From contig CAYLXA010000011.1 of NCBI GenBank assembly GCA_964387845.1, positions 34,715-98,714 of the forward strand: 64,000 bases of DNA, read 5' to 3'. This document shows, piece after piece, positions 1-64,000 of the stretch. Origin of the DNA: an uncultured bacterium. GTDB lineage: Bacteria > Omnitrophota > Omnitrophia > Omnitrophales > Abzuiibacteriaceae. How positions within the stretch are numbered: the stretch's first letter is position 1; every line of letters begins with the position of its first letter. Position numbers and translations under genes: made by a program. A model generated the notes under the pieces. That model made no database searches, had not been told where the DNA came from, and worked only from the letters and a program-made list of their open reading frames with translations.

Positions 1-621
1 ACGCAGGCGAAGCTGTTGCGCGTTCTTCAGGAACGAGAATTTGAACGCGTCGGCGGCGTCGAAACAATCCGCATCAATGTGCGTTTGATTACGGCTACGA
101 ACCGTGATCTTGAAAAAGAAGTCAGGGAAGGGCGTTTCCGGGAAGATCTTTATTACCGTTTGAATGTGGTTCCGATCTTTATGCCGCCGCTTCGGGAGCG
201 GAAGGAGGATTTAACCCTGCTTGTGAAATATTTTCTCGAGAAGTTTAATAAAGAAAATAATAAACAAGTGAAGCATTTAAGCGAAGACGCTTGGGATCAT
301 GTGATGGGTTATTCGTGGCCGGGCAATGTCCGGGAGCTTGAGAACGCAATCGAGCGCGCGATGATCATGTGCCAAACTGATACGATTTCACGTGAACATT
401 TTCCGATTGATTTACAAGCACGCATTTCACCTATTCAGGAAATCATCAATAGCACCAATGCGGATTCTGGGCCTGATTTACTGAAAGCGGTCGAAGCGCT
501 TGAAAAGCGCATGATTATGGATGCGCTCCAAAAAACTGCGGGCAATAAGCGCAAAGCGGCGCAGACGCTGGGGATCACAGAACGAATTCTGGGCTATAAG
601 GTTAAAAATTATAATTTGTAA
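1..621 (+). CDS. sigma-54-dependent response regulator of the NtrC family; 5' truncated by the window edge, only the AAA+ C-terminal part and the Fis-type HTH are present
   Basis: The reading frame is open from position 1. Motifs are characteristic of sigma-54 enhancer-binding proteins: KLLRVLQEREFERVGG, ITATNRDL, FREDLYYRLNV. A C-terminal HTH (KRKAAQTLGITERILGYK) is present. Stop codon at 619-621. Confidence 0.85.
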   Translation, partial: TQAKLLRVLQEREFERVGGVETIRINVRLITATNRDLEKEVREGRFREDLYYRLNVVPIFMPPLRERKEDLTLLVKYFLEKFNKENNKQVKHLSEDAWDHVMGYSWPGNVRELENAIERAMIMCQTDTISREHFPIDLQARISPIQEIINSTNADSGPDLLKAVEALEKRMIMDALQKTAGNKRKAAQTLGITERILGYKVKNYNL

Positions 622-741
622 GAATCGCCCTTTTTTATCTGAAATTCTTCCTTTTATTTCCCCCTTGCTTGCAAAAGGCGTTGCAGTACAATAAGTCCTT
701 CATGTTTAATAGCCCTTCTAAATTCTAATACGAGCTTATTG

Positions 742-2469
742 ATGCAAACACTCATTAAACGTGTTGACCGCCCCAGAGAATTAAGCTGGTTTCAGGCCGG
801 CGCCATGCTGTACGGTGACTGGGGGACGAGCAAAGCCTACGTGCTCGGTATCGCATTTGCGCTTTCAGGCCACGCATCCTGGTTCTTTCTCGGGTTGATG
901 TCCGGGCTTACGGCTTTGGTGGGCGTTTGTTATATCATCATCTGCCGTATTTATCCGGACGGCGGCGGCGTTTATTCTTCCGTCAAACATCGCTCTAAGA
1001 ATTTGGCCGTGGTCGGCGCTCTTCTATTGGTGGCTGATTATGTGATTACGGCTTCACTGAGCGCGCTTGAAGCGTTTCACTATTTCAATGTACCGCACCC
1101 GGAAATTTGGGCAATTTGCGTCATTATTTGTATCGGAATTGTGAATTGGGTCGGTCCGACAAAAAGCGGAAGCGTTGCGGTCTTTATTGGCCTTACCGCA
1201 TCAATAACCGCCGGCGTTTTGTTTTTCTGTACACTTCCTTCTTTGCCGCACGTTGAGTTAAGTTGGCCGCAGGGTGATTGGTTTCAAAATTGGGCGAATT
1301 TTACGGGAATCGTTTTAGCGTTATCCGGAGTTGAAGCCGTCGCTAATATGACGGGCATCATGAAAAATCCGGTTGATCAAACAGCCAAAAAGGCCATTTG
1401 GCCGGTCTTGTTAGAAGTATCGGTATTAACTTTTTTGCTCGGTGTTGCCATGAATGCAATACCGGGACTGACGGGCCACACCGAAGATATGTTGAGAGCG
1501 CTCGGCAGTCACTTTGTGGGTCCCTGGTATGGCCAATTGATTTCCATCGTTTTCGGATTTTTGCTGCTGTCAGCAACCAATACGGCAATCGGAAGTTTGG
1601 CAAGCCTTCAATTTTCGCTCGCTAAAGACGGGGAGCTGCCGCATGTTTTTGCAAAACTAAACCGTTTCGGCATGCCGTTTGTAGGGTTGATGGTTGCAAC
1701 CGCACTTCCTGTTTTGATCCTTATCTTAGAGCATGATGTTCTGCATTTGGCCGCGCTTTACGCGATCGGTGTTGTGGGCGCGATTACGCTCAATATCGGT
1801 GCTTGTGCGACCAATTTTCAAATTCAAATCGGCAAGAAAGAAAGATTATTATTAACGATTGCTGCCATTATTCTTTTGTTGATTGAGCTGACTATTGCTT
1901 ATCAAAAACACCACGCCCTCATCTATGTTTTGAGCGTGATTGGTATCGGTTTATCTCTCCGATATCTTGCAAAACTGGTCTTGCCGGCTCCTGTGGTTGA
2001 GCAGATTCCCGAAGTTAATGTGTTAACCGTTGCCGAGGCAAAGGAAATTGCGCCGCTTTATAAAAGTTCATCGCTCGTAGCGCTTAAATCCTTAAATCCA
2101 TTATTGCTCGAAGAGGCTGCCTTAAGACTGAAAGCGCGGAAAGAAAATTCTATCTATTTAACCTACGTTGAAGAAAGTCCCGCAGGCCGTGAACTGCCGA
2201 CGGAACTTGCACCTTCGATTGAATCGATGGCACTTTTGGAGCAAGCGCAGAAGGCTTTGGAAGAGCGCGGCATTACCGCAGTTCCGATTTGGCGGTTCGG
2301 TGAAGACCCGGGTAAATTAATTGCCGATGCCGCGCGCGAGTTGAATGTCAATACGGTTATGATCGGCGCAACCCGTAGGAGCGCTCTCATTAGTCTGTTA
2401 AGAGGCGATGTGCTTCGAACTCTTGCCAAACATCTTCCCACAGGTTGTCATCTCCTCATTAGCGGATAA
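742..2469 (+). CDS. polytopic membrane transporter of the APC/KUP superfamily fused to a C-terminal universal stress protein (UspA) domain
   Basis: About 12 hydrophobic segments. The N-terminal YGDWGTSKAY motif resembles KUP/APC first-helix motifs. The C-terminal 130 aa (VMIGATRRSALISLLRGDVLRTLAKHLPTGCHLLI) is a typical USP ending. The ATG at 742 is preferred to the TTG at 739. Confidence 0.6.
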   Translation: MQTLIKRVDRPRELSWFQAGAMLYGDWGTSKAYVLGIAFALSGHASWFFLGLMSGLTALVGVCYIIICRIYPDGGGVYSSVKHRSKNLAVVGALLLVADYVITASLSALEAFHYFNVPHPEIWAICVIICIGIVNWVGPTKSGSVAVFIGLTASITAGVLFFCTLPSLPHVELSWPQGDWFQNWANFTGIVLALSGVEAVANMTGIMKNPVDQTAKKAIWPVLLEVSVLTFLLGVAMNAIPGLTGHTEDMLRALGSHFVGPWYGQLISIVFGFLLLSATNTAIGSLASLQFSLAKDGELPHVFAKLNRFGMPFVGLMVATALPVLILILEHDVLHLAALYAIGVVGAITLNIGACATNFQIQIGKKERLLLTIAAIILLLIELTIAYQKHHALIYVLSVIGIGLSLRYLAKLVLPAPVVEQIPEVNVLTVAEAKEIAPLYKSSSLVALKSLNPLLLEEAALRLKARKENSIYLTYVEESPAGRELPTELAPSIESMALLEQAQKALEERGITAVPIWRFGEDPGKLIADAARELNVNTVMIGATRRSALISLLRGDVLRTLAKHLPTGCHLLISG

Positions 2470-2601
2470 AAATTCTTCCGGCACATTTTTGTGAAAAACC
2501 GACAAAAATGTAGTTTTGAGGCTGTTTCTAGCCTGACTTTTTAGGGCCTGTCAGTTTTATTACCTCTAATATCCCGTCTTTTATTTTGAGAGCAAGCGGA
2601 T

Positions 2602-2616
2602 TGGCATGACGCTTGC
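2602..2616 (+). promoter_or_regulatory. sigma-54 (-24/-12) promoter for amtB-glnK
   Basis: TGGCATGACGCTTGCT matches TGGCAC-N5-TTGC with correct spacing. It lies ~95 nt upstream of the amtB start and downstream of an NtrC-type activator gene. Confidence 0.6.
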
Positions 2617-2712
2617 TATTCAAGCCGCTAATTGAAAGTCCGCCCTCTATCCTATTTAGAGCAAGCGCTGGCAATCAAAATCAAAAAAACCCTGATAAGG
2701 GAGGATAAAATT

Positions 2713-4095
2713 ATGGAAATCTCAGAAGTCAAAATAATGGCAGATACAATATGGGTGCTGCTGGCAGCCATGTTGGTGTTCTGGATGAATGCCGGATTCG
2801 GATTGGTGGAATCGGGCTTTGCACGCGCAAAAAACTGCGTGAACATCCTGTCGAAAAATTTCATCGTATTCGCAGTCTCCAGTATCGCGTTTTATTTCTT
2901 AGGCTGGGGCTTAATGTTCGGCGATGGCAATCCGTTTATGGGTTTGCAGGGCATTTCGATGTTGGGCGGCGCTGATAATAGCCCGGCGTCTGGAGATGCT
3001 TATCAAGGTGTTTACAGCGCAATTAGTTGGGCCACCGTTCCTTTGTTGGCAAAATTTTTCTTTCAGCTCGTGTTTGCAGGAACGGCGGCAACGATTGTTT
3101 CCGGAGCGGTAGCGGAAAGAATCAAGTATGTTTCCTTTATTGTGTTTTCATTTATTCTTGTCGGGTTAATTTATCCGATCGTCGGCCATTGGATTTGGGG
3201 CGGCGGATGGCTGGCAAGCGCAGGCATGTGGGATTTTGCAGGTTCAACGGTTGTGCACTCAGTGGGTGGCTGGGCGGCACTGGCCGGTATTTTGGTGTTA
3301 GGTCCTCGCTTTGGAAAATATGGAAAAGATGGCAAAGTTCATCCGATTCCGGGCCACAACATGAGCACCGCAACGCTTGGTGCTTTTATTCTTTGGCTCG
3401 GCTGGTTTGGATTTAATCCGGGCTCCACAATGGCAGCTGCTGTGAATGATATTGCGCGTATCTGCGTGACCACAAACAGTGCTGCGGCTGCGGCAATTTT
3501 GAGCGCAACCATCGTTTCCTGGATTTTGCTCGGAAAACCGGATCTTGGCATGACCATCAATGGTTGCTTGGCAGGTTTGGTTGCCATCACGGCACCTTGC
3601 GCATTTGTGAGTGTTAACAGCTCGCTTATTATCGGAGCACTTGCAGGTGCATTGGTGGTTGTGGCAGTTATTTTCTTTGACAAGGTTAAAATAGACGATC
3701 CCGTTGGTGCTTTGTCAGTTCATTTGGTGAACGGCGTATTTGGTACCATTTGTGTCGGCCTTTTTGCGCAAGCGGATATATTGCCGAATACCACCGGAAA
3801 CGGGTTATTTTATGGCGGCGGCGCCACACTTTTAATGGCACAATTAAAAGGCATTGCTGCAACCGGCGCGTTTGTGTTCATCGGTTCGCTCGTTGCATGG
3901 TTTATCATTAAGGCGCTCATGGGTATCCGCGTGACCTTGCATGAAGAAATCGAAGGTCTTGATATCGGCGAACATGGCAATGCGGCCTATCCGGAATTTG
4001 CGGGCAGAAAGCAAAGCTACACTTTTCTCGGGCTTGGCAACCGCAGTGAATTGACGTCGGAAGCTGAGAAAAAAGAAGAGTACGCAAAAGTTTAA
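2713..4095 (+). CDS. amtB: ammonium transporter (Amt family)
   Basis: GGAGG Shine-Dalgarno 8 nt upstream of the ATG at 2713. About 11 TM helices. Strong similarity to Amt/MEP proteins (AGFGLVESG, HWIWGGGWL, GFNPGS). The longer TTG ORF starting at 2632 is rejected. Confidence 0.9.
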   Translation: MEISEVKIMADTIWVLLAAMLVFWMNAGFGLVESGFARAKNCVNILSKNFIVFAVSSIAFYFLGWGLMFGDGNPFMGLQGISMLGGADNSPASGDAYQGVYSAISWATVPLLAKFFFQLVFAGTAATIVSGAVAERIKYVSFIVFSFILVGLIYPIVGHWIWGGGWLASAGMWDFAGSTVVHSVGGWAALAGILVLGPRFGKYGKDGKVHPIPGHNMSTATLGAFILWLGWFGFNPGSTMAAAVNDIARICVTTNSAAAAAILSATIVSWILLGKPDLGMTINGCLAGLVAITAPCAFVSVNSSLIIGALAGALVVVAVIFFDKVKIDDPVGALSVHLVNGVFGTICVGLFAQADILPNTTGNGLFYGGGATLLMAQLKGIAATGAFVFIGSLVAWFIIKALMGIRVTLHEEIEGLDIGEHGNAAYPEFAGRKQSYTFLGLGNRSELTSEAEKKEEYAKV

Positions 4096-4137
4096 GCGCA
4101 TATTCGCACCATAAACTTCTTAAAGAAAGGAACGAAA

Positions 4138-4479
4138 ATGAAAAAGATTGAAGCAATAATTCGGCCCGAAAGGCTGGAAGAAGTGGTCGAGGCGCTTGAG
4201 CGCGCAGGATATCCCGGTATCATGATTACCGAGATCGAAGGCCATGGGCTCCAGAAGGGCGTACGCCAGCAATGGCGCGGTGAAGAGTTTCAGGTTAACT
4301 TTCTGCCGAAAGTGAAGGTCGAGATCGTCGCCAATGAAAAAGAAGTGGATAGTATTGTTGACGCGATCATTCGGTCGGCCTCTACAGGCGGAGTCGGTGA
4401 TGGGAAGATATTTGTTTCCAACGTTGATGAAGCGATCCGGATCCGCACGAAAGAACGCGGCGTCAAGGCGCTCAGTTAA
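4138..4479 (+). CDS. glnK: nitrogen regulatory protein P-II
   Basis: 112-aa P-II protein (MKKIEAIIRPERLEEV..., T-loop RGEEF). Located immediately downstream of amtB, the classic amtB-glnK pair. Confidence 0.9.
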   Translation: MKKIEAIIRPERLEEVVEALERAGYPGIMITEIEGHGLQKGVRQQWRGEEFQVNFLPKVKVEIVANEKEVDSIVDAIIRSASTGGVGDGKIFVSNVDEAIRIRTKERGVKALS

Positions 4480-4505
4480 TTCGGTTAACTGAAGTTACAA
4501 AATTT

Positions 4506-4540
4506 AGGGGCAGTCCTTCGGGGCTGCCCCTATTTTTTTC
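4506..4540. terminator. bidirectional rho-independent terminator shared by convergent glnK (+) and lpxB (-)
   Basis: AGGGGCAGTCC-TTCG-GGGCTGCCCCT: a GC-rich 10-bp stem, followed by TATTTTTTT on the + strand and an A/T run on the other strand. Confidence 0.7.
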
Positions 4541-4541
4541 T

Positions 4542-5684
4542 TTAGAGGTTGTTGAGGATGGCTAGGGCCGCTCGCTCGGCAGCGCCTGAAGGCCCGATGT
4601 TGTTTCGGATTTCTTCCAAGTCGCGGATTATGCGGCTTCTTGATTCTGGATTCTGGATTAAATCCAAAATTGCTTTTGAGATTGCCGCAGGTTTTGCGTC
4701 ATGCTGGATGAATTCCTGGATAATTTTCCGGCCCGCTGCGACATTGGCGAGGCCGATGTAGGGGATTTGAATCAGCATTCGCCCCAATAGGTAAGTCGTC
4801 CAATGCGTCTTATAAAGAATCACAAAAGGCGTGAGTGTCAGTGCCGTTTCAAGTGTAGCAGTTCCGGATGTGACAATTGCGGCATCGGAGGCGTGCAGCA
4901 TGGGTTCTACCGCCTTGCCGCGTATCCGCTTAATCGATAGCATAGGCTCGTAATTTTTGAGAATTGAATCGTAGATTTCGAGGCCTACATTTTCACTTTC
5001 AGGAAGTAGAAACGAAACCGATTTGGTTTCTTGTGAAATAAGCCGGGCAGATTCCAGAATGACGGGCAAAATCCTTTCGATTTCTGTTTTGCGTGAGCCG
5101 GGCAGAAGTGCAATCACTTTTTCGGCGTTTTCCACGCCGAATTCTTTCTTTAACGCCTCTTTTGATTTTGTAACCGGCGCGCGCTCTGCGAGCGGATGGC
5201 CCACCCAAGTGACGGGAACGCCGGCTTCCTGATACATTTTCTCTTCGAAATGAAATAAAACAAGCATCCGGTCGACCGTTTCCTTGATGAGATGAATCCG
5301 GTGCTTGGCCCAAGCCCAAAGCTGCGGTGAGACATAATAAAAAGTTTTGATCCGCCGGTTGATTTGTTTTGCAAAGCGCAGATTGAAGCCGGGGTAATCA
5401 ATCAGGATGAGGCAGTCGGGCTTTAACTTCAAAACATGCTGCAGTGTGGCATAGAAAATTTTCCGGATTTTGAAATATTTAGCCAGCACGTCGCCAAATC
5501 CGATGGCAGCCAGCGCGCAAAGGTCATCAAAGAGCTTGACGCCCTCGGCTTCCATTAATTTTCCGCCGAGGCCTTCAAATTTTAAACCGGGATTTTGCTT
5601 TTTAAGCGCACGGACAAGCTCGGCACCGCGTTGGTCGCCTGAAGGTTCCCCCGCGATGAGAAAAATGGTCTTAGATTCAGGCAT
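4542..5684 (-). CDS. lpxB: lipid-A-disaccharide synthase
   Basis: N-terminal IFLIAGEPSGDQRGAELVRAL and overall GT19 similarity. The start is set at the internal ATG (MPESKTIF...) to give a typical ~380 aa length and an 8-nt overlap with the upstream gene. Confidence 0.85.
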   Translation of the reverse strand: MPESKTIFLIAGEPSGDQRGAELVRALKKQNPGLKFEGLGGKLMEAEGVKLFDDLCALAAIGFGDVLAKYFKIRKIFYATLQHVLKLKPDCLILIDYPGFNLRFAKQINRRIKTFYYVSPQLWAWAKHRIHLIKETVDRMLVLFHFEEKMYQEAGVPVTWVGHPLAERAPVTKSKEALKKEFGVENAEKVIALLPGSRKTEIERILPVILESARLISQETKSVSFLLPESENVGLEIYDSILKNYEPMLSIKRIRGKAVEPMLHASDAAIVTSGTATLETALTLTPFVILYKTHWTTYLLGRMLIQIPYIGLANVAAGRKIIQEFIQHDAKPAAISKAILDLIQNPESRSRIIRDLEEIRNNIGPSGAAERAALAILNNL

Positions 5685-6621
5685 TGGAGTACTTTGGGGA
5701 ATTTTTTTTGATATCGTCAACGATCTGAAGCCCGATTTTGAGCGCATCGCGGGCTTCCACATCAACTTTTCCGTCGGTTTTTCCGGAGAGAACCGCCTGG
5801 ACAAAACTTTCGAGTTCGGCTTTGAGCGGTTCGCCTTTTTGGATTTCCAATTTTTCGCTCGTGATGCCCAAGATTCCTTTTTTAAAGATCTGGGCGGTTT
5901 GCGCTTGATAATCGAGAGAGATGTAAGCGTCTTCCTGAAAGATCCGGATTTTGCGCTGTTTGTCGGGCGTTAGGCGCGAGGCCGTTAAATCAGCAACAGT
6001 GCCGTTTTTGAACCGGATTCGCACATTGGCGATGTCTTCGTGCGGCGTGAGCACATTGATGCCGACACAGTCCATGAACGCAATTTCGGATTTGACGAGC
6101 TGAAGCACGATATCGATATCGTGAATCATCATGTCGAGCACAACGCCGCAGTCTTTGACACGGTCGGTGAAAGCGCTTAGGCGGTGAATTTCGAGGAAAC
6201 GGATGTTTCTTGCAATTTTTTGAATTTTTTGAAGCCCGGCGTTGTGCCGTTCTACGTGACCGACTTGGAGAACGAGTTTCTTTTGCTTTGCGATTTCAAT
6301 TAATTCATCCGCTTCACCCAGTTCAAGCGTGATTGGTTTCTCGATCAAGACATGCGTCCCGGCTTCCATAAAAGGTTTTGCTACTTCATAGTGGTAAGCG
6401 GTCGGTACGACAACGCTGACGGCGTCGACTTTTCCGATCAAATGGCGGAAATCGGTCGTAAATTGTGTTCCAAGCTCCCTGGCTTTTTCTTCTTTGGATT
6501 TATCGCGGTCGCAAAGAGCAATCAAGTCAACATTGGGAAGGGAGGCGTAAATCCGGGCGTGTTCTTTGCCCAGATGCCCGATTCCGATAACAGCAACTTT
6601 CAATTTTTTACCTGTATTCAT
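5677..6621 (-). CDS. Gfo/Idh/MocA family NAD(P)-dependent oxidoreductase, possibly a GnnA-like UDP-GlcNAc 3-dehydrogenase
   Basis: N-terminal Rossmann motif KVAVIGIGHLGKEHARIY and a C-terminal GFO_IDH_MocA alpha/beta domain. Co-transcribed with lpxB. Confidence 0.75.
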   Translation of the reverse strand: MNTGKKLKVAVIGIGHLGKEHARIYASLPNVDLIALCDRDKSKEEKARELGTQFTTDFRHLIGKVDAVSVVVPTAYHYEVAKPFMEAGTHVLIEKPITLELGEADELIEIAKQKKLVLQVGHVERHNAGLQKIQKIARNIRFLEIHRLSAFTDRVKDCGVVLDMMIHDIDIVLQLVKSEIAFMDCVGINVLTPHEDIANVRIRFKNGTVADLTASRLTPDKQRKIRIFQEDAYISLDYQAQTAQIFKKGILGITSEKLEIQKGEPLKAELESFVQAVLSGKTDGKVDVEARDALKIGLQIVDDIKKNSPKYSNA

Positions 6622-6681
6622 AACCGAGTCGGCATTTTATCAGACGGGGCTTGAAAAGCAAATTGATAAAGTTTGCCGCAA

Positions 6682-6710
6682 TTGACTTTCGTTTTTGAAT
6701 TGGTTAGTAT
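6682..6710 (+). promoter_or_regulatory. sigma-70 type promoter for the msbA-like gene
   Basis: TTGACT, a 17-nt spacer, then TAGTAT. It lies about 50 nt upstream of the ATG at 6763, in a divergent intergenic region. Confidence 0.5.
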
Positions 6711-6762
6711 GGCTCGTTTTCTCTAAAATGTGATGTGACCTTCATTTAGAAAGTTTTAGGAT

Positions 6763-8517
6763 ATGGGCGTCTATAAGCGGCTTTTAGGATATGTTTACCC
6801 GCACCGGCACAGGCTGGCGATGGCTGTGGTGTGCATGTTTTTCCTTTCTATATCGCAGGTACTGGTTTCGGCCGTGCTTTATATCGTCGTTAACGGCTTT
6901 TACAACGAAGGTTACGTTATTATAGAAAATATTCCCCACGCGCCGGATTTTGTGCAAGGAATCCGGTTTCCGGTCACCTGGATTCCCATTATAGTTGTCG
7001 GCGTCTTTTTATTTCGCGGTGTTTTTGATTACGCCTCCAATTACCAGATGGCAGCTGTTGGTATCCGCGCAATCCGGAAAGTGCGCGATGATTTGTATGA
7101 AAGGCTGGTTCATCTGTCGCTTGATTTTTATTCGCGCGGGCGTACCGGCGAATTGATGAGCCGCATCTTAAACGACGTCGGATTTATCCAGGGCGGTATT
7201 ACGGATGTGCTGGTCGACCTTGTCAAACAACCCTTCGTTATTTTGTTCAACATCCCCATGATTTTCATTTGGGGCGGGCCGGTTGCGATCGCGGCAGTTT
7301 TGGTATTTCCGATTGTGGTGATTCCGATTGCCGCACTCGGTAAGCAGCTGCGCGGACTGACGCGGAAAATGCAGGAACGCACCGCCGATATTTCATCGAT
7401 GCTCGAAGAAACTTTTACCGGCATCCGAATCGTCAAAGCGTTTAACATGGAACAGCGGGAAATCGAAAAATTCAAAGGCGTTAACCGCAGCGTTTTCGAG
7501 TTTTTCAAAAAAACAATTCGTGTGACCGTGATTCAGCGCCCGATCATCGAAGTGTTTGCCGCAATCGGTGCCGGCACGGCAATTTGGTTTGGCTATCAAC
7601 ATTTGACCCCTGACCGTTTCGTAGCGCTCATCGGATCGCTTTTTATTTTCTACGAGCCGTTTAAAAAACTGAGCAAGGTCAATAGCACGATTCAACAATC
7701 TATTGCGGCCGGAAACCGGATTTTTGAAGTGATGGATCAAGTGCCTTCCGTGCAGAGCAAGCCCAATGCGGCGAAACTCGCGGCGCCGATTCAATCGGTT
7801 TTGTTCGACAACGTTCATCTTTCCTATGAAACCGGCAGTGAAATATTGAGCGGCATCTCAATCGAAGTGAAAGCAGATCAAGTTTTGGCGATCGTGGGTC
7901 CGAGCGGTTCCGGGAAAACTTCCTTGGTGAATATGATTCCGCGTTTTTATGATCCGACCAAAGGAAGCATCAAGATCAACGGGATTGATATCCGTGATTG
8001 TGAATTGAAATCACTCCGTGAACAAATCGGCATTGTGTCGCAAGAAACTGTTTTGTTTAACACAACGGTCATGGAAAACATTGCTTACGGAAAACCTTCC
8101 GCAACTTTAGAGCAGGTGATTGAAGCCGCTAAAGCTGCGTTTGCTGACGAATTTATACGAGCACTGCCGAATGGATACGGAACGATCGTGGGCGAAAAGG
8201 GCGTCAAGCTTTCCGGCGGTCAGCGTCAACGGCTTTCGATTGCGCGCGCGCTTCTCAAAAATCCGCCTATTTTAATTTTGGACGAAGCTACGTCACAGCT
8301 GGATACTGAAAGCGAAAGACAGGTTCAGGCCGCGATTGACCGCCTGATGCAGGGAAGGACCGTTTTTGTGATTGCGCACCGGCTTTCGACCATTCAGAGC
8401 GCAGACCGGATTATTGTATTGGAACGGGGAAAGATTGTGCAGTCCGGAACAAACGACCGGTTGCTGCAAGAAGAAGGTCCCTACAAACGCCTTTACAACC
8501 TACAGTTTAATATTTAG
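6763..8517 (+). CDS. msbA: ABC transporter, fused permease/ATPase; MsbA-like lipid A/lipid flippase
   Basis: Six N-terminal TM helices plus an ABC ATPase domain (Walker A GPSGSGKTS, signature LSGGQRQRLSIARA, Walker B ILILDEAT). Genomic context with lpxB. Confidence 0.8.
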   Translation: MGVYKRLLGYVYPHRHRLAMAVVCMFFLSISQVLVSAVLYIVVNGFYNEGYVIIENIPHAPDFVQGIRFPVTWIPIIVVGVFLFRGVFDYASNYQMAAVGIRAIRKVRDDLYERLVHLSLDFYSRGRTGELMSRILNDVGFIQGGITDVLVDLVKQPFVILFNIPMIFIWGGPVAIAAVLVFPIVVIPIAALGKQLRGLTRKMQERTADISSMLEETFTGIRIVKAFNMEQREIEKFKGVNRSVFEFFKKTIRVTVIQRPIIEVFAAIGAGTAIWFGYQHLTPDRFVALIGSLFIFYEPFKKLSKVNSTIQQSIAAGNRIFEVMDQVPSVQSKPNAAKLAAPIQSVLFDNVHLSYETGSEILSGISIEVKADQVLAIVGPSGSGKTSLVNMIPRFYDPTKGSIKINGIDIRDCELKSLREQIGIVSQETVLFNTTVMENIAYGKPSATLEQVIEAAKAAFADEFIRALPNGYGTIVGEKGVKLSGGQRQRLSIARALLKNPPILILDEATSQLDTESERQVQAAIDRLMQGRTVFVIAHRLSTIQSADRIIVLERGKIVQSGTNDRLLQEEGPYKRLYNLQFNI

Positions 8518-8563
8518 CCTCAGTTTTCTTTGTTTTTATCTGTAAATAAGCTATAAATCCTGC

Positions 8564-8592
8564 TTGCTCCCATCAGGCGATATTGATATAAT
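8564..8592 (+). promoter_or_regulatory. sigma-70 type promoter of the rpsB-tsf operon
   Basis: TTGCTC, a 17-nt spacer, then TATAAT. About 175 nt upstream of rpsB, leaving a long structured leader. Confidence 0.45.
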
Positions 8593-8767
8593 TTCCTACT
8601 TTTTGGTTTCCCGCTCGTTCCGCAGGTCTTCATGTTTCACGACAACATGAAGGGCTTGAAAGTGAAGATGCGACAGGCGATTGTCCCGCCTATTTTTCCT
8701 GAAAAACAATCATTGGATTGAGCAGGTTGTAAAAAATAGTTTGTTCACTAGGAGGTTTATTTTGTCA

Positions 8768-9622
8768 ATGTCAGTAACTTTGAAGCAATTGTTGGAAGCA
8801 GGCGTTCATTTTGGCCATCAAACGCGCCGGTGGAATCCCAAAATGGCGAAGTATATTTTTGGCGAGAAGAACGGAATTTATATCATCAATCTCGAGAAAA
8901 CGCTCACAGCGCTTCAGTCTGCCTGCGAATATGTGAAGCAGGCGGTTTCGCGCGGCGAAGTGATTCTCTTTGTCGGTACCAAAAAGCAGGCGCAGGAATC
9001 CATCCGCACCGCAGCCGACGAGCTGCAAATGCCTTACGTCAATCAACGCTGGCTGGGCGGCATGCTGACCAACTATGAAACAATCCGCAAAAGTCTCCAC
9101 AAGCTTGATGAAATCGATACGATGGAAAGAGAAGGCACCTATCAATTTCTTGCCAAGAAAGAAGTGAACCGGATCAAGAAAAAAGGCGAGAAGCTCAACA
9201 AGGTGCTTTCCGGAATCCGCAACATGAAGCGTTTGCCTGGCGCCGTTTTCATTATTGATCCCACAAAAGAAGAAATCGCAGTCCAAGAAGCCCGCAAGCT
9301 GGGCATTCCGATCGTTGCATTGATCGATACCAATTGCGATCCGGATTTGATCAATCATCCGATTCCAGGCAATGACGATGCGATCCGCTCCATCAAGCTG
9401 ATTGTCGAAGCTGTGAAGCAAAGCGTGATTGAAGGCCGTAACGAACATCAACGCATTGCCGACGAAAAGGCACTTGCCGAAGCGGCCGAGACCGCTAAGC
9501 AGATGCAAGAATCCAGCGAAGAAGCTCAGGAAGAAATCTTGGAAATTGCAGATGAAGTTGTCGCAAAATTAGATGATGAAGACAAACCCCGCGCCAAGAA
9601 AGCGCGCGTTAAAAGCGATTAA
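8768..9622 (+). CDS. rpsB: 30S ribosomal protein S2
   Basis: Start at ATG 8768, preceded by [26 protein letters not shown] is the canonical S2 N-terminus. Acidic C-terminal tail. Confidence 0.9.
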
Positions 9623-9634
9623 GGAATTTAGATC

Positions 9635-10471
9635 ATGACTACTAATGTACATTCTTCTCAAGTGAAAGAACTCCGCGATATTACCGGAGCCGGCATGATG
9701 GACTGCAAGCAGGCGCTGCTTGAAACCGGCGGTGATATCGAAAAAGCAAAAGACTATCTCCGGAAAAAAGGCGTTGCCTCAGCCGATAAGCGTGCGTCGA
9801 AAGAAGCTAAAGACGGTATGATTTTTATCCAGAACGACGGAAAAACCGGCGCCATGGCCGAAGTCAATTCCGAAACTGATTTCGTTGCACGGACAGATGA
9901 TTTTCAAAAACTAGGCGCAGCAGCAGTCAAAGCAGTTGCCGAGAAAGGCGAAGCTGCGATTGAGTCGGATGCGATTCAAACACAGGCAAAAGAAGTCAGC
10001 GGAAAAATAGGCGAGAAGATTTCGGTCCGCCGCGCTGTCCGTTTTCAAACGAACGCAGGCCTCGTGGTTTCGTATCGCCACCACAATCAAAAAATCGGTG
10101 TGATGGTTGAGCTTGCATTTTCGAATGCGGCACTGGCCCAAAATGCGGAAGTAGAAAAGCTGGGCAAAGATATCGCCATGCAGTCCGCCGCTCTTCGGGC
10201 TCCGTTTTTGAGCAAAGATCAAGTATCTGCCGAATTTTTAGAGCGTGAAAAATCGATTTTCAGGGATCAAGTCAAGGACAAACCGGCCAATGTGCAGGAT
10301 AAAATTATTGACGGCAAATTACAGAAGCGCTTCGAAGAAGTTTGTCTGCTCGAGCAGAAATCCGTGATTGATCCGGCAAAATCCATCGCGCAATTGGTGG
10401 ATGCGCTCGGGAAAAAACTTGGAAGCCCGATCACCGTAAAACGTTTTCAGCGCTTTGAAATCGGTACTTGA
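9635..10471 (+). CDS. tsf: translation elongation factor Ts
   Basis: N-terminal UBA-like motif VKELRDITGAGMMDCKQAL. Typical rpsB-tsf arrangement. Confidence 0.9.
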   Translation: MTTNVHSSQVKELRDITGAGMMDCKQALLETGGDIEKAKDYLRKKGVASADKRASKEAKDGMIFIQNDGKTGAMAEVNSETDFVARTDDFQKLGAAAVKAVAEKGEAAIESDAIQTQAKEVSGKIGEKISVRRAVRFQTNAGLVVSYRHHNQKIGVMVELAFSNAALAQNAEVEKLGKDIAMQSAALRAPFLSKDQVSAEFLEREKSIFRDQVKDKPANVQDKIIDGKLQKRFEEVCLLEQKSVIDPAKSIAQLVDALGKKLGSPITVKRFQRFEIGT

Positions 10472-10500
10472 TATCATTGAAAATTTCAAAGCGTTTATTA
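10451..10500 (+). terminator. hairpin plus T-rich tract spanning the tsf stop codon; a partial terminator or attenuator between tsf and pyrH
   Basis: Arms CGCTTTGAAAT and ATTTCAAAGCG (11 bp) with a 21-nt loop, followed by TTTATTA. Confidence 0.35.
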
Positions 10501-10615
10501 ATATGAATCAAGTACCGCACTTACTACGCATCGGACCTTATTTGTTTATTAATGAGGTAAGTGCGGCGCTGAATAATCAATAGAACACAGCCTGAAACCA
10601 ACGGAGCCTGTCTCT

Positions 10616-11335
10616 ATGAAAAGTAAAAGAGCCGCGTTTAAGCGCGTTGTTCTGAAAATCAGCGGTGAAGCACTGCAGGGAAGCCAGCATTACGGCATTG
10701 ACCACAAAGTGGTTCTCACCATCGCCAAACAAATCAAAACCGTCAACGATTCCGGCGTTGAAATCGCTTGCGTTATCGGTGCGGGCAATATTTTCCGCGG
10801 CATGCAGGCTGTTCGTCAAGGGATGGACCGCGTTAATGGTGACTACATTGGCATGCTGGCGACGATGATCAATTCGCTTTCACTGCAAGATGCGCTCGAA
10901 AAGTTGGGCGTGCATACCCGCGTGATGACGGCCATCCCGATGGAAAAGCTAGCGGAGCCTTACATTCGCCGCCGCGCACTCCGGCACTTGGAGAAACGGC
11001 GTGTGGTTATTTTCGCCGCCGGAACCGGCAATCCTTATTTCACGACCGACACCGCCGCTGCACTGCGCGCCATTGAAATCAATGCCGATGCGGTATTAAA
11101 AGCAACGCGGGTCGACGGTGTTTATTCGGGCGATCCATTGAAGGACAAAAAGGCTAAAAGATTTGTCCGGCTTAAATATTTAGATGTTCTGAAAAAACAG
11201 CTGCAGGTCATGGATGCGACCGCAGTGTCATTGTGTATGGAAAACAAGCTTCCGATTGTCGTATTTAATTTAAATACGCCGGGCAATATTGAAAAAGTAA
11301 TGCGCGGCGATTCGATCGGAACCGTCGTTAGTTAA
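10616..11335 (+). CDS. pyrH: UMP kinase
   Basis: [20 protein letters not shown] and TGNPYFTTD motifs. GGAG Shine-Dalgarno upstream. Confidence 0.92.
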
Positions 11336-11355
11336 TTCAGCAAGCGAGGATTATT

Positions 11356-11928
11356 ATGCAAACCGCAACTTCTGCCAAATCTGTTCTCGATGAAACCCAG
11401 AACCGCATGCAAAAATCCGTTGATGCGACCCATAGCGAATTCCGCAGTATCCATACGGGCCGTGCTTCCATTGCATTGGTCGAAGCTATTCCGGTTGAGT
11501 GCTACGGATCATCCAAGCCGCTAAAAGGTATCGCGTCCATCACAACGCCGGATGCTAAGACGATCAATATTCAACCTTGGGATCCGTCGATCATTAGCGC
11601 AATCGATAAGGCCATCGTCAAAGCCGAGCTTGGCTTGGTTCCTTCAAATGACGGCCGCGTGGTTCGGATTAAAATTCCGTCACTGACGGCAGAGCGGCGC
11701 AAAGAATTGGATAAAATTATTCGCAAAATCGCAGAAGACGGGCGCGTTTCAATCCGCAACATCCGCCACGAAGCAAATGAAGCGGTGAAGCGGCTTGAAA
11801 AAGCGAAGACGGTCAGTGAAGATGAATCGCGGGGTACTCAGAAAAAAGTTCAGGAGGCCACCGATCGCTTTACGAAAATGGTTGATGAGCTTCTGGCGAA
11901 GAAGGAAGTTGAAATTCAGGAAGTTTAA
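11356..11928 (+). CDS. frr: ribosome recycling factor
   Basis: 190 aa. RTGRASIALVE and PSLTAERRKEL motifs. GAGGA Shine-Dalgarno upstream. Confidence 0.92.
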   Translation: MQTATSAKSVLDETQNRMQKSVDATHSEFRSIHTGRASIALVEAIPVECYGSSKPLKGIASITTPDAKTINIQPWDPSIISAIDKAIVKAELGLVPSNDGRVVRIKIPSLTAERRKELDKIIRKIAEDGRVSIRNIRHEANEAVKRLEKAKTVSEDESRGTQKKVQEATDRFTKMVDELLAKKEVEIQEV

Positions 11929-11933
11929 AGACA

Positions 11934-12066
11934 CAGTATCTAGTATCTCGTATCTAGTATCTAGTTGAACTTATTATTATATGAATAGATATTGTTTCTT
12001 TCACGTTTTCCTTCCGTTCAATTCTTTACTAGATACTAGATACCAGATACAAGATACGAGATACGG
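11934..12066. repeat. long imperfect hairpin built from tandem heptamer repeats: (AGTATCT)x4 on the left arm, (NAGATAC)x5 on the right arm, ~65-nt AT-rich loop
   Basis: Direct reading: cagtatctagtatctcgtatctagtatctag ... ctagatactagataccagatacaagatacgagatac. Located between the frr stop and tRNA-Lys. Confidence 0.8.
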
Positions 12067-12073
12067 AAATAAC

Positions 12074-12147
12074 GGGCCCATAGCTCAGTCTGGTAGAGCA
12101 CTGCCCTTTTAAGGCAGGTGTCGTTGGTTCAAATCCAACTGGGCTCA
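12074..12147 (+). tRNA. tRNA-Lys (anticodon TTT)
   Basis: Manual cloverleaf fold: acceptor GGGCCCA/TGGGCTC, anticodon loop CTTTTAA, T-loop TTCAAAT. No encoded CCA. Confidence 0.85.
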
Positions 12148-12234
12148 ATTTGATTTCGGATTGTGGAGTGCAGATTGAGAGAATAGATTGATGATTGTTG
12201 ATTCCGAAATCCGAAATTAACAATCCGAAATTGT
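12148..12234. repeat. second heptamer-repeat hairpin, with TCCGAAA x3 on the right arm and its inverse ATTTCGGATTG on the left arm
   Basis: tttgatttcggattg ... gattccgaaatccgaaattaacaatccgaaattg. Located between tRNA-Lys and tRNA-Glu. Confidence 0.7.
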
Positions 12235-12247
12235 ATAATTTGTTAAT

Positions 12248-12321
12248 GTCCCCATCGTCTAGCCTGGTCAGGACAAGAGCTTTTCAAGCTCTCGGCAGGG
12301 GTTCAAATCCCCTTGGGGACA
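12248..12321 (+). tRNA. tRNA-Glu (anticodon TTC)
   Basis: GTCCCCATCGTCTAGCCTGGTCAGGAC... cloverleaf with anticodon loop TTTTCAA. Closely resembles canonical bacterial tRNA-Glu. Confidence 0.85.
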
Positions 12322-12337
12322 CTTTTCTCCGGTATTC

Positions 12338-13552
12338 ATGCCAAAATTTATTCGCTCAAACCTGATTATTTTTGCTGCGGGGTTTTTGCTCATCTCTATT
12401 TTTTCCACTATTCGTTACGAACGGTTTGCATCGAAACGCCAGTACGGGGATTTTCACGTTTACTATGTAACCGGTGAACGGATGCTGGCAGGCCAATCGA
12501 TTTATGTCGATGAAACCGAAAAAGTAACGCCCTATAAATATTCACCGCTCACTGCATCTTTCTTTTCCTTACTCGCACTTTCAAACGAAAGAACCGCAGC
12601 CGGTGTTTGGCACTGCCTCAATCTGGTCTTTTTGCTGGTAAGCGTAATCGCCGGGGGAGGGCTTGCGCGAAAAATTTCAGACGGTCACGGAAAATATTTC
12701 GTTGCATGGTCTTCGATTTTAGCCGTTATCGGAATTTCGCCGGCCATTCTCCATTGCATGAATTCGGGGCAGGTGGGAATCGCGATTTTATTTTGCTATG
12801 TGCTGGGCGTTTATTTCACCTCCCGCGATCGGGACATCGCCGCCGGATTTTTCTTTGCGCTATCGTGCATGTTTAAATATCTTCCGATTTTGATTTTGCC
12901 TTATTTTATATGGCAGAAAAAATGGAAACTGGTTTGGTCTATGATCGGCTGGCTGTTTGTGCTTCATTTTTTGCCGGCGCTTTGGCTCGGCTGGGATATC
13001 AATCTTCGGTATCTCCGGCAATTTCTTCCGTTTTTGACCGGAACCACGCTGGATCATATTTCTCTCCTGGATTTCAAAAATCAGTCCATGTGGGCGTATT
13101 TATACCGGCTGTTTTTCTATGATTTGGGCTTGTTTGAAATCAGAAATCACCCGCACTGGATCTTAGCTTTCGGGGCAATCCTATTCACCGCGCTTTACGG
13201 ACTTGTGATTTCTAGGACGCGTAGAGGATTTCTAGTGCTAGGCTGTTCGTTGCTGGCAATTTTGATCGTGATCTTCAACCCTAATGCTTGGAAGCATAAT
13301 TTTGTCCTCTTTTTGCTTCCATATCAAATTTTACTTGCCGCGGCGCTGCAGCTTGGTTGGCAAAGCCGGCAAGCCACGCTTTTGATGCTGGTCAGCATCT
13401 TATTTTTCGCCTCAAACCAGTCTCTGGTCGGTTGGGGCGGCCGGTTGGAACTGATGTCTTTATCGATTTTGCTTCTGGCCGGGCTGGTTCTATTCGCCGG
13501 ATTGCTTCTCAGCCGGTTCCCTCAGGATCCTGCCCCAAAACACAACCTTTAG
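12338..13552 (+). CDS. polytopic membrane glycosyltransferase of the GT-C fold (DUF2029/GT87-like)
   Basis: 404 aa with ~11 TM helices. Loop motifs (YGDFHVYY, FKYLPILILPYFIW) resemble DUF2029 mannosyltransferase-like proteins. Confidence 0.6.
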   Translation: MPKFIRSNLIIFAAGFLLISIFSTIRYERFASKRQYGDFHVYYVTGERMLAGQSIYVDETEKVTPYKYSPLTASFFSLLALSNERTAAGVWHCLNLVFLLVSVIAGGGLARKISDGHGKYFVAWSSILAVIGISPAILHCMNSGQVGIAILFCYVLGVYFTSRDRDIAAGFFFALSCMFKYLPILILPYFIWQKKWKLVWSMIGWLFVLHFLPALWLGWDINLRYLRQFLPFLTGTTLDHISLLDFKNQSMWAYLYRLFFYDLGLFEIRNHPHWILAFGAILFTALYGLVISRTRRGFLVLGCSLLAILIVIFNPNAWKHNFVLFLLPYQILLAAALQLGWQSRQATLLMLVSILFFASNQSLVGWGGRLELMSLSILLLAGLVLFAGLLLSRFPQDPAPKHNL

Positions 13553-13691
13553 GGCTTTATCTGACCCTTTAACCCAATATCTAGTATTACCCAAAAAGTC
13601 TTTCTAAAGCCGTTAAGTTTCTCTAAGTTGTTGACGTACTTGTTGTTTAGGCGATATCGGTGATTCAAAAGTCGCATTTTGGAGGTGGCTC

Positions 13692-13835
13692 ATGATCACT
13701 AAAATGTTAAAAGTATTTGTTCTGACTGTTGCCATGACCTCAACTGTGGTAACCGCATCTTTCGCTTTTGACGGGAAAGATGCGCTTTCTGGTGTAGTTG
13801 TCAAATCAACACTTAAAGCAACGACTTGTCTTTGA
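13692..13835 (+). CDS. small secreted peptide, 47 aa: signal peptide plus ~20-aa mature part ending in Cys-Leu
   Basis: Too short to appear in the ORF track. GGAGG Shine-Dalgarno 6 nt upstream of the ATG. MITKMLKVFVLTVAMTSTVVTASFA then FDGKDALSGVVVKSTLKATTCL. The antisense ORF 13613-13804 has no comparable signals. Confidence 0.3.
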   Translation: MITKMLKVFVLTVAMTSTVVTASFAFDGKDALSGVVVKSTLKATTCL

Positions 13836-14463
13836 CTATCTCTTGAAACCTTCCCGATCTTTTTTCTTCATAACAGCAGCAGGCTTTTTACTCTTTATTT
13901 TGATTTCACACCATCCAGCGGTTCATAGTTTGGATGTTTATTGGATGGGCATATTATACCGTAGCGATATTTCGTTCTTTAATATTGTGTTTATTCCGTT
14001 TATTTTGTGGGGATCGCCTCAAATTATAATCCCCGCGTTTCTTTTGTTATCATTCTGGTTTTATCAGCAAAAGAACTTTAAAGCGGCTTATTTATGTCTT
14101 GCGTCTCTTATAATCGCAACAGGCCTTGAGTTTGTGCTTAAGAATATTTTATGGGTTCCCAAGCCTTCCACAGAGTCATTCGGATCGCGGTTTCCATTTA
14201 AATGGACAGTTGCTTCTTACAAAACCCAGTCGTCATTGCCTAGCGGGCATGTTCTTAGAACGGTTCTTTTTATCTTATTCCTCGTTCATTGGATTCCTGC
14301 GATTCGTAACCGCAAGGCCCTGAAAGTATTTTTAATGTTCTTGCCCTTCATTACAGCTTTTGCTGCAGTCTATTACGGTGCGCACTGGACAAGAGATGCC
14401 GTCGCAGGAGCGTGGCTTGCGGTCTTGGCTTTTCTAGTCTGTGATAGATACGTTGCCTCTTGA
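13798..14463 (+). CDS. PAP2 superfamily membrane phosphatase (LpxE/LpxF/PgpB-like)
   Basis: PAP2 motifs KNILWVPKPS, PSGH and GAHWTRD, plus 5-6 TM helices. The start is uncertain: 13798 is a TTG, and alternatives are TTG 13843 (8 nt after the small ORF stop) or ATG 13945. Confidence 0.7.
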   Translation: MSNQHLKQRLVFDYLLKPSRSFFFITAAGFLLFILISHHPAVHSLDVYWMGILYRSDISFFNIVFIPFILWGSPQIIIPAFLLLSFWFYQQKNFKAAYLCLASLIIATGLEFVLKNILWVPKPSTESFGSRFPFKWTVASYKTQSSLPSGHVLRTVLFILFLVHWIPAIRNRKALKVFLMFLPFITAFAAVYYGAHWTRDAVAGAWLAVLAFLVCDRYVAS

Positions 14464-14476
14464 ATGTTCGGCTGCC

Positions 14477-14505
14477 TTGACACTCTACTTTCCTTATGAT
14501 AATTT
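14477..14505 (+). promoter_or_regulatory. strong sigma-70 type promoter upstream of the bactofilin-HTH gene
   Basis: Consensus TTGACA, a 15-17-nt spacer, then an extended -10 tGATAATtt. Confidence 0.5.
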
Positions 14506-14516
14506 AAGCCCACTTT

Positions 14517-14549
14517 TTAAAAATCAAACTCATGTAGTTTGATTTTTAG
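14517..14549. promoter_or_regulatory. near-perfect 14-bp inverted repeat (ttAAAATCAAACT-catgt-AGTTTGATTTTtag); candidate operator or 5'-UTR hairpin
   Basis: Arms match 13 of 14, including a perfect 11-bp core. Positioned between the promoter and the ATG at 14593, directly upstream of two HTH-domain genes. Confidence 0.45.
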
Positions 14550-14592
14550 CGTTAGTTTCCGGACGCTAAATTCCAAAAGGAGGGACTTCAGC

Positions 14593-15111
14593 ATGGCAAA
14601 AAAGCTGGAAGAAAAGATTTTAGACGTTGATGCGAGTATGCAGGGAACGATCACATTTCGTGATCCTGTTAACCTGCGTATTAACGGAAGTTTTGAAGGC
14701 CGTTTGGATGTCCGAGGGAATTTGACCATTGGTGAAAATGCTAACGTGAAAGCCGATATCAGAGGCGATAAAATCTTAGTTGCAGGAAAAGTGACCGGTA
14801 ATATCACGGCGTCTGCCAGTCTGGCGGTTATATCGCCTGCGGTGATTCGCGGCAACATTAAGTCCCCGATTTTCAGTGTTGCTGAAGGTTCCGTTATTGA
14901 AGGTCAAGTATCGATGACAAATTTACAAAATTTAGATGCCAATAGCACGCTGTCGTTGCGCGATTTAGCCCAGTACCTTGAAGTTGAGATGCGCGTCATT
15001 GAAGAGTGGGCGCGTGAGAAAAAAATTCCCGGCCGTCAAGAAAACGGCGAGTGGCGGTTTAATAAAGCCACGATTGATAAATGGGTGCAGGACGAAAAAG
15101 TAAAATTGTAA
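14593..15111 (+). CDS. bactofilin (DUF583 beta-helical polymer-forming domain) fused to a C-terminal excisionase/MerR-type HTH DNA-binding domain
   Basis: GGAGGG Shine-Dalgarno 7 nt before the ATG. Bactofilin repeats (INGSFEGRLDVRGNLTIGENANVKADIRGDKILVAGKVTGNITA...). C-terminal LSLRDLAQYLEVEMRVIEEWAREKKIPGRQENGEWRFNKATIDKWV matches the HTH_17/excisionase-family pattern. Confidence 0.7.
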   Translation: MAKKLEEKILDVDASMQGTITFRDPVNLRINGSFEGRLDVRGNLTIGENANVKADIRGDKILVAGKVTGNITASASLAVISPAVIRGNIKSPIFSVAEGSVIEGQVSMTNLQNLDANSTLSLRDLAQYLEVEMRVIEEWAREKKIPGRQENGEWRFNKATIDKWVQDEKVKL

Positions 15112-15162
15112 AGTTGATCCGATTCTTTCCGATTTTGTTCCACCAAAGATTTTGCATTTGAA

Positions 15163-15456
15163 ATGCTGCTAACCGAAGAAGAAGTCCAGAATTATTTAGG
15201 AGTTGACCGTTCTCATATTGAAAGGTTGATGAAACGCGGGAAACTCACGGCTTTTCGTGTCGGCGGCTCCTATCTCCGATTCCGCAAAGAGGAAGTCATT
15301 GCACTTAAAGCAGGTAAGCGCTTTGTGCCGGCCGAACAAATGGGCCGCAGGAGTTGGCTGGATCGTGCGCGTGATTTTTGGAAGTTTTACAGTTTTTATG
15401 TCCTCTCGTCGATTTTGATTGCACTCGCGGTTCTCCTGATTATCCAATACATCTAA
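15163..15456 (+). CDS. small membrane-anchored protein with an N-terminal excisionase-type HTH domain and a C-terminal TM helix
   Basis: LLTEEEVQNYLGVDRSHIERLMKRGKLTAFRVGGSYLRFRKEEV matches the HTH_17 pattern. C-terminal FYSFYVLSSILIALAVLLIIQYI is a single TM segment. Confidence 0.6.
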   Translation: MLLTEEEVQNYLGVDRSHIERLMKRGKLTAFRVGGSYLRFRKEEVIALKAGKRFVPAEQMGRRSWLDRARDFWKFYSFYVLSSILIALAVLLIIQYI

Positions 15457-15461
15457 TATTC

Positions 15462-15842
15462 ATGACCGTTCCGTTCCAAATTGGCGTTGATATCGTGAGC
15501 GTGCGCCGGATGGAAGAATCCATCAAGCGTCACGGAAAATCCTTTCTCGATAAAGTATTCACGGCCGGCGAGCAATCTTATTGCGAAAAAAAGCGCAATA
15601 AGTATGAAAATTACGCTGCACGGTTTGCTGCCAAAGAAGCAGTGATTAAAGCCAAGGGCGGCGGTGCGGGCCGGATGCGTTTTAAAGATATCGAAGTCAA
15701 ACGAGGCAAGAACGGCAAGCCATTTATTTCGATTACTCCTCAAGTCCGGCGTGAAATGTTCATCAAACCAAAAGCCGAATTTGAGCTGACTATGGCGCAC
15801 GAACGGGAATTTGCGATCGCAACCGTCCTGATGTCAGCCTAG
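15462..15842 (+). CDS. acpS: holo-[acyl-carrier-protein] synthase (4'-phosphopantetheinyl transferase)
   Basis: N-terminal IGVDIVSVRRME and FAAKEAVIKA motifs. ~126 aa typical size. Start at the internal ATG, 6 nt after the upstream stop. Confidence 0.85.
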   Translation: MTVPFQIGVDIVSVRRMEESIKRHGKSFLDKVFTAGEQSYCEKKRNKYENYAARFAAKEAVIKAKGGGAGRMRFKDIEVKRGKNGKPFISITPQVRREMFIKPKAEFELTMAHEREFAIATVLMSA

Positions 15843-15846
15843 CGCT

Positions 15847-16554
15847 ATGCGTTATCTGATCGTTAACGCCGACGATTTTAATCTCACCCAAGGTATTTCC
15901 CGCGCGGTTTTTTGCGCGCATGACCGCGGCATTGTGAATTCCACAAGCGTGATGATTAATTTTCCGCTGTCCTCATATCAAATATCGGGCCTCAGTAAAC
16001 GCCCGGGCCTTAGCGTTGGGCTTCATTTGAATGTCACATCGGGTTCTCCGAAATTCAAAAAGGCAAGCGCATACCTATCCGGCAAATTTGACCCGCATGT
16101 TTTATTCGCTGAATATGAATCACAGATCAAAAAGTTTCAAACAGTGTTTAAAAGGAAGCCGGATCATTTAGATACGCATCATCACATTCATGCATCGCCA
16201 AAAGTTGCGTTGGTCTTATCCAAAATTTCGAGAAAATATAAAATCCCGGCCCGTCGGTCGGCTACGCTTCGAAGCGCAGCGACAACCGATTATTTTTTTG
16301 GGAATTTATCGCCGCAAAAATATTGGACTCACACAAGTTTGCTGACGATTCTTGAAAACTTACCGCAGGGGACGAGCGAAATTATGTGTCATCCCGGTTT
16401 TGTTGATTCCGACCTGCGTTCCAAAAGTTCGTTCTTAAAGGGGCGCGAATGCGAGCGCAAGCTTTTTTCGAAACGATCATGGCGCTTGTTTTTGCGCCGC
16501 CACGGCATTCAACAGGTAAAATTTTCAAGCCTGCTTCCGGGCTCTGTGTTATAA
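15847..16554 (+). CDS. ChbG/YdjC/HpnK-family carbohydrate deacetylase
   Basis: YLIVNADDFNLTQGISRAV, NSTSVM and the HLDTHHHIH metal-binding region, typical of the YdjC family. Confidence 0.75.
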   Translation: MRYLIVNADDFNLTQGISRAVFCAHDRGIVNSTSVMINFPLSSYQISGLSKRPGLSVGLHLNVTSGSPKFKKASAYLSGKFDPHVLFAEYESQIKKFQTVFKRKPDHLDTHHHIHASPKVALVLSKISRKYKIPARRSATLRSAATTDYFFGNLSPQKYWTHTSLLTILENLPQGTSEIMCHPGFVDSDLRSKSSFLKGRECERKLFSKRSWRLFLRRHGIQQVKFSSLLPGSVL

Positions 16555-16564
16555 TACGCGGCTT

Positions 16565-17335
16565 ATGAGAGTCCTGATTACCAATGACGATGGTATTCAC
16601 TCGCCGGGGTTAAGGGCGATTGTGGATGCGATCCACAAAGAAGCCGAATGCCTGGTAGTAGCACCGCACAAGGAAAGGTCGGCGACGGCGCATTCTATTT
16701 CTCTTTATGATGAAATTTGGGTCGAATCGGTTCACATCGGGGACGGGCTAAAAGGATATTCGGTCGAAGGAACGCCGGCTGATTGTGTGAAATTTGCGTT
16801 TGCGGAGCTTTTGAAGAAGAAAGTCGACCTCATTATATCGGGCATTAACCTGGGGTTAAATACGGGTATCAGCGTTTATTATTCAGGGACTGTGTCGGCG
16901 GCGCGTGAAGGATTGATCAACGGCGTTCCGTCGATCGCCATTTCGCAAGGCAAGCAGCAAACGCGCGATTTCGCATATGCCGGGAAGCTCGTATCAAAGT
17001 TGGTGCATGGCTATAAAAATTTACATTTTCCGAAAGATACATTTTTAAATATCAATGTACCTCCCGTCGAATCTCAGCAGGTGAAAGGGATTCGAGTGAC
17101 GAAACAGGCGCATTCACGGTTTGACGAATGGTTTGAGGAAATTAAAAAATCCGGATCTAACGGCCGGAAACCGTATCAAGTCCGCGGCGATATCGAAATT
17201 TTAAGTCCGGACGGCACGAGCGATGAAGAAGCGATTCGAGAAGGTTATGTGTCGATGACGCCACTTCTTTTGGATTCAACGCATTACAAGCAGATGTCCC
17301 ATTTTGAGAAATGGGTGAGGGATAACGGAATTTAG
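16565..17335 (+). CDS. surE: 5'/3'-nucleotidase SurE
   Basis: MRVLITNDDGIHSPGL and GINLGLNTG motifs. Confidence 0.9.
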   Translation: MRVLITNDDGIHSPGLRAIVDAIHKEAECLVVAPHKERSATAHSISLYDEIWVESVHIGDGLKGYSVEGTPADCVKFAFAELLKKKVDLIISGINLGLNTGISVYYSGTVSAAREGLINGVPSIAISQGKQQTRDFAYAGKLVSKLVHGYKNLHFPKDTFLNINVPPVESQQVKGIRVTKQAHSRFDEWFEEIKKSGSNGRKPYQVRGDIEILSPDGTSDEEAIREGYVSMTPLLLDSTHYKQMSHFEKWVRDNGI

Positions 17336-17352
17336 TTTTTTGGAAATTTGAA

Positions 17353-17544
17353 TTATTTCGGAACGGCGCCGTCAAGTGTCTCGAACACAATGGTGACGAG
17401 GCTGTGGCAGCGCGGGCACTTGATTTGCTTGAAAGCTTGGATGTTGTCGTGTTTGGGCCGGTACATAATGCTCAAGATCTTGGTTGAGAACTTGGCTTCT
17501 TCGCCGGACCACTGACAGGATGTACAAGCGTATGTCTGTTTCAT
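17353..17544 (-). CDS. small zinc-ribbon protein (two CxxC pairs), hypothetical
   Basis: 63 aa. CTSC...37 aa...CPRC. Convergent with surE. No clear Shine-Dalgarno sequence. Confidence 0.35.
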   Translation of the reverse strand: MKQTYACTSCQWSGEEAKFSTKILSIMYRPKHDNIQAFKQIKCPRCHSLVTIVFETLDGAVPK

Positions 17545-17755
17545 CGTGTAGAGTTGTATCGGCAGCGGGTTAGCGAACTTAAGAAATTTGCAGGAAATTT
17601 TTAAGATTTTTTATCAGTAATACTAGATTTAGTGGTATCTAAGGTAAAATACCACAGGATTATGGGTAGCCCCGCGTCGCTGACTTTGTCAGCTCCTGGG
17701 GCGAACATCTTCCTTTATGAATAAGCACCTGAGACTTTTAAGGCAGAAGATATTC

Positions 17756-17828
<73 letters not shown>

Positions 17829-17880
17829 AATTTAGTTTTTGATATGTTGTTGTTTGTTATCACGTTGTACTAATCCTTGT

Positions 17881-17966
17881 GCCGAAGTGGCGGAACTGGC
17901 AGACGCGCTGGACTCAAAATCCAGTGGTGCTCAAACACCGTGTGGGTTCGATTCCCTCCTTCGGCA
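17881..17966 (+). tRNA. tRNA-Leu (anticodon CAA)
   Basis: 86-nt class II tRNA with a long variable arm and anticodon loop CTCAAAA. Acceptor GCCGAAG/CTTCGGC plus discriminator A. Confidence 0.8.
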
Positions 17967-18087
17967 CTGATTTTCATTAAAAATTAAATAACACTATTTG
18001 GGAATCAGCGCTGCCCCTGAATCTCGATAAAACACGTTTTTTCGTTTCTTGATATTCAGGGGCGGCACTGACTTTCATTAAAGTGTT
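17962..18087. repeat. 20-bp direct repeat CGGCACTGAYTTTCATTAAA (17962-17981 and 18063-18082). The first copy overlaps the tRNA-Leu 3' end. The repeats flank a 17-bp imperfect inverted repeat (18006-18022 / 18054-18070)
   Basis: Direct comparison of the sequence: 19 of 20 identity between the two copies; the inverted-repeat arms match 15 of 17. Confidence 0.7.
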
Positions 18088-18114
18088 CCATTCGATTATT
18101 AATCAAAGTCAGCG

Positions 18115-18141
18115 CCTGCACTTGAGTGGCAAAACTCAAGT
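18115..18141 (+). promoter_or_regulatory. perfect 10-bp stem hairpin (GCACTTGAGT-ggcaaaa-ACTCAAGTGC) 18 nt upstream of the leuS start codon
   Basis: Seen directly. Ends in GCGGCAC, as do the preceding repeat arms and the tRNA-Leu acceptor end. Confidence 0.5.
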
Positions 18142-18158
18142 GCGGCACGTGTAAAGTT

Positions 18159-20615
18159 ATGACCGACAAACACAAACCCTATCCATTCGACCAAATTGAA
18201 CCCAAATGGCAAAAGCATTGGGTTCAAAATAAAACTTTTAAGACGCCGGATCCGGGAGAGCCGGGAAGCGAAAAGCCGAAATTTTACATTCTCGACATGT
18301 TTCCGTATCCTTCGGGTGCGGGGCTTCATGTCGGCCACCCGGAAGGCTACACTGCCACCGACATTCTCGCACGCTATAAACGTATGCGTGACTTCAATGT
18401 CCTGCATCCGATGGGCTGGGATGCGTTTGGACTTCCGGCCGAGCAGCACGCACTTGAAACCGGCACGCACCCCAAAGCCACCACCGAGAAAAACATTGGT
18501 GTTTTCCGCAGGCAAATCCAATCGATCGGTTTCAGCTACGACTGGGACCGCGAAGTCGATACAACCGATCCCGATTATTTCAAATGGACACAATGGATTT
18601 TTCTCCAACTGTACAAAAAAGGGCTCGCTTACGAAGCGGAAGTTCCGGTGAATTGGTGCGAAGCGCTTGGGACTGTGCTCGCCAACGAAGAAGTGATTGA
18701 CGGCAAATCGGAGCGCGGCGGCCATCCGGTTGTGAGAAAGCCGATGCGGCAGTGGATTTTAAAAATCACGGAATATGCGGACCGGCTGCTGGAAGATTTG
18801 GAAGAACTGGATTGGTCGCCTGCTATTAAAGAAATGCAGCGCAACTGGATCGGAAAGTCCGTCGGTGCTGAAGTGGATTTTCAAGTAGCGGGTTCGAATG
18901 AGAAAATCCGCGTATTTACAACTCGTCCCGATACTTTATTTGGCGCGACTTACATGGTTTTAGCGCCTGAGCATCCGCTTGTCAAAAAAATGGCAACCGC
19001 TGATCAGAAAAAATTTGTTGAAGCTTACATTGATCAGACCGCGCGTAAAACTGACTTGCAGCGCACAGACCTAGCCAAAGAAAAAACGGGTGTCTTTACC
19101 GGCGCTTACGCCATCAATCCCGTCAATCAAAAACAAATTCCGATTTGGATTGCGGATTACGTTTTGATCAGTTACGGCACAGGAGCCATCATGGCAGTTC
19201 CTGCGCACGATGAGCGCGACTTTGAATTTGCGACAAAATTCAAACTCCCGATTGTCGAAGTGATTTCAGGCGGCAATATTTCGAACGAAGCTTTCACCGG
19301 TATCGGAAAATGCATCAACTCAACCACGCCGGATAAATCATTTTCTATCGACGGACTTCCGAGTGACGCTGCAAAGGAAAAAATCACAAAATGGCTCGAA
19401 GATAAAAAAATCGGCGAGAAATCAATTCAGTACAAGCTGCGCGACTGGCTTTTCTCGCGCCAGCGGTATTGGGGCGAGCCGATTCCGGTGATTCATGTCG
19501 ACGGCAAACCAAAACCGCTTTCTGAGAAAGATTTGCCCATCATGCTTCCAGAAACTAAATCTTACAAACCAACCGGAACCGGCGAAAGTCCGCTCGCCGG
19601 GATTCCGGATTGGGTCAACACCAAAGATCCTGAAACAGGGAAGCCGGCGAAACGCGAAACCAATACGATGCCGCAATGGGCCGGTTCCTGCTGGTATTAT
19701 TTGCGCTACCTGGATCCGAAAAATGGCAAACAACTCGTTGATCCCAAAAAAGAAAAATATTGGATGCCGGTCGACCTTTATGTCGGCGGTGCCGAGCACG
19801 CGGTGCTTCATTTATTGTACGCACGCTTTTGGCATAAAGTGCTTTACGATGCCGGCGTGGTTTCAACAAAGGAACCTTTTCAAAAACTTGTTAATCAAGG
19901 AATGATTTTGGGCGAGGACAATCAGAAAATGTCCAAATCGCGCGGCAATGTGATCAATCCCGATGACGTGATCCGCGAATATGGCGCAGACAGTCTGCGG
20001 CTTTATGAAATGTTCATGGGCCCGCTTGAAATGGTGAAGCCGTGGTCCATGCGCGGGGTGGAAGGTGTTTCACGGTTTTTGGCGCGTGTTTGGCGCCTTT
20101 TTGTTGATCGTGACGACAAGCTTCAAAAAACGATTGAAAACCGGCAGCCGACGAATGATGAATTACGCGTTCTGCATCAAGCGATTCAAAAGGTGACGGA
20201 CGATCTGGACAACATGCGTTTCAACACAGCGATTTCAGCGCTGATGGTGTTTGTGAACGAAATGACAAAAGCTGCAACGCAGCCAAAATCAATGCTCGAA
20301 ACCTTTCTGCTGCTTTTGGCGCCGTTTGCGCCGCACATTGCCGAAGAACTTTGGAGCCGGCTGGGGCATTCGCAAACACTGGCTTATGAAAAGTGGCCTT
20401 CTTACGATAAGAAGTACTTAGTTCAGGACGAGGCCGAAATTGCCGTTCAAGTATTGGGTAAAATCAAGGCACGCATCGTCGTTTCGCGCAATATATCGGA
20501 AGATGAATTAAAGGCAAAAGTACTCGAACTTCCTGATATTAAACCCCTTATCGACGGCAAAAAGATAAATAAAATCTTTATAGTCCCCGGGAGATTGGTT
20601 AATATCTTAGTCTAA
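18159..20615 (+). CDS. leuS: leucyl-tRNA synthetase
   Basis: 818 aa. [12 protein letters not shown] (HIGH-type motif), KMSKS (QKMSKSRGN) and an editing domain. Start at ATG 18159 rather than the upstream GTG. Confidence 0.93.
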
Positions 20616-20622
20616 CAGCGAT

Positions 20623-20716
20623 GCTTCAAGCTACAAGACTCAAGCTTCAGGCTTCAAGATAGTGCGTTTCTGCTTGTAGCTTGTAGCCTGTAGCTTGCAG
20701 TTTGAAATTTGAAACT
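20623..20716. repeat. third heptamer-repeat hairpin: (GCTWCAA)x5, 14-nt loop, (CTTGTAG)x4, then (TTTGAAA)x2
   Basis: gcttcaagctacaagactcaagcttcaggcttcaag atagtgcgtttctg cttgtagcttgtagcctgtagcttgcag tttgaaatttgaaa. Immediately after the leuS stop. Confidence 0.75.
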
Positions 20717-22753
20717 ATGCGACACATCCAGGTTAAAGATCGTCAGCTTCAGTTCGGCAACAAAAAAATCCCCCTTATCAGCGGCGAAGTTCATTACTGG
20801 CGCCTCAATCCCAGCTACTGGAAAGCCATTCTTACCAAAGTCAAGGAAATGGGCCTTGATATTGTTTCTACCTATGTGCCGTGGGATTATCACGAATACA
20901 AGCAAGGCAAATTCGATTTTCATGGCAAAACGGATGAAACCCGCAATCTCGTAAGCTTTCTGGAGTTAACACGCAAGATGGGTTTTTGGGTCATCATCCG
21001 GCCCGGTCCTTATATTTACAGCGAATGGCCGAATGACGGCATTCCTTCTTACGCCTATAAATATCACCGCCTTCATCCCAAGTTCCTGGGATACGCCGAA
21101 AATTATTTAAGAAAAGTCACCGCCGTCATCAAACCATATTTGGCATCGCGTTCCAAAGGCCACATTGTTCTTGTCCAAGCCGACAACGAAATCGATCCGT
21201 GGCCGGATGCATTCGGGCATCAATACGGACTTGCCGGAAAACCCGGCATGTTCCAGGAATTTTTGAGCCGGCGTTACGGCGGCGATATTGATTTGCTCAA
21301 CCGAAACTGGAAAACCGAATACAAAAGCTTCAACGAGGCCGGCCCGTTTATTGCTTGCATGATGAAAGATGAGCGCGGGCTTCCTTTAAAGGGTGATAAA
21401 GAACTCCGCCGAAATCTTGATTATTTTGAATTCAAATATGATTACGCACATCAGTGTGCCAAATGGAATATCGAGATATTCCGCAAGCTCGGCGTCGATG
21501 TTCCGCTCTATTTGAACCTGTATCCGTTTTTTTATGCCCACGATTGGGCGCGCATGCAGTCTGAAAGCGATATGGTCGGAGTCGATCTTTATCCTTCCAA
21601 TGAATTAATGGAAGATGAGCATGAACACCGCAAGATGGTTGACAAGATCCGATATTTAAAGAGCATTTCGAAAGTTTCTTATATTGCCGAATTTGCCGCA
21701 GGTGTCTGGCATGCGCGGCATTATGAATCCGGTGTCCTGATGCCGAATCACTACCGCCTGATCACACTTTCCGCTTTGCAGGGCGGTGCGGCCGGATGGA
21801 ATTGGTATATGCTCGTCAATCGCGACAATTGGTACATGTCGCCCATTAACGAATGGGGAAGGCCGCGCGCCGAGCTTTATCACGTTTTCAAAGACTTGGT
21901 TCATCTTTATCGCGAACTTGATCCGCCGTCATTGGAAAAATTAACGAACATCGCTGTGACGTTCAATCCCATTCAATATGCGGCGCGCACGATGCCGGTC
22001 GAAAGCCAGATTTTGACGGCGCTTTATGAAGCTGACCTGGATTATGAATTTATCAACCCCGAAATTGGATTGAGCGACAAGCCGATTCTGTTTTATTCCG
22101 GTAATCAATGGCTCGGCAGGAAAGCGCAGAATAATTTAAGAAAGTACGTGGAGAAAGGCGGTATTTTGGTGGCATTCCGCAATTTTCCGAGAAAAGATGA
22201 TAATTTCGAAACCTGCGATATTTTGGGCTTTGAGGAACCCTCCCGGATTTTATTTGAATTCCGTAGGAAGTTTGTCATCAAGCTTGATAAAAAATCCAGC
22301 GCAGAAGCGAATAGCTCGGTTTTTAGTTATGATCACTGCAGCGGCAAACCGGTCAAGGTGGATTTTGGCAATTACGGTTCCCATATCATCGGTTATGAGA
22401 AAAAAGTAGGGAAAGGCACGATTTTCCACTTGGGCGTGGAACCGACGAAGGAAATTATTCTGGCTATCCTTAGCTATTTCGGAATTGCGATTTATACCCA
22501 TACGACTACGCGCGATGTTAAAACCAGCTTATTTCGGAAAGGGAAACGTTTTTATTTGATCGCGGTCAATAACGGAAAAGAAGACAAAAGCGCCGTGGTC
22601 GAATTGGGCCTCCCCAACGGGCGGGTCAGGCGCGTCAAAGCTACCGACCTTCAAACGCACGAAGAAAAAGAATATGTTTGCCATCAAGGTGTTTCGGTAA
22701 ATGTCGATATTCCTAGAAAGGACGGCAAGGTCTTAGAAATCACTATTAAATAA
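20717..22753 (+). CDS. glycoside hydrolase family 35 beta-galactosidase-like enzyme
   Basis: GH35 N-terminal signature: ISGEVHYWRL, VSTYVPWDYHE, IIRPGPYIYSEWPNDGIPSY. Catalytic NEI region (VQADNEID). No signal peptide. Confidence 0.8.
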   Translation: MRHIQVKDRQLQFGNKKIPLISGEVHYWRLNPSYWKAILTKVKEMGLDIVSTYVPWDYHEYKQGKFDFHGKTDETRNLVSFLELTRKMGFWVIIRPGPYIYSEWPNDGIPSYAYKYHRLHPKFLGYAENYLRKVTAVIKPYLASRSKGHIVLVQADNEIDPWPDAFGHQYGLAGKPGMFQEFLSRRYGGDIDLLNRNWKTEYKSFNEAGPFIACMMKDERGLPLKGDKELRRNLDYFEFKYDYAHQCAKWNIEIFRKLGVDVPLYLNLYPFFYAHDWARMQSESDMVGVDLYPSNELMEDEHEHRKMVDKIRYLKSISKVSYIAEFAAGVWHARHYESGVLMPNHYRLITLSALQGGAAGWNWYMLVNRDNWYMSPINEWGRPRAELYHVFKDLVHLYRELDPPSLEKLTNIAVTFNPIQYAARTMPVESQILTALYEADLDYEFINPEIGLSDKPILFYSGNQWLGRKAQNNLRKYVEKGGILVAFRNFPRKDDNFETCDILGFEEPSRILFEFRRKFVIKLDKKSSAEANSSVFSYDHCSGKPVKVDFGNYGSHIIGYEKKVGKGTIFHLGVEPTKEIILAILSYFGIAIYTHTTTRDVKTSLFRKGKRFYLIAVNNGKEDKSAVVELGLPNGRVRRVKATDLQTHEEKEYVCHQGVSVNVDIPRKDGKVLEITIK

Positions 22754-22770
22754 GAAAGCATCCGCCCGAT

Positions 22771-23661
22771 ATGTACGAATCGTTTTTCGGATTTAAAGAG
22801 TGCCCCTTCAACGTTACCCCAGATCCCAGGTTTATCTTCTTTAGCCGTCAGCACACCGAAGCTTTTTCGAGCTTGCTTTATGGAATTGAATCCCGGAAAG
22901 GTTTTATTGCCGTTACCGGCGAAATCGGAGCCGGAAAAACTACGCTTTGCCGCCTTTTGCTTGAGAAATTAAAAGGCCGCGCGAAAACATCGTTGATTTT
23001 AAATCCGAATTTATCGGAATCCGAGATTTTGCTTTCGGTGGTTGAAGATTTCGGCGTGGGTGTGCGCAGAAGCCTTTATCCGCAGAATGTAGAGAAAGAT
23101 TCAAATCTGGTGATCTTGCCGCCCGTTTCGGGAAATAAAAAAAGATACTTTGATTTATTAAACCGCTTTTTGCTTCACGAGTTTGAACAGGGGTCGAACG
23201 CCGTATTGATCGTGGATGAAGCGCAGGATTTAAAACCAAGAGCGCTTGAGCAAATCCGCCTGCTTTCGAATTTAGAAACAGACAAGCACAAACTGATTCA
23301 AATCATTCTGGTCGGCCAGCCCGAACTTCGAGATACCTTGAACAGCCCGAATTTGGAGCAGCTCCGTCAGAGAATCGTGGTTTCCTATCATCTGCGTAAT
23401 CTCGATTTGAACGATACCAAAGCCTACATCATCCATCGTCTTCGTGTGGTGGGCTGGATGGAAGAAATGCTTTCGATCGATGCGTCTGCGTTTGAAGCAA
23501 TTTACCGCTGCACGGAAGGCATTCCGCGGCTCATCAATGTTTTGTGCGACCGGACGCTTTTGTCGGCTTATGCAAAAGGCGCGCGGGCCGTGAACGCTTC
23601 CAATGTGGAAGAAGCCAGAAGTGATTTGGCATGGATACCGGAGATGGCCGCCGCTGCTTGA
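22771..23661 (+). CDS. ExeA/GspA/MshM-like AAA ATPase (type II secretion / type IV pilus biogenesis accessory)
   Basis: Walker A TGEIGAGKTTL, Walker B VLIVDEAQDL. The overall pattern (ILVGQPELRDTL, YIIHRL) resembles the ExeA N-domain. No C-terminal peptidoglycan-binding domain. Confidence 0.75.
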   Translation: MYESFFGFKECPFNVTPDPRFIFFSRQHTEAFSSLLYGIESRKGFIAVTGEIGAGKTTLCRLLLEKLKGRAKTSLILNPNLSESEILLSVVEDFGVGVRRSLYPQNVEKDSNLVILPPVSGNKKRYFDLLNRFLLHEFEQGSNAVLIVDEAQDLKPRALEQIRLLSNLETDKHKLIQIILVGQPELRDTLNSPNLEQLRQRIVVSYHLRNLDLNDTKAYIIHRLRVVGWMEEMLSIDASAFEAIYRCTEGIPRLINVLCDRTLLSAYAKGARAVNASNVEEARSDLAWIPEMAAAA

Positions 23662-23670
23662 GGTCATGAC

Positions 23671-24354
23671 ATGAGCATTATCAACGATGCCCTTAAAAGG
23701 GCCGAGCAGTTTCGAAAGTGGACCAGCAGCGAAGTTTCAGCCGCCACTCATTCAGCAAGCCGTTCCGAAGTTGCGGTTTTAGACGAGCCGCCGCCTCCAA
23801 AAGTTCAACCGGTTACGCCGCGCCCCAAAATCAAAGTCGAGGCGCCAACCGAAATTCCGAAACCGCTTCCTGAGAAGAAAGCCAAAACTCAGGCTGCTTC
23901 TCCGAATTCATTCTTAATTGTTTCATTGGTCGGATTATCAGTCTTGATTGTGGTGGCGCTCTTCCTGCTTTTATCTCGTTTTTCTGTCAGCCATGACTCG
24001 ATTTTGAACCAAACAATCGCAGAACCTGTTTCCGGCATTCAGGCCGATGCAGCTCTCTTGACGGAAATTCAAGCGCCGGCGGTTGTTAGTCAAGCGCAAG
24101 CTCCCGCGATCCAGGCGCCCAAACCGGAATCTAAACGCATCATCCGCAAAGAACGAAAAACACCGCGGCCTCTGAAGTCTCAATATCAATTGACCGGTGT
24201 TTACGGGATCGGCGGGTCAGAACGCTATGCGTTCATCAACGGCAAGATCGTGCAAACCGGCGGAATCGTGAATGATGCTTCCGTGGTGTCGATCGATCAA
24301 AATTCCGTGACGCTCAAGCGCGGAAGCCGTGTTTTTGTTTTGACGATGCCCTGA
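23671..24354 (+). CDS. GspB/ExeB-like membrane protein (partner of the ExeA-like ATPase)
   Basis: N-terminal MSIINDALKRAEQ is the hallmark GspB start. Pro-rich linker, one TM, and a C-terminal GspC/PilP-like beta domain (YQLTGVYGIGGSERYAFINGKIVQTGG). Confidence 0.6.
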   Translation: MSIINDALKRAEQFRKWTSSEVSAATHSASRSEVAVLDEPPPPKVQPVTPRPKIKVEAPTEIPKPLPEKKAKTQAASPNSFLIVSLVGLSVLIVVALFLLLSRFSVSHDSILNQTIAEPVSGIQADAALLTEIQAPAVVSQAQAPAIQAPKPESKRIIRKERKTPRPLKSQYQLTGVYGIGGSERYAFINGKIVQTGGIVNDASVVSIDQNSVTLKRGSRVFVLTMP

Positions 24355-24549
24355 GTTTTTGATATAAACCCGAATATTCCCTCCACGCAATTTCCTATGA
24401 AGCCATACTCTGTCTACGAAAAGATTATTTTCCTGATTTTCCTGATTTTGCTACTTGTGTGGACGGCTTGGGGGCGTTGGGATGACCTGAAGTTTGAAAG
24501 TTTCGGCCTCATTCAGTCTTTGCGGGATTTTCTGATAAAACCCGATTGA

Positions 24550-24578
24550 TTGACATTCCTTTCAGCGGATGGTAGAGT
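24550..24578 (+). promoter_or_regulatory. sigma-70 type promoter for the heptose kinase gene
   Basis: TTGACA, a 17-nt spacer, then TAGAGT. Confidence 0.5.
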
Positions 24579-24623
24579 ACGCACCCATGTTAATTGTCAT
24601 CCATCCAAACCGTATTCATTAAC

Positions 24624-25655
24624 ATGGCGATCAAGAGCAAGACACCTAAAACTCCTAAAACATCGATTCCCAAGAGCCGTTTTACCAGTCTCATTCGGCA
24701 CTTCAACAAAAATCACCTCATCATTATCGGCGATTTCATATTAGATGAATTTGTCTGGGGAACGGTAGACCGCATTTCTCCCGAAGCGCCGGTTCCGGTT
24801 GTGCGTGTAGACCGTGAATCATTCATGCCGGGCGGGGCGCTCAATGTGGCGCATAATATCCGTTCGCTGAAAGGCATCGTGTATCCGTGCGGCGTCGTGG
24901 GCCGTGATCTTTACGGTAGAATGCTGCTGAAAGTTATGCGCCGCGAAAAAATCGAAACCGGCGGCGTGATTTACGATAAGGCCCGCCCGACAACCTTAAA
25001 AACACGTGTGATTGCGCATTCGCAGCAAGTGGTCCGCTTCGACCGCGAAAAGTCTGGGAATATCAGCGAAGCCGACTCCAAACAAATCCTCAAATTTGTC
25101 CGCGAAACTCTCAATCATTCACATGTTTTAATTATCGAAGATTACGGAAAAGGCGTTGTCACGCCCGAGCTTTTGCGTGAAATCATTCAACTGGCCCGTT
25201 CGCGTAAAGTTCCGATCCTGGTGGACCCAAAAGAGAAAAACTTTTCATACTATAGAGGCGTCACTGCCATTACGCCGAACAAAAAAGAAGCACTGGCGGC
25301 TTATGGCGCCCGAACTTCGGATGAACAACCGTCGCTCGAAAAAGTCGGCGAGCGGTTGCTTGAAAAATTTGAATGCGATGCCGTGTTAATGACGCTCGGC
25401 GAAGAGGGAATGATGCTGTTTGAAAAAAATGGCGACATCACGCGGATTCCGACCGCCGCGCGCGAAGTGTATGATGTTTCCGGAGCGGGCGACACCGTGA
25501 TTTCCGTTTTCGGTTTGGCATTGGCATCCGGCGCCACGATGAAAGAAGCCGCGTTTTTAGCGAACGCAGCCGCGGGCGTTGTGGTCGGCAAACTCGGAAC
25601 CGCAACACTTTCGCAGGAAGAATTGCTGGATGCGCTGAGCGGGAAAAGCACATGA
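24624..25655 (+). CDS. hldE: D-glycero-beta-D-manno-heptose-7-phosphate kinase (RfaE/HldE domain I only)
   Basis: Ribokinase-family sugar kinase with IIIGDFILDEFVWG and DVSGAGDTV motifs typical of HldE domain I. Lys/Pro-rich N-terminal extension. No adenylyltransferase domain follows. The start could alternatively be the TTG at 24594. Confidence 0.8.
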   Translation: MAIKSKTPKTPKTSIPKSRFTSLIRHFNKNHLIIIGDFILDEFVWGTVDRISPEAPVPVVRVDRESFMPGGALNVAHNIRSLKGIVYPCGVVGRDLYGRMLLKVMRREKIETGGVIYDKARPTTLKTRVIAHSQQVVRFDREKSGNISEADSKQILKFVRETLNHSHVLIIEDYGKGVVTPELLREIIQLARSRKVPILVDPKEKNFSYYRGVTAITPNKKEALAAYGARTSDEQPSLEKVGERLLEKFECDAVLMTLGEEGMMLFEKNGDITRIPTAAREVYDVSGAGDTVISVFGLALASGATMKEAAFLANAAAGVVVGKLGTATLSQEELLDALSGKST

Positions 25656-26386
25656 AAGCAATTTGCGTGATTCCGGCCCGGCTTGAATCCACAAGACTTG
25701 CGCGCAAACTTTTAAGGCCTCTTGCTGGCAAACTTTTGATACAATACGCCTACGAAAATGCAAAGCGCGCCAAAAAATGTGCAAAAGTTTTAGTGGCCTG
25801 TGATCACGAAGATTTGATAAAGGCCGTCGAAGCGTTCGGCGGCGAAGCGGTGCTGACGAGTGAGTATCACCAAAGCGGTACCGAAAGAATTGCGGAAGTG
25901 GCGGAAAAATTTCCGGCCGATGTGTATGTGAATTTACAGGCGGACGAGCCGCTCCTTCATTCGAGCGCAATCGATGATCTGATTTCCGCTTTTGAAGTCG
26001 AGCCGGATTTGAAAATGGCGACGGCTTGCATCCGGATGCGCGAAGAATCCGATTTTCTGAACCCGAATGTCGTAAAAGTGGTCAAAAATCAGAAGGATGA
26101 AGCGCTTTATTTTTCGCGTTCGCCGATTCCGCATGACCGCGAAAAGGCATCGACAGATTTTTTTAAGCATCTCGGGATTTACGCGTATGAGCGTCAGTTT
26201 TTGATTAAAATTCCGAAGCTGACGGCGTCGAATTTAGAAAAACGCGAGAAATTAGAACAACTGCGCGTACTCGATAACGGTTTTACGATCAAAGTTTTGG
26301 AAACGGCTTACGATTCGATCGGCGTTGATACGGAAGAGGATTTGAAAAAAGTGGAGAAAATATTGAAAGAAGGCGCCCGTGCCTAA
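25652..26386 (+). CDS. kdsB: 3-deoxy-manno-octulosonate cytidylyltransferase (CMP-Kdo synthetase)
   Basis: [11 protein letters not shown] and GTERIAEV motifs. ATGA overlap with the upstream gene. Confidence 0.9.
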
Positions 26387-28061
26387 GTATATTTTTGTGA
26401 CCGGCGGCGTGGTTTCATCGCTCGGCAAAGGCATTGCTTCCGCGTCCATCGGCAAGCTGCTCGAAACCAAAGGGCTTAAAGTCATGATGCAAAAGCTGGA
26501 TCCTTACATCAACGTGGATCCCGGCACGATGAATCCTTACGAGCACGGCGAAGTTTACGTGACGGATGACGGCGCCGAAACGGATTTGGATTTGGGCCAT
26601 TACGAGCGCTACACACATTCACCGCTCGGAAAGTTCAGCAACGTCACGACCGGCCAGGTTTATTACAGCGTGATTTCAAAAGAGCGGCGCGGCGATTATT
26701 TGGGCAGCACCGTTCAAGTAATTCCGCACATCACGGATGAAATCAAGGAAAGAATCCGCGCAGTGTCGAAAGGCAAACGCTGCGATGTCGTGATTTCCGA
26801 AATCGGCGGAACGGTCGGCGATATCGAATCGCTTCCGTTTTTGGAAGCCGCGCGCCAATTCCGCCACGAAGTCGGGCGCGACAATGTGATTTTCATTCAC
26901 CTCACACTTCTTCCGTTTATCCGGGCAGCCGGAGAACTCAAAACAAAACCGACTCAGCACAGCGTCGGCCGTTTGCGCGAAATCGGTATTCAGCCCGACA
27001 TTTTGCTTTGCCGGACGGAACGCCGCCTGGGAAATGACTTGAAACGTAAGATCGCGCTTTTCTGCGACGTGGATACCGACGGCGTCATCGAAGCGCGCGA
27101 CGTTCGGACGATTTATGAAGTCCCGCTGATGTTTAAAGAGCAAGGACTCGACAAAGCGATTTGCCGCTTTTTGGGAATCGATTATAAAGCCGGCAATTTG
27201 CAGGATTGGAAATCGAACGTTGTGGATAAGGTCCTTAATCCGAAGCATCGCGTCAGAATCGCGGTGGTCGGAAAATACATCGAACTGAAAGACGCCTATA
27301 AATCAATTTATGAGGCGCTTACGCATGCCGGTATTGCAAGTAATACGGAAGTGATCATCCGCCGCTACAACGCTGAGCGGATGATGAAGGGGAATTTGGA
27401 CCGCTTTCTCTGGAATATTGACGGTATTTTGGTTCCGGGTGGATTCGGCAGCCGCGGCATCGAAGGAAAAATCCGCGTGATTCAGTACGCGCGTGAAAAT
27501 AAAGTGCCGTTTTTCGGCATTTGTTTGGGGATGCAATGCGCTGTGATTGAATTTGCGCGCAACGTTGCCAATCTCAAAAATGCAAACTCCACCGAATTCA
27601 ATAAAAAGACCCCGCATCCCGTGATCAGCATGCTGGAAGAGCAGGAGGGCGTTAAAGACCTGGGCGGCACCATGCGCTTGGGTGCATATCCGTGCGATTT
27701 GAAAAAAAATACGAAAGCGCATGACGCGTACCGCGCAGACCAAATTTCAGAGCGCCACCGCCACCGTTACGAATTCAATAACAAATACCGTGAAACGCTC
27801 GAGTCACACGGGCTGCGCGTTTCGGGAACCTATCAAAATAATAAGCTGGTTGAAATCGTTGAGTTGCCGGAACATCCGTGGTTTGTGGCCGGCCAGTTTC
27901 ATCCGGAGTTTCAATCAAAGCCTGACGTGCCGCACCCATTGTTCAAATCATTTGTAGCCAAGGCGCTTCAATTTAAGCGCTCGGTTGATTTAGCGGATCA
28001 TGAACAAGACGACGATAACCAAAACACCGAAACCATCCATGAAACCAGTACGCTTGCTTGA
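26379..28061 (+). CDS. pyrG: CTP synthase
   Basis: GTG start giving [18 protein letters not shown]. Glutamine amidotransferase domain with GICLGMQ. Confidence 0.93.
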
Positions 28062-28860
28062 CATTACTTTCGGAAGCCCGAACGAGTTTGTGTTGATCGC
28101 GGGCCCCTGTGTCATTGAAAACGAGAAAAGCGCGCTGCGCCACGCCGAGAAAATTTCGCAGGTCGCACGCGAACTTCAGATTCCGTACGTGTATAAATCC
28201 AGTTTCGACAAAGCCAACCGCTCTTCCGGAGATTCCTTTCGCGGTCCTGGTATCAAAAAAGGCTTGGCAATTCTGAAGAAAATCAAAAAGGAATTTGATG
28301 TTCCGATTTTAAGCGACATTCACGAAATTGCGCAGGTGAAGCCGGCTGCTGAAGTGATCGACATTCTGCAAATCCCGGCGTTTTTGTGCCGTCAGACGGA
28401 TTTGGTGGTTGCGTGTGCCAAGACGAAAAGAATTGTGAACGTGAAGAAAGGCCAGTTTTTGGCGCCGTGGGATATGAAAAATATCGTCCGAAAAATTGAG
28501 GCCGCCGGAAACCGCAATATTTTACTCACGGAGCGCGGCGTTTCGTTCGGCTACAATTATTTGGTGAGCGATTTCCGCGCGATCCCGGTCATGCGCGAAC
28601 TGGGTTATCCGGTTGTGTTCGACGCAACGCATTCCGTACAGCTTCCGGGCGGCTTGGGGCATGCTTCAGGCGGTAACGCCGAATTTATTCCGACGCTTGC
28701 ACGCTGCGCGATTGCGAGCGGTGCCGATGCGATTTTCATGGAAGTCCACGAAAATCCGAAGGAAGCCAAATCCGACGGGCCAAACAATTTGCCGCTTTCA
28801 GAACTCAAGTCGCTTCTTACGGTTTTAAAACACATCCGCCGGGTAGCGCCTGTCCACTAA
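28039..28860 (+). CDS. kdsA: 3-deoxy-8-phosphooctulonate synthase (Kdo8P synthase)
   Basis: [11 protein letters not shown] and [11 protein letters not shown] motifs. Start at the internal ATG, overlapping the pyrG end by 23 nt. Confidence 0.9.
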
Positions 28861-28861
28861 A

Positions 28862-29827
28862 ATGAAATCCGACCGCACGCTGGCCAAAAAAATCATCAAA
28901 GTTGAAGCTGACGCGATCAAAGCGCTTTTGTCGCGCATTGACCAAAAGTTTGAGAAAGCGCTCAGCTTGCTCGAAAATGCCTCAGGCCGTGTCATCATCA
29001 CGGGAATGGGCAAGCCCGGTTTGATCGGCCGAAAAATCGCGGCAACACTTGCTTCGACGGGAACGCCGAGTCTTTTTTTACATCCGGCCGAAGCCATTCA
29101 CGGTGATTTGGGGATGGTGACGAGGCATGACGTTGTGCTAGCGATTTCAAACAGCGGGGAAACGGAAGAAATCACAAAACTGCTTTCCACGATTAAAAAA
29201 ATCGGCTCCAAATTAATCGCGTTAACGGGGAATTTGAAATCCACTTTGGCGCGCCATGCGGACGTGGTTCTGGATGTCGGCGTTCATTCCGAAGCTTGCC
29301 CATGGGGCTTGGCACCGACCGCTTCAACAGCGGTTGCGCTTGCGCTTGGCGATGCGCTTGCGTTATGTCTTGCGAAACGAAAAGGCTTTAAATCCGAAGA
29401 TTTCGCATTTTTGCATCCGGGCGGCAGTCTCGGTAAAAAACTGCTGCGCGTGAAAGACATCATGCGGACCGGAAAAGCGCACGCGGTTGTGAAAGAATCG
29501 ACCACCGTCGAGAAAGCGCTCTTTGCGATTACGGCTGCACGTGCAGGATCTTGCAGTGTTGTGAATTCAAGCGGAAGGCTGGTCGGGTTTTTTACCGACG
29601 GCGATTTGCGGCGTCATTTGAGGGAAGAGGGTGTCCGCATTCTTCAGATGCGGATTTCGAAAATCGCTACCCGGAAACCGACCACGATTTTGCAGGATCA
29701 TCTGGCAGCGGAAGCTTTTCAAAAGCTTCGGGACCGTAAAATTGACGAACTTCCTGTCGTAGATCAAAAGGGCCGCGCAGTCGGGCTCTTGGATGTTCAA
29801 GATCTTCTCAAAGCCGGTATTTTTTAG
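28862..29827 (+). CDS. kdsD: arabinose-5-phosphate isomerase (KpsF/GutQ family; SIS domain plus CBS pair)
   Basis: SIS motif ITGMGKPG... plus a tandem CBS domain at the C-terminus. Confidence 0.88.
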   Translation: MKSDRTLAKKIIKVEADAIKALLSRIDQKFEKALSLLENASGRVIITGMGKPGLIGRKIAATLASTGTPSLFLHPAEAIHGDLGMVTRHDVVLAISNSGETEEITKLLSTIKKIGSKLIALTGNLKSTLARHADVVLDVGVHSEACPWGLAPTASTAVALALGDALALCLAKRKGFKSEDFAFLHPGGSLGKKLLRVKDIMRTGKAHAVVKESTTVEKALFAITAARAGSCSVVNSSGRLVGFFTDGDLRRHLREEGVRILQMRISKIATRKPTTILQDHLAAEAFQKLRDRKIDELPVVDQKGRAVGLLDVQDLLKAGIF

Positions 29828-29909
29828 TTTTCCTGCCTTTTACTCCTTATTTCTTTTGCCGATTTCCATATCTCAAGTGTTTTCAATAGGTTACGTATCC
29901 AAACAAGGT

Positions 29910-29938
29910 TTGACAAAAAATCAGGCTCTCACTATAAT
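29910..29938 (+). promoter_or_regulatory. perfect-consensus sigma-70 promoter (TTGACA, 17-nt spacer, TATAAT) for the esterase-ilvBNC-leuA operon
   Basis: Seen directly. Both hexamers match consensus 6 of 6 with optimal spacing. Confidence 0.6.
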
Positions 29939-29985
29939 TAACTTCTCCATTTATCGATAGTTACGGCAAATCGGAGTTGTTGTCT

Positions 29986-30069
29986 ATGCTTTCCACGCGA
30001 AGAAGCATGAAACGCGCCTTTATGCGGCATGCGAATTCGCGTTTTTTATTCTTATATCTGAAATCATAA
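29986..30069 (+). CDS. candidate 27-aa leader peptide (MLSTRRSMKRAFMRHANSRFLFLYLKS) containing a stem plus T-tract (30012-30048)
   Basis: GGAG 7 nt upstream of the ATG. Internal AAACGCG...CGCGTTTTTT hairpin including the palindrome CGCGAATTCGCG. C-terminal FLFLYL. Confidence 0.25.
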   Translation: MLSTRRSMKRAFMRHANSRFLFLYLKS

Positions 30070-30085
30070 ATTATCTGGCAAGCAA

Positions 30086-30808
30086 ATGAAGCGACTACTT
30101 GGTTTGGTGTTTATAATCTGCGGGCTATGTATTTTTGCCAACCGTTCTTTTGCCGAGTTTTACGGTGATCCGGTGCTCGGTCTGGTTGATTTCAAGGAAG
30201 ACCGCTACGGCGCGTCATTCTACGTTCCGGAAAATTATGATGCCAAGCAAGATTGGCCGCTTGCCGTGGTGCTTTATTCGGATGAGGCAGAAAAAGGAAA
30301 ATTGTTTGTCGATAAATGGCTTGCGGAAGCCAAAAAGCGGAAGGTAATCGCTCTTTTTATATCGTATCTGAATCCGCAGGAAATGCCGTTCGGCTCCGAC
30401 GAACGGACGCTCGGGATTGTGGAAGAGATCAAGCGGCGTTATTCGATCGCGAGCGACAAAATTTTACTTTCAGCGTTCGGCGAAGCCGCTCATTACGCTT
30501 ATTATTTGGCGTTCCGGTATCCCGACGAATTTCGGATGGTTGGCTTAATCGGCGGCGGCGCAGAAGGCCGCTATGAACCATTTTTAAATTACGGTCACAG
30601 TAAAGTTAAAAATGTTTCGTTTTTGATTTTGTACGGTATGAAGGATCCGTTGATTGATGGGACAAATTTTACCGAGAAGCATAAACAGCTTGCGCTGCGC
30701 GGGCAGAATATCGAAATTGAAGCATTTGAAAATTTAGACCGCAAGGCTTATCCGGAACAAATCGGAAAAGTCATGGACTGGTTTACAACACTGAAAAAAA
30801 TAAAATGA
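30086..30808 (+). CDS. secreted alpha/beta-hydrolase (esterase / PHB-depolymerase-like)
   Basis: N-terminal signal peptide (MKRLLGLVFIICGLCIFANRSFA). Esterase-like core. Stop overlaps the ilvB ATG (ATGA). Confidence 0.6.
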   Translation: MKRLLGLVFIICGLCIFANRSFAEFYGDPVLGLVDFKEDRYGASFYVPENYDAKQDWPLAVVLYSDEAEKGKLFVDKWLAEAKKRKVIALFISYLNPQEMPFGSDERTLGIVEEIKRRYSIASDKILLSAFGEAAHYAYYLAFRYPDEFRMVGLIGGGAEGRYEPFLNYGHSKVKNVSFLILYGMKDPLIDGTNFTEKHKQLALRGQNIEIEAFENLDRKAYPEQIGKVMDWFTTLKKIK

Positions 30809-32478
30809 AACTAACTGGCGCACAAATTACGATTGAAATGTTAAAGCGCGAAGGCGCTCCGTATATTTTTGGGTTGCCGGGCGGCGCGATTTTGCCGACC
30901 TTTGATGCACTATATGATTCGGGCCTGAATTTTATTCTGGTTCGCCACGAGCAGGGCGCAGGCCACATGGCAGATGGTTACGCGCGTTCAACCGGTAAGC
31001 CGGCGGTTTGTATGGTGACTTCAGGCCCCGGCGCACTCAATTTGGTGACGGCCATCGCAACGGCGAATATGGATTCGGTGCCGATGGTGTGCATCACGGG
31101 GCAGGTGGCGACTCATTTAATCGGGAACGACGCATTTCAGGAAGCGGATGTGATCGGCTGTACGCGCCCGATTACGAAACACAGTTATTTAGTGAAAAAA
31201 GTTGAAGATTTGCCGCGCATTATTAAGGAAGCGTTTTATATCGCATCGACCGGCCGGCCCGGCCCGGTGCTGGTCGATCTTCCTGTGGATGTCACGCGCG
31301 CGACGATGGAGTTTGAATATCCATCTAAAATTTCCATTCGCGGCTACAATCCGCCGATCGCAGGCGAGCCGGAAAATATTGAACTTGCGGCCGATTTGAT
31401 TGCCAAAAGCAAACGCCCGATTCTCTATGTGGGCGGGGGAACGATTGCAAGCGGTGCGAGCAAAGAACTTTTGGAACTCGCGGAAAAAACCGGTATCCCG
31501 GTGACCACAACGCTGGCGGGCCTTGGAGCGTTTCCGGAAACGCATGAACAATCGCTGCGGATGCTCGGCATGCACGGAACGGTTTATGCAAATTACGCGG
31601 TTCAGGGCTGTGATCTTTTAATTTCGGTCGGTGCGCGTTTCGATGACCGCGTGACGGGGAAGCTCGATAAGTTTGCGCCGCACGCGAAAATTATTCACAT
31701 TGATATCGATCCTGCTTCGATTTCGAAAAACGTGAAAGTCAATTGCGCGATCGTGGGCGATGTGCGCGCGATTTTGAAAGAACTGAACAAGCTCGTGAAA
31801 CATTTGAATTTGAAAGCGTGGAACGAACAGATTGCCGCGTGGAAGCAGAAGCACCCGATGCGTTTTGAAAATGGCGGAGACGGAATTAAATCGCAGCTTG
31901 TTATTCAAGAGCTTGGGAAAGCAACGAACTCGAACGCGATTGTGACCACCGGCGTCGGGCAGCATCAAATGTGGGCCGCGCAGTGGTTTAATTTTATTAA
32001 GCCACGTACGATGATTACCAGCGGCGGGCTTGGAACGATGGGCTACGGATTTCCAGCCGCAATCGGCGCGCAGCTGGCACATCCCGGTGAAACGGTGTTT
32101 TGCATTGATGGTGACGGTTCGTTTCAAATGACCAGTTTCGAACTTGCAACGGCTGTACATTATAAAATTCCGGTGAAAATTGCACTCTTGGACAACGCTT
32201 ACTTAGGCATGGTGCGCCAGTGGCAGGAAATGTTCTATAAAGAACGGTATTCGGGGTCTGAGCTTGGTTCTTCAAATCCTAATTTTGTGAAATTGGCCGA
32301 AAGCTTCGGCATGATGGGAATTTCGGCATCCAAGAAAAATGAGGTCCGGCCGGCGATTGAGAAAGCGCTTGAGCATGACGGGCCTGTTTTGATGCATTTT
32401 AAAGTTGAAAAGCAGGATAACGTGTTTCCGATGGTTCCGGCGGGCCAGGCGCTCGATCAGGTCATCGACATGGCGTAA
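30805..32478 (+). CDS. ilvB: acetolactate synthase large subunit
   Basis: ThDP enzyme: GLPGGAILP, GPGALNLVT, GIDGDGSFQM. Confidence 0.92.
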   Translation: MKLTGAQITIEMLKREGAPYIFGLPGGAILPTFDALYDSGLNFILVRHEQGAGHMADGYARSTGKPAVCMVTSGPGALNLVTAIATANMDSVPMVCITGQVATHLIGNDAFQEADVIGCTRPITKHSYLVKKVEDLPRIIKEAFYIASTGRPGPVLVDLPVDVTRATMEFEYPSKISIRGYNPPIAGEPENIELAADLIAKSKRPILYVGGGTIASGASKELLELAEKTGIPVTTTLAGLGAFPETHEQSLRMLGMHGTVYANYAVQGCDLLISVGARFDDRVTGKLDKFAPHAKIIHIDIDPASISKNVKVNCAIVGDVRAILKELNKLVKHLNLKAWNEQIAAWKQKHPMRFENGGDGIKSQLVIQELGKATNSNAIVTTGVGQHQMWAAQWFNFIKPRTMITSGGLGTMGYGFPAAIGAQLAHPGETVFCIDGDGSFQMTSFELATAVHYKIPVKIALLDNAYLGMVRQWQEMFYKERYSGSELGSSNPNFVKLAESFGMMGISASKKNEVRPAIEKALEHDGPVLMHFKVEKQDNVFPMVPAGQALDQVIDMA

Positions 32479-32501
32479 TTCATTATCGAAAGGGTACTGA
32501 C

Positions 32502-33071
32502 ATGGCTAAAACAGCAGCGAAAGCAGCAAAAAAAGAAGAACCAAAGGGCTCAAACGGGTCGGGCTCTATTGATAATGGAACGGTGCATACACTTTCTGTT
32601 CTGGTTGAAAACCACTTTGGTGTCTTGGCGCGTGTCGCAGGCCTTTTCTCGGCGCGCGGGTTTAACATCGACAGCCTTGCCGTCGGCGAAACGGAAGATC
32701 CGACTGTCTCGCGCATGACGATTGTCGCACAGGGCGATCAGCGTATTTTGGATCAAATCATCAAACAGCTCGGCAAGTTGATTGACGTGATCAAGGTTGT
32801 CAAAATTTTCTCTGAAGAAAAAATTGAGCGTGAGCTGGTTTTAATCAAAGTAACGGCTTCCAGCGCCAAGCGTGCCGAAGTTTTACAAATTGTGAACACA
32901 TTCCGTGCAAAAGTTGTTGATATTAACGCGAAATCGCTGACGGTCGAAGTAACCGGCACGAAAAGCAAGGTCGATGCCATGCTCGAACTATTGCGCCCGG
33001 TCGGAATTCGGGAAGTCGTGCGGACCGGAACTATTGCGCTCAGCCGAAAAGGCGAGCTGAAAGCTTCATAA
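32502..33071 (+). CDS. ilvN: acetolactate synthase small (regulatory) subunit
   Basis: ACT domain [28 protein letters not shown]. Lys-rich N-terminal extension. Confidence 0.88.
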
Positions 33072-33084
33072 AAAGGAAATTAAA

Positions 33085-34116
33085 ATGAAAAAAATTTATT
33101 ACGATCAAGATGCGGATTTGAATCATTTGAAAGGCAAAAAAGTAGCCATCGTTGGTTATGGCATCCAAGGCCGCGGACAAGGTCTCAATCTGCGCGATTC
33201 CGGTGTTGACGTGATTATTTCCCAGCGTCCCGGCGGCAAAAATTACGAAATGGCGGTTGAAGACGGTTTTAAGCCCGTGAGCGCTAAAGAGGCGGCCCAG
33301 CAGGCGGATATTATCCAGATTTTAACCCAGGACCATTTACAAGCCGAGATTTATGAGAAGGATATCGCGCCGGAATTAAAACCGGGCAAGTCGCTTCTGT
33401 TCTCGCATGGCTTCAATATTCATTTCGGCTACATCAAACCGCCCAAAACGGTGGATGTGTTCATGATTGCACCGAAAGGGCCCGGCGCTTTGGTACGCTC
33501 GCAGTTTGTGGAAGGGGGCGGTGTGCCGTGTTTGGTCGCGATTCATCAGGATGTCACGAAAACGGCGTTGAAAGTGGGCCTTGCTTACGCAAAAGCGATC
33601 GGCGGAACCCGTGCGGGCGTTATTGAAACGTCATTCCGCGAAGAAACCGAAACCGATTTGTTCGGCGAGCAGTCTGTTTTGTGCGGAGGACTTTCAGAAT
33701 TAATCCGTGCCGGCTTCGAAACTTTGGTGAACGCAGGCTATGCGCCCGAAATGGCGTATTTCGAATGTTTGCATGAAGTGAAATTGATCACTGACGCTGT
33801 TTTTGCCGGCGGAATTTCCGGCATGCACCGCCGCGTGTCGGATACGGCGGAGTATGGTGATTATACGCGCGGCAGCCGCTTGATTACGGCCGAGACGCGC
33901 AAAGAAATGCAGAAAATTTTGAAAGAAATTCAGACCGGCTCTTTTGCGAAAGAGTGGATGGAAGAAAACAAAAAAGGCCGTCCACTTTATAACAAACTCC
34001 GGAAAGAATGTGATGAACACCCGATTGAGAAAATCGGAGCCAAGCTACGTGAAATGATGCCTTGGATTTCGGCTTCGCTAGAAAAAAAGCCAAAAGCCAA
34101 AGCCCTAGCAAAATAA
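33085..34116 (+). CDS. ilvC: ketol-acid reductoisomerase
   Basis: [23 protein letters not shown] Rossmann motif and the IlvC C-domain. Confidence 0.93.
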
Positions 34117-34181
34117 ATTTCAATCCGCCTTTGGCGGGGAAATTTTGACATCATTCACATGAGCTTGGAGGTACGAATTCG

Positions 34182-35738
34182 GTGGAAACCAAACCAAAAC
34201 GAAAAATCTATATTTTTGACACCACATTGCGCGACGGCGAGCAATGCCCGGGCGCGTCTTTGTCGCCCGATGAGAAAGTTGAAATCGCCAAACAGTTAGA
34301 ACGTCTGAACGTCGACATCATCGAGGCAGGATTTCCGATTGCGTCGCCCGGTGAAATCGAAGCCATCCAGAAAATATCAAAAAGCGTTAAAAAACCCGTC
34401 ATTTGCGGCCTTGCCCGCATGATTGAAAAAGATATTCAAGCCGCTAAAGAAGCTTTGAAGTTCGCCAAGCGCAAACGCCTCCACGTTTTTTTGGCGACTT
34501 CCAAAATTCACCGCGAGCATAAGCTCAAGAAAGACCCGACCGAGATTTTAAAGCTCTCATCGCAGATGATCCGCGCTGCCAAAAAGTCTTTCGACGATAT
34601 CGAATTTTCACCGGAAGACGCTTCACGCACGGAACGCGATTTCTTGGTGGAAGCCGTTGCTTCCGCCATTGAGGCCGGTGCAACGACGGTCAATATTCCG
34701 GACACGGTCGGTTATGCGCTTCCATATGAATTCGGCGAATTAATTCAGCATTTGGTCCGCAAAATTCCGGAATTGGGCCGTTCCGTCAATTTATCGGTGC
34801 ATTGCCACAACGATTTGGGTTTGGCCGTGGCGAATTCCTTGGCAGCGGTTGAAAACGGCGCCAATCAAGTGGAATGTACGGTGAATGGCATCGGCGAGCG
34901 CGCGGGTAACGCGTCGATGGAAGAAATCGTGATGGCCATCGATACGCGCAAGGATCACGAAGCGTTTTCCAATCTTTATACCGATGTGAAACCGGAAGAA
35001 ATTACAAAAGCCTCCCGTTTGGTATCGCGCTTGACGGGCATGGTGGTTCAGCCGAACAAGGCGATTGTCGGGCGTAACGCGTTCTCACACGAATCCGGCA
35101 TTCATCAGGATGGAATTTTAAAACTCCGGCAAACTTACGAAATTATGGACCCGAAACGGATCGGGCTTTCGGGCAGCGAGCTGGTCATGGGCAAGCATTC
35201 CGGCCGTCACGCGTTTCGTGAACGTTTGGAAAAACTCAATTTTCATTTAAGCGCCAAGGAAGTCGACAAGGCGTTCGATCGGTTCAAAGTTCTCGCGGAT
35301 CAGAAAAAATATGTTTTTGACCGCGATATCGAAACCATTGTTGAAGATCAGCTGTCGACTGTTTCAAAAACTTGGGAATTCGATTATTTAAAAATCTCAA
35401 GCGAAACCGGCTCAACACCCAAAGCCACTGTCCGTTTAAAGCGGAAACAGAAAACGTTTGAAGCTACATCAGAAGGCGATGGCCCGGTTGATGCCTGCTA
35501 CAAAGCGGTCGAGAAAATCGTCAAAATGAACGCGAAGCTCGTTCATTATGCGATCCAATCCGTGACAAGCGGCAAAGACGCGGTCGGGGAAGTGACCGTA
35601 AAACTTTTAATCGGCGGCCAGGAAGTCGCCGGGCGCGGTACGAGCACGGACGTGATCGAAGCCAGCGTCAAGGCGTACATCTTTGCGGTTAATAAAGTCT
35701 GTGCCCGTTATTTGAAAACAAAACGCGCGCCCGTATGA
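34182..35738 (+). CDS. leuA: 2-isopropylmalate synthase
   Basis: GTG start with GGAGG 9 nt upstream. IFDTTLRDGEQ and HCHNDLGLA motifs. C-terminal LeuA regulatory domain. Confidence 0.9.
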   Translation: METKPKRKIYIFDTTLRDGEQCPGASLSPDEKVEIAKQLERLNVDIIEAGFPIASPGEIEAIQKISKSVKKPVICGLARMIEKDIQAAKEALKFAKRKRLHVFLATSKIHREHKLKKDPTEILKLSSQMIRAAKKSFDDIEFSPEDASRTERDFLVEAVASAIEAGATTVNIPDTVGYALPYEFGELIQHLVRKIPELGRSVNLSVHCHNDLGLAVANSLAAVENGANQVECTVNGIGERAGNASMEEIVMAIDTRKDHEAFSNLYTDVKPEEITKASRLVSRLTGMVVQPNKAIVGRNAFSHESGIHQDGILKLRQTYEIMDPKRIGLSGSELVMGKHSGRHAFRERLEKLNFHLSAKEVDKAFDRFKVLADQKKYVFDRDIETIVEDQLSTVSKTWEFDYLKISSETGSTPKATVRLKRKQKTFEATSEGDGPVDACYKAVEKIVKMNAKLVHYAIQSVTSGKDAVGEVTVKLLIGGQEVAGRGTSTDVIEASVKAYIFAVNKVCARYLKTKRAPV

Positions 35739-36607
35739 AATTTCCGAATTTCAAAGGGCCGAGCGATGAAATCCGGGTTTACGGCCTTTTCGGGTTTCCG
35801 CTTGGGCATTCACTGTCGGCCGAAATGCACAACGCGGCATTCCGTGCGCTCGGCATGGCGGCGATTTATCTTCCGTTTGAGCGCAGCTCGAAACAATTTC
35901 TAAAGCTCGCGTGTTCAAAAAAACGGATGATTCTGGATGGTTTCAATTTAACCATTCCGCACAAAGAATCGATTTTGCCTTATTTAAACCAAATTGATCC
36001 GGCGGCGAAATTGGCAGGTGCGGTCAATACCGTGAAACGCGATGGAAATCGTTGGACCGGTTGGAATACCGATGTTTTCGGGTTTCTGGCAGGGCTCCGC
36101 GAAAGTAAATTTCACGCGCGGGGCAAAAAAGCCGTTATTCTAGGTGCGGGCGGTGCGGCGCGGGCGGTGATGGTTGCACTTCTGAAGTCAGGTGTCCGCG
36201 AAATCGCGGTCATCAACCGGACGCAGTCGAGAGGAAAATCTCTCGCTCGAGAATTCCAGAAGAAATTCCGGAAAGCGGCCATCCGAAATGCTGCAAAAAC
36301 TCGGTTGAAACAGGAGTTGGCAAACACTGATCTTTTAGTGAATTCGACTTCGGTAGGTTTAAAGGCGGGCGAGCGCGGTCTTTTATCAAAATCGGATTTT
36401 CCGAAACGAAAAATTTTAGTTTACGACCTGATTTATCACAAAAAGACGCCGCTTTTGAAGCTTGCCGGCCGGCTCGGGCACCGGGTTCAAAGCGGCGAAA
36501 CGATGCTCTTGATGCAAGGCGTTAAAGCATTTGAAATTTGGACCGGGAAAAGGGCGCCTGTCAACGTGATGCGAAAGGCTTTAAAAGATGCCATCCGAAC
36601 TGCTTGA
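35735..36607 (+). CDS. aroE: shikimate dehydrogenase
   Basis: GLFGFPLGHSLS and NLTIPHKE motifs, plus a GAGGAARA Rossmann motif. Confidence 0.85.
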   Translation: MKFPNFKGPSDEIRVYGLFGFPLGHSLSAEMHNAAFRALGMAAIYLPFERSSKQFLKLACSKKRMILDGFNLTIPHKESILPYLNQIDPAAKLAGAVNTVKRDGNRWTGWNTDVFGFLAGLRESKFHARGKKAVILGAGGAARAVMVALLKSGVREIAVINRTQSRGKSLAREFQKKFRKAAIRNAAKTRLKQELANTDLLVNSTSVGLKAGERGLLSKSDFPKRKILVYDLIYHKKTPLLKLAGRLGHRVQSGETMLLMQGVKAFEIWTGKRAPVNVMRKALKDAIRTA

Positions 36608-37367
36608 TGTTTTTCTTTTTGTGTTTGGATTGATTGTCGGAAGCTTTCTGAATGTGTGTATTCACCGCTTTCCGCGCGAGGAGTCAATCGTTTCGCCCGG
36701 CTCGCATTGCCCGGCATGCGGCAAGCCGGTTGCGTGGTATGACAATATTCCGCTGGTCAGTTATTTGATTTTGGGCCGGAAATGCCGGCATTGCGGAATC
36801 AAGATTTCATCACGTTATTTTTTTATCGAGCTCATAACCGGCATCGCATTTTTAGCGTCCGTGCGGTTTTTCGGCTGGACGGGGCAGGCGGCTGCCTCGG
36901 CGTGCTTTTTGGCGATTTTGCTCGGAATCAGCGCGACGGATATGGAGCATCAGATTATTCCGGATGAATTCAGTCTCGGCGGTTTGGCGCTCGGGTTTTG
37001 TTTTAGTGCGGCGTTTCCGGTTTTGCACCGCGAAACGGAAATTTTGCGCTCTATTTTGATGAGCGCAATCGGCGCGCTGGCCGGCGGCGGCGCGATTTAT
37101 TTGACCGGCGTTTTCGGCGAATTTGTTTTCAAAAAAGAAAGCATGGGCGGCGGCGATGTGAAGCTCATGGCTATGATGGGCGCTTTTTTGGGCTGGCAGG
37201 GTGTCCTGCTGGTTTATTTTTTATCGCCGCTCCTTGCGCTTCCGCTCGGGGTTTACGTGAAATTCAGGAAGAAAGAAGATTATATTCCGTACGGCCCTTT
37301 TTTGGCGCTTTCGGGCGTTGTGGTTTTATTTTTTGGTGATTATTTACTTCGCAATCTCATTTTTTAA
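36588..37367 (+). CDS. pilD: type IV prepilin peptidase (A24 family)
   Basis: N-terminal zinc-binding CPACG...CRHCG. DUF/peptidase A24 membrane core with a conserved GGGDVKL. Confidence 0.85.
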   Translation: MPSELLDVFLFVFGLIVGSFLNVCIHRFPREESIVSPGSHCPACGKPVAWYDNIPLVSYLILGRKCRHCGIKISSRYFFIELITGIAFLASVRFFGWTGQAAASACFLAILLGISATDMEHQIIPDEFSLGGLALGFCFSAAFPVLHRETEILRSILMSAIGALAGGGAIYLTGVFGEFVFKKESMGGGDVKLMAMMGAFLGWQGVLLVYFLSPLLALPLGVYVKFRKKEDYIPYGPFLALSGVVVLFFGDYLLRNLIF

Positions 37368-37382
37368 GAAAAGAGGAAATTC

Positions 37383-38507
37383 ATGCTGCAATACATGACA
37401 TCAGGCGAATCGCACGGCGCATATTTGTCCGCCATTTTGGAAGGCATGCCGAGCGGCATTCCCGTAGACTTGGCGGCGATCAATCAGGATCTTGCGAGGC
37501 GCCAGCAGGGCTACGGCCGCGGCGGGCGTCAGCAGATTGAAAAAGACGAAGTTGTGATCACAGGCGGCATTTACCAAGGCAAAACAACGGGTGCACCGAT
37601 CGGCTTTTTGCTTGCCAATAAAGATGTCAAAATCGACAAACTTCCGCAGCTTTCGCGGCCCCGGCCCGGCCATGCAGACCTGTCAGGATCTCTGAAGTAC
37701 AACGAAGGTATCCGTGAAATTTTAGAGCGCGCCAGCGCCCGCGAAACCGCAATGCGAGTCGCGGTCGGCGGAATGGCAAAATTATTTTTGAAGCAATTTG
37801 ACGTCCAAATCGCGGCGCATGTTGTCCAGATTGGATCCGTTAAAATTAGCGAAAAGCAACCCGTCACTTTTTCGGATATTTTGAAAAAGAGAGAAGGTTC
37901 GCAAGCAGCTTGCATCGATCGCGATGCCGAAGCGAAAATGATTACATTGATCGATGAAGCTTTGAAAGCGCGCACGACCGTCGGCGGCATTTACGAAGTC
38001 CGCGCAAACCATATTCCGATCGGCTTGGGTTCGCACGTGCATTACAAACGCAAACTCGACGGCCGCATTGCGCAGGCATTCATGAGCATGCAATCCGTGA
38101 AAGCCGTGGAAATCGGCCTCGGGACGCGCGTTGCCGAAACGCCCGGTCACGAAGCACATGATGAAATCTTATATGAAAAGGGAAAAGGATATCGGCATGC
38201 CACGAATCGCGCAGGCGGCATTGAAGGCGGGATGTCAAACGGCGAAGAAATCGTGGTCCGCGCGACAATGAAGCCGATTTCGACTTTAAGGCAGCCTTTA
38301 CGCTCGGTCAATATGAAGACCAAGCAGGAAGAGCGCGCCGACTTCGAGCGTTCCGACATTTGTGCGGTGCCCGCCGGAAGCGTGATCGGCGAATCCATTT
38401 TGGCGTTTGAACTTGCGGATGCATTTGTTGAGAAGTTCGGCGGTGATTCTGTCACCGAAATGAAACGCAATTACGACGGCTATCAGGAACAATTGAAAAA
38501 AAGTTAA
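37383..38507 (+). CDS. aroC: chorismate synthase
   Basis: MTSGESHG, GRSSARETA-like and RSDICAVPA motifs. Confidence 0.92.
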   Translation: MLQYMTSGESHGAYLSAILEGMPSGIPVDLAAINQDLARRQQGYGRGGRQQIEKDEVVITGGIYQGKTTGAPIGFLLANKDVKIDKLPQLSRPRPGHADLSGSLKYNEGIREILERASARETAMRVAVGGMAKLFLKQFDVQIAAHVVQIGSVKISEKQPVTFSDILKKREGSQAACIDRDAEAKMITLIDEALKARTTVGGIYEVRANHIPIGLGSHVHYKRKLDGRIAQAFMSMQSVKAVEIGLGTRVAETPGHEAHDEILYEKGKGYRHATNRAGGIEGGMSNGEEIVVRATMKPISTLRQPLRSVNMKTKQEERADFERSDICAVPAGSVIGESILAFELADAFVEKFGGDSVTEMKRNYDGYQEQLKKS

Positions 38508-38544
38508 TCCACAGCATTCCCTCCGCTGGCTGATTGGCTTATCT

Positions 38545-39051
38545 ATGGAAAATATTTACCTCATTGGGATGATGGGTTCCGGGAAATCCACGACGGCGGT
38601 TGAGTTGGCAAAATTTTTGAAGTCAAAAACCGCCGACATTGATGACTTGATCGTCAAGGCCGCGAAAAAAAGCATCAATCAAATCTTCCAGGAAGACGGC
38701 GAGCCGGCATTTCGCGATTTGGAATCGAAGCTGCTTGGAGAAACGTCGCAAAAGAAGGCACAAGTGGTGGCAACGGGTGGCGGGGTTGTGCTGAAGCCGA
38801 AAAATGTGGAGCAAATGCAGGACTCGGGAACCGTTATTTATTTAAAAACCAGTTTTTCGATTTTATGGGAACGCGTGCAACACAATCAAAACCGGCCGCT
38901 TTTGCGGGGCGATTCTCCGGAAGCAGCCCTGAAACAGATTTTTGAGGAAAGAACGCCGCTTTATGAAAAGGCAGCGCAGCATGTGTTTTTGACGGACCAA
39001 AAAACACCGAAACAGGTTGCGCAGGAAATTTTTGAACGGTTATTCAAGTGA
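38545..39051 (+). CDS. aroK: shikimate kinase
   Basis: Walker A GMMGSGKST. 168 aa. Confidence 0.88.
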   Translation: MENIYLIGMMGSGKSTTAVELAKFLKSKTADIDDLIVKAAKKSINQIFQEDGEPAFRDLESKLLGETSQKKAQVVATGGGVVLKPKNVEQMQDSGTVIYLKTSFSILWERVQHNQNRPLLRGDSPEAALKQIFEERTPLYEKAAQHVFLTDQKTPKQVAQEIFERLFK

Positions 39052-39055
39052 ACTG

Positions 39056-40204
39056 ATGAAAAAAATCAGAGTGAATTTAAAAAACAGGCCTTACGACATT
39101 CTCGTCGGGCGTGGTTTGCTTAAGCAAGCCGGAAAACTCTTGAAATCGGTTGCTTCGGGGCGAAAAGTGTTTGTGGTTTCGAACCGGAAAATCGCAAAAG
39201 CAGCCGGAATTTTCAAAATCCTGAACGCTTCGCTCAAAAAGTCCGGCTTTGAAGTGATTTACCACGAACTGCCGAACGGCAATGAAAAAGATAAGTCAGA
39301 AACAGAGCTTCTCAAATTGTGGAAATCGATGGCACGCGCCCGGCTCGACCGCTCGAGCACCGTGATCGGATTGGGCGGCGGTGTTGCGGGTGATATTGCC
39401 GGATTTGCGGCGTCGACTTACATGCGCGGAATCAATGTGGTGCAAATTCCCACGACGCTTTTGGCACAGGTGGACAGCGCCATCGGCGGAAAAACCGGAA
39501 TTGATCTGACGAACGCTAAAAACATGGTCGGTACTTTTCATCAGCCGAAATTGGTGATTTCGGACTTGGATTTGGTGGCGCATTTACCGCTCGGTGTTCT
39601 GCAAGGTTCTTTTGCGGAAATCATTAAGTACGGCGTCATTCGGGACCCGAAATTATTTGAGCTTTTAGAGGCGTATGGTGAGGCATTTTTGACGCATGCC
39701 GCACAGAAGCGCCTCTCAGGCCGTGATTTTGCATTCTTGCAGAATGTCGTGGCCCGGTCGGCCAAAATCAAGGCTGAGGTGGTTGCGAAGGATGAATATG
39801 AGACAAAAGGGCTCCGGATGATCCTTAATTACGGCCATACTTTTGGCCATGCTCTGGAAGGTGCCTCCAATTATAAGCTAACTCATGGTCAAGCAGTAGG
39901 TTATGGCATGCATTTGGCGGCTTGCCTGGCTCATCGGTTAGGCCTGGCAGGGCCTCGTTTTGTGATCCGACAGGGCTGTTTGATCGAAAGTTTGGGCCTT
40001 TCGACCGACATTTTGGAGGTTGGCCGGAAAAATCGGTTGCATTCGAAGGCTTTAATTGATTTAATGCTTCGGGATAAAAAGACACGCAGTGGACGTGTTC
40101 GTTTTATCCTGCCGAGGCGAATCGGAAAAGTCGAGGTTGTGACGTTTCAAAAACCCGATTTGGCTTTGGTGCGGGATATTTTTAGGAAGTTAGGGATTCG
40201 TTAA
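39056..40204 (+). CDS. aroB: 3-dehydroquinate synthase
   Basis: GGGVAGDIAGFAA and the metal-binding HxxxH region. Start at the ATG 5 nt after the aroK stop. Confidence 0.9.
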   Translation: MKKIRVNLKNRPYDILVGRGLLKQAGKLLKSVASGRKVFVVSNRKIAKAAGIFKILNASLKKSGFEVIYHELPNGNEKDKSETELLKLWKSMARARLDRSSTVIGLGGGVAGDIAGFAASTYMRGINVVQIPTTLLAQVDSAIGGKTGIDLTNAKNMVGTFHQPKLVISDLDLVAHLPLGVLQGSFAEIIKYGVIRDPKLFELLEAYGEAFLTHAAQKRLSGRDFAFLQNVVARSAKIKAEVVAKDEYETKGLRMILNYGHTFGHALEGASNYKLTHGQAVGYGMHLAACLAHRLGLAGPRFVIRQGCLIESLGLSTDILEVGRKNRLHSKALIDLMLRDKKTRSGRVRFILPRRIGKVEVVTFQKPDLALVRDIFRKLGIR

Positions 40205-40338
40205 CGTTGAACGTGAAGGTTTGTCATGAAGGTAGTCAGGTTTGTGCTCGGCGTTGTGGTAGGGCTGGTATTTGTGCAGGTGATTAGCTGGCTGAATGCG
40301 ACGTACTTGTGGGCATATTTTTATAGATAAGGAGGGCT

Positions 40339-41469
40339 ATGCGGGACGAAGAAGCCATTCTTCTACTGTCTCAAACTAGCCTCCACGCAAAAAAGCTCAA
40401 AACGGTTTTTGAAAGCAAGATTCCGCTTGCGCGTTTTCTCGAATATCCTCTCCAATTTCAAAATCAGTTAGCCGGCGTTATTTCTCCGGAATTTTTGAGT
40501 TCGCTCGAACTTGCGAAATCGCAGTATAGGCCGGAGTCTGTCCTGGAGCGCTGCGCAGAACTCGGCGTTCAAATCATCGGTTACACGGATGAACGTTATC
40601 CGTCACTTCTCCGGGAGATTCATGATCCGCCGGCGCTCCTATATGTCAAAGGCCGTTTAATTCCGGAAGACCGGATTGCCATGGCGCTCGTCGGTTCGCG
40701 TTATCCGAGCGCCTACGGGATGAAAATGGCGCACCGGTTTTCTTATGAACTGGCGGAAGCCGGCGTCACGGTTGTCTCGGGGATGGCGCGCGGCGTGGAT
40801 GCCGAAACGCATCGCGGAGCGCTGAAAGCCCGCGGCCGGACGGTCGCGGTTTTGGGATCCGGAGTCAACGTGGTTTACCCGAAGGAAAATCAGAAATTAT
40901 ACGACGAGATTTCGGAGAAGGGCGCCGTGGTCAGCGAATTTCCTTTGGATATGAAACCGCTCGCTTTCAATTTTCCGATGCGTAACCGCATCATTGCCGG
41001 CATGTCGCTCGGCGTTTTGGTCGTTGAAGCGCATTCGAAAAGCGGTTCATTAATCACTTCATCCTTTGCAGCCGAAGAAAACAGGGAAGTTTACGCCATT
41101 CCGGGGCCTGTTGATGCGATTCAGTCGCGCGGAACCAATACTTTGATTCAGCAGGGCGCCAAACTGGTTCAATCTTCGGAAGATATTCTCACGGATTTGG
41201 AACTTGTGTTTAAATCGGACCCCTTATTGAAAGAAGAGGCGGTTGTGGACGGCGATCATTCTGATTTGGCACTCGATGATGAAGAGTCAAAAATTCTTTC
41301 GATTTATGAAGCTCGCGGAGTCCAAGAATTGATGCTGGAGGAAATTGAAAAAGAAGCCAATTTTCAGCCGAGGACACTTTGCAAACAGCTGCTTCAGTTG
41401 GAATTGAAAGGATTGGTCCGTAAGCGCCCCGGAGGACTATACGAAAGGGCTCAAGAAAACAGCGTTTGA
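40339..41469 (+). CDS. dprA: DNA processing/protecting protein DprA (Smf)
   Basis: AAGGAGGG Shine-Dalgarno upstream. Rossmann-like DprA core (VVSGMARGVDAETH) and a C-terminal winged-helix domain. Confidence 0.88.
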   Translation: MRDEEAILLLSQTSLHAKKLKTVFESKIPLARFLEYPLQFQNQLAGVISPEFLSSLELAKSQYRPESVLERCAELGVQIIGYTDERYPSLLREIHDPPALLYVKGRLIPEDRIAMALVGSRYPSAYGMKMAHRFSYELAEAGVTVVSGMARGVDAETHRGALKARGRTVAVLGSGVNVVYPKENQKLYDEISEKGAVVSEFPLDMKPLAFNFPMRNRIIAGMSLGVLVVEAHSKSGSLITSSFAAEENREVYAIPGPVDAIQSRGTNTLIQQGAKLVQSSEDILTDLELVFKSDPLLKEEAVVDGDHSDLALDDEESKILSIYEARGVQELMLEEIEKEANFQPRTLCKQLLQLELKGLVRKRPGGLYERAQENSV

Positions 41470-41533
41470 AAACGTTATTATCTTCAGGTATTATCTCTAC
41501 AGTTCAATCCATCAGTTATGAAAGGAGTTTGTG

Positions 41534-41944
41534 ATGAGTGAAACAATTCAAATGGGAAGCGGTTCGGCATCGGCTCCAAAGGGCAAGCGCTTTGCGGTAG
41601 CCATTATCGATCTATTCTTTATTCCGATTATTTTGGGCGTGGTTGCCGGCTTGATCCTGATTGCGGTACCTGAAGTTGTCCGTAACATTTTGCTGATCGT
41701 TCTCAACATCGGATGGTTGATTTTTCGCGATGTGGTGTATTCTCCGGGACGCAGCATGGTGGGTCTGAAGTTGGTCAGTCTCACGGGCGGAAAAGTGACA
41801 GTTGCTCAAGCTTTCATCCGAAATGTCCTCTTGATTGTGCCGTTTGTGCTGATTATTGGCTACATCGTGGAAATCGTCATGGTTTTCAGTAAGGGCAATC
41901 GGTTAGCAGACGGATGGGCGAAGACCCAGGTGGTTGCGGCTTAA
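41534..41944 (+). CDS. RDD family membrane protein
   Basis: AAAGGAG Shine-Dalgarno 6 nt upstream. Three TM segments with the R..D..D pattern (RFAVAIIDLFF..., FRDVVY). Confidence 0.7.
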   Translation: MSETIQMGSGSASAPKGKRFAVAIIDLFFIPIILGVVAGLILIAVPEVVRNILLIVLNIGWLIFRDVVYSPGRSMVGLKLVSLTGGKVTVAQAFIRNVLLIVPFVLIIGYIVEIVMVFSKGNRLADGWAKTQVVAA

Positions 41945-41961
41945 TTCAAAACTGTTGGACG

Positions 41962-41998
41962 AAAATGCCTTCTGATTAAGGTCAGAAGGCATTTTTTG
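41962..41998 (+). terminator. rho-independent terminator after the RDD gene
   Basis: Perfect 14-bp stem AAAATGCCTTCTGA / TCAGAAGGCATTTT with a 6-nt loop, followed by a TTTTTT run. Confidence 0.75.
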
Positions 41999-42012
41999 TT
42001 AAAGGGGAAGGT

Positions 42013-42387
42013 ATGGCCAAGCGGAAGGTGAATGTTAAAAAGATCACAGCAGATCAAGAGCTTCGGGAGCTCCGGCGCGAGCTCCGGCTGATGCAGCAGG
42101 ACATGGGGTATATGAAAAAGCATGTCGATAAGCTTTGGGAGCTGGGTACCGAGTCGAGCAAAAGACTCCAGGATGCCGAAGTCCAGATCAACCTCTTAAG
42201 CCGCTTGGTCGTGACTTTGGCCATTGAAAAGATGAATATGCGTCTTTCGGTTTTAAGGCGCATGATTCGCCGCATTGAGAAGGACGCTATTACAGATTCG
42301 CAAATCCAACAGCTTGAAAGTCTTTACAAGCTTGAACATCCGGCAGATGCTGATAAGAAATCCAAGGACGCTGAATCGGACGCATAG
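42013..42387 (+). CDS. hypothetical coiled-coil protein
   Basis: AAAGGGGAAGG Shine-Dalgarno upstream. Heptad-rich, charged, 124 aa. No recognisable enzymatic motifs. Confidence 0.5.
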   Translation: MAKRKVNVKKITADQELRELRRELRLMQQDMGYMKKHVDKLWELGTESSKRLQDAEVQINLLSRLVVTLAIEKMNMRLSVLRRMIRRIEKDAITDSQIQQLESLYKLEHPADADKKSKDAESDA

Positions 42388-42552
42388 CTGTCACAAGTTG
42401 TTTTATTTAAATAAGTTACAAGCACTCATTAACGTCCGATAATCCTCCCCTTTACAAATCTAACGAACTTCTATAGAATTAACCGTTTTTGTTTGGTCTC
42501 AAAATAACCGATATAAGTAGGGTTGCAGGATTTATCTGTCAGGATCGATTTG

Positions 42553-42756
42553 ATGAAACTCAGAATTAACGGCGATTGGATGGAGATCAAGGAAGGCCTT
42601 AACTTATCGGGCTTACTAAAAGATATGCAAATAGCGCCTCGGGGCGTGGCGGTAGAACTGAATAAACAAGTGCTTTCGCCGAAAGAACCATGGGAGAACA
42701 TCATGCTGAAAGAAGGCGATATGCTTGAAATTGTCCACGCTGTGGCGGGGGGCTGA
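42553..42756 (+). CDS. thiS: ThiS/MoaD-family sulfur-carrier protein (ubiquitin-like, C-terminal GG)
   Basis: 67 aa: MKLRINGDWMEIKEGLNLSGLL...IVHAVAGG, ending in Gly-Gly immediately before the stop. Confidence 0.65.
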   Translation: MKLRINGDWMEIKEGLNLSGLLKDMQIAPRGVAVELNKQVLSPKEPWENIMLKEGDMLEIVHAVAGG

Positions 42757-42761
42757 GCGGC

Positions 42762-44834
42762 ATGTCAAAACGTTTAGTGATCGTCGAATCGCCCTCGAAG
42801 GCTAAAACCATCAACAAGTTTCTCGGCAAGGAATACCAGGTTGAAGCCTCTTTCGGCCACGTCCGCGATTTACCAAAAAGCAAAATGGGTATCGAAGTTG
42901 CGGATAGTTTCAAACCGACCTACATCATTCCTTCCAAAGCGCGGAAAGTGGTAAGCCAGCTCAAAAAAGCCGCAAAAGGCAAGAAAGAAGTATTTCTCGC
43001 ACCTGATCCTGACCGTGAAGGAGAGGCAATCAGCTGGCATCTGGCGACTATTCTTGAAGATGACGGCCGCGTTATCAAACGCGTCGAATTCAACGAAATT
43101 ACGAAAGACGCCGTCCGGCGTGCTTTTGATCATCCGCGTGACATTAATGAAAAACTCGTGAATGCCCAGCAGGCCCGGCGCATTCTTGACCGCCTTGTCG
43201 GCTACGAGCTCAGCCCGCTTCTGTGGAAGAAAGTCCGCCGAGGTTTGAGCGCAGGCCGCGTACAGTCGGTTGCGCTGCGTTTAATTGTAGACCGCGAACG
43301 CGAAATCAAAAAGTTTGTTCCCGAAGAATATTGGTCGCTTCAGGCGAAGTTATTCACAGACCGCGAAAAAGACAAAGTTTTTACGGCCAAGCTCGACCGC
43401 ATTGAAGACAAAAAAGTCGAACTCAAAAATGAAGCCGAAACTTTAAAGATCAAAAATCTTCTCGAAACTTCCGATTTTAAAATTCATTCGATCGACAAAA
43501 AAGAACGTGTCCGCAGACCACAGGCGCCTTATACCACGAGCAAACTCCAGCAGGAAGCTTTCAACCGCCTTGGTTTTCCGGCGGCCAAGACCATGAAAGT
43601 GGCCCAAGGGTTATACGAAGGCCTTGAAATCGGCGACGAAGGAACCGTTGGTTTGATCACTTACATGAGAACAGACTCAGTGCAGGTTTCGAAAACCGCG
43701 GAAGAGGAAGTGGTTAAATTTATTCAAGACAGCTATGGAAAAGATTTCCTCCCGGAATCTCCGCGCGTCTATAAATCAAAGAAAGGCGCGCAAGAAGCGC
43801 ACGAAGCAATCCGCCCCACATCCGCCGCGCGTACGCCGGAATTAATGCGCCAATATATGGATGATGACCAATTTAAGCTCTACGACCTCATTTGGCGCAA
43901 ATTCGTGGCCAGTCAGATGGCGAATGCGGTGGATTTGGTGACGTCCGTTGAAATTGTCTCGGCCGAAAAATATTTCTTCAAAGCCAGCGGCACGACCAAT
44001 ATATTTCAGGGATTCGGAAAAGTGTTTGAGGAAAGACAGGTAAGAAAGAAACGCAAAAGCGCGGAAGCCGAGGAACAAAAAGAAGACGAAGAGGAAGAGC
44101 AGAGGGTGCTTCCCGAAATGCAGGAAGGCGAAAAGCTGAACCTTGAAGAACTTGTCGGTAACCAGCATTTTACGAAACCGCCTCCGCGTTTCAATGATGC
44201 GAGCCTTGTGAAAGCGCTTGAGGAAGACGGAATCGGCCGGCCGAGTACGTATGCGCCGACCATTTATACTTTGTTGTCGAGGTTTTATGTTCAGAGAAAA
44301 GGCGGCGCATTGATGCCGACCGATTTGGGTGAAACGGTGGTGGACCTTTTGGTACAGCACTTTCCCACCGTTTTAAATTTGGAATTTACAGCACAAATGG
44401 AAGCAGAACTGGATAAGATCGAGGAAGGAGAAATCGAGTGGGAGCAGGTGTTGAAGGATTTTTACGCGCCGTTTTTGGTGGATTTGGAGAAGGCCAAGGT
44501 TGAGATGCAGAACATGAAGATCGAACCGGTCGAAACGGATCAGATCTGTGAAAAGTGCGGGCGGAAGATGGTGATCCGCTGGGGCCGTTTCGGAAAGTTT
44601 ATCGCATGCCCGGGATTTCCCGAATGCCGCAACACGAAGGCAATCTCAACCGGTGTCAAATGCCCGCAGGAAAATTGCGGCGGCGAATTGGTCAAACGCA
44701 AATCACGGCGCGGCGGTCCGTTCTACGGCTGTTCCAACTATCCGACCTGCACTTATCTGGTCAACGAGCTTCCCAAAACCGGCGAGGAGTCGGCCGAAGG
44801 AAAGGCAGCTAGCGAAGGCAATCCGACTGCTTAA
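42762..44834 (+). CDS. topA: DNA topoisomerase I
   Basis: Toprim LVIVESPSKAKT, an active-site Tyr region, and three C-terminal C4 zinc ribbons (CEKCG..., CPGFPEC, CPQENCGG). Confidence 0.93.
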   Translation: MSKRLVIVESPSKAKTINKFLGKEYQVEASFGHVRDLPKSKMGIEVADSFKPTYIIPSKARKVVSQLKKAAKGKKEVFLAPDPDREGEAISWHLATILEDDGRVIKRVEFNEITKDAVRRAFDHPRDINEKLVNAQQARRILDRLVGYELSPLLWKKVRRGLSAGRVQSVALRLIVDREREIKKFVPEEYWSLQAKLFTDREKDKVFTAKLDRIEDKKVELKNEAETLKIKNLLETSDFKIHSIDKKERVRRPQAPYTTSKLQQEAFNRLGFPAAKTMKVAQGLYEGLEIGDEGTVGLITYMRTDSVQVSKTAEEEVVKFIQDSYGKDFLPESPRVYKSKKGAQEAHEAIRPTSAARTPELMRQYMDDDQFKLYDLIWRKFVASQMANAVDLVTSVEIVSAEKYFFKASGTTNIFQGFGKVFEERQVRKKRKSAEAEEQKEDEEEEQRVLPEMQEGEKLNLEELVGNQHFTKPPPRFNDASLVKALEEDGIGRPSTYAPTIYTLLSRFYVQRKGGALMPTDLGETVVDLLVQHFPTVLNLEFTAQMEAELDKIEEGEIEWEQVLKDFYAPFLVDLEKAKVEMQNMKIEPVETDQICEKCGRKMVIRWGRFGKFIACPGFPECRNTKAISTGVKCPQENCGGELVKRKSRRGGPFYGCSNYPTCTYLVNELPKTGEESAEGKAASEGNPTA

Positions 44835-44872
44835 ATCTGCAGGCGCTTTGCTCGGTCGGGCTGATCAAGTTC

Positions 44873-45769
44873 ATGTCTTCTAAGGAAACAAAAGAATCGT
44901 CTTTGGTAAACCGCTTTCTTCAATATTTAGAAGCCGAGCGGAACGCTTCCAGCCACACAATCAAAGACTACGGCATTGATCTCCGTGATTTTCTCATTTT
45001 CTCAAAAGAAAAAGATTTGGCTGCCCTCGATTATCTGGATGTCCGCCGCTATTTAGCGCTTCTCAAGGAAAAACAATACCAACGCAGCACTGTTGCGCGC
45101 AAGCTGGCCTGCCTCCGGTCGTTTTTTAAATTCCTCGTCCGCGAAAACATGCTCAAAGTCAATCCGGCAGTCGGTGTCGCAACGCCCAAACGCGAAAAGA
45201 AACTGCCGTCATGCCTTGAGCTTGAAGAAATCGAGCATCTTTTAGACGCGCCAAACGGCAGCAAATGGGAAGAAAAGCGCGACAAAGCTATTTTGGAAGT
45301 GCTCTATAGTTCCGGGATTCGCGTGAGTGAATTGACGGGCCTTAATCATGAAGACGTCGATCTGTTCAGCGGTATTATGAAAATCCGCGGAAAAGGGAAG
45401 AAAGAGCGGATTGTGCCGGTCGGCTCTATCGCGCTTAAATCGATTCAAGCCTACGCGGATGCGAGGCCGGCGTCAAAGAACGGAAAAAATTCGGATGCCA
45501 TGTTTATTAATAAAAGCGGTACGCGGCTCACGGACCGGAGTGTCCGCCGGATTTTGATTAAGTACGCGCGCCGGATTTCGCTCACAAAAGAAATCTCGCC
45601 GCACATGCTCCGGCATTCGTTTGCGACTCACATGTTGGATCGCGGCGCCGATTTAAGAAGCGTTCAGGAACTTTTGGGCCATCAGAATTTATCGACCACG
45701 CAAATTTATACGCATATTTCAACCAAACGGCTGCGCGAAGCGTACGACAAAGCGCATCCGCGAGCCTGA
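44873..45769 (+). CDS. tyrosine site-specific recombinase of the XerC/XerD family
   Basis: SAM-like N-domain. Catalytic R...HxxR...Y motif region (HMLRHSFATHMLDRGADLRSVQELLGHQNLSTTQIYTHI). Confidence 0.88.
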   Translation: MSSKETKESSLVNRFLQYLEAERNASSHTIKDYGIDLRDFLIFSKEKDLAALDYLDVRRYLALLKEKQYQRSTVARKLACLRSFFKFLVRENMLKVNPAVGVATPKREKKLPSCLELEEIEHLLDAPNGSKWEEKRDKAILEVLYSSGIRVSELTGLNHEDVDLFSGIMKIRGKGKKERIVPVGSIALKSIQAYADARPASKNGKNSDAMFINKSGTRLTDRSVRRILIKYARRISLTKEISPHMLRHSFATHMLDRGADLRSVQELLGHQNLSTTQIYTHISTKRLREAYDKAHPRA

Positions 45770-45773
45770 CGCG

Positions 45774-47063
45774 ATGTTGTTTCGCTTGTTGTACAAAGCA
45801 GCTCTTTGTTTATACGGTTTGGCTTACTTGCCTCATTTAATCATGCGGGCAAAGCAGGAGCCCGATCAAGGCCGCTTTTTGAAAGAACGGCTCGGAAATT
45901 TCGCGCAGGATTTCGGCGGTGCGCCGTGGATTTGGATTCATGCCGTCAGTGTCGGTGAAGCCATGGCGCTCCGAAAATTTCTCGAAAACCTGCAGGCGCG
46001 TTTTCCGGAGTTCCGGATTTTAATTTCGACCACGACGCCGACAGGCCAGAAAATCGCGCAAGGTTTTAAAAACGAAAAAATCCGCGTGGTTTATTTTCCG
46101 CTGGATTTCCGGTCAATGATGAAACGCGCAATTGATGCGGTAAAACCGCGCATGATTGTTTTGATGGAAACCGAAATTTGGCCGCATCTGATTGATTTGG
46201 CGCATGAACGGCGGATTCCGATCGGCATTATGAACGGACGGATTTCGGAGCGTGCTTTTAAGAAATACCGAAAGATTAAGTTCTGGATGTCGCCCATTTG
46301 CGCCAAGCTTTCATTTTGCCTGGTACGTGAAAACGGTGACCGGGAGCGTTTTCTCGAGCTGGGAGTTTCGGTGGATAAGATTCAAGTGACGGGCAATATG
46401 AAATATGACGTTGATGCGGAATTAGATGCAGCCGCGTTGCGTGAATTTCAGACAGCGCTCGGACTTCAAAATGAATTGCTTTGGACCTGCGGCAGTACGC
46501 ATGACGGGGAAGAGGCGGTTTTGCTCGAGGTATTTTCGAAATTAAAGGAGAAATTTCCGAAGTTGAAGCTGATTTTAGCGCCGCGCCATCCGGAACGTGC
46601 ACTTCAAGTATTAAATCTGGCAAAAAATGCCGGATTTCAAGCCGTGCTTTACAGCCGGAGGGAATCAGCTTTTGATGTGTTGGTGGTGGATCTTGTGGGG
46701 CTTTTGCAGAAATTTTATGCGGTATCGAATTTGGTGTTTGTCGGCGGAAGCTTGATTCCGCACGGCGGGCAAAACCCGATTGAGCCGGCTCGCGAAAGTA
46801 AGCCAGTGCTTTCCGGGCGCCATGTTCACAATTTTGAGCAAGTGTTCGAACAGTTGGAAAAATCCGGAGGTGCTGTTCTGGTTTCCGGATCGGAAGAATT
46901 ATACAAGCACGCTTTATCGCTTTTAACGGATCTGCCCAGAACGAAAGAAATGGGTGAGCGTGCTTACAAAACAGTTAACGGATTAAAAGGCGCTTCGCAA
47001 AGAAATTTGCAGGCCCTCGAACCTATTTTGCGTTCAGCAGAAAAACTTGAGGTGGTTACATGA
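45774..47063 (+). CDS. waaA: 3-deoxy-D-manno-octulosonic acid transferase (Kdo transferase)
   Basis: GT30: WIHAVSVGEAMA and GGSLIPHGGQNPIEPA motifs. Confidence 0.88.
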   Translation: MLFRLLYKAALCLYGLAYLPHLIMRAKQEPDQGRFLKERLGNFAQDFGGAPWIWIHAVSVGEAMALRKFLENLQARFPEFRILISTTTPTGQKIAQGFKNEKIRVVYFPLDFRSMMKRAIDAVKPRMIVLMETEIWPHLIDLAHERRIPIGIMNGRISERAFKKYRKIKFWMSPICAKLSFCLVRENGDRERFLELGVSVDKIQVTGNMKYDVDAELDAAALREFQTALGLQNELLWTCGSTHDGEEAVLLEVFSKLKEKFPKLKLILAPRHPERALQVLNLAKNAGFQAVLYSRRESAFDVLVVDLVGLLQKFYAVSNLVFVGGSLIPHGGQNPIEPARESKPVLSGRHVHNFEQVFEQLEKSGGAVLVSGSEELYKHALSLLTDLPRTKEMGERAYKTVNGLKGASQRNLQALEPILRSAEKLEVVT

Positions 47064-48094
47064 CGACAAAGAATTATTTTAAGTCAATTATTGAAGGCAG
47101 GCGCAACGACGCCGACGCTTCGTTCTGGAAACCCTTGCTGTCACTGGCAAGCCGTTTGTACCGGACGGCGGTCGAGGCGCGCAAGTCGTTTTACGACAAA
47201 AAAGTTTTCAAATCCAAAGCGCTTCAGATTCCGGTGATCAGTATCGGAAACATCACCTGGGGCGGCGTCGGGAAAACACCGCTTACGCAATACATCAGCC
47301 GGTTTTATTTGGACCAAAAGAAAACCCCGCTCATTTTAACGCGCGGTTACGGTAATGACGAAACGCGTGAGTTCCAGACCAAGGTTCCGGAAGCGCTTTT
47401 GGGCGTCGGTAAAAACCGTTTTGAAGTGGCCAGTCAGCTGCTCAAAAGCCAAAAAGCCGATGCTGCGATTTTAGACGACGGTTTTCAACATTACCAGCTT
47501 GCGCGCGACCTTGATATTGTGGTGATAAATGTGCTCAATCCTTTCGGAAATGAAAAACTCATTCCGCGCGGTATTTTGCGCGAACCGCTTGAAGCGCTTG
47601 ACCGGGCGAATATCGTTGTATTCAACGATGTGAATTTAATTTCGCGCAAATCATTCGAATCCATCCGCGACCGCGTGAAACAACTAGCGCCGCGCGCGGA
47701 ACTGATCGAAGCGCAGCATGAGCCGCTCTACTTTTATTGGGCAAAATCAAAAGCGCGCATGGACCTGAACAAGGTCAGCGGAAAGCCGGTTACGACATTC
47801 TCGGGCGTCGGAACCCCTCGGTCATTTCAGCTTTTGCTTAATTCCTTGGGCGTGAAAACCGTCCGGAATTTTGAATTTTGTGACCATCATCCGTTTTCGG
47901 AAAAAGAGCTCCAGGAAATTCAGGAGGTCAAACGGTCAAGCCAGTCCGAGTTTGTCATCACGACCGAAAAAGACCTTCTCAGAAAAGAAGAGCTGATCAC
48001 AAACATCCTAGATCCGCTGGTTTTAAAAATTTCGATGCGCATCACGGTCGGGGAATCGATTTTGCAGGACCGTTTGCGGCACATTTTGCGTTAA
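47060..48094 (+). CDS. lpxK: tetraacyldisaccharide 4'-kinase
   Basis: P-loop GNITWGGVGKTP. ATGA overlap with waaA. Confidence 0.88.
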   Translation: MTTKNYFKSIIEGRRNDADASFWKPLLSLASRLYRTAVEARKSFYDKKVFKSKALQIPVISIGNITWGGVGKTPLTQYISRFYLDQKKTPLILTRGYGNDETREFQTKVPEALLGVGKNRFEVASQLLKSQKADAAILDDGFQHYQLARDLDIVVINVLNPFGNEKLIPRGILREPLEALDRANIVVFNDVNLISRKSFESIRDRVKQLAPRAELIEAQHEPLYFYWAKSKARMDLNKVSGKPVTTFSGVGTPRSFQLLLNSLGVKTVRNFEFCDHHPFSEKELQEIQEVKRSSQSEFVITTEKDLLRKEELITNILDPLVLKISMRITVGESILQDRLRHILR

Positions 48095-48107
48095 AAAGGA
48101 GAAAAGC

Positions 48108-50051
48108 TTGTTCGATTCACTGGCTTATCATACGGTTAAAATTTTCGCGGGGTTTATCCAGCGCATGCCGGTCGGTTTTAATTTTTTTCTGGCCGGTATT
48201 TTGGGGAATCTCGCGTATTTATTGGATAAACGGCGCTACGTGGCTTATGCCAATCTGAAGGCCGCCTTCGGTACCGAATGGACGCCGCGTGAAATCAGGG
48301 CGATTATCCGGAAAAGCTACGTCCATTTTGCGAAAACTATGATGGAAATTCTTTATTTTCCAAAAATGGATAAAGCTTATATCGAAAAATATATTCAAAT
48401 GAATAATCCCGAGTTTTATCAAGAGGGTGTCAGCGGTAAAAAAAGCACTATTTTTATGATGGCACACTTTGGCAATTGGGAGCTTGCGCAAATTTATTCC
48501 GGCATTCTAGACAAACCGCTTCATATTTTTGCGCGTGATCAAAAGCACACCCGCTTGAATGATTTTTTAAATCAACTCCGCGCCGCGCACGGCGCCCAAA
48601 CCATTTCAACCTCACGGGTCCGCGAACTTATGCGGGCCATTCGGGAGAAAAGGGCCATCGGCGCTTTGGGCGATCAGGGCGGCGGGCCGGATGGAGTTAT
48701 CGCGCCGCTTTTTGGGCGCAAAGCCACATTTCCGAGAGGGCTGGTTTCGCTTGCCGCGAGAATGGGAGCATCGATTGTGCCTGCTTTTATGATTCGCCAA
48801 AATGGCCCGTATCAGCTGATCCAGGTTTTTCCGCCGCTTAATTTAATTCAGACAGGCAATCAGGAAAACGATGAAATTAAGAACAATCAGCTCTTTTTAA
48901 ATCACCTGGAAAAAATGGTCCGGCAATATCCGGAACAGTGGTTATGGCAGTATAAATGGTGGAAATTTTCCAGGACCAAGAAAGTTTTGATTTTGGAAGA
49001 TACGAAAGCCGGCCATGCCGCACAGGCGCGCGCGATCGGCCGGGAATTTGAGAGACTGGCCAAAGAATTGCCCGAGGGTTATGAAATCAAAACCGAATAT
49101 GTGAAGGTTGAATTTAAAAACAAACTGGCTTCGATTCTATTTTTTCTCGACTCGTTTTTCTTTTACCCTTTTGCGCAAAGCCGGCTTTGGATTATGAAAT
49201 GGTATTTGAAGCCGTCTTCGTTCGAAAAAATCAAAAATGTGCATGCGGACGCCGTTGTGGCCTGCGGCTCCAAATTAACACCGGTTGCGTTATGGCTTTC
49301 GCGAGAAAATTTGGCCAAAACGGTTATCGTGATGAAACCTTCGTTCCCATACCAATTTGCGCATTTTGACCTTGTGATTTTGCCGAAGCATGACCATGCC
49401 GGGAATTTGAAGTCTCATCATATCCGGACCACGGTTGCGCCGAATCTGTCGGATATCGATCATTTGAATCACCACCGGCAGAAATTGGCGGATGTTTTGC
49501 ATCTCAACGGAAAATCAAGGCTTTCGATTTTTATCGGCGGTGACTCCAAATCATACAAATTGGAGAAGTCAAAGATGGAAAATTGGCTGAATACTTTGGC
49601 CGAGCTCAGCCGGAAAAAACATATGGAGTTTATGATCACAACATCGCGCAGGACAGGCGCCGGCATTGATGCGCTTGTCCGAGAAAAAACGGCGAAAAAT
49701 CCGAATTGTAAGTTGATGGTGATTGCAAACGAGAAAAATATCGAAGGCATTACTTACGGGATGCTCGCTTCTTCCGATGTGGCGGTTGTGACCGAAGACA
49801 GCGTATCGATGATTTCGGAAGCTTTGAGCGCGGGGAAGCGCGTGATTGTGCTCAAGGCCGGAAACGGCCAATTACCGCGTAAACACCGTGAATTTCAGGA
49901 ACTTTTGGCGAGCGAGGGTTTAATCGAAGTGGCAACTGCCGATGATTTTTCTGTTAAATTCGAAACTGCTCAAAAACACGGAGCAAATACAAATTTGATC
50001 GAAGCAGAACGAAAATTAATTCGGGATGAGCTCAGAAAAATTTTAATCTAG
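48108..50051 (+). CDS. fusion protein: N-terminal LpxL/HtrB-family lipid A late acyltransferase (~290 aa) plus a C-terminal ELM1/DUF1022-like domain (~350 aa)
   Basis: TTG start with AAGGAG 9 nt upstream. The N-domain has HFGNWE and a WLWQYKWWK ending typical of Lip_A_acyltrans. The C-domain has IFIGGDSKSYK and ITTSRRT motifs like ELM1-family proteins. Confidence 0.7.
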   Translation: MFDSLAYHTVKIFAGFIQRMPVGFNFFLAGILGNLAYLLDKRRYVAYANLKAAFGTEWTPREIRAIIRKSYVHFAKTMMEILYFPKMDKAYIEKYIQMNNPEFYQEGVSGKKSTIFMMAHFGNWELAQIYSGILDKPLHIFARDQKHTRLNDFLNQLRAAHGAQTISTSRVRELMRAIREKRAIGALGDQGGGPDGVIAPLFGRKATFPRGLVSLAARMGASIVPAFMIRQNGPYQLIQVFPPLNLIQTGNQENDEIKNNQLFLNHLEKMVRQYPEQWLWQYKWWKFSRTKKVLILEDTKAGHAAQARAIGREFERLAKELPEGYEIKTEYVKVEFKNKLASILFFLDSFFFYPFAQSRLWIMKWYLKPSSFEKIKNVHADAVVACGSKLTPVALWLSRENLAKTVIVMKPSFPYQFAHFDLVILPKHDHAGNLKSHHIRTTVAPNLSDIDHLNHHRQKLADVLHLNGKSRLSIFIGGDSKSYKLEKSKMENWLNTLAELSRKKHMEFMITTSRRTGAGIDALVREKTAKNPNCKLMVIANEKNIEGITYGMLASSDVAVVTEDSVSMISEALSAGKRVIVLKAGNGQLPRKHREFQELLASEGLIEVATADDFSVKFETAQKHGANTNLIEAERKLIRDELRKILI

Positions 50052-50061
50052 AGGAAACCTC

Positions 50062-52233
50062 ATGAGAGTACTTCAAGTATTGCCGGAACTGAATGTGGGC
50101 GGGGTTGAACGCGGCGTGATTGACCTTGCGCGCGCCATGAAAAAACACGGCGAAGAAATTCATGTGATGTCGCGGGGTGGTGCGCTTGTCCAGGAACTCG
50201 TGAAGATGGGCGTGCCGCATTATGCGCTGCCGGTTCACGATAAATCAATTTGGTCATTGCGCCTCGTGAAGGAAATCGCAAAAATCATCGAACGTGAGCG
50301 CATCGACATCGTGCATGCCCGAAGCCGCGTGCCGGCTTGGCTTGCATATCTGGCAGCACGCCGCACGAATTGCGATTTTATTACGACCTGCCACGGTTAT
50401 TATTCGAAGCATTTTCTAAGCCGCATCATGGGCTGGGGAAAGCGCGTGATTGTAATCTCGCACAGCATCGGCCGCCGCATGATCGATGATTTTCACGTGC
50501 CGCCCGAGCGGATCCGTCTCATCCACCGCGGCGTAGATTTAACGCAGTACACATTTTCACCCGAAAAATATCTGAAGCCGGCCGGCGAGAAATTCAAAAT
50601 CGTCAACATCGGCCGCATCACGCCCATCAAAGGCCAGAAGGAGTTCATCCAGGCGATTCATCTCCTGAGCAAACAAATTCCGAATGTGGAAGCTTGGATT
50701 GTTGGTTCGGCGGATGACCGGAAAATGGAATATTTCGAAGAGCTGAAACTTTTTGTCGAACGGACCGGCATGACCAAGCACGTAAAATTCTTGGGAACGA
50801 GGCGCGATATTCCGGAGCTTTTGCGCGAGGCCGACCTACTGGTGCTTTCCACGAAAATTCCGGAAGCATTCGGGCGCGTGATCATTGAGGCAGGGGCAGT
50901 CGGGACAGCGGTGTGCGCATCGCGAATCGGCGGCATTCTCGATATCGTTGAAGACGGCAAAAACGGGCTTCTTTTTTATCCGCTTCACATCGAAGAAATG
51001 GTCAAAGCGATGACACAGCTGCTCAAAAACCGGAAGCAATGCTACGACTTCGCGCACAAGCTCCGCGAGAAAGTCGAGCGTGAATTCAGTCTCGAGCAAA
51101 TGGTCGACAAAACACTCGAAGTTTACCGCGAAACCCGTCAGGAGCGCAGGATTTTGATTATTAAACTTGGCGCGGCAGGCGACCTGGTTTTGGCGATACC
51201 AAGTTTCCGCATGCTGAGGAAAAAATTTCCGAATGCGCACATTTCACTTTTGGTTGATTCAAAATTGACCTCGCTCGTAGAAAATTGCCCCTATATTAAT
51301 GAAGTGATCGCTTATGACCGCGGCGAAAAAACAAACCGGCTGCGAAGGCTTCTGAAACTTTCGAAAAGCCTGGCTGAGCGGCGCTTTGATTTGTCGATCG
51401 ACTTACAGAATAACGCCAAAACGCATTTAATCAGCTTCCTGGGCCGTATCCGCAACCGAATCGGGTACTTGAGGGGATGGAGCGGCCATTTGCTCAGCAA
51501 GCCCGTGTTAGAGCCCAAGCAGCTTTTGGCGCCGATTGAACATCAGTTCGAGCTCCTGAAACGTGTCGGAATCACACAGCTCGATACCGAAATGGAATTG
51601 TGGCCGACGGAACAGTCGGAAAAGTTTGCGGAAGAGCAATTGAATACAAACCAGCATTCACATCAGCCGCTTGTCGGCTTTGTGATGGGTTCAAGTCCGG
51701 GTTGGCCCACAAAACGCTGGCCGGTAGAACATTTCCGAGAGCTTGCGGAACGCATTGTGCAGGATTTAGACGGTAGAGTCGTCCTTTTGGGCGCGCCGGG
51801 CGAGGAAGGCCTTGCGGATGTATTTAAAAATCATTCTCTGGGCACAGACCGCCTCATTAATTTGATCGGAAAAACCACTTTTTCGGATATGGCAAGCGTG
51901 ATCAAGAGGTCGAATGTATTGGTATCCGGCGATAGCGCACCCATTCACATTGCGGCTGCTACGAAAACAAAACTCGTCGCCTTTTTTGGGCCCACGGAGC
52001 CTAAGCGCCATTTGCCGCCCGGTGCCGATCACGCGGTTTTGGTGCGGCGGATTCCGTGCCAGCCGTGTTACTCGGGCCATTGTAAAAACCCGGATACGTT
52101 GGAATGCCTCAAAAAAATAAAAGTAAACGAAGTATTTGAGCAAGTGAAATATCAGCTTGCATCCGCACAAAAGAGCCGCGCGAAGCATGACGCTTCGGAA
52201 GATAAGGTCGGCACGCCGGCGGAATCCGTTTAG
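50062..52233 (+). CDS. fusion protein: N-terminal GT4-family glycosyltransferase (RfaG-like) plus C-terminal GT9 heptosyltransferase domain
   Basis: The N-domain has the EX7E motif (EAFGRVIIEAGAVGT). The C-domain starts RILIIKLGAAGDLVLAIPSF and ends with the Cys-rich CQPCYSGHC segment. Confidence 0.75.
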   Translation: MRVLQVLPELNVGGVERGVIDLARAMKKHGEEIHVMSRGGALVQELVKMGVPHYALPVHDKSIWSLRLVKEIAKIIERERIDIVHARSRVPAWLAYLAARRTNCDFITTCHGYYSKHFLSRIMGWGKRVIVISHSIGRRMIDDFHVPPERIRLIHRGVDLTQYTFSPEKYLKPAGEKFKIVNIGRITPIKGQKEFIQAIHLLSKQIPNVEAWIVGSADDRKMEYFEELKLFVERTGMTKHVKFLGTRRDIPELLREADLLVLSTKIPEAFGRVIIEAGAVGTAVCASRIGGILDIVEDGKNGLLFYPLHIEEMVKAMTQLLKNRKQCYDFAHKLREKVEREFSLEQMVDKTLEVYRETRQERRILIIKLGAAGDLVLAIPSFRMLRKKFPNAHISLLVDSKLTSLVENCPYINEVIAYDRGEKTNRLRRLLKLSKSLAERRFDLSIDLQNNAKTHLISFLGRIRNRIGYLRGWSGHLLSKPVLEPKQLLAPIEHQFELLKRVGITQLDTEMELWPTEQSEKFAEEQLNTNQHSHQPLVGFVMGSSPGWPTKRWPVEHFRELAERIVQDLDGRVVLLGAPGEEGLADVFKNHSLGTDRLINLIGKTTFSDMASVIKRSNVLVSGDSAPIHIAAATKTKLVAFFGPTEPKRHLPPGADHAVLVRRIPCQPCYSGHCKNPDTLECLKKIKVNEVFEQVKYQLASAQKSRAKHDASEDKVGTPAESV

Positions 52234-52235
52234 CA

Positions 52236-53249
52236 ATGGTCATTATTTGCGTCCTCAAGAATTGGCTCGGCGATGTGATTTTCACATCGCCTGCGCTCCG
52301 GACGATCCGGATGAATTATCCGGCCGCACAGATTATTTGTCTGGCGCCCAAACGCTGCTCGGATATTTTGCGGGCAAACCCCAATGTGGACGAAGTCATT
52401 TCATTTGACGAACGTAGCGAACAAAAAAGTTTATCGGAAAAATGGAAGCTGATTTTAAAGCTGAGGCGGTTTAAGCCGGATCAAGTTTATTTGTTTCACA
52501 GGTCGCTCACGCGCGCATTTTTGATGTTCCTGACCGGCGCTAAGGAGCGGATCGGGTATGCCGGCAAGCGCGGTTTTCTATTAACAAAAGCAGTTGCCGA
52601 GCCCAAAGAAAGAATGCACGCGGTTGATTATAATTTAGAGCTTTTGCGAAGAGCCGGATTTCAAGTCACGGGAGATGCTCTCTATGAATTCCGCTTTGAC
52701 AAGAAAGATTTGGAAAACGCGAAAAGAATCATTACGGAAGCGGAATTGGGCCATGAACGGATTATCGCGATTCACCCGGGCGCCAATTGGCCGCCCAAAC
52801 GCTGGCCAATCGAGCATTTCCGCGCGTTGTCACTTGAGCTGACGCGCCGTTACCGGGTGTCGGTTGTGATTACGGGCGGCGCCGATGACCGCGAAGCGGC
52901 CGAGAAAATTGCGGCTGATGCCAGTCATCCGAACATTCGGTCACTTGCCGGAAAAACAAGCTTAAAAGAGCTCGGCGCATTATTTTCACTTTGCACGCTT
53001 ATGATTTCTTCCGATTCGGGGCCGCTTCATATCGCAGGCGGCGTCGGTACAAACGTGCTCGGCATTTTCGGGCCTACGAATCCTGCGCTCACCGGCCCTC
53101 GGGGCAGGGGTAAAAATGTGGTCATTCATTATGTGCCGAAAGGAATGAAATCGCCTTGGTTTGGTGACGAATTTCCTCAGTCCGGCTGGATGGAATTAAT
53201 TACGGTCAATGAAGTTTTACAGACTATCGAACGGGAAAGGCTTTTGTAG
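52236..53249 (+). CDS. GT9 family ADP-heptose:LPS heptosyltransferase
   Basis: VLKNWLGDVIFTSPALRTI start and the C-terminal GPLHIAGGVGT motif. Confidence 0.8.
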   Translation: MVIICVLKNWLGDVIFTSPALRTIRMNYPAAQIICLAPKRCSDILRANPNVDEVISFDERSEQKSLSEKWKLILKLRRFKPDQVYLFHRSLTRAFLMFLTGAKERIGYAGKRGFLLTKAVAEPKERMHAVDYNLELLRRAGFQVTGDALYEFRFDKKDLENAKRIITEAELGHERIIAIHPGANWPPKRWPIEHFRALSLELTRRYRVSVVITGGADDREAAEKIAADASHPNIRSLAGKTSLKELGALFSLCTLMISSDSGPLHIAGGVGTNVLGIFGPTNPALTGPRGRGKNVVIHYVPKGMKSPWFGDEFPQSGWMELITVNEVLQTIERERLL

Positions 53250-53250
53250 G

Positions 53251-54183
53251 ATGGATCTTTCAAAGGTTGAAAAAATCTTGGTCGTGACGCTGAGTAATTT
53301 GGGCGATATTGTGCTCACGACACCGGTGATGGCAGCGCTGCGCGACCGATTTCCAAAAGCATTTATGACAGTTATTGTCGGGCCAAAAGGCAAAGACCTT
53401 TTAGCCAACAGCGCGACGATCAACGAAATTTTGATTTATGATAAAACGAAGCCGCTTTTCGAAAGGGCGAAATGGGTCTTGGAACTTCGGAAACGGAAGT
53501 TCGATCTTGCCGTCGACCTTCGCAATACAGCAATCCCACTGCTTGTCGGCGCACGATATTTTAACAGCATCTTTTTTGATCATCGCGAAAAGCGAGCCCG
53601 GAAAAAGCATTTAAGCCGGATTCAATTTTTGGGGATCGGAGAGCCGAAGAGCCGGTTTCAATTTTTTACGCCGGATGAAGAAAAATCGGCGCTTGCGAAA
53701 TTGAGAAAAGCCGGTGTGTTCAATGAATCTTGGATTGCGATTGTGCCGGGCGCGGCCAACCATTTGAAGCGCTGGCCGTATGAGCGTTATGCTGAAATAG
53801 CAGCTCACTTTAAACAGAAAGGATTTCAAACGGTTATTGTGGGAAGCGGCGCCGAACGTGCGATGGGCGACCTGGTTGCTAAGTGCAATCCGGGCATTGG
53901 CATTATCAATGCCTGCGGTTCATTTGAGATCCGCGAGGTGGCAGCTGTTCTGAGTCATTCGAAATTGATTGTATGCAACGACAGCGGCCTGATGCATTTG
54001 GCAAATGAGCTTGATATTCCTGTGGTTGCTATTTTTGGGCCCACGAATCATTTGCAATACGGTAAGTTTGGCCCTAAAAACCGGGTGGTTCACGGCGACG
54101 GCAGCCAGTTTTCTATTCATCAAATCAAAACTCCGGATGTTGTCCGCGCGTGTGAGGAATTATTAAATGGCGCCCAACATTAA
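53251..54183 (+). CDS. GT9 family heptosyltransferase
   Basis: ILVVTLSNLGDIVLTTPV start and GLMHLANELDIPVVAIFGPT motif. Confidence 0.8.
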   Translation: MDLSKVEKILVVTLSNLGDIVLTTPVMAALRDRFPKAFMTVIVGPKGKDLLANSATINEILIYDKTKPLFERAKWVLELRKRKFDLAVDLRNTAIPLLVGARYFNSIFFDHREKRARKKHLSRIQFLGIGEPKSRFQFFTPDEEKSALAKLRKAGVFNESWIAIVPGAANHLKRWPYERYAEIAAHFKQKGFQTVIVGSGAERAMGDLVAKCNPGIGIINACGSFEIREVAAVLSHSKLIVCNDSGLMHLANELDIPVVAIFGPTNHLQYGKFGPKNRVVHGDGSQFSIHQIKTPDVVRACEELLNGAQH

Positions 54184-55231
54184 CCCGGGAAAAATCAAAC
54201 GCATTTTGCTGGTTCGTACAGACCGCATTGGTGATGTGGTGGTCACAACGCCGGTTTTTCGTGCCGTTAAGGAACAATTTCCAGCCGCACATCTTGCCAT
54301 TCTCGTCGACAAAGCGCTTCGCGATTTGGTGGAAGGACATCCGGATTTAGATGAAGTTATTTTGTATGATAAAAAAGGAAGCGAAAAAAGTTTGCTGGGA
54401 GCTTTCCGCTTTGCTCGTACTTTAAAACAAAAAAAGTTTGACGCTGCCATTCATTTTCATCCGCGCGCCCGCGCATACTGGACAAGTTTTCTGGCCGGCA
54501 TTCCGGTTCGAATCGGATACAAAAGAAAGAACCATTGGCTGCTTACGCATTCGATCAAAGACAATAAGGGCGAAGGGAGAAAGCATGAAGCGGAGTATGT
54601 TTTTGATTTGCTGGCACTTTTAGGAATCAAGCGCCCCCAAAAACTGATTGCTAGCATACCGCTTCAGGAAAAGAGCCAGGAAAGTGCAGAGCGGCGCTTG
54701 AGCGGCATCGGCCGGTTTTTTGCAGTCCACCCGAGCGCCAGTTCGCCGTCTAAAATTTGGCCGGCTTCGTATTTTGCGGAAGTCGCGGATTTTTTAGCGC
54801 AAAAATTTCAGCTGACACCGGTTTTAATCGGCGGAGCTTCGGATTCGAAGCAGGGCAAAACCGTTTTCAGTTTGATTAAATCAAAATCGATTAACTTGTG
54901 CGGCCAATTAAGCTTGGGTGAATTGGCCTGGGTGCTCAAAAAATCCGAATTGGTGATTTCGAATGACTCCGGGCCAGCACATATCGCTTCTGCGGTCGGA
55001 GCGCCCGTCATTTCCATTTTCGGCCGAAGTTTGGCCGGCCTCGGGCCTGTGCGCTGGCATCCGCTCAATGAAAAGAGCTGGTATCTGCAGAAAGACGTGG
55101 GCTGTGCGGTTTGCCTTGCGGATTTATGCCAGATTGAGTTTAAATGCCTGACCGAATTAAAGCCTGCGGATGTGATTCAATTGATCGAAGAAAAACAAAG
55201 CGAGATTTTTCAGCATGCAAAAGCCCGTTAA
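54167..55231 (+). CDS. GT9 family heptosyltransferase
   Basis: ILLVRTDRIGDVVVTTPV start and GPAHIASAVGAPVISIFG motif. Confidence 0.8.
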   Translation: MAPNINPGKIKRILLVRTDRIGDVVVTTPVFRAVKEQFPAAHLAILVDKALRDLVEGHPDLDEVILYDKKGSEKSLLGAFRFARTLKQKKFDAAIHFHPRARAYWTSFLAGIPVRIGYKRKNHWLLTHSIKDNKGEGRKHEAEYVFDLLALLGIKRPQKLIASIPLQEKSQESAERRLSGIGRFFAVHPSASSPSKIWPASYFAEVADFLAQKFQLTPVLIGGASDSKQGKTVFSLIKSKSINLCGQLSLGELAWVLKKSELVISNDSGPAHIASAVGAPVISIFGRSLAGLGPVRWHPLNEKSWYLQKDVGCAVCLADLCQIEFKCLTELKPADVIQLIEEKQSEIFQHAKAR

Positions 55232-56366
55232 ACGAGTGCTTCTCATTCATCCTTTCGGAATCGGCGATGCGCTTTTCATGACGCCCGTGATTGATGCGTT
55301 GAAGCAAGCCGGTGCCGAAAAAATCGATTTGCTTTTGGGCAGCCGGACAAAAGCCGTTTTTGAGCATAACCCGTCCGTTGATGAAATTTTCGTTGTTGAC
55401 CGAGACAAGATCCGGAGCCAGTCAACATTCCGTAATATTTTGGAAACAGCGAAACTGGTTCTTAAACTCCGGAAAAACCGGTATGACCATCTGTTTGATT
55501 TCTCTTTGGCGCGGCAATACGCATTTTTTGCTTTTTTATTTCTCAACATTCCGAAACGCATCGGATTTCATTATAAAAGGCGCGGCATTTTCCTGACACA
55601 CAGGATGGTTCTCGAGAAAAGTTTTTCCGGCAAGCACGTGATTGAATATTATTTAGAACTTTTGAAATTCGTCTCTATCCGGCCGTCTACGCGCTCGATC
55701 CAACTGTCCATCACAAAAGAAAATGAAGACGAAGCAGAGGGTGTTCTACGCAAAGAAAACGTTCCGCCATTTTTTGCCGTTGCGGTCCCGGGCGGCGGCG
55801 AATCCTGGGGGAAAGATGCCCGGCTTAAGCGGTGGCCGACGGCGCATTTTGCGAAATTGTTTGAACTTATCGACAAAGACAAAAGTTTAGGATCGGCGCC
55901 TTTCAAAGTTGTTATTTTGGGCGGCAAAAGTGAATCGGAGCTTGCCGAATCTCTAAAAGCTTTGAACCCCGGCCGCTTTATTAATTTAGCGGGGAAGCTG
56001 CCGCTTCTTGCTTCGGCGGCGGTTTTAAAACGCGCACGGCTTCTTGTGGCCAACGACGGCGGTTTGGTGCATGTCGCAGCGGCCGTTGGGACGCCCACGA
56101 TTGCTTTATTCGGGCCGGTTGACCCGAAAGTTTACGGCCCGTATCCGCTTCACCCGGCGCGTATCGCAGTCACAAACGACGGACCGGAATGCCGTCCGTG
56201 TTATCAAAATATGCGTTATAATAGCGCCTGTGAACATGTGGAATGTTTAACCGGACTTTCGCCGGACGGTATTTTTTACCGGCTCAGTGAGTCCGGATTT
56301 TTTGAACGAATTCAAAAAGCGCCGGTTTCTGCGGCAGCCGATACTCATTTATATGAAAATCAATAA
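55215..56366 (+). CDS. GT9 family heptosyltransferase
   Basis: VLLIHPFGIGDALFMTPV start and GLVHVAAAVGTPTIALFGP motif. Cys-rich ECRPCYQ segment. Confidence 0.8.
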   Translation: MQKPVKRVLLIHPFGIGDALFMTPVIDALKQAGAEKIDLLLGSRTKAVFEHNPSVDEIFVVDRDKIRSQSTFRNILETAKLVLKLRKNRYDHLFDFSLARQYAFFAFLFLNIPKRIGFHYKRRGIFLTHRMVLEKSFSGKHVIEYYLELLKFVSIRPSTRSIQLSITKENEDEAEGVLRKENVPPFFAVAVPGGGESWGKDARLKRWPTAHFAKLFELIDKDKSLGSAPFKVVILGGKSESELAESLKALNPGRFINLAGKLPLLASAAVLKRARLLVANDGGLVHVAAAVGTPTIALFGPVDPKVYGPYPLHPARIAVTNDGPECRPCYQNMRYNSACEHVECLTGLSPDGIFYRLSESGFFERIQKAPVSAAADTHLYENQ

Positions 56367-57159
56367 GATTTGGTGGCTTATTATTTTGTCATTGGCGCTC
56401 AGCGCATGCGCCCATAGACCGCGCGCCGTTCAATTTCCGAGTAAAATTGAAAAGCCGAAATTTACGATCCCGCTCGGTGAAAAAATCAACTACAGTATCC
56501 GCTGGCTCGGCTTTGAAGTGGGCACCGCGCAAACGGAAGTGAAGGAAATTGTGCAGATTAACGGCCGCGATGCTTACCACGTCGAAGTGAAAGTACGCTC
56601 GAATCGGCTGATCAGCTTGATTTATCCGGTCCGCGACGAACACCATAGTTACATTGATGTCGAACATCTTTACTCGCTTCGCTATGAGAAAAAGTTGAAA
56701 GAGGGAACCTACGAAGCAGATGATTTAATCGAATATGACCAAATTAATCACAAGGCGCGTTACGAGTCGCGCAGAAACGGGACGATCAAAGAAATGCTGA
56801 TTCCAAAAGACGTTCAGGACCAGCTTTCGTGCACATATTGGTTCCGCATGCAGGAAATGAAGCCCGGCGACCGGCTCCAAATTCCGGTCAATGTCGACGA
56901 GAAAAACTGGAATTTGGAAGTTCAAGTGCAGGCATGGGAAGAGCTGGAAGTCGACGGTTTTGGCCGGGTAATTGCAATCCGCGCAGAACCTTTGGCTCGG
57001 TTTCACGGCTTGTTTGTCCGGAAAGGGCGCGCCTGGGGCTGGATGGGAACGGACCATAGGCGCATTCCGCTTTTAATGAAAACCGAAATTCCGATTTTAG
57101 GTTCGATTGAAATGGTAATTACGGAATACAAGTACGGCGATGACCACATCAAAGCATAA
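56353..57159 (+). CDS. DUF3108-family lipoprotein
   Basis: Start at the ATG that yields the lipoprotein signal MKINKIWWLIILSLALSAC, with lipobox LSAC. Beta-rich body. Confidence 0.65.
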   Translation: MKINKIWWLIILSLALSACAHRPRAVQFPSKIEKPKFTIPLGEKINYSIRWLGFEVGTAQTEVKEIVQINGRDAYHVEVKVRSNRLISLIYPVRDEHHSYIDVEHLYSLRYEKKLKEGTYEADDLIEYDQINHKARYESRRNGTIKEMLIPKDVQDQLSCTYWFRMQEMKPGDRLQIPVNVDEKNWNLEVQVQAWEELEVDGFGRVIAIRAEPLARFHGLFVRKGRAWGWMGTDHRRIPLLMKTEIPILGSIEMVITEYKYGDDHIKA

Positions 57160-57979
57160 AAAGAAACATCAGAAACTCATCAAGAAGCGCGGCCGCCGCC
57201 GTTTTCGCGCGCAGGTTTTGCTGTGGATCGCGGCGTTTTTGGCCGCATTTTATCTTTTCACATTCCGCGAAATTCCGGTCTTGATGTATCACTTTATCGG
57301 GACCGAAGCCGAAGCGCGCGAGAACTCTTTGATTGTTTCCGCCAAAACGTTTGACCAGCAGCTTTCTTGGCTTCGTCAATGGGGTTATCGGATTTACTCG
57401 TTGGAGGAATATGAGGCGCTCAGGGCTCACCGTTCGTTTTCTTTCGAAAAGGGTGTTGTGATTACGTTTGATGACGGCAATATCGGATTCTTGACGAATG
57501 CGCTGCCGATTCTCGAGAAATACCAAGCGCCTGCAGCCAATTTCATGGTGACTGATAGCATGCGCAAAAAAACAAACGGCAGCGTGTCGGTGGAAGATGC
57601 GCGCAAACTTGCCGAAAATCCGCTGATTACGCTAGGGTCCCACACCGTTCATCACGTCGGTTTGATGGACCAATCAGAGCTTGCGCTTCGGAAAGAAATA
57701 GCGGGTTCACGGCGCGAACTTTCGAAAATGCTCGGCAAAGACATTGCCTATTTTGCGTACCCGGGCGGATTTTTTGACGAAGAAGCGCTTGAGATGGTCA
57801 AATCGGCCGGTTATCGGCTGGCATTTACGACTTCGTGGAAGCGTTTGAAAGGCGACCAGGAAAATGCGTATTCAATCGTGCGCGTGAAGGTAACCGAAAA
57901 AGACAGAAATCCGGCCAACTTTTGGTACAAAATATCCGGCTTTTACACGCTCTTGAAACGGCTGCAGAACGCATTTTAG
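57140..57979 (+). CDS. polysaccharide deacetylase (CE4 / NodB homology domain) with an N-terminal membrane anchor
   Basis: VITFDDGN (Asp-Asp metal motif) and the LGSHTVHH His motif. N-terminal TM segment. Confidence 0.75.
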   Translation: MTTSKHKKKHQKLIKKRGRRRFRAQVLLWIAAFLAAFYLFTFREIPVLMYHFIGTEAEARENSLIVSAKTFDQQLSWLRQWGYRIYSLEEYEALRAHRSFSFEKGVVITFDDGNIGFLTNALPILEKYQAPAANFMVTDSMRKKTNGSVSVEDARKLAENPLITLGSHTVHHVGLMDQSELALRKEIAGSRRELSKMLGKDIAYFAYPGGFFDEEALEMVKSAGYRLAFTTSWKRLKGDQENAYSIVRVKVTEKDRNPANFWYKISGFYTLLKRLQNAF

Positions 57980-57983
57980 TTTT

Positions 57984-58337
57984 ATGTTTATCGAGGTCGA
58001 GCCCAATCCCAACTGCAAGAAAAGCGATTTATTTGTTTTTAATGAAATGGAAAGCCCGAAGCCGGTTGCGGGTTTGAAACTCACGAGAAAAGGTGCTGAT
58101 ATCACAGCCGATGTGACGGGCGTTGATGCGGGCGGAAAATTCGTGCAGGCATTTGCGCAAAAAGTGCAGGATTCAGGCGCCGGTTTCGGTTTTCTAATTT
58201 TCGGCGGCGCGTGGGGAATCCGCCTGAGGCCTTCGGATTTAAGGCATGAAAAATGGGACCTGGCGAATCCGAATCAATGGGGCGAGGCCTATTTGGTTTA
58301 TGCAGATGAGGAAGGGATCATCGCTCCTCCTCATTAA
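57984..58337 (+). CDS. hypothetical protein (117 aa), no recognisable motifs
   Basis: ORF in an operonic position after the deacetylase. Gly-rich central region (GVDAGGKF...SGAGFGFLIFGGAWG). Confidence 0.4.
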   Translation: MFIEVEPNPNCKKSDLFVFNEMESPKPVAGLKLTRKGADITADVTGVDAGGKFVQAFAQKVQDSGAGFGFLIFGGAWGIRLRPSDLRHEKWDLANPNQWGEAYLVYADEEGIIAPPH

Positions 58338-58417
58338 ACAGTTCGGGAAAATATTAATCAGAGAGGAGCGTTGCCCCTAGGAGCGAAGCGACGTGGGGTT
58401 ATCTTAAGGAGTTAATC

Positions 58418-58768
58418 ATGAGCGAAATTACAGTTTATCAAAAACCGACCTGCACAACTTGCAAGCAAGTGTATGCCGCGCTGAAAGAAAGCGGTGTTGA
58501 TTTTAATTCGGTGAATTATTATGTCGATCCGATCTCAAAACCCAAACTCAAAGAACTGCTGAGAAAAATGAACATTTCTGCCGCCGAACTTCTCCGCAAG
58601 AAAGAAGATATCTACAAAACGCTGGAATTGGCCGACAAGAAACTTTCCGAAGACCAGATTGTGGAATTGATGGTGAAGCACCCGGATCTCATTCAGCGTC
58701 CGATTGTTGAGAAGGGAAACCGTGCGATTCTTGCCCGCCCTGCCGAACGTTTGAAAGAAATCCTCTAA
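58418..58768 (+). CDS. Spx/ArsC/YffB-family thioredoxin-fold protein with CxxC
   Basis: AAGGAG Shine-Dalgarno upstream. ITVYQKPTCTTCKQ...QRPIVEKG pattern parallels Spx/ArsC-family proteins. Confidence 0.75.
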   Translation: MSEITVYQKPTCTTCKQVYAALKESGVDFNSVNYYVDPISKPKLKELLRKMNISAAELLRKKEDIYKTLELADKKLSEDQIVELMVKHPDLIQRPIVEKGNRAILARPAERLKEIL

Positions 58769-58936
58769 TTCAGTTAGTTCTTGAAAAGGACTAATTTCCT
58801 AACTTCTTAAAGACTTTTCTAACAAAAAATCTCGTCACGACAGATGTAAATCTGGTGATACTAGATTTTTCATGTTTTTTAAATGCCGGACATTGACACA
58901 GTCAATTTGGTTGTGTAACTTTTACGCAAACCAGTC

Positions 58937-61900
58937 ATGAATTCGACCCTTGCTAATCGTTCAGAAACCGGAAGTTTTTCGCGAAGTAAAAACCACCGGC
59001 CCCTCTTTGTTCTTATTTTTCTTTACGCTATGTTTTTCCTGGTTTCGAAACCATCCTTTGCCGACACCATTGTTCCGGGCGGGAATATTTCATCTAACAT
59101 AACCTGGACTTCCGCCGGAAGTCCGTACATTGTTCAGGGTAGTATCACGGTTAGTTCGGGCACTTTAACCATTGAACCGGGTGTTGTCGTAAAAGCAGAG
59201 CCAAATGCAAACGTAGAAATCCGGACTTCCGGTGGAAAACTTTTTGCGGAAGGAACGTTAGAAGAGCCAATTTTGTTTACTTCAAACAGCGCAAATCCTT
59301 CCCCGGGCGAGTGGAAAGGCATTTTCTTTGATGGAGGCACCGCGACCGATTCGTCTCTTAAGCACTGCACAATTGCCTATGCTCAGAATGGAATCCGAAT
59401 TAGTCAAAATGTTTTTATGTTTGTGCAAAACACCACGTTTCAAAACAATTCAAGCGTTGCTGTTTCAGCGCCTACTCTCAAAGAAACCCGTAATTTCGGC
59501 TCTGGAAACACTTATATTGGAAATGGCAGAGATGCAATTGAGTGGACTGCTACCTTAACCGCTACGGTCGATCAAGATATGACACTTGCCAGTCAAGGTG
59601 TCCCGTATATTGCGAATGGGAGTATCAACGTAGCTCGTTTTGTTGGTCTTTCGACTATGACTGTCCAGCCTGGTGTTGAAATCCGATTTAAACCGAATCA
59701 AAATCTAAAATTTGAAGTTGGCGGAGGTGGTTGGCAGGGCAGAGTACTTTTTCAAGGCTCGCAAGCTCAGCCGATCCGTTTAACAGTTGATAGCCAGAAC
59801 CCTACGCCCGGAAGCTGGCAGGGAATTCGGTTTGACACTGGAGCACAGCCAGGTTTTATCCTAGATTATGTCATTTTTGAATATGCCGGCGCCCCCGCTG
59901 TTAGTGTTCCGCAGGATCTTGGTTTTTATACCATCTCCCATTCTACTATTCGTCATTCATCCGGAATCGGCGTATCTTTAAGAGGGAATGGCGCGTTACA
60001 AAATAACATTATAGAAAATAATGGCGGTCAAGGAATTGAAATTTTATCCGGTTCACCATCCATCCTATCCAACACGGTTCAACAAAATGCATCAACGGGT
60101 CTTTTGATGCAATCAAATGCGGGAACTCCATTAATTGATGACAACCATTTTCTGAATAATGGAAGCCGAGCTGCGAACATCTATTCATTAAGGCAAATTC
60201 GCAATATGACTCAGAATAATACTTTTTCCGGAATAACCAATCCAATTTGCCAATGTATTGAATTTATGAATACGGCACCTACTTTGATTAATTATGATAC
60301 GACACTTTATGATTTTACTTACCCTTATGTGTTTAATGGAAGTATCCAGGTTTATCGGGAAGTTCCTCCACATTCAACATTAACCATTCAACCTGGAACC
60401 GAACTTAAATTTAAGCCAGGCCAGAATTTAATCCTCGGAATTGGATATAGACCCAACCAGTATGTGGGCGCTTTAGTTGCTTTAGGCGATGATCAAAATC
60501 CTATTCGTTTTAGTTCTGCTGCTGCAGTGCCGGCACCCGGCGATTGGCAAGGGTTGAAATTGGAAGGATTTATGATTCCCGATCAAATGTCCAATGTGAT
60601 AGTTGAGCATGCCGGAAATGCCGGTATTACCGTATGGGATACGCATCTTGAAATTAACAATTCGACCATCCAAAATAATTCCGGCGATGGTATGCAAATC
60701 GTTGGTTCCGGCCAGCTGGATGTGAAAAACACTTCATTTCTCTCTAACGGATTAAAAGCCATTAATCATACAGGATCTTCCGGCGCGGTACTCGCTCCGC
60801 TTAATTGGTTCGGAAGTTCGAACGAGCCATCCGCACAAGTTTCAGGTAGTGTTCAATATGAACCTTGGCTTATTTCAGCACCAACGACGCCGTTTCAATG
60901 GACAGCGGCCAATCTTTCATCCAAACAGTTTAATCCCGACGAAAGTTCGGCAACATTTCAATTTAGTCATCCGGAAGCTGCCAATTGGATGCTTGAAATT
61001 TTAAATTCAGACCTCAGCCAGGTACTAAAAACGATCAAGGGGCAAGGCCCGAATCCGTCCATTATTGAATGGAATGGAAATGATGATAGTAAAGAATTTT
61101 TGCCGGATGGTATGTATAAGTATCGTTTTAGCGGCTCAAGCCAAATAACCAGCCAACAGGCTGCGCCTGCGTTGGGCAACATTCAATTAAATAATGCGTT
61201 GCCTGCGGCGGAAATTATTTTGCCGACCGCTTCTCAAATTATTCCCGGCCATACAATTGTGCAAATCCAAGGAACTGCTCAAGGAAAGGGTTTCACCAAT
61301 TACACAGTCGAACGTTTTGATACGTTTCAGCAAAACAATTTTGTCCAAATTGCGGCAAGTACTTCTCCTGTTTCGGACGGTGTGCTGGCCAATTGGGATA
61401 CCGGAAATTTAGCCAACCCCATTTTCAAAACTTTGCGTTTAAGCGTTAATAATAATGCTTCTCATACCGCATTTGTTGAAATTCCGGTGACCATTTTTAA
61501 TATCTTTAATATTGCAAGTTCTCAAGGTTTTATTTCACCCAACGGCGATGGCTTGTTTGAATCCACGACAATTTCTGCAAACAGCACTTTAACTGCGGAT
61601 TGGTTGCTCCAAATTAAGAATTCTGTTAATCAAGTTGTTCGAACCGTTAATGCTGCCAATGAATCATTTTTCTCATTCGAATGGAATGGCAAGGACGACA
61701 GCAATGTTTTATTGCCTGACGGTGTTTATACCTATCATTTTACAATCACAGAGCCTGACTCGGGAGTGAATGTGCCTGCACAGCAAGGTCCGAGCGTTAT
61801 TGTCATCGATACAACAGTGCCGCAGCTTGCGATAAGCGATCCACAGATAGATCAGGTAGTTTTTGGGCTTTCATTTCCTGTAATCGGCACCGTGAGTGAT

Positions 61901-63046
61901 TTGAATATTCTTAGTTACAAAATGTTTTATGCAAATGCCGAAAATCCGAACAATTTTATTCAGTTTGCAAATGGTTCTTCAAACGTAAACAACAGTTTGC
62001 TTGGCGTCTGGACAAATTTAATCAATTTGACCAATGGCGGATACATAATCCAACTGCAGGCGACCGATCGAGGCGGCAATACAGCCGAAATTTTTGTGCC
62101 GGTTCAGCTTGACAATATCACCATTACGAATGTTGATCGTGCGCCGCTATTTTTTGATCCGCTCAATAGTGAAACAACCCAGATTTCTTATGCAATTAAC
62201 CATGATGCTTTTATAACGATCAGGATTTTTACCGAGACAAACGGTCAATTGGTTCGAACTTTGGTTAACCAAGCTCCCAAAAAAGCCGGTACCAATTTTG
62301 ACGTTTGGGACGGCCGCAATAACTCCAACCAACCGATTCCTTATGAAGCGTATTATTTCCGAATTGATGCTGAATCTCAAGCCGGAGAAGGCCGTCATGG
62401 TCAATTTGTTGATGTATTTGGCGGGTCGCCCGGGCCTAATGATTTTGAAGTTAATTTGCAAAATCTAGATTTTAATCCTTATCAAAATGAAGAATTGCTC
62501 ATTCAATACCCGGTGCATGCTCCCGGCCGTCAATTGGTGGAAATTCGTCAGGGGAATACCGCGACACGGCTTCGATTAATTGTGGAGAACGAGCCAAAAA
62601 TTCAAGGTTTAAGAACGGACAGATGGGACGGCCGCGATGATAATGGAAATATTTATTCCGGCTCTTATCATCTCTTTTTTGGAATCGCAGTTCCATTTCG
62701 CAGCAAAACCATTATTCTCAAAAACACACTTCCGGCACCTGACAATCTTTTATCAGAACCTTACTTGATCATTCCCGCATACGCTGGAGTGAGCAGCTTG
62801 CAATATGATTTATCCGAAGAATCCGGTGTTACAGTTATCGTGAAGGATTCCTTAGGTAATTATGTCAGAACTTTACTGGATCAAGTGGTTCAAGCAGCGG
62901 GAAATTACTCTGTGCTATGGGACGGAAAAAATGATTTAGGCGAATTTATTTCGGGGACCGGCAATTATTATTTCTACGTTCAAGCGGCACGGTCAGGCTC
63001 AAGCGAATCAGTTCAGGCGATAGGGAATATTCGGGTGCAAAATTGA
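58937..63046 (+). CDS. 1369-aa secreted surface protein: signal peptide, ~650 aa of right-handed parallel beta-helix repeats (pectate-lyase/NosD-like), then five FlgD-Ig-like domains
   Basis: Signal peptide LFVLIFLYAMFFLVSKPSFA. Recurring beta-helix turns (NNSGDG, GNGA, TIQNN). Five modules with the W-x-G-x-D...G-x-Y signature (EWNGNDDSKEFLPDGMYKY, FEWNGKDDSNVLLPDGVYTY, VWDGRNNSNQPIPYEAYYF, RWDGRDDNGNIYSGSYHLF, LWDGKNDLGEFISGTGNYYF). Confidence 0.8.
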   Translation: MNSTLANRSETGSFSRSKNHRPLFVLIFLYAMFFLVSKPSFADTIVPGGNISSNITWTSAGSPYIVQGSITVSSGTLTIEPGVVVKAEPNANVEIRTSGGKLFAEGTLEEPILFTSNSANPSPGEWKGIFFDGGTATDSSLKHCTIAYAQNGIRISQNVFMFVQNTTFQNNSSVAVSAPTLKETRNFGSGNTYIGNGRDAIEWTATLTATVDQDMTLASQGVPYIANGSINVARFVGLSTMTVQPGVEIRFKPNQNLKFEVGGGGWQGRVLFQGSQAQPIRLTVDSQNPTPGSWQGIRFDTGAQPGFILDYVIFEYAGAPAVSVPQDLGFYTISHSTIRHSSGIGVSLRGNGALQNNIIENNGGQGIEILSGSPSILSNTVQQNASTGLLMQSNAGTPLIDDNHFLNNGSRAANIYSLRQIRNMTQNNTFSGITNPICQCIEFMNTAPTLINYDTTLYDFTYPYVFNGSIQVYREVPPHSTLTIQPGTELKFKPGQNLILGIGYRPNQYVGALVALGDDQNPIRFSSAAAVPAPGDWQGLKLEGFMIPDQMSNVIVEHAGNAGITVWDTHLEINNSTIQNNSGDGMQIVGSGQLDVKNTSFLSNGLKAINHTGSSGAVLAPLNWFGSSNEPSAQVSGSVQYEPWLISAPTTPFQWTAANLSSKQFNPDESSATFQFSHPEAANWMLEILNSDLSQVLKTIKGQGPNPSIIEWNGNDDSKEFLPDGMYKYRFSGSSQITSQQAAPALGNIQLNNALPAAEIILPTASQIIPGHTIVQIQGTAQGKGFTNYTVERFDTFQQNNFVQIAASTSPVSDGVLANWDTGNLANPIFKTLRLSVNNNASHTAFVEIPVTIFNIFNIASSQGFISPNGDGLFESTTISANSTLTADWLLQIKNSVNQVVRTVNAANESFFSFEWNGKDDSNVLLPDGVYTYHFTITEPDSGVNVPAQQGPSVIVIDTTVPQLAISDPQIDQVVFGLSFPVIGTVSDLNILSYKMFYANAENPNNFIQFANGSSNVNNSLLGVWTNLINLTNGGYIIQLQATDRGGNTAEIFVPVQLDNITITNVDRAPLFFDPLNSETTQISYAINHDAFITIRIFTETNGQLVRTLVNQAPKKAGTNFDVWDGRNNSNQPIPYEAYYFRIDAESQAGEGRHGQFVDVFGGSPGPNDFEVNLQNLDFNPYQNEELLIQYPVHAPGRQLVEIRQGNTATRLRLIVENEPKIQGLRTDRWDGRDDNGNIYSGSYHLFFGIAVPFRSKTIILKNTLPAPDNLLSEPYLIIPAYAGVSSLQYDLSEESGVTVIVKDSLGNYVRTLLDQVVQAAGNYSVLWDGKNDLGEFISGTGNYYFYVQAARSGSSESVQAIGNIRVQN

Positions 63047-64000
63047 TTTCAAAATTACTATATAAACTTGTCGGCCTTTTTTTAATTGTAAGTATGGCGA
63101 CTCAGCCGGTGTATGCCGCCGAAAACTTCAAATTAAATGGCGGCACATTGCCGCCTGCTCCGCATGATCCAAATGAACAGGCAGGCCAAACGCCGTGCCG
63201 GGGCGATAGCGAAAGCTGTGGGGATAATCCGGTGGATCCGGTTTACCTCGACCGCGGGGAATTTATTTACCGCGCAACCGACCTCATGCTTCCGGGCCGC
63301 GGGATTAATTTAGAGCTCAAGCGAACTTATCGTTCCAACTCGGCTTACCATTCCCAATTCGGTTACGGCTGGGATATTAACTACAACATGAAAATCCGCA
63401 AAATGGCGGACGGCTCTTTTACATTTCTTTCAGGCACAAACAGAAAAGAAGGCCTTCAAGCCGGCGGCGGAGGGCCTGCGGGATTTTATGACACTCTGGA
63501 AGTTCTGCCAAACAACACTTACATTTTGACGCGTAAACACGGTGACAAAGTTTTCTTTGATAGCAATGGCAACGCCACACGCATGGAAGACAGGTTCGGT
63601 AATTTTCTCACGCTTACCTATGATCCGGCCGGCGCGCTTCCGTTAACAGGTCCTTCTGCTTATTTTGTTAATCAAACCGAAGGCGTTGTGGCGCTTGAAT
63701 ATCGCCTGATGCGCGTTGAAGATTCGCAAGGCCGTTATTTTCAATTTTTCTATGACTCAAGAGGCCGGCTTGACTATGTGACCGATTCAACAGGAAGAAC
63801 CGTTGATTATGAATATGATTCTAACAATGACCTTCGCTCCATCACATCGCCGGCGGTCGAAGAGTATCCGGAAGGCCTCACAACCTCATTTACTTACAAC
63901 ACCAAACACAAGCTGGAAACGGTTACGAATCCCCGCAACCAAACGTTCGTTACCAACGTTTATAATGCGCAAGGGAAAATTCAAACTCAAACGATGCTTG
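63043..64000 (+). CDS. RHS/YD-repeat protein (polymorphic toxin family), 3' truncated by the window end
   Basis: TTG start inside ATTGA, overlapping the upstream stop. Signal peptide ISKLLYKLVGLFLIVSMATQPVYA. Hallmark RHS N-terminal region DPVYLDRGEFIYRATDLMLPGRGINLELKRTYRSNSAYHSQFGYGWD, followed by YD repeats (YEYDSNNDL, GRLDYVTDSTGR). Open frame to position 64000. Confidence 0.7.
   Translation, partial: MISKLLYKLVGLFLIVSMATQPVYAAENFKLNGGTLPPAPHDPNEQAGQTPCRGDSESCGDNPVDPVYLDRGEFIYRATDLMLPGRGINLELKRTYRSNSAYHSQFGYGWDINYNMKIRKMADGSFTFLSGTNRKEGLQAGGGGPAGFYDTLEVLPNNTYILTRKHGDKVFFDSNGNATRMEDRFGNFLTLTYDPAGALPLTGPSAYFVNQTEGVVALEYRLMRVEDSQGRYFQFFYDSRGRLDYVTDSTGRTVDYEYDSNNDLRSITSPAVEEYPEGLTTSFTYNTKHKLETVTNPRNQTFVTNVYNAQGKIQTQTML

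Follow-up and report, generated by a model that had tools for sequence, protein, structure and literature searches.

Introduction

Heptanucleotide repeats, known since 1990, were reportedly singled out in 2007 as the most frequent of the long simple repeats of bacteria; to our knowledge, their biology is still essentially unexplained. In the STRR sequences of heterocystous cyanobacteria, a few fixed tandem heptanucleotide units are dispersed in many non-coding copies. REP/REPIN sequences and the Rickettsia palindromic elements are short, palindromic and intergenic and occur as near-identical full-length copies; REPINs go with RAYT transposases, and Rickettsia palindromic elements are also found in-frame inside open reading frames.

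Heptanucleotides have been described as the most abundant class of long simple-sequence repeats, with polymerase slippage as the proposed mechanism (Mrazek 2007, as summarised in PMC4679880 and PMC4692102). Xanthomonas genomes contain 70–75 convergent pairs of GGGAATC heptamer arrays (Rehm et al. 2015, PMC4692102), most of them held at the same gene context between species with varying length. TAACTGA repeats occur in Beggiatoaceae, cyanobacteria and Bacteroidetes (MacGregor 2015, PMC4679880), with a patchy distribution that suggests horizontal spread by a mechanism that is not known.

Here we analyse hairpins with tandem 7-nt arms (heptad hairpins) in a 64-kb stretch of DNA from a Candidatus Omnitrophota bacterium, hereafter the window. 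A preliminary description had remarked that they recall short tandemly repeated heptamer families, and they do belong with the phenomena reported in PMC4692102 and PMC4679880. The best reading is of a lineage variant of the known heptanucleotide-repeat phenomenon. Like the Xanthomonas arrays, they are intergenic tandem heptamers facing an opposite-strand array, with stem-loop potential; whereas a single G-rich, G-quadruplex-capable unit dominates the Xanthomonas genome, the window has AT-rich units that differ by locus, in arrays of 4–6 units, one set being shared with phages. They resemble the long heptanucleotide repeats of the 2007 survey, as summarised, in the over-representation of period 7 and the mostly non-coding location of the arrays. 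That survey concerns direct arrays, and inverted pairing, cross-species hairpin conservation and composite units common to several genomes lie outside what its summaries describe. TAACTGA arrays are likewise heptameric, with 2–6 copies a few nucleotides upstream of start codons, but are almost all direct (1 inverted in 170), built of another unit and devoid of hairpins (PMC4679880). Tandem non-coding heptamers are common to the window and STRR, a hairpin arrangement not being a defining trait of the latter.

Results

Three intergenic hairpins with heptamer arms

Three spacers of the window carry hairpins with tandem 7-nt arms, namely those of frr→tRNA-Lys (locus 1), tRNA-Lys→tRNA-Glu (locus 2) and leuS→GH35 gene (locus 3), in agreement with the preliminary description, whose list of three loci proved complete for the window. 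The features are as follows.

11356–11928, + strand: frr (ribosome recycling factor; PF01765), last of the rpsB-tsf-pyrH-frr cluster, upstream gene of hairpin 1
11935–11965, + strand: hairpin 1 5' arm, GTATCTA GTATCTC GTATCTA GTATCTA GT (TRF period 7, 4.4 copies; pattern search), pairing with 12028–12057
11966–12026, + strand: hairpin 1 loop, ~61 nt, with inner stem 11966–11970/12016–12020 (RNA fold)
12027–12064, + strand: hairpin 1 3' arm, TAGATAC TAGATAC CAGATAC AAGATAC GAGATAC (TRF period 7, 5.4 copies)
12074–12147, + strand: tRNA-Lys(UUU) (ARAGORN; Rfam)
12148–12247, + strand: hairpin 2, full tRNA-Lys/tRNA-Glu spacer (degenerate heptamer array, fold, lag-7 identity)
12248–12322, + strand: tRNA-Glu(UUC) (ARAGORN; Rfam)
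18126–20615, + strand: leuS (open reading frame list; Pfam tRNA-synt_1/Anticodon_1 on orthologues), upstream gene of hairpin 3
20623–20658, + strand: hairpin 3 5' arm, GCTTCAA GCTACAA GACTCAA GCTTCAG GCTTCAA G (TRF period 7, 5.1 copies; (GCTWCAA)x5)
20659–20671, + strand: hairpin 3 loop (fold)
20672–20713, + strand: hairpin 3 3' arm, GCTTGTA GCTTGTA GCCTGTA GCTTGCA GTTTGAA ATTTGAA (TRF; six in-phase units)
20717–22753, + strand: GH35/GH42-type beta-galactosidase gene (100% identical protein match; Pfam), downstream gene of hairpin 3

At each locus the same 7-nt unit is arrayed in tandem on both strands, each non-coding array facing its own reverse complement. Lag-7 identity exceeded 0.5 in 3 of 26 intergenic regions, which are these three loci, against a background of ~0.25. 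Among 2556 sliding 100-nt windows, a lag identity of 0.48 was reached by three lag-7 windows (loci 2 and 3) and one lag-9 window, and the observed value was matched by none of 5000 shuffles at any lag from 3 to 12. Strict run detection over periods 4–12 returned four period-7 runs against 0–1 at other periods, and related Omnitrophota loci gave five period-7 arrays against 0–1. The units differ among loci 1, 2 and 3 (GTATCTN, TCCGAAA and GCTWCAA), and none of them contains a G-run of the kind that makes GGGAATC a G-quadruplex-type unit. Each is confined to one locus within the window; those of locus 1 recur at other loci in a second Omnitrophota contig (L085) and in phage contigs. The hairpins had been placed always directly at 3' ends of genes or tRNAs; they do lie near upstream 3' ends, but equally near downstream starts (9 nt from the array to tRNA-Lys at locus 1, 3 nt to the GH35 ATG at locus 3).

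The locus-1 arrays, (GTATCTN)x4.4 opposite (NAGATAC)x5.4, have a perfect GTATCT core in all ten units, the seventh base alone being variable, and pattern search gave 7 matches against 0.03 expected. The predicted RNA fold (-44.3 kcal/mol, z = -5.9) was equalled by none of 200 shuffles, the DNA fold gave z = -5.8, and the stem zips in four registers, from -36.6 to -44.3 kcal/mol. No U-tract follows hairpin 1, where GGAAATAAC leads into the tRNA.

The entire 100-nt spacer of locus 2 is a degenerate heptamer array (lag-7 identity 0.53), with TCCGAAA twice at 12203–12217 and a third time at 12224–12230; its stem has 13 bp (12152–12164 with 12220–12232) and its fold has z = -2.8. The orthologous spacer in a related species (L038) has clear (TTTNGGA)4/(TCNGAAA)n arms.

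At locus 3, the right arm stops 3 nt short of the ATG at 20717 and has six units, as it does in the orthologue of another relative (L037). A (TTTGAAA)2 element noted there earlier is present as sequence, but constitutes the degenerate in-phase tail of the right array rather than a separate element, and L037 carries GCCTGTA GCCTGAA in its place. Folding is weak in the window (z = -1.6, 12 of 200 shuffles as good) and stronger in L037 (z = -3.95). An origin of locus 3 from AAGCTT palindromes was considered and dropped, only one intact AAGCTT being present.

Conservation, gain and loss among relatives

In six Omnitrophota species (the window, L037, L038, L045, L046 and L084), the locus-1 hairpin has one and the same position and unit set; among these species frr is 73–91% identical in amino acids and the whole locus about 77–81% in DNA. 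With six sequences, the repeats in the arms leave the register of an alignment arbitrary, and the arms were therefore compared unit by unit. In 6/6 species, GTATCTC/GTATTTC/GTGAAGC units directly follow the frr stop codon and GAGATAC/GAAATAC units lie 7–10 nt upstream of tRNA-Lys, while the loops are unalignable. Changes appear on both arms: L045 has GTATTTC matched by GAAATAC, and the window GTATCTA matched by TAGATAC. Unit number ranges from 1–2 (L046) up to 5, the window copy being the most homogenised. Judged from this comparison, the locus-1 element is old and has been maintained with the same units.

Two other relatives lack hairpin 1: in L047, frr is followed by 8 nt and then tRNA-Lys, and L002 has a small GC hairpin and then TTT at this position. 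A scan of frr in GTDB representatives, which do not include the window's species, returned a nearest sequence 74% identical and without the hairpin. A promoter in the hairpin-1 loop was sought by sigma-70 scan of the spacers of eight species and discarded, as matches were weak and inconsistently placed; the loops of the six species yielded no consistent sigma-70 promoter. Together with the short L047 gap, this suggests that frr and tRNA-Lys may be co-transcribed.

Hairpin 3 is present in the window and L037, whereas leuS and the next gene are 0–5 nt apart, abutting or overlapping, in L038, L085 and L086; on this distribution, it is a recent gain. A further heptad hairpin, (AAAGTTA)n, was found in L037 only, between convergent genes after surE, and is followed by a T-rich tract. 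At the surE locus, as at loci 2 and 3, a hairpin may be present in one close relative and missing from another. A metagenome scan with a SurE alignment recovered three loci only, the lineage being rare in that collection.

Slipped-strand variation between strains, which had been expected for tandem heptamers, was not seen. The hairpins are identical in four samples of the L038 species (99.97–100% identical), and contigs of the one other assembly of the window strain, Logan SRR15237813, agree exactly with the parts of the window that they cover, although this assembly may go back to the same sequencing data and so may not be an independent sample. A change in unit number was seen only between species and between two phages, and slippage at such short, imperfect arrays would therefore be slow. 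Heptamer hairpins with other units were also found in Bacteroidales and Patescibacteria loci, and in pooled bacterial loci (630 kb) arrays were paired in 10/16 cases at period 7 against 1/21 at other periods.

Locus-1 units in a second Omnitrophota contig and in phages

A 24-nt exact match links locus 1 of L037 to position 14038 of L085, where two hairpins of locus-1 units lie inside an open giant ORF. The copies are in-frame; the first pair replaces residues of equal length without insertion, and one arm falls within a 14-aa insertion relative to a homologue. In IMG/VR, GTATYTCGTGAAGCGTAT had 21 matches, 17 of them in in-phase arrays, with at least 13 forming hairpins (z -2.0 to -6.9). The same 18–24-nt composites of A-B-A heptads (A, GTATCTC; B, GTGAAGC) thus occur in phages of 48–64% GC and in Omnitrophota chromosomes, and this locus-1 vocabulary, with its complements, is by sequence match common to another Omnitrophota locus and to phages. 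The units being shared with L085 and phages, sequence and not fold alone would therefore be constrained or horizontally spread. Their occurrence in six Omnitrophota species, L085 and phage contigs, together with the other-unit hairpins of Bacteroidales and Patescibacteria, contradicts the earlier suggestion of a genome-specific class.

Unit order, unit number and loop differ in each copy, and several copies occur on a single phage contig. In the phage copies, A and B units take turns along the left arm, B* makes up most of the right one, and of the left-arm units only B can pair, with B*; CGT on one arm and ACG on the other recur at 7-nt intervals, strict arm complementarity not being conserved. 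T-runs follow several phage copies. Between two phage contigs with ~97% identical flanks (L087 and L094), the hairpin is inverted in place with two extra units, which lends some support to the recombination hotspot proposed in the preliminary description.

Arrays of the window units are 5–9 times commoner in IMG/VR than those of same-composition controls, of which there were two only. Pairing was considered as a general property of heptamer arrays and rejected: (GTATCTN)3 arrays in IMG/VR were never paired (0/37), GCTTCAA arrays were so in 2/68 cases, and the property held in part for TCCGAAA (15/46). The (GTATCTN)3 result implies that an array does not of itself entail pairing. A common function of the genes 3' of the phage arrays was also sought, and PHROGs annotates 3/10 of them (terS, a head-tail adaptor and an Arc-like protein), with no theme.

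Terminators, RNA families and mobile elements

Heptad hairpins share with Rho-independent terminators the placement of a stem-loop after a gene, but not the short GC-rich stem, the 3–8 nt loop or, at locus 1, the U-tract. The stems in the window are AT-rich, 13–33 bp long, with a mismatch every 7th position and loops of 13–61 nt, bearing out the view that they are not standard terminators. None of the three was among the sites returned by a terminator scan of the window, which has a textbook GC-stem and T-run terminator elsewhere (4499–4538), and the sequence 3' of hairpins 2 and 3 is mixed A/T rather than a U-tract. Since hairpin 3 stands between genes that abut or overlap in relatives, an obligatory terminator is disfavoured there.

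Membership in a known RNA family was rejected, as Rfam at gathering and E-value thresholds returned tRNAs only (window and ten related or phage loci), its sub-threshold matches being generic long-hairpin (microRNA precursor) ones. Mobile-element enzymes were likewise sought, and a Pfam scan of all major window ORFs returned housekeeping genes only. No transposase, RAYT or integrase adjoins any copy; near-identical copies and transposases are both absent from the 64-kb window, as are transposases from the relatives' gene tables, and no MITE-like target-site duplication or flanking direct repeat is visible at loci 1 or 3. Empty sites for locus 3 do exist in relatives. The in-frame copies of L085 recall the Rickettsia palindromic elements, but unlike those and REP/REPIN sequences the heptad copies all differ in the order and number of their units and in their loops, and no RAYT-type enzyme was seen.

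The window encodes a single integrase-family protein, located after dprA-topA and read as XerC/D-like.

Discussion

The heptad hairpins are real and shared among genomes, and are neither a chance pattern nor ordinary terminators, with a function that is putative. Our leading, if tentative, interpretation is that they are slippage-built, arm-homogenised intergenic stem-loops serving as putative transcript punctuation between adjacent units, and not canonical Rho-independent terminators. Judging by comparative anatomy, a seed stem at a gene boundary would be extended and remodelled in 7-nt quanta through slipped-strand duplication and loss, the step of slippage reflecting the known bacterial bias towards heptanucleotide repeats. 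The likeness of the arms might be kept by arm-to-arm copying or recombination, through template switching across the quasi-palindrome or inversion between the arms. The periodicity of both arms lets the stem zip in several registers and would make it tolerant of gain or loss of units. The hairpins probably act as punctuation at the RNA level: the stem-loop may cap and protect the upstream mRNA 3' end after excision of a downstream tRNA or processing of an operon mRNA, and could hide or expose the bases that immediately precede the downstream gene. Counting against such a role, three relatives do without hairpin 3, and L002 and L047 have no hairpin 1; any function is therefore not essential.

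These absences, together with the variable presence at locus 2 and the surE locus, would be expected of a neutral by-product of heptamer slippage and quasi-palindrome template switching in tolerant non-coding DNA, without function for the cell. We regard such an origin as unlikely, though deserving real weight, as it would also fit units that differ between loci, loops that are not conserved and the dominance of period 7 whatever the unit, unrelated phyla included, and slippage is the explanation given in the literature (PMC4679880, PMC4692102). It is hard to reconcile with locus 1, where site, units and complementary arms are the same in six species despite loops beyond alignment, with the 18–24-nt composite found in phages of very different GC, or with the 5–9-fold excess of window-unit arrays in IMG/VR over the two same-composition controls. 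A small mobile or copy-pasted palindromic element of the MITE, REPIN or Rickettsia type, spreading between loci, genomes and phages, would explain the 24-nt identity between unrelated loci, the in-frame copies in the L085 giant ORF with one arm in a 14-aa insertion, the clean absence at leuS/GH35 in three relatives, the in-place inversion between near-identical phages and the multiple copies per phage contig. We nevertheless hold it to be improbable: loci 1 and 3 show no target-site duplication, no candidate enzyme lies beside any copy and the window proteins are housekeeping, the three window loci have three different units, copies differ in order and number of units and in loop as transposed copies do not, and the first L085 pair is an equal-length replacement of residues.

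The ribbon-helix-helix omega repressor of plasmid pSM19035 binds serial WATCACW heptads, both direct and inverted, and the hairpins might similarly be arrays of operators in double-stranded DNA, their 7-bp heptads being read cooperatively by proteins and their hairpin potential being incidental. In favour of this, the phage copies conserve CGT/ACG periodicity over strict arm complementarity, recur within a phage genome at short distances before gene starts and in one case adjoin a gene that matches Arc-like repressor families; the unit GCTTCAC also has a TCAC core in common with the omega heptad. A ribbon-helix-helix-like protein is, however, encoded by only 1/10 adjacent genes, the copies on chromosomes are found 3' of frr, between tRNAs and within an ORF, with no evident promoters, three units within one 9-kb stretch would need three proteins, and the compensatory changes on both arms at locus 1 fit pairing, all of which makes operator arrays hardly probable. 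Ordinary Rho-independent terminators with incidentally repetitive stems are very improbable. Their location after frr and leuS, the small GC hairpin and TTT of L002, the T-rich tract after the L037 surE hairpin between convergent genes and the T-runs after several phage copies are as expected of terminators, but hairpin 1 is followed by GGAAATAAC and a tRNA, the AT-rich stems and 13–61 nt loops escaped the terminator scan, the hairpin-3 site corresponds to overlapping or abutting genes in relatives, and canonical terminators exist elsewhere in the genome.

Slippage-built punctuation does not cover every observation, as slippage alone fails to explain the A-B-A heptads shared between phages of 48–64% GC and Omnitrophota chromosomes. 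The phage arms, which by their sequence are not simple complements, hint at a sequence-reading factor outside the slippage and stem-loop explanation. The GTATCTC/GTGAAGC (A/B) hairpin could then represent an undescribed family of cis-elements common to Omnitrophota chromosomes and phages, kept by a dedicated heptad-reading factor, a speculative proposal that we consider distinctly unlikely. Candidates for such a factor would be a nucleic-acid-binding protein that reads 7-nt units, or a nuclease or recombinase that acts on the folded form. If this held true, heptamer arrays would form a modular "heptad code" for gene-boundary control, whose inverted layout would permit switching by inversion.

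The heptad hairpins offer a tractable case in heptanucleotide-repeat biology, in which one hairpin is kept in synteny across a family of uncultivated bacteria, another is a recent gain, and phages have the same composite units, with inversion and unit gain documented between near-identical genomes. They also matter for the annotation and assembly of such genomes. If neutral, they would cleanly illustrate, in nature, the construction of long stems by slippage and template switching; should a factor read the units, or should the hairpins define where mRNA and tRNA are processed, they would add a new level of control at gene boundaries in a little-known phylum and its viruses.

Heptad hairpins in the window

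The heptamer hairpins that a preliminary description placed at three loci agree with the sequence at all three, namely the spacers between frr and tRNA-Lys (hairpin 1), between tRNA-Lys and tRNA-Glu (hairpin 2) and between leuS and a GH35-type gene (hairpin 3). Their arms are periodic and complementary, a tandem array of 7-nt units facing an array of its reverse complement. Lag-7 identity (the share of bases equal to the base 7 nt away) exceeds 0.5 in three of 26 intergenic regions of the window, which are the three hairpin loci only. Across 2,556 sliding windows, a value of 0.48 was reached at lag 7 only, bar one lag-9 window, and none of 5,000 shuffles equaled the observed lag identity values. 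The sole period-7 run in coding DNA of the window, (TTCTGGA)x3.3, lies on the minus strand in lpxB (4637-4659), without an inverted partner. Hairpin 1 in the window and the 5' arms of its counterparts in Omnitrophota relatives are as follows:

11935-11965, 5' arm, GTATCTA GTATCTC GTATCTA GTATCTA GT, 3' of the frr stop codon (11928)
between the two arms, 61-nt loop
12027-12064, 3' arm, TAGATAC TAGATAC CAGATAC AAGATAC GAGATAC, 9 nt upstream of tRNA-Lys
L037, 5' arm, GTATCTC GTATCTC GTGAAGC GTATCTC GTAAAAA
L045, 5' arm, GTATTTC GTAGTTA GTATCTC GTATTTC GTAAACA
L084, 5' arm, GTATTTC GTGAAGC GTATCTC GCAAAAC
L046, 5' arm, GTATCTC GCAAAAA

In hairpin 1 the GTATCT core is perfect in 10 of 10 units, with variation confined to the seventh base, and a search with the unit pattern found 7 matches against 0.03 expected. 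Its RNA fold reaches −44.3 kcal/mol, compared with −23.0 ± 3.6 for shuffles (z = −5.9; z = −5.8 when folded as DNA), and the stem has at least four pairing registers, from −36.6 to −44.3 kcal/mol. Hairpin 2 combines a 13-bp stem with TCCGAAA repeats, and the entire 100-nt spacer, in heptamer phase, is a decayed heptamer array (lag-7 identity 0.53). Hairpin 3 sets five GCTWCAA units opposite six in-phase units, GCTTGTA x4 followed by GTTTGAA and ATTTGAA; the facing arrays reported at this locus stand, and what had been read as a separate (TTTGAAA)2 element is the tail of the right array. Folding better than shuffled controls holds for hairpins 1 and 2 (z = −2.8 for the latter) and is weak for hairpin 3 (z = −1.6).

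A canonical bidirectional intrinsic terminator is present elsewhere in the window:

4499-4538, GGGGCAGTCC-TTCG-GGGCTGCCCC, GC stem with A- and T-runs at the flanks, between convergent glnB-like and lpxB genes

Ordinary terminators are thus part of this genome's repertoire, and the heptad hairpins differ from them in kind: short GC stems and small loops are missing from all three, and locus 1 lacks a U-tract, in keeping with the initial view that they are not standard terminators. A search of the window against Rfam matched its four tRNAs alone, and no family was found for the hairpins in the window, related or phage loci. The spacer between tRNA-Leu and leuS holds two further hairpins without periodicity, which overlap (18005-18071 and 18064-18116); the former is kept in the related locus L038 (about 16880-16940).

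The hairpins are surrounded by housekeeping genes: rpsB-tsf-pyrH-frr, two tRNAs, a GT87 glycosyltransferase and more genes to surE, followed by tRNA-Ala, tRNA-Leu, leuS and the GH35-type gene. Other window genes cover amino-acid, shikimate and LPS-core biosynthesis, together with dprA-topA-xerC, and a protein domain scan of the window detected no transposase or RAYT. An ORF of ~63 aa between surE and tRNA-Ala (17350-17545, minus strand; L037 14006-14197) is conserved among relatives and has no Pfam match. A lower-GC stretch (0.41-0.45) contains a gene for a 1369-aa protein (58937-63046) with beta-helix/NosD, CHU_C (type IX secretion signal) and FlgD Ig-like domains.

Conservation and turnover among relatives

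Syntenic loci of relatives were fetched via frr and GH35 homologues. The frr protein assigns the window to Candidatus Omnitrophota, its nearest GTDB representative being 74% identical. At the level of whole-locus DNA, L037 and L038 are each ~77% identical to the window and 81.5% identical to each other. Hairpin 1 was found in six species (window, L037, L038, L045, L046 and L084), in all of which it begins a few nt past the frr stop, ends 7-10 nt short of tRNA-Lys and draws on a common unit set; it is kept across family-level divergence. The 3' arms of relatives include units of the form GAGATAC or GAAATAC; their loops cannot be aligned. Changes are seen in both arms, GTATTTC occurring with GAAATAC and, in the window, GTATCTA with TAGATAC. 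Folds are significant in L037 (z = −5.5), L038 (z = −4.7) and L045 (z = −2.8), and L046 retains a 10-bp core stem only. Hairpin 1 is absent from the frr-tRNA-Lys site of two other Omnitrophota, L047, with 8 nt between frr and tRNA-Lys, and L002, with a small GC hairpin at this position.

Hairpin 2 is common to L038, where the arms are clearer, (TTTNGGA)4/(TCNGAAA)n; L037 has unrelated hairpins instead. Hairpin 3 is shared with L037, with equal unit number, many substitutions and a good fold (z = −3.95). L038, L085 and L086 lack hairpin 3, with 0-5 nt separating leuS from the gene that follows, and it is therefore read as a gain. L037 alone carries a fourth heptad hairpin, (AAAGTTA)n/(TAACTTT)n, after surE between convergent genes.

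Slippage-driven variation between strains, as originally anticipated, was not borne out: the hairpins do not vary across the four L038-species samples compared (99.97-100% identity), and the window strain's contigs in Logan match the window base for base and may stem from the same sequencing data. The only direct evidence of short-term hairpin dynamics is a pair of phage-type contigs (L087 6118-6202 and L094 3933-4010), in which a heptad hairpin of the GTATCTC/GTGAAGC (A/B) type has been inverted whole in place between flanks ~97% identical, with loop GTTGTTTTTC versus GAAAAACAAC and a unit number differing by two. Over evolutionary time, units have been gained, lost, homogenized and inverted.

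The tRNA neighborhoods are rearrangement hot spots. A second copy of the final 18-20 nt of tRNA-Glu or tRNA-Lys lies ~110-130 nt away in L038 (10962-11094), L046 (3845-3980) and L047 (9967-10062), and L045 (10740-10820) has one of the first ~20 nt of tRNA-Lys in the same distance range, with hairpin-rich filler in between; these duplicated ends resemble relics of att sites from small elements that are integrated or mostly deleted. In L037 (14369-14545; window 17756-17967), tRNA-Ala, with a differing T-arm, and tRNA-Leu are each flipped in strand and keep the left-to-right order of the window and L038, an arrangement that a simple block inversion would not give. In L045 (11189-11263), L046 (4017-4093) and L047 (10660-10735), it is tRNA-Glu that is inverted.

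Heptad units in a giant ORF, phages and outgroups

The relative L085 shares bactofilin-to-GH35 synteny with the window (GH35 protein 73% identical) and carries two more hairpins of GTATCTC (A), GTATTTC and GTGAAGC (B) units and their complements (both z about −2.7), one of them identical to L037 locus 1 over a 24-nt stretch. Both lie in frame within an open giant ORF. Compared with the homologous L086 protein, one hairpin pair in L085 swaps residues at equal length and the other has one arm in a 14-aa insertion. These ORFs (L085 13237-21411; L086 5795-14073) follow GH35/AAA_22 genes, are called as 6537 and 4860 aa, run off their loci and are 44% identical over the first ~600 aa, with no Pfam domain; the corresponding position in the window has none.

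In IMG/VR, the A-B-A composite GTATYTCGTGAAGCGTAT matched 21 contigs, 17 of which hold in-phase heptad arrays, with at least 13 hairpins with loops of 8-10 nt; the other four look like chance matches. The hairpins (z −2.0 to −6.9) share a 7-nt period of CGT in the 5' arm and of ACG in the 3' arm, and pair mainly GTGAAGC with GCTTCAC, GTATCTC units forming internal loops. By gene content (terS, head-tail adaptor) the contigs are phage-like; their GC spans 48-64%, and many carry several arrays directly upstream of ORF starts. Beside one hairpin starts a phage gene (L107 4670-5017, minus strand) whose product matches Arc-like (ribbon-helix-helix) repressor PHROGs at its C-terminus. A/B heptads thus occur at a conserved chromosomal site, within an ORF and in diverse phages, and the proposal of a genome-specific repeat class has to be abandoned.

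Arrays of other window units in IMG/VR comprise (GCTTCAA)2.5 in 66 contigs and (TCCGAAA)2.5 in 43, compared with 5 and 13 contigs for two permuted control units of the same composition. One in three TCCGAAA arrays is paired as a hairpin, and an ORF starts within 60 nt downstream in 28 of 46. The TCCGAAA phage loci (L174-L216, notably from samples 3300033145-3300033154) contain 119 lag-7 arrays, compared with 23 for lag 6 and 11 for lag 8 (27.6, 5.3 and 2.6 per 100 kb), an excess partly built in because each locus was ascertained on a heptamer array; 22 of 43 hold at least two different heptamer units. The same few metagenomes turn up in every heptamer scan, controls included.

Outgroup loci (Bacteroidales, Patescibacteria) also have heptamer hairpins, built from different units again. 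Sites in Bacteroidales, Bacteroidetes and Magasanikiibacteriota MAGs (L011 15380-15409 with 15758-15793, L011 4207-4300, L012 2900-2975, L008 15829-15925) include arrays facing complements, (GAGAATT)4/(ATTCTCA), (ATTAGAA)3 and (AATTACG)n with (CGTAATT)n ~350 nt apart.

Possible origin and function

The literature searched contained these repeat strings in no relevant context. The suggested kinship with heptamer repeat families is upheld by the closest described case, the convergent GGGAATC arrays of Xanthomonas (PMC4692102), which share the architecture, a kept gene context and variable length, but use a single G-rich unit genome-wide. TAACTGA arrays (PMC4679880) are likewise short, near start codons and patchy across phyla, but are direct repeats. 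MITEs and intrinsic terminators each differ in at least one defining feature, and STRR, REP/REPIN and Rickettsia palindromic elements find no full match within the loci compared: in the window each unit is confined to one locus, and neither near-identical copies nor a transposase turned up there. Overall, the original observation is confirmed and its interpretation partly supported.

The arrays may grow in 7-nt steps through slippage, and one arm may be copied to the other by template switching or recombination between inverted arms. Two reports (PMC4679880, PMC4692102) give slippage as the proposed cause of a general excess of heptanucleotide repeats. Slippage does not account for the composite units shared with phages, which leaves some weight to two other readings: that the hairpins are a mobile palindromic element spreading horizontally, which we hold to be unlikely, or that the arrays are operators for a sequence-reading factor of the omega/ribbon-helix-helix type, which we hold to be about as unlikely.

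The absence of hairpins 1 and 3 from some relatives argues against an essential role. Judging by the 8-nt spacing in L047, frr and tRNA-Lys evidently share a transcript in at least one relative, a scan of relatives' spacers revealed no apparent promoter in the hairpin 1 loops, and the stem ends a few nt before the tRNA. The simplest role for hairpin 1 would therefore be to leave a protected 3' end on the upstream mRNA once the tRNA is processed. By analogy, hairpin 2 may be a spacer element between the two tRNAs, and hairpin 3, after leuS, may serve stability or processing between cistrons.

Follow-up and report, generated by a model that had tools for sequence, protein, structure and literature searches.

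Bactofilins are widespread scaffolds with few known partners, and their links to the membrane and to DNA are being resolved case by case. The locus studied here lies in a stretch of 64,000 nucleotides from an uncultured Omnitrophota bacterium (hereafter the window), and raises the question of what a bactofilin with an HTH domain at its C-terminus (protein A) does together with the product of the next gene, a small membrane protein with a domain of the same fold (protein B). A preliminary description made from the sequence had proposed that both proteins bind DNA, as an undescribed DNA-anchoring or nucleoid-positioning module, and that a palindrome ahead of gene A is their operator. The features of the locus are collected in Table 1.

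Table 1. Features of the A-B locus, with positions in the window
Feature	Position	Strand	Basis
Operon promoter, -35 element TTGACA	14477..14482	+	read from sequence
Extended -10 element TGATAATTT, 17-nt spacer after the -35	14497..14505	+	read from sequence
Palindrome, perfect 13+13 bp, 5-nt spacer, in the predicted 5' untranslated region	14518..14548	.	repeat search
Second, shorter stem-loop TTAGCGT...ACGCTAA	14546..14569	+	repeat search, RNA fold
Ribosome-binding site AAAGGAGGG, 8 nt ahead of the gene A ATG	14576..14584	+	read from sequence
Gene A, bactofilin-winged-helix fusion, 172 aa	14593..15111	+	Pfam, AlphaFold2 model, structure matches
Gene A, bactofilin core (residues 9-106)	14617-14910	+	Pfam PF04519
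Gene A, HTH_17 (residues 120-167)	14950-15093	+	Pfam PF12728
Gene B, 97 aa, BldC-like winged helix with a tail anchor	15163..15456	+	Pfam, NCBIfam, PDB match, AlphaFold2, 80-orthologue alignment
Gene B, HTH_17 (residues 2-51)	15166-15315	+	Pfam
Gene B, transmembrane helix (about residues 75-97)	15385-15453	+	
acpS (context, outside the core pair)	15462-15842	+	Pfam and NCBIfam matches
ydjC-like deacetylase (context, outside the core pair)	15847-16554	+	Pfam and NCBIfam matches
surE (context, outside the core pair)	16565-17335	+	Pfam and NCBIfam matches

Protein A is a real bactofilin with a complete beta-helix core. Its match to PF04519 covers positions 2-97 of the 98 in the profile (E 1.3e-21, 77.1 bits against a cut-off of 27.9), and its AlphaFold2 model (mean pLDDT 83.6) shows a beta-helix at residues 16-108, with pLDDT values of 86-97 in the core, followed by a linker of low confidence and, at residues 119-171, a winged helix. 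The model matches TtBac (6rib) and BacA (2n3d) with target TM-scores of 0.89 and 0.83, respectively, and the beta-helix superposes on both structures at 1.6-2.0 Å over about 101 residues; BldC and RacA (5i44) are also found among the structure matches. The polymerisation positions, F130 in BacA and F105 in TtBac, are occupied in protein A by Ile or Leu, which are hydrophobic but not Phe. The core is unusually conserved, with a mean pairwise identity of 73% across 80 loci.

The N-terminal tail of protein A is short and charged (MAKK...EE, with MAKK or MANN at its start), and F, W, L or I is found at position 2 or 3 in none of the 80 orthologues. In BacA, F2 is essential for membrane binding (PMC12448750). 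Judged from these alignments, protein A lacks the canonical MFSK-like membrane-targeting peptide, which is typical of bactofilins and not universal among them. B could be imagined as a plain replacement for the missing peptide, an idea weakened by a divergent fusion (P0181) in which the tail, MFKRKPK, resembles a membrane-targeting peptide and yet B adjoins, so that B cannot simply replace it.

The C-terminal region of protein A scores as an HTH domain (PF12728, E 1.5e-8, 35.2 versus 27 bits); it falls below the cut-off of TIGR01764 (25.6 versus 28.8 bits), and no match of protein A to NF033787, the BldC family, was found. Protein B gives a stronger HTH_17 match (E 8.8e-11, 42.3 bits versus 27), exceeds the TIGR01764 cut-off (38.8 versus 28.8 bits) and stays well below that of NF033787 (30.3 versus 77 bits). 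In its AlphaFold2 model a winged helix at residues 2-49 is followed by a linker and by a long helix at residues 65-96 that ends in the hydrophobic segment FYSFYVLSSILIALAVLLIIQYI. Alignment of 80 orthologues shows a basic linker, then a conserved DFW(R/K)F(N/Y)xFY motif and a transmembrane helix at the C-terminus, followed by 0-8 residues. Protein B is a small tail-anchored membrane protein whose winged helix would face the cytoplasm. The architecture put forward in the preliminary description, bactofilin plus HTH_17 in A and HTH_17 plus membrane anchor in B, is thus confirmed by Pfam and by the models.

The winged helix of B resembles BldC both in sequence (PDB match, E 3e-5) and in structure (42-45% identity in the structure alignment, target TM-score 0.76-0.82), and its structural neighbours are MerR/excisionase folds, including DNA organisers. 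BLASTP found no similarity between the winged helices of A and B, so the two do not derive from a recent duplication.

The pair is widely kept. Gene A is encoded in at least 424 Omnitrophota species representatives, and both domains are present in all of the 120 best of its 1336 homologues. B lies directly after A in 79 out of 79 loci with downstream DNA, all from different species, and also in three divergent clades whose surrounding genes are unrelated, where the architecture of B is identical and the gene orders are TsaD/A/B/SNase (L088), A/B/purE (L090) and SPOR, TPR-PDZ/A/B (L091). The gap between both genes has a median of 75 nt in the orthologue set and goes down to a 4-nt overlap; no natural A-B fusion protein was found among the representatives, P0238 being an apparent chimeric or truncated gene call. 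Beside one divergent clade of A-type fusions there are a ParA-like ATPase gene and an actin-like gene.

Downstream of B, the genes acpS, ydjC-like and surE follow with gaps of 5, 4 and 10 nt and without a predicted terminator among the four genes; the three are probably co-transcribed with A and B. Their order is kept in most loci and lost in the divergent clades that retain A-B. The wider context is a housekeeping one (rpsB-tsf-pyrH, tRNAs, acpS, surE, leuS). We conclude that A and B form a two-protein module specific to Omnitrophota, with its own promoter. The searched literature held no description of a bactofilin-HTH fusion with a membrane-anchored HTH partner, nor any paper on the fusion itself, in line with the earlier term "undescribed".

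Other assignments were considered and set aside. An excisionase of a mobile element, acting as recombination directionality factor, is ruled out by the housekeeping context and by the lack of an integrase beside the pair in the window. The similarity to the MADS defence protein MAD1 reaches 42 bits for A and 21.9 bits for B against a cut-off of 80, and the PADLOC matches to defence systems are weak and confined to the HTH, in a pair located in a conserved core-genome context. A role as FtsZ substitute is also unlikely because Omnitrophota retain the dcw genes (PMC12283558).

The region upstream of A was compared with that of its orthologues. All elements named in the preliminary description are found where it placed them, and the single correction concerns the promoter. 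It was earlier called consensus, which holds for the TTGACA -35 and is overstated for the -10, which is not TATAAT; a generic scan for TATAAT promoters did not call the -10 at 14497-14505. Both elements are found in three close relatives (L081, L082 and L084), as CTTGAC for the -35 and as the block TG(A/T)TAA(T/C)TTA for the -10. Elements similar to both, including hexamers like TTGACA or TTTACA, lie upstream of most orthologues in the set of 77 loci, and the ribosome-binding site AAGGAG(G/A) is kept in nearly all of them.

The inverted repeat described between promoter and start codon is indeed present, with two arms of 13 nt (14518-14530 and 14536-14548) that are 100% complementary; the would-be 14th pair, 14517/14549, is a mismatch. 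When the window was shuffled 100 times, no such palindrome turned up even with 3 mismatches allowed, and no second copy was found in the window. It is absent, however, upstream of the orthologues in L081, L084 and L082, whose proteins are 90%, about 89% and 81% identical, respectively; in these relatives the promoter and the ribosome-binding site are kept and the intervening DNA differs in sequence and length. Conserved upstream structure was not detected across the 77 loci (mean z -0.19), and the flanks of the A-B genes showed neither a conserved DNA motif nor a conserved repeat. Its reading as the "obvious operator" fails on these data, and we rejected the palindrome as a conserved operator: within the 5' untranslated region it is specific to this lineage, and represents either a hairpin of the RNA or a site peculiar to the strain.

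We give an even chance to the first of these two options, in which a 5' stem-loop, unrelated to proteins A and B, would stabilise or attenuate the operon mRNA in this lineage only. The palindrome lies 3' of the predicted -10 and would therefore be transcribed, although the transcription start is itself inferred. The RNA fold of the 5' untranslated region (-23.3 kcal/mol, z -2.6) consists of two neighbouring hairpins, of which the palindrome is the first, and positions -80 to -15 reach a z of -4.1, the lowest of the 77 loci. A few other loci have unrelated hairpins at the same place upstream of A, which also fits an RNA element, as does the finding that the exact arms occur in metagenomes only in three unrelated AT-rich contigs, in terminator-like hairpins. 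Against it, the stem has just 2 G-C pairs out of 13, no Rfam family matches the untranslated region, and relatives offer no conserved counterpart in which compensatory changes could be seen; the second stem-loop is not conserved in relatives either.

If the palindrome were instead a site for protein, it could be the operator, in this lineage, of an autoregulatory switch in which one or both HTH domains would repress or activate the promoter of their own operon and be withdrawn from DNA on incorporation into the polymer or the membrane, so that expression would follow the state of the polymer. There is a precedent in BacR (YhbD), which is encoded beside the bactofilin genes of B. subtilis and regulates the operon; it binds the bactofilins BacE/BacF, which recruit it to the membrane, and this binding lowers its binding to DNA (PMC13649987). 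The conserved promoter immediately upstream of the module agrees with such a switch, and a protein bound to the palindrome, at about +6 to +37 from the predicted transcription start, would block transcription. We nonetheless consider the switch quite improbable: the winged helices are nearly invariant in close relatives in which the stretch with the palindrome is not conserved, the DUF4004 profile (PF13171) of BacR matches neither A nor B at E up to 0.1, and a protein with a permanent transmembrane anchor cannot leave the membrane. Furthermore, the view of A and B as dimeric HTH proteins, on which the operator had been based, is not supported, as neither of them has the dimerisation coiled coil of MerR and winged helices of the BldC type read direct repeats, bound head-to-tail.

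The capability of both winged helices for DNA contact was evaluated by comparison with the DNA-contact residues of BldC (K26, T27, T29, R30, K33, H46, R47 and R48), of which, on the alignments, B appears to retain a part and A to have lost the greater share. Over 80 orthologues the mean net charge of the A winged helix is -2.45 (range -7 to 0), whereas that of BldC is +6. The equivalent of Arg30 is Glu or Asp in 76/80 orthologues, that of Thr29, a phosphate-contact position, is Glu in 76/80, the wing Arg47 is replaced by Trp, and Val, Ile, Lys or Arg is found in place of Arg48. Basic residues persist at some BldC contact positions, namely the equivalent of K26 (K/R in 68/80) and position 123 (K/R in 78/80), and R or K occupies the Arg30 position in about 4 of 21 clusters of divergent fusions. 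RacA is a weak match to the profile of A (E 0.054), and its QRW reads EEW in A. It is thus unlikely, from its residues, that the winged helix of A acts as a standard DNA reader: the earlier view that this bactofilin carries its own DNA binder is doubtful. This winged helix is at the same time highly conserved (mean pairwise identity 63%), including the exposed acidic residues E130, E132, E137 and E138, which implies a conserved partner.

In protein B the wing residues are kept, with R at the R48 equivalent in 80/80, R at the R50 equivalent in 74/80, and K/R at the R41 equivalent in 80/80. The R30 equivalent is K in 39, Q in 12 and R in 11 of the 80 orthologues (K or R in 50/80), the T29 equivalent is Glu in 63/80, and I, L or V is found at R47. 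The mean charge of the winged helix is +0.14 across the family, not very basic, and the recognition helix is the least conserved segment of the protein.

Signs of coupling between A and B were sought in their divergence. The pairwise distances of both winged helices show a partial correlation of 0.44 when AcpS and YdjC are controlled for, and of 0.40 when the bactofilin core of A and the transmembrane part of B are also controlled for; for all other pairs of domains the values range from -0.01 to 0.24. This modest mirror-tree signal could also stem from a common ligand, for instance DNA, or from residual phylogeny. At the level of residues, the covariation of the two proteins (APC-corrected mutual information, effective sequence number 51) revealed no specific pairs and no enrichment in any pair of domains, and since the top pairs are clade markers, the covariation is uninformative.

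With the DNA-contact residues of A largely lost and the palindrome not conserved, membrane attachment fits better than DNA binding. The reading that we prefer, held tentatively and with somewhat less than even confidence, is that B, with its tail anchor, is a membrane adaptor dedicated to the A polymer and coupled to it via the two winged helices. Protein A would polymerise through its bactofilin core, giving a polymer that displays an array of winged helices, and this polymer, devoid of a targeting peptide, would be held at the membrane by B. The contact could be made by the conserved acidic winged helix of A with the winged helix or the basic linker of B. Both HTH domains would then be mainly protein-protein couplers, as the HTH of RodZ reportedly is with MreB and as BacR is with Bacillus bactofilins; any contact with DNA would come from B, which keeps its wing arginines, and not from A. 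The constant pairing of A and B, the missing targeting peptide, the conserved acidic winged helix of A, the wing residues and anchor of B, the co-divergence of the winged helices and the precedent of BacR speak for this adaptor model. The tail of P0181, the residual basic positions of A, the R/K at the Arg30 position in some divergent fusions, the barely basic winged helix of B with its poorly conserved recognition helix, the modest size of the mirror-tree signal and the lack of specific covarying pairs are points contrary to it.

The original proposal keeps its domain architecture and the conservation of the pair, and is no longer the best-supported reading. As a model, both winged helices would bind DNA, which the A polymer would coat or gather by avidity and B would tie to the membrane, so that the two tether or organise the nucleoid; RacA-DivIVA, Noc and the BacNOP-PadC-ParB system are comparable. 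The MerR/excisionase fold of both domains, with RacA (5i44), the centromere binder Par of pSK1 (8csh), BldC and RdfS as neighbours, speaks for it, along with the weak reach of the A profile to RacA, the wing arginines of B and the frequent K/R at its Arg30 position, and the K/R at the K26 equivalent of A. Bactofilins of Myxococcus organise ParABS segregation (PMC5703909), the ParA-like and actin-like genes beside one divergent fusion clade point in the same direction, and co-divergence of the winged helices is also expected from a shared DNA ligand. It has to face, however, the acidic winged helix of A, with Glu/Asp at the base-reading Arg and Glu at the phosphate contact; the poor conservation of the recognition helix of B, which makes a conserved and specific target on DNA less likely; and the lack of a conserved motif or repeat beside the genes. 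On balance we find DNA anchoring doubtful. A combination of both readings, which we consider improbable, is that the winged helix of B holds either DNA or the acidic, DNA-mimicking winged helices that A displays in arrays on its polymer, in an Omnitrophota-specific tether of membrane, cytoskeleton and chromosome that would be a hard-wired form of the BacR-type partner switch. If true, polymer assembly would decide whether the chromosome or the scaffold sits at the membrane, a new way for very small cells to link the attachment of their nucleoid to the state of the cytoskeleton.

In the uncultivated phylum Omnitrophota, across at least 424 species representatives, a bactofilin with a folded accessory domain always travels with a small membrane protein of the same fold, and the pair offers a clean two-component system for study in vitro or in a heterologous host. 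If the HTH domains couple A and B, they would join RodZ and BacR as examples in which a DNA-binding fold has been reused to link a cytoskeletal polymer to the membrane, and would reveal a route of membrane attachment that dispenses with the canonical peptide. Should they bind DNA instead, A would be a bactofilin that includes its own DNA-binding domain, as opposed to the indirect link in the BacNOP-PadC-ParABS system of Myxococcus. Either outcome would assign a function to a protein pair encoded in many Omnitrophota genomes.

We compared the A-B pair with known systems. Classical MerR proteins combine a winged helix with a long coiled coil and an effector domain, and bind palindromes as symmetric dimers, whereas A and B match them only in the winged helix. 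BldC of Streptomyces, the closest solved relative of B and the founder of a family of MerR-like winged helices, shares with it the winged helix, the wing arginines and the absence of a coiled-coil dimerisation domain; its sites are 9-bp direct repeats, occupied head-to-tail, instead of palindromes bound by a symmetric dimer. BldC is, however, a soluble transcription factor of 68 residues, whereas B has a transmembrane tail, a variable recognition helix and Glu at the Thr29 equivalent. RacA, involved in chromosome anchoring in Bacillus, and the Par protein of pSK1 resemble A and B in joining a MerR-like winged helix to a self-associating scaffold that positions DNA, but these scaffolds are coiled coils instead of a bactofilin, and the base-reading Arg of RacA (in QRW) is Glu in A (in EEW).

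In the RodZ-MreB system, a membrane-anchored protein was reported by van den Ent et al. (EMBO J 2010) to bind a cytoskeletal polymer, and not DNA, with its cytoplasmic HTH. As in the connection proposed between B and A, the HTH links a polymer to the membrane, a likeness that is one of logic rather than of shown homology, since RodZ has an HTH of the XRE type, a central transmembrane helix, a periplasmic domain and an actin homologue as partner, whereas B has an HTH_17, a tail anchor and no periplasmic part.

BacR, like the A-B pair, is an HTH protein genetically linked to bactofilin genes, but it is a soluble DUF4004 protein of about 210 aa that dissociates from the membrane, whereas in A-B the bactofilin itself bears one HTH, the other has a permanent membrane anchor, and the phyla differ. 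The BacNOP-PadC-ParABS system of Myxococcus xanthus ties, as A might do, a bactofilin scaffold to chromosome organisation (PMC5703909), although its connection with DNA is indirect, via PadC, ParA and ParB, with neither a fused HTH nor a membrane-anchored HTH partner. Finally, canonical bactofilins such as Caulobacter BacA and Thermus TtBac have, like A, a complete PF04519 core and the beta-helix, and A has a hydrophobic Ile or Leu where their polymerisation-critical Phe stands, but where these proteins show a hydrophobic N-terminal peptide of the MFSK type and a disordered C-terminal tail, A has neither and ends in a folded winged helix.

Gene A encodes a bactofilin fused to a winged helix and gene B a tail-anchored winged-helix protein. 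All the elements listed for them in the preliminary description (promoter-like region, palindrome and both genes) were found in the sequence, and an HMM search bore out the proposed domain architecture. In A, residues 9-106 matched the Pfam Bactofilin profile (E 1.3e-21) and residues 120-167 matched HTH_17 (E 1.5e-8), which was also detected in residues 2-51 of B (E 8.8e-11), all over the curated cut-offs; B additionally matched the excisionase domain model TIGR01764 over its cut-off. The AlphaFold2 model of A (mean pLDDT 83.6) had a beta-helix at 16-108 and a winged helix at 119-171, joined by a linker of low confidence. In profile and in fold alike, A belongs to the bactofilin family. The model of B showed a winged helix (2-49), a disordered linker and a single long helix (65-96), and the protein ends in a 23-residue hydrophobic stretch. 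All B orthologues are built alike: the winged helix is followed by a basic linker, the conserved motif DFW(R/K)F(N/Y)xFY and a C-terminal transmembrane helix, after which 0-8 residues remain. The closest solved relative of B is BldC (E 3e-5 by sequence; by structure, 42-45% identical at a target TM-score of 0.76-0.82). DUF4004 (the BacR family), classical MerR regulators, RodZ and the MAD1 defence family were also considered, and neither protein belongs to any of them.

Coordinates of the features, in the window unless a locus is named (L081, L082 and L084, close relatives; L087 and L093, divergent fusion loci; L094-L096, metagenome contigs)
Feature	Coordinates	Strand	Remarks
Promoter-like region, palindrome, genes A and B	14477-15456	+	
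-35 hexamer	14477-14482	+	consensus TTGACA
Extended -10 (best reading)	14497-14505	+	TGATAATTT; conserved in close relatives
Palindrome	14518-14530 and 14536-14548		perfect 13-nt arms, 5-nt spacer
Gene A	14593-15111	+	172 aa; preceded by strong ribosome-binding site AAAGGAGGG
Gene B	15163-15456	+	97 aa
Small ORF between GT87 and PAP2 genes	13692-13835	+	47-48 codons; start MITKMLKVFVLTVAMTSTVVTASF
Counterparts of the small ORF	L081 339-482; L082 5576-5722; L084 1527-1670		gene-called in the three
ORF with universal stress protein match	739-2469	+	576 aa
Beta-helix ORF	58937-63046	+	1369 aa
Serine recombinase gene	L082 10368-12029	-	Recombinase + Zn_ribbon_recom
Tandem direct repeat	L081 1135-1160		CCCAGATTTG / CCCCAGATTTGG
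Recurring palindrome arms	L094 4474-4502; L095 867-895; L096 2919-2947		12-nt arms
Gene clusters of P0312 and P0304	L087 290-5567; L093 290-5567		most divergent fusions

A large protein collection held 1336 homologues of A; the best 120 all had both domains at 60-92% identity, and the few with names were Candidatus Omnitrophica or Omnitrophota. A scan of one genome per species gave at least 424 stretches encoding an A relative, a lower bound as exact peptide words were demanded, and among the 80 loci kept all those with an organism name were Omnitrophota. When the A profile was compared with 1.84 billion representatives at 50% identity, 18,870 bactofilins were found, only 32 of them at E 1e-30 or better, with about 22 full-length fusions among the representatives listed. 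By these searches, the bactofilin-HTH fusions form a small, tight family restricted to a single lineage. Public annotations of the homologues read only "polymer-forming cytoskeletal protein", "excisionase family DNA binding protein" or "hypothetical". Full-text literature on bactofilin with Omnitrophota, Omnitrophica or excisionase gave nothing relevant, and the 21 papers naming bactofilin and helix-turn-helix together appear, by their titles and abstracts, to deal with separate proteins. The module is real and conserved and, as had been proposed, undescribed in the literature searched.

In the survey of the gene pair, B directly followed A in 79 of 79 loci with downstream DNA (B identity 33-63%), usually with acpS and then ydjC after it. 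In three divergent clades (TsaD, A, B, SNase-TilS; A, B, purE-lipase; and SPOR, TPR-PDZ, A, B) the flanks are all different, and B, of identical architecture to that of the main family, is still kept right after A. Such gene order is strong evidence for a joint function of the two proteins, to which acpS is linked only secondarily. In the window, the pair lies among core housekeeping genes, in the order rpsB, tsf, pyrH, tRNA-Lys, tRNA-Glu, GT87 glycosyltransferase, PAP2 phosphatase, A, B, acpS, ydjC-like deacetylase, surE, tRNA-Ala, tRNA-Leu and leuS. Gaps of 4-10 nt separate B, acpS, ydjC and surE, no terminator was predicted among these four, and A, B, acpS, ydjC and surE probably form one operon.

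Other features of these loci were recorded. The small ORF between the GT87 and PAP2 genes has a signal-peptide-like start and may encode a conserved small secreted or membrane peptide. Just downstream of surE, L082 carries a serine recombinase gene where the window has two tRNA genes and leuS, which suggests a mobile-element insertion near a tRNA site in that lineage. The 1369-aa ORF combines a right-handed beta-helix (Beta_helix, NosD), two FlgD_ig domains and CHU_C, a type IX secretion signal, and its large product is probably secreted or surface-exposed. In the 576-aa ORF, the final 110 or so residues alone match the universal stress protein family, and the first 450 gave no Pfam match at E 1e-5. 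The most divergent fusions, P0312 and P0304, start with MKFFSQKK, similar to a canonical membrane-targeting peptide, and have no adjoining B. Their genes come last in a cluster that includes an actin-like gene (Volactin, PF25216), a 465-aa ParA/MinD-like ATPase bearing an AMPK1_CBM domain and three genes without Pfam match, perhaps a cytoskeletal or positioning cluster in its own right.

Of the consensus promoter described upstream of A, the -35 hexamer stood, but the -10 is not TATAAT and is better read as an extended -10, which a generic promoter scan did not call at that position. The palindrome, with a single copy in the window and zero occurrences in shuffles, lies about 6-37 nt past the predicted transcription start, and the untranslated region folds into two neighbouring hairpins, of which it is the first. 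It had been put forward as the operator candidate for A and B, taken as dimeric HTH proteins. In relatives with A proteins 90% (L081), about 89% (L084) and 81% (L082) identical, the -35, extended -10 and ribosome-binding site align with those of the window, and the stretch between -10 and ribosome-binding site has a wholly different sequence, with length differences of tens of bases. Across these relatives both winged helices are near-invariant; an operator bound by them should have been kept as well, but it is gone. Furthermore, BldC, which is without a dimerisation domain, occupies 9-bp direct repeats in head-to-tail fashion, so a dimer on a palindrome would be unexpected for this fold subtype. 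A lineage-specific RNA hairpin or the site of an unrelated factor is the more economical reading, and we give about even chances to an RNA-level or strain-specific element, which is likelier than an A/B operator. Among 77 loci no general folding tendency was found upstream of the gene (mean z -0.19), the window being the extreme (z -4.1), and an Rfam search of the untranslated region gave no family match. Exact arm matches in metagenomes were only terminator-like hairpins in three unrelated AT-rich contigs. There the 12-nt arms are flanked by A and T runs and resemble bidirectional intrinsic terminators, one next to an apparent tRNA gene; the contigs are otherwise without similarity to the window. 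The closest relative, L081, has a tandem direct repeat in place of the palindrome region, and L082 a 10-bp palindrome (GCTTGCAAGC) at the same site. This segment seems to turn over fast, with a different small repeat per lineage.

In BldC, Arg30 and Lys26 read bases, and Thr27, Thr29, Lys33 and Trp31 contact phosphates. The contact positions were mapped onto 80 orthologues each of A and B.

Residues of the orthologues at BldC contact positions
BldC residue	B	A
Lys26 (reads bases)	variable	K/R 68/80
Thr29 (phosphate)	E 63/80	E 76/80
Arg30 (reads bases)	K 39, Q 12, R 11	E/D 76/80
Arg41	K/R 80/80	F/Q/Y, variable
Arg47 (wing)	I, L or V	W 74/80
Arg48 (wing)	R 80/80	V, I, K or R
Arg50	R 74/80	S/T/N, variable

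The alignment shows that the canonical DNA-contact residues are lost in A, and in B the recognition helix is the least conserved part of the domain. The mean net charge of the winged helix is -2.45 in A (range -7 to 0) versus +6 for BldC; B orthologues average +0.14, with about +5 in the window copy. The A profile matched RacA weakly, the EEW of A aligning with the RacA QRW, whose arginine reads bases. The winged helix of A is nevertheless highly conserved (63% mean pairwise identity), the exposed acidic residues E130, E132, E137 and E138 included; where a DNA-binding fold keeps such a surface, its partner is more likely to be basic and conserved than to be DNA. Since A keeps some basic positions, and about 4 of 21 divergent fusion clusters have R/K at the Arg30 position, we consider DNA binding by A unlikely and not more than that. 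The earlier proposal of a DNA-binding polymer is weakened by the net acidic charge and the acidic residue at the Arg30 position.

In canonical bactofilins, membrane binding depends on a peptide at the N-terminus, e.g., MFSKQAKS, in which F2 is essential (PMC12448750). The tail of A reads MAKK...EE, and F, W, L and I are absent from positions 2 and 3 in all 80 orthologues; A lacks the canonical membrane-targeting residue, whereas B is a permanent membrane protein. One representative, P0194, has a hydrophobic N-terminal segment (MKRHVVAALIVAMT, Kyte-Doolittle 2.1) before the bactofilin core, so that this fusion cluster seems to carry an anchor of its own, either a transmembrane or a signal segment. 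When pairwise distances in 67 genomes were compared after correction for the signal shared with AcpS and YdjC, the two winged helices of A and B showed the highest partial correlation of all domain pairs (0.44, or 0.40 once the A bactofilin core and the B transmembrane part were also removed). Other pairs ranged from -0.01 to 0.24, including 0.21 for the two A domains and 0.19 for the two B parts. This is a modest hint at a common constraint, be it direct contact or a ligand bound by both; covariation at the level of residues gave no information.

The reading that we prefer, tentatively, is that B holds A filaments at the membrane through coupling of the winged helices. A would polymerise into filaments displaying arrays of acidic winged helices, which membrane-anchored B would grip by its own winged helix or its basic linker, the scaffold thereby being held at the membrane; B may additionally touch DNA. 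Chromosome anchoring by A and B, the original idea, finds support in the RacA- and Par-like fold neighbours of the winged helices and in the ParA-linked clade of P0312 and P0304, but the acidic winged helix of A weakens it, and we consider it less likely. A BacR-like autoregulatory switch is still less probable, the palindrome having been replaced in close relatives. Membrane retention of A filaments by B would give a function to what is a well-defined and testable two-protein system in at least 424 Omnitrophota species representatives, a function that we infer.

By comparison with known systems, A departs from the bactofilin family in its N-terminal tail and fused domain. B is like BldC in fold but is membrane-anchored, and its match to the BldC model falls under the curated cut-off. 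RodZ is also membrane-anchored, and its helix-turn-helix binds MreB, not DNA. A cytoplasmic peptide of PbpC, a bitopic membrane protein, attaches it to the bactofilin polymer (PMC12448750), and the helix-turn-helix protein BacR of Bacillus subtilis stays at the membrane by binding to bactofilins (PMC13649987). By analogy with these three, a membrane protein whose helix-turn-helix grips a cytoskeletal polymer is an established design, to which A and B would conform.

Follow-up and report, generated by a model that had tools for sequence, protein, structure and literature searches.

The window analysed here, a stretch of 64,000 nucleotides from an uncultured member of the Omnitrophota, a placement to which homologue names and synteny also point, contains a block of LPS genes on the forward strand, to which all coordinates below refer unless stated otherwise. 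The block is opened by waaA (Kdo transferase, GT30; 45774..47063), whose product matched PF04413 with an E-value of 1.3e-58 and scored up to 362.8 bits with the NCBIfam lipid IVA Kdo transferase models, under their cutoffs. It is followed by lpxK (tetraacyldisaccharide 4'-kinase; 47060..48094), which matched PF02606 (E 3.7e-70) and, with 150.1 bits, exceeded the TIGR00682 cutoff of 91.95. Directly downstream of these two genes lies the gene under study (48108..50051), in agreement with the waaA-lpxK operon setting described in an earlier note on this DNA. The translation and the Pfam matches showed that it is one unbroken ORF of 647 aa, in which an LpxL-type acyltransferase is joined to an ELM1/KdoT-type GT-B glycosyltransferase. 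The start codon is TTG, with AAAGGAG in front of it, 13 nt past the lpxK stop, and the stop codon lies 10 nt short of the next gene. The TTG start is supported by the homologues, whose alignments begin at residue 1 of the fusion protein.

The next gene encodes a second fusion protein (GT4-GT9, 723 aa). Its GT4 domain (50062..51144) is GnaT/LpsB-like: when the plasmids collection (72,556 records) was searched, 353 records matched and the four best were LpsB of A. baumannii (E 3e-55, with 35% identity and 99% coverage), with generic GT4s at about 1e-17 to 1e-21. By BLASTP the domain matched LpsB with an E-value of 4e-72, and the EX7E glutamates E283 and E291 of LpsB correspond to its E268 and E276. 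Used as a query within the window, LpsB found the GT4-GT9 ORF as its sole match (E 3.3e-61); the LpsB and KdoT sequences used in this study came from records of chromosome size filed for A. baumannii in the same plasmids collection. The GT9 domain (51145..52233) is heptosyltransferase II (WaaF)-like (PF01075, E 3.2e-36; TIGR02195, 170.6 bits, cutoff 134.6). Four more GT9 (heptosyltransferase-like) genes follow in 52236..56366 (52236-53249, 53209-54183, 54167-55231 and 55215-56366; PF01075, E 1e-30 to 1e-39), the first and third of which also passed the TIGR02195 cutoff. The block ends at 56287..57979 with genes assigned by Pfam to DUF3108 (56287-57159) and to the polysaccharide deacetylases (57140-57979). 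Many Omnitrophota loci keep the latter gene, and the deacetylase found beside kdoT in the A. baumannii OC locus is a homologue of it.

A donor-supply cluster (24594..29827) was recognized with Pfam and NCBIfam models in another part of the window. It comprises the rfaE domain I heptose kinase (24594-25655; TIGR02198, 391 bits), kdsB (25652-26386; TIGR00466, 205.6 bits), pyrG (26379-28061; Pfam), kdsA (28000-28860; TIGR01362, 403.3 bits) and kdsD/kpsF (28862-29827; TIGR00393, 323.9 bits), with all NCBIfam scores above the respective cutoffs. The presence of these genes indicates that the genome is able to make CMP-Kdo and heptose precursors. The 64-kb window showed no gene for UDP-GlcNAcA synthesis, and the sugar used by the GnaT-like GT4 domain is therefore uncertain.

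The N-terminal part of the fusion protein (aa 1-295; 48108..48992) is an LpxL/LpxM-type late lipid A acyltransferase domain. It matched PF03279 (Lip_A_acyltrans) over aa 12-286 (E 1.5e-40; 139.6 bits, cutoff 22.3), covering profile positions 21-294 of 295, and starts with a hydrophobic helical segment (aa ~12-40). The HFGNWE motif (aa 120-125; 48465..48482), on which the LpxL-type assignment had originally been based, aligned with HFGTWE of LpxM and contains the catalytic H120-x4-E125 dyad. In chain 5KNK, an LpxM deposited with the catalytic-residue substitution E127A, an alanine occupies the position matching E125. Both residues are invariant in the homologue alignment, and were kept in all 72 GTDB species ORFs covering this region. 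The predicted fold is of the LpxM/PatA type. None of the NCBIfam equivalog cutoffs for LpxL, LpxM or LpxP was reached (best score 138.3 bits against 248), and identity to characterised LpxL/LpxM enzymes was about 20-25%. The domain thus belongs to the PF03279 family by sequence, with a subtype below every equivalog cutoff, and at this distance neither acyl-chain nor position specificity can be assigned to it. From LpxL/LpxM as represented by the A. baumannii LpxM structure (5KN7/5KNK), the protein differs in carrying a second enzyme at its C-terminus.

This second part (aa 296-647; 48993..50048) is an ELM1/GtrOC1 (KdoT-type) GT-B glycosyltransferase domain. It matched PF06258 (Mito_fiss_Elm1) over aa 301-610 (E 3.2e-53; 181.3 bits, cutoff 27), and the two elements by which it had been recognized as ELM1-like were located, namely GGDS, whose GG is encoded at nt 49536-49541 (aa 477-478), and TSRRT at T512-T516 (49641..49655). 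Profile searches, which had been proposed as a check, placed both halves of the protein well above the Pfam cutoffs. The domain has a GT-B fold with two Rossmann-like lobes. No match of the fusion protein to PF04413 (Glycos_transf_N) or to the WaaA equivalog models was obtained, setting it apart from WaaA/GT30.

The function of bacterial ELM1/DUF1022 proteins, considered as not established in the earlier note, has meanwhile been described for one member. In vitro work showed A1S_2903/GtrOC1 of A. baumannii to be KdoT, which transfers a third Kdo (KdoIII) from CMP-Kdo to Kdo2-lipid IVA, and with these 2024-2025 reports an exception was described to the rule that inner-core Kdo is added entirely by WaaA (PMC10936431, PMC12856342). 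KdoT prefers a tetra-acylated substrate and cannot use lipid IVA as acceptor; R180 is required for its activity, and was modelled beside the Kdo carboxylate of CMP-Kdo (PMC12856342). With KdoT as query, phmmer found the fusion ORF as the sole match within the window (E 2.5e-16), and the BLASTP alignment of the C-terminal domain with KdoT had 31% identity (E 5e-19), with the donor-side half alone being aligned. The TSRRT stretch, which contains the SRRT motif of the family, lines up exactly with TTSRRT of KdoT, so that R514 and R515 correspond to R179 and R180. The alignment with KdoT also placed the DTKAGH motif in the acceptor-side lobe (D298...H303, equivalent to D8...H13; 48999..49016) and H428-D429 opposite H109-D110 (49389..49394).

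Conservation of these positions bears on the possibility that the C-terminal domain is inactive, its role being that of a scaffold or membrane-association module recruiting or orienting the GT4-GT9 enzyme, or of a regulator of the acyltransferase. Such a role would be reminiscent of plant ELM1, an adaptor that recruits DRP3A at the outer membrane of mitochondria and has no known enzymatic role (PMC10936431). It could also be connected with the mutual dependence of KdoT and GnaT in A. baumannii in vivo, for which no explanation is available, and with the finding that single mutants of the candidate catalytic bases of KdoT, among them the alanine mutants at D8 and H13, were still active (PMC12856342). 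However, KdoT alone suffices for catalysis in vitro (PMC12856342), and among 80 Omnitrophota species, whose proteins diverge to about 30% identity, S, R and R of the SRRT motif and H428 were each present in 80, and D298, H303 and D429 each in 79. This is the pattern expected of purifying selection on an active site, and an inactive domain is considered very unlikely.

The acceptor-side lobe contains a clade-specific hydrophobic/aromatic helical insertion of about 40 residues (aa 335-375, LASILFFLDSFFFYPFAQSRLWIMKWYL; 49110..49232), opposite a gap in KdoT and in the Methylophaga and Sinorhizobium proteins in the alignment. Its hydropathy peaks at aa 338-358 (KD19 1.26), and helices were predicted by AF2 at 339-355, 360-365 and 369-375. 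These properties would fit a membrane- or lipid-contact element. Since KdoT has no such insertion in this lobe, the acceptor specificity of the C-terminal domain may differ from that of KdoT.

The donor sugar, too, is not securely transferable from KdoT. PF06258 is a large family (2,274 representatives at 50% identity), and functional evidence so far concerns Acinetobacter and Rickettsia homologues only (PMC12856342). No solved ELM1-family structure was found by a sequence search of the PDB, and fold searches with the C-terminal domain returned generic GT-B neighbours only, from which the structure cannot tell the donor sugar. It is therefore conceivable, though rather unlikely, that the domain transfers another sugar, such as another ulosonic or a uronic acid, to the inner core or to Kdo-lipid IVA, or that it adds Kdo at a position other than in Acinetobacter, for instance the second one if WaaA is monofunctional. 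The identity to KdoT of only about 30%, the acceptor-lobe insertion, the few characterised members of the family and the generic fold matches would all be compatible with this reading, and the number of Kdo residues added by WaaA of this locus cannot be read from its sequence. On the other hand, SRRT, the proposed holder of the Kdo carboxylate, is invariant, and a comparably distant Rickettsia homologue rescues a delta-kdoT mutant (PMC12856342). In A. baumannii, GnaT/LpsB, a GT4 UDP-GlcNAcA transferase, acts after KdoT and needs the KdoIII acceptor (PMC12856342); a partner resembling it is kept next to the Omnitrophota domain. In addition, a kdsB paralogue lies two genes away from the Sinorhizobium gene of this family. 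Taken together, the KdoT biochemistry (PMC10936431, PMC12856342) and the gene context lend good support to the earlier proposal that the ELM1-like domain acts on Kdo-lipid A.

As a GT-B enzyme, the ELM1-like domain might alternatively stand in for an absent LpxB or WaaA. The window contains genes for both, namely the canonical waaA two genes upstream with its strong PF04413 match, and a canonical lpxB on the reverse strand (4542-5804; PF02684, E 9.9e-97). The inability of KdoT to accept lipid IVA also speaks against a replacement, which is highly improbable and was rejected.

The two domains are separated by a short junction (FSRTKKVLIL, aa 287-296; 48966..48995). As judged from the Pfam borders at aa 286 and 301 and from an AF2 strand at aa 290-297, the end of the LpxL domain is followed by about five linker residues and then by the first beta-strand of the GT-B domain. 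The AF2 model of the whole chain had a mean pLDDT of 92.9 and a pTM of 0.87, and was confident across the junction. More than 120 protein clusters (90% identity) share the architecture and length of the fusion protein, and among the 150 representatives (50% identity) nearest to it, 116 had the LpxL-ELM1 architecture. Some of these proteins carry the NCBI name 'ELM1/GtrOC1 family putative glycosyltransferase'.

A scan of GTDB species genomes with a five-sequence alignment of the C-terminal domain matched the ELM1 module in at least 558 species-level genome stretches, and all 80 of those examined belonged to the Omnitrophota. The fusion was kept with the catalytic residues of both domains in 74 of the 80 species genomes, mostly as full-length ORFs of 646-690 aa; in four of the 80 species the ELM1 module was fused to LpxK instead. 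An LpxK-ELM1 fusion is carried by the Omnitrophota genome CP070837.1. The order waaA, lpxK, LpxL-ELM1, GT4-GT9 could be traced through the 80 species genomes, and also down to 34% protein identity. The position of waaA is kept in Omnitrophota loci. Among the 80 loci, lpxK stands before the fusion gene in 68, the ELM1 domain is followed by the GT4-GT9 gene in 71, and a GnaT/LpsB-type GT4 adjoins the ELM1 domain in 76. Throughout this uncultured phylum, the core LPS operon contains, as a fixed component, a KdoT-type module with a GnaT-like partner.

These data also address whether the fusion arose from an assembly or frameshift error, or from a recent accident joining lpxL and ELM1 genes in a single genome. 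In favour of this, ELM1 genes that stand alone are known from related lineages. The same architecture nevertheless recurs in independently assembled genomes with ORFs of similar length, and an interrupting stop codon in other isolates, named beforehand as the sign of an artefact, was not found. The fusion is the norm in Omnitrophota, and an artefact is so improbable that it was dismissed.

From these results the protein is predicted to be bifunctional, probably acylating Kdo2-lipid IVA and adding a further Kdo to it. With its H120/E125 dyad, the N-terminal domain would acylate Kdo-substituted lipid IVA, the presumed donor of the chain being acyl-ACP. The C-terminal domain would function as an inverting GT-B enzyme, most likely with CMP-Kdo as the Kdo donor, whose carboxylate would be positioned by R515 in the invariant SRRT, and would join the extra Kdo to the Kdo2-lipid IVA made by the WaaA and LpxK encoded upstream. 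The product may then serve as the acceptor for the GnaT/LpsB-like GT4 of the next gene, with the heptosyltransferases acting afterwards. A rationale for the fusion would be that both halves share a membrane-bound substrate, Kdo2-lipid IVA; placed behind the hydrophobic N-terminal segment of LpxL, they would be co-localised at a ratio of 1:1. The protein represents a novel arrangement of two already known enzymes, and neither a new kind of enzyme nor a new type of chemistry.

Comparison with known systems showed both likenesses and differences. The C-terminal domain shares with A. baumannii KdoT the PF06258 family, the SRRT motif, equivalents of D8, H13, H109 and D110, and the GT-B fold, and in both organisms the pathway context includes an LpsB/GnaT-type GT4 and a polysaccharide deacetylase. 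KdoT, however, is a standalone protein of 296 aa encoded in the outer-core locus after ilvE, whereas the Omnitrophota domain is fused to LpxL behind waaA-lpxK. The Omnitrophota gene order, ELM1 and then GT4, parallels the A. baumannii reaction order, KdoT and then GnaT. The Omnitrophota GT4 is fused to a WaaF-like GT9, while A. baumannii lpsB is single-domain, and adjoins an lpxL-type gene far from kdoT. Plant ELM1, the founder of PF06258, belongs to the same Pfam family but is eukaryotic, whereas the Omnitrophota domain sits among LPS synthesis genes. In E. coli K-12, auxiliary addition of a third Kdo (KdoIII) to the inner core, beyond those added by WaaA, is carried out by WaaZ. This protein is of a family unrelated to ELM1, is non-essential and non-stoichiometric in its action, and is not known to occur as a fusion with a lipid A enzyme.

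Fusions of LpxL to WaaA (PF03279 and PF04413, ~730 aa) are common in MAGs of Gammaproteobacteria. As in the Omnitrophota protein, a late acyltransferase is covalently tied to a Kdo transferase, but the latter is a canonical GT30 WaaA, in another phylum, instead of an ELM1/KdoT-type domain. This analogous design supports the pairing of acyltransferase and Kdo transferase activities proposed here. A literature search found no paper on either the LpxL-ELM1 or the LpxL-WaaA fusion.

A more speculative and rather unlikely reading is that the LpxL-KdoT fusion, the LpxK-KdoT fusion of sister lineages and the GnaT-WaaF fusion hard-wire a coupled assembly line at the inner membrane. Addition of the branch Kdo and secondary acylation would then be obligatorily linked, by hand-off or by mutual activation. 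If this were the case, the splitting of Kdo addition between WaaA and KdoT would be an ancient trait of the whole phylum and no oddity of Acinetobacter, and there would be a structural reason for the co-dependence of KdoT and GnaT in vivo.

There have been at least three separate fusions of the ELM1 module to a lipid A enzyme, namely to LpxL and to LpxK in Omnitrophota, and to LpxL on a Methylophaga plasmid. Independently of the genetics in Acinetobacter, these fusions are evidence for an action of the family on Kdo2-lipid IVA alongside late acylation, and the fused proteins are candidates for biochemical and structural studies of the coordination between core glycosylation and lipid A acylation. 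A common origin of the Omnitrophota and Methylophaga LpxL-ELM1 fusions was considered and rejected. The N-terminal domains of the two proteins are 29% identical to each other, and that of Methylophaga is 40-49% identical to gammaproteobacterial LpxLs; the C-terminal domains share about 30%, and that of Methylophaga is 41% identical to a standalone ELM1. The linkers also differ, with about 5 aa in Omnitrophota and about 75 aa in Methylophaga. By sequence comparison, the Methylophaga fusion was thus formed independently. On the plasmid, its gene is followed by one for an LpsB-like GT4.

The gene at 48108-50051 (+) is a single uninterrupted ORF of 647 aa. Its TTG start codon follows an AAAGGAG ribosome-binding site and lies 13 nt past the lpxK stop codon; the ORF ends 10 nt short of the next gene. 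An earlier note had described it as an acyltransferase joined to an ELM1-like domain, and the Pfam profile search confirmed both, each far over its curated cutoff: Lip_A_acyltrans (PF03279) at aa 12-286 (E 1.5e-40) and Mito_fiss_Elm1 (PF06258) at aa 301-610 (E 3.2e-53). The motifs quoted there (HFGNWE, GGDS and TTSRRT) were located at aa 120-125, 477-478 (GG) and 512-516 (TSRRT). According to Pfam and NCBIfam, the surrounding genes form a co-directional, tightly packed block in the order topA, xerC, waaA (45774-47063, +), lpxK (47060-48094, +), the fusion, a 723-aa GT4-GT9 fusion (50062-52233, +), four further GT9 genes, a DUF3108 gene and a polysaccharide deacetylase gene, in agreement with the proposed waaA-lpxK operon. 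The genes topA and xerC (42762-45769, +) were also found directly upstream of waaA in most of the Omnitrophota loci examined (L004-L089), and this linkage of housekeeping DNA enzymes to the LPS core operon is unusually stable.

The statement that the bacterial function of the ELM1 family is not established no longer holds. In A. baumannii, deletion of the ELM1-like gene A1S_2903 cut the LOS to Kdo2-lipid A (PMC10936431, mBio 2024), and the purified protein, renamed KdoT, moves a third Kdo from CMP-Kdo onto Kdo2-lipid IVA (PMC12856342, JBC, Dec 2025). KdoT prefers the tetra-acylated substrate, cannot use lipid IVA, depends on R180 in the invariant SRRT motif and can be partially replaced by a Rickettsia homologue; the GT4 enzyme GnaT (LpsB) then attaches GlcNAcA (PMC12856342). 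The C-domain shares 31% identity with A. baumannii KdoT (E 5e-19; gene directly after ilvE, at 7815-8702 of locus L001), with TTSRRT matched residue for residue. In the multiple alignment KdoT D8, H13, H109, D110, R179 and R180 correspond to D298, H303, H428, D429, R514 and R515. In Omnitrophota C-domains the acceptor-side lobe contains an additional hydrophobic/aromatic helical insertion (aa 335-375, ~40 residues), a putative membrane- or lipid-contact element. A clade of LpxK-fused or standalone proteins (P0141, P0143, P0156 and P0212) has a cysteine-rich version instead (e.g. GCGRCLRCLRFCL and RCRSCLGCLRFCL; equivalent to window aa ~345-365), which could bind a metal or be lipidated.

In the next gene, too, two domains are joined, a GnaT/LpsB-like GT4 and a WaaF-like GT9 heptosyltransferase; no description of a bifunctional GT4-GT9 core glycosyltransferase was found in the literature searched. 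The top four matches of its GT4 domain among 72,556 plasmid-collection records were A. baumannii LpsB/GnaT (35% identity, 99% coverage, E 3e-55), followed by the GT4 gene after a Methylophaga fusion (E 2e-45), a Thalassospira GT4 (2e-33) and generic GT4s at 1e-21 or worse. BLASTP to LpsB gave an E value of 4e-72. The retrieved LpsB (366 aa) has the published glutamates E283 and E291, whose counterparts here are E268 and E276; as a query it matched nothing else in the window. Since the GT4 domain best matches LpsB/GnaT, the gene order from ELM1 domain to GT4 domain parallels the reaction order from KdoT to GnaT. In A. baumannii lpsB/gnaT directly follows an lpxL-type gene labelled lauroyl acyltransferase (1800-4098 of locus L090, CP035931.1), and gene order therefore ties a late acyltransferase to the KdoT/GnaT step there too. 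The deacetylase of the operon is homologous to the one beside kdoT in the A. baumannii OC locus.

Genes for CMP-Kdo supply are also encoded in the window. A donor cluster at 24594-29827 (+) comprises an rfaE-domain-I heptose kinase, kdsB, pyrG, kdsA and kdsD, of which the heptose kinase and the three kds genes matched over curated cutoffs; CTP synthase (pyrG) is thus tidily placed amid the CMP-Kdo genes. In Sinorhizobium, an ELM1-family gene and a kdsB paralogue are two genes apart. The genomic context supports a KdoT-like role for the C-domain; that it is an active transferase of another sugar, or to another position, is possible but considerably less probable. The window contains canonical lpxB and waaA as well as an MsbA-like exporter, so the ELM1 domain adds to the pathway and does not stand in for any of these. 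The presence of lpxB and waaA speaks against replacement of LpxB or WaaA which, even jointly with a non-catalytic role and an artefact, is very improbable. A GFO/IDH/MocA oxidoreductase gene (5677-6621, -) runs into the 5' end of the lpxB ORF (4542-5804, -). The Pfam match within the lpxB ORF begins at aa 47, so lpxB probably starts further downstream, which would shorten the overlap. In NCBIfam the oxidoreductase scored best against UDP-GlcNAc 3-dehydrogenase (226.8 bits, under the cutoff of 450), and a GnnA-like enzyme, if it is one, would hint at GlcN3N in the lipid A backbone.

The fusion is widely conserved. Among 5.8 billion proteins searched, more than 120 clusters (90% identity) had both Pfam domains, with lengths near 647 aa and 33-100% identity to the query; all named ones were Candidatus Omnitrophica/Omnitrophota. 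When the C-domain alone was used for an exhaustive HMMER search, 2,274 representatives (50% identity) matched at E <= 1e-3, and 116 of the nearest 150 also had the LpxL domain. Scanning of GTDB species-representative genomes yielded at least 558 matching stretches, the best 80 of which all came from Omnitrophota MAGs or from bins with a loose PVC label. Sorted with local HMMs, these 80 comprised 74 LpxL-ELM1 loci, four LpxK-ELM1 loci and two with the ELM1 ORF truncated by a contig edge; lpxK was the gene before in 68, and the gene after was GT4-GT9 in 71 and GT4 alone in five. An assembly error, named in the earlier note as grounds for refutation, is contradicted by these 74 loci and the more than 120 clusters. 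Synteny across 20 kb was shared with relatives whose fusion proteins are 48% and 34% identical. H120 and E125 were present in 72/72 ORFs covering the region, S513, R514, R515 and H428 in 80/80 species, and D298, H303 and D429 each in 79/80; both active sites were also invariant in a homologue alignment (A1). This conservation argues that both active sites are under selection. One Omnitrophota locus (L073) combines the fusion with an additional, separate LpxL-type gene, which precedes lpxK and occupies the usual waaA position.

E. coli LpxL requires the Kdo2 unit on lipid IVA. Because KdoT in turn prefers Kdo2-lipid IVA, both halves would act on the same membrane-bound intermediate. We consider it fairly probable that the protein is a bifunctional LpxL and KdoT-type enzyme on this shared substrate, with donor sugar, linkage, reaction order and channelling all putative. 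The fusion would hold both activities together, at a 1:1 ratio, after the hydrophobic segment at the LpxL N-terminus, and its product would pass to the GnaT-like GT4 and then to the heptosyltransferases.

Related fusions have arisen repeatedly. In a minority Omnitrophota lineage (L006:1784-3940, L030, L032, L064 and L086; proteins P0156, P0208, P0212 and P0227, ~680-720 aa) ELM1 is fused to LpxK instead, and these operons, including that on a complete 1.55 Mb chromosome (L032, CP070837.1), lack an LpxL domain at the locus. A related lineage has ELM1 as a gene of its own (365 aa, P0141) that shares 41 nt with the end of lpxK (L008:896-2990, L009:870-2964), a plausible precursor state of the LpxK-ELM1 fusion. 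The Methylophaga pinxianii plasmid pWTT2411 carries an LPS core cluster (L002:5729-11989) in which the gene for a 674-aa LpxL-ELM1 protein precedes those for an LpsB-like GT4, a further glycosyltransferase, a GT9 and an O-antigen ligase; close by are genes for a PAP2 phosphatase, a diacylglycerol kinase and an LTA-synthase-family protein. The LpxL domain of this fusion shares 40-49% identity with gammaproteobacterial LpxLs and only 29% with the Omnitrophota N-domain. For its ELM1 domain the values are 41% with a standalone protein and only ~30% with the C-domain here, and the linker has ~75 residues instead of ~5. These three differences indicate a separate origin. The closest relatives of this LpxL domain are mostly LpxL-WaaA fusions (PF03279 + PF04413, ~730 aa; P0272-P0383), found as dozens of clusters in gammaproteobacterial MAGs, one named Thiohalophilus, with single cases of LpxL-GT9 (P0273), LpxL-GT2 (P0384) and LpxL-EptA (P0385). 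Joining of a late acyltransferase to a Kdo transferase, as in LpxL-WaaA and probably in LpxL-ELM1, is therefore a recurrent design.

No literature was found on LpxL-ELM1 fusions or Omnitrophota LPS. Such proteins are labelled 'ELM1/GtrOC1 family putative glycosyltransferase' by NCBI and 'KDO2-lipid IV(A) lauroyltransferase' by JGI. Both domain families are already characterised; the architecture, its phylum-wide spread and its repeated independent origin are new.

Elsewhere in the window, a 240-aa ORF between kdsD and an ilvB-like gene (30086-30808, +) had no Pfam or NCBIfam match. A GT87-like membrane glycosyltransferase gene (12338-13552, +) adjoins a PAP2 phosphatase gene (13798-14463, +), both without NCBIfam assignment, and they may be a lipid-phosphate remodelling pair. 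Directly past the LPS block, ORF 58937-63046 (+) encodes a large protein (1,369 aa) that is probably secreted or displayed on the surface; it has right-handed beta-helix, CHU_C-like and FlgD Ig-like domains.
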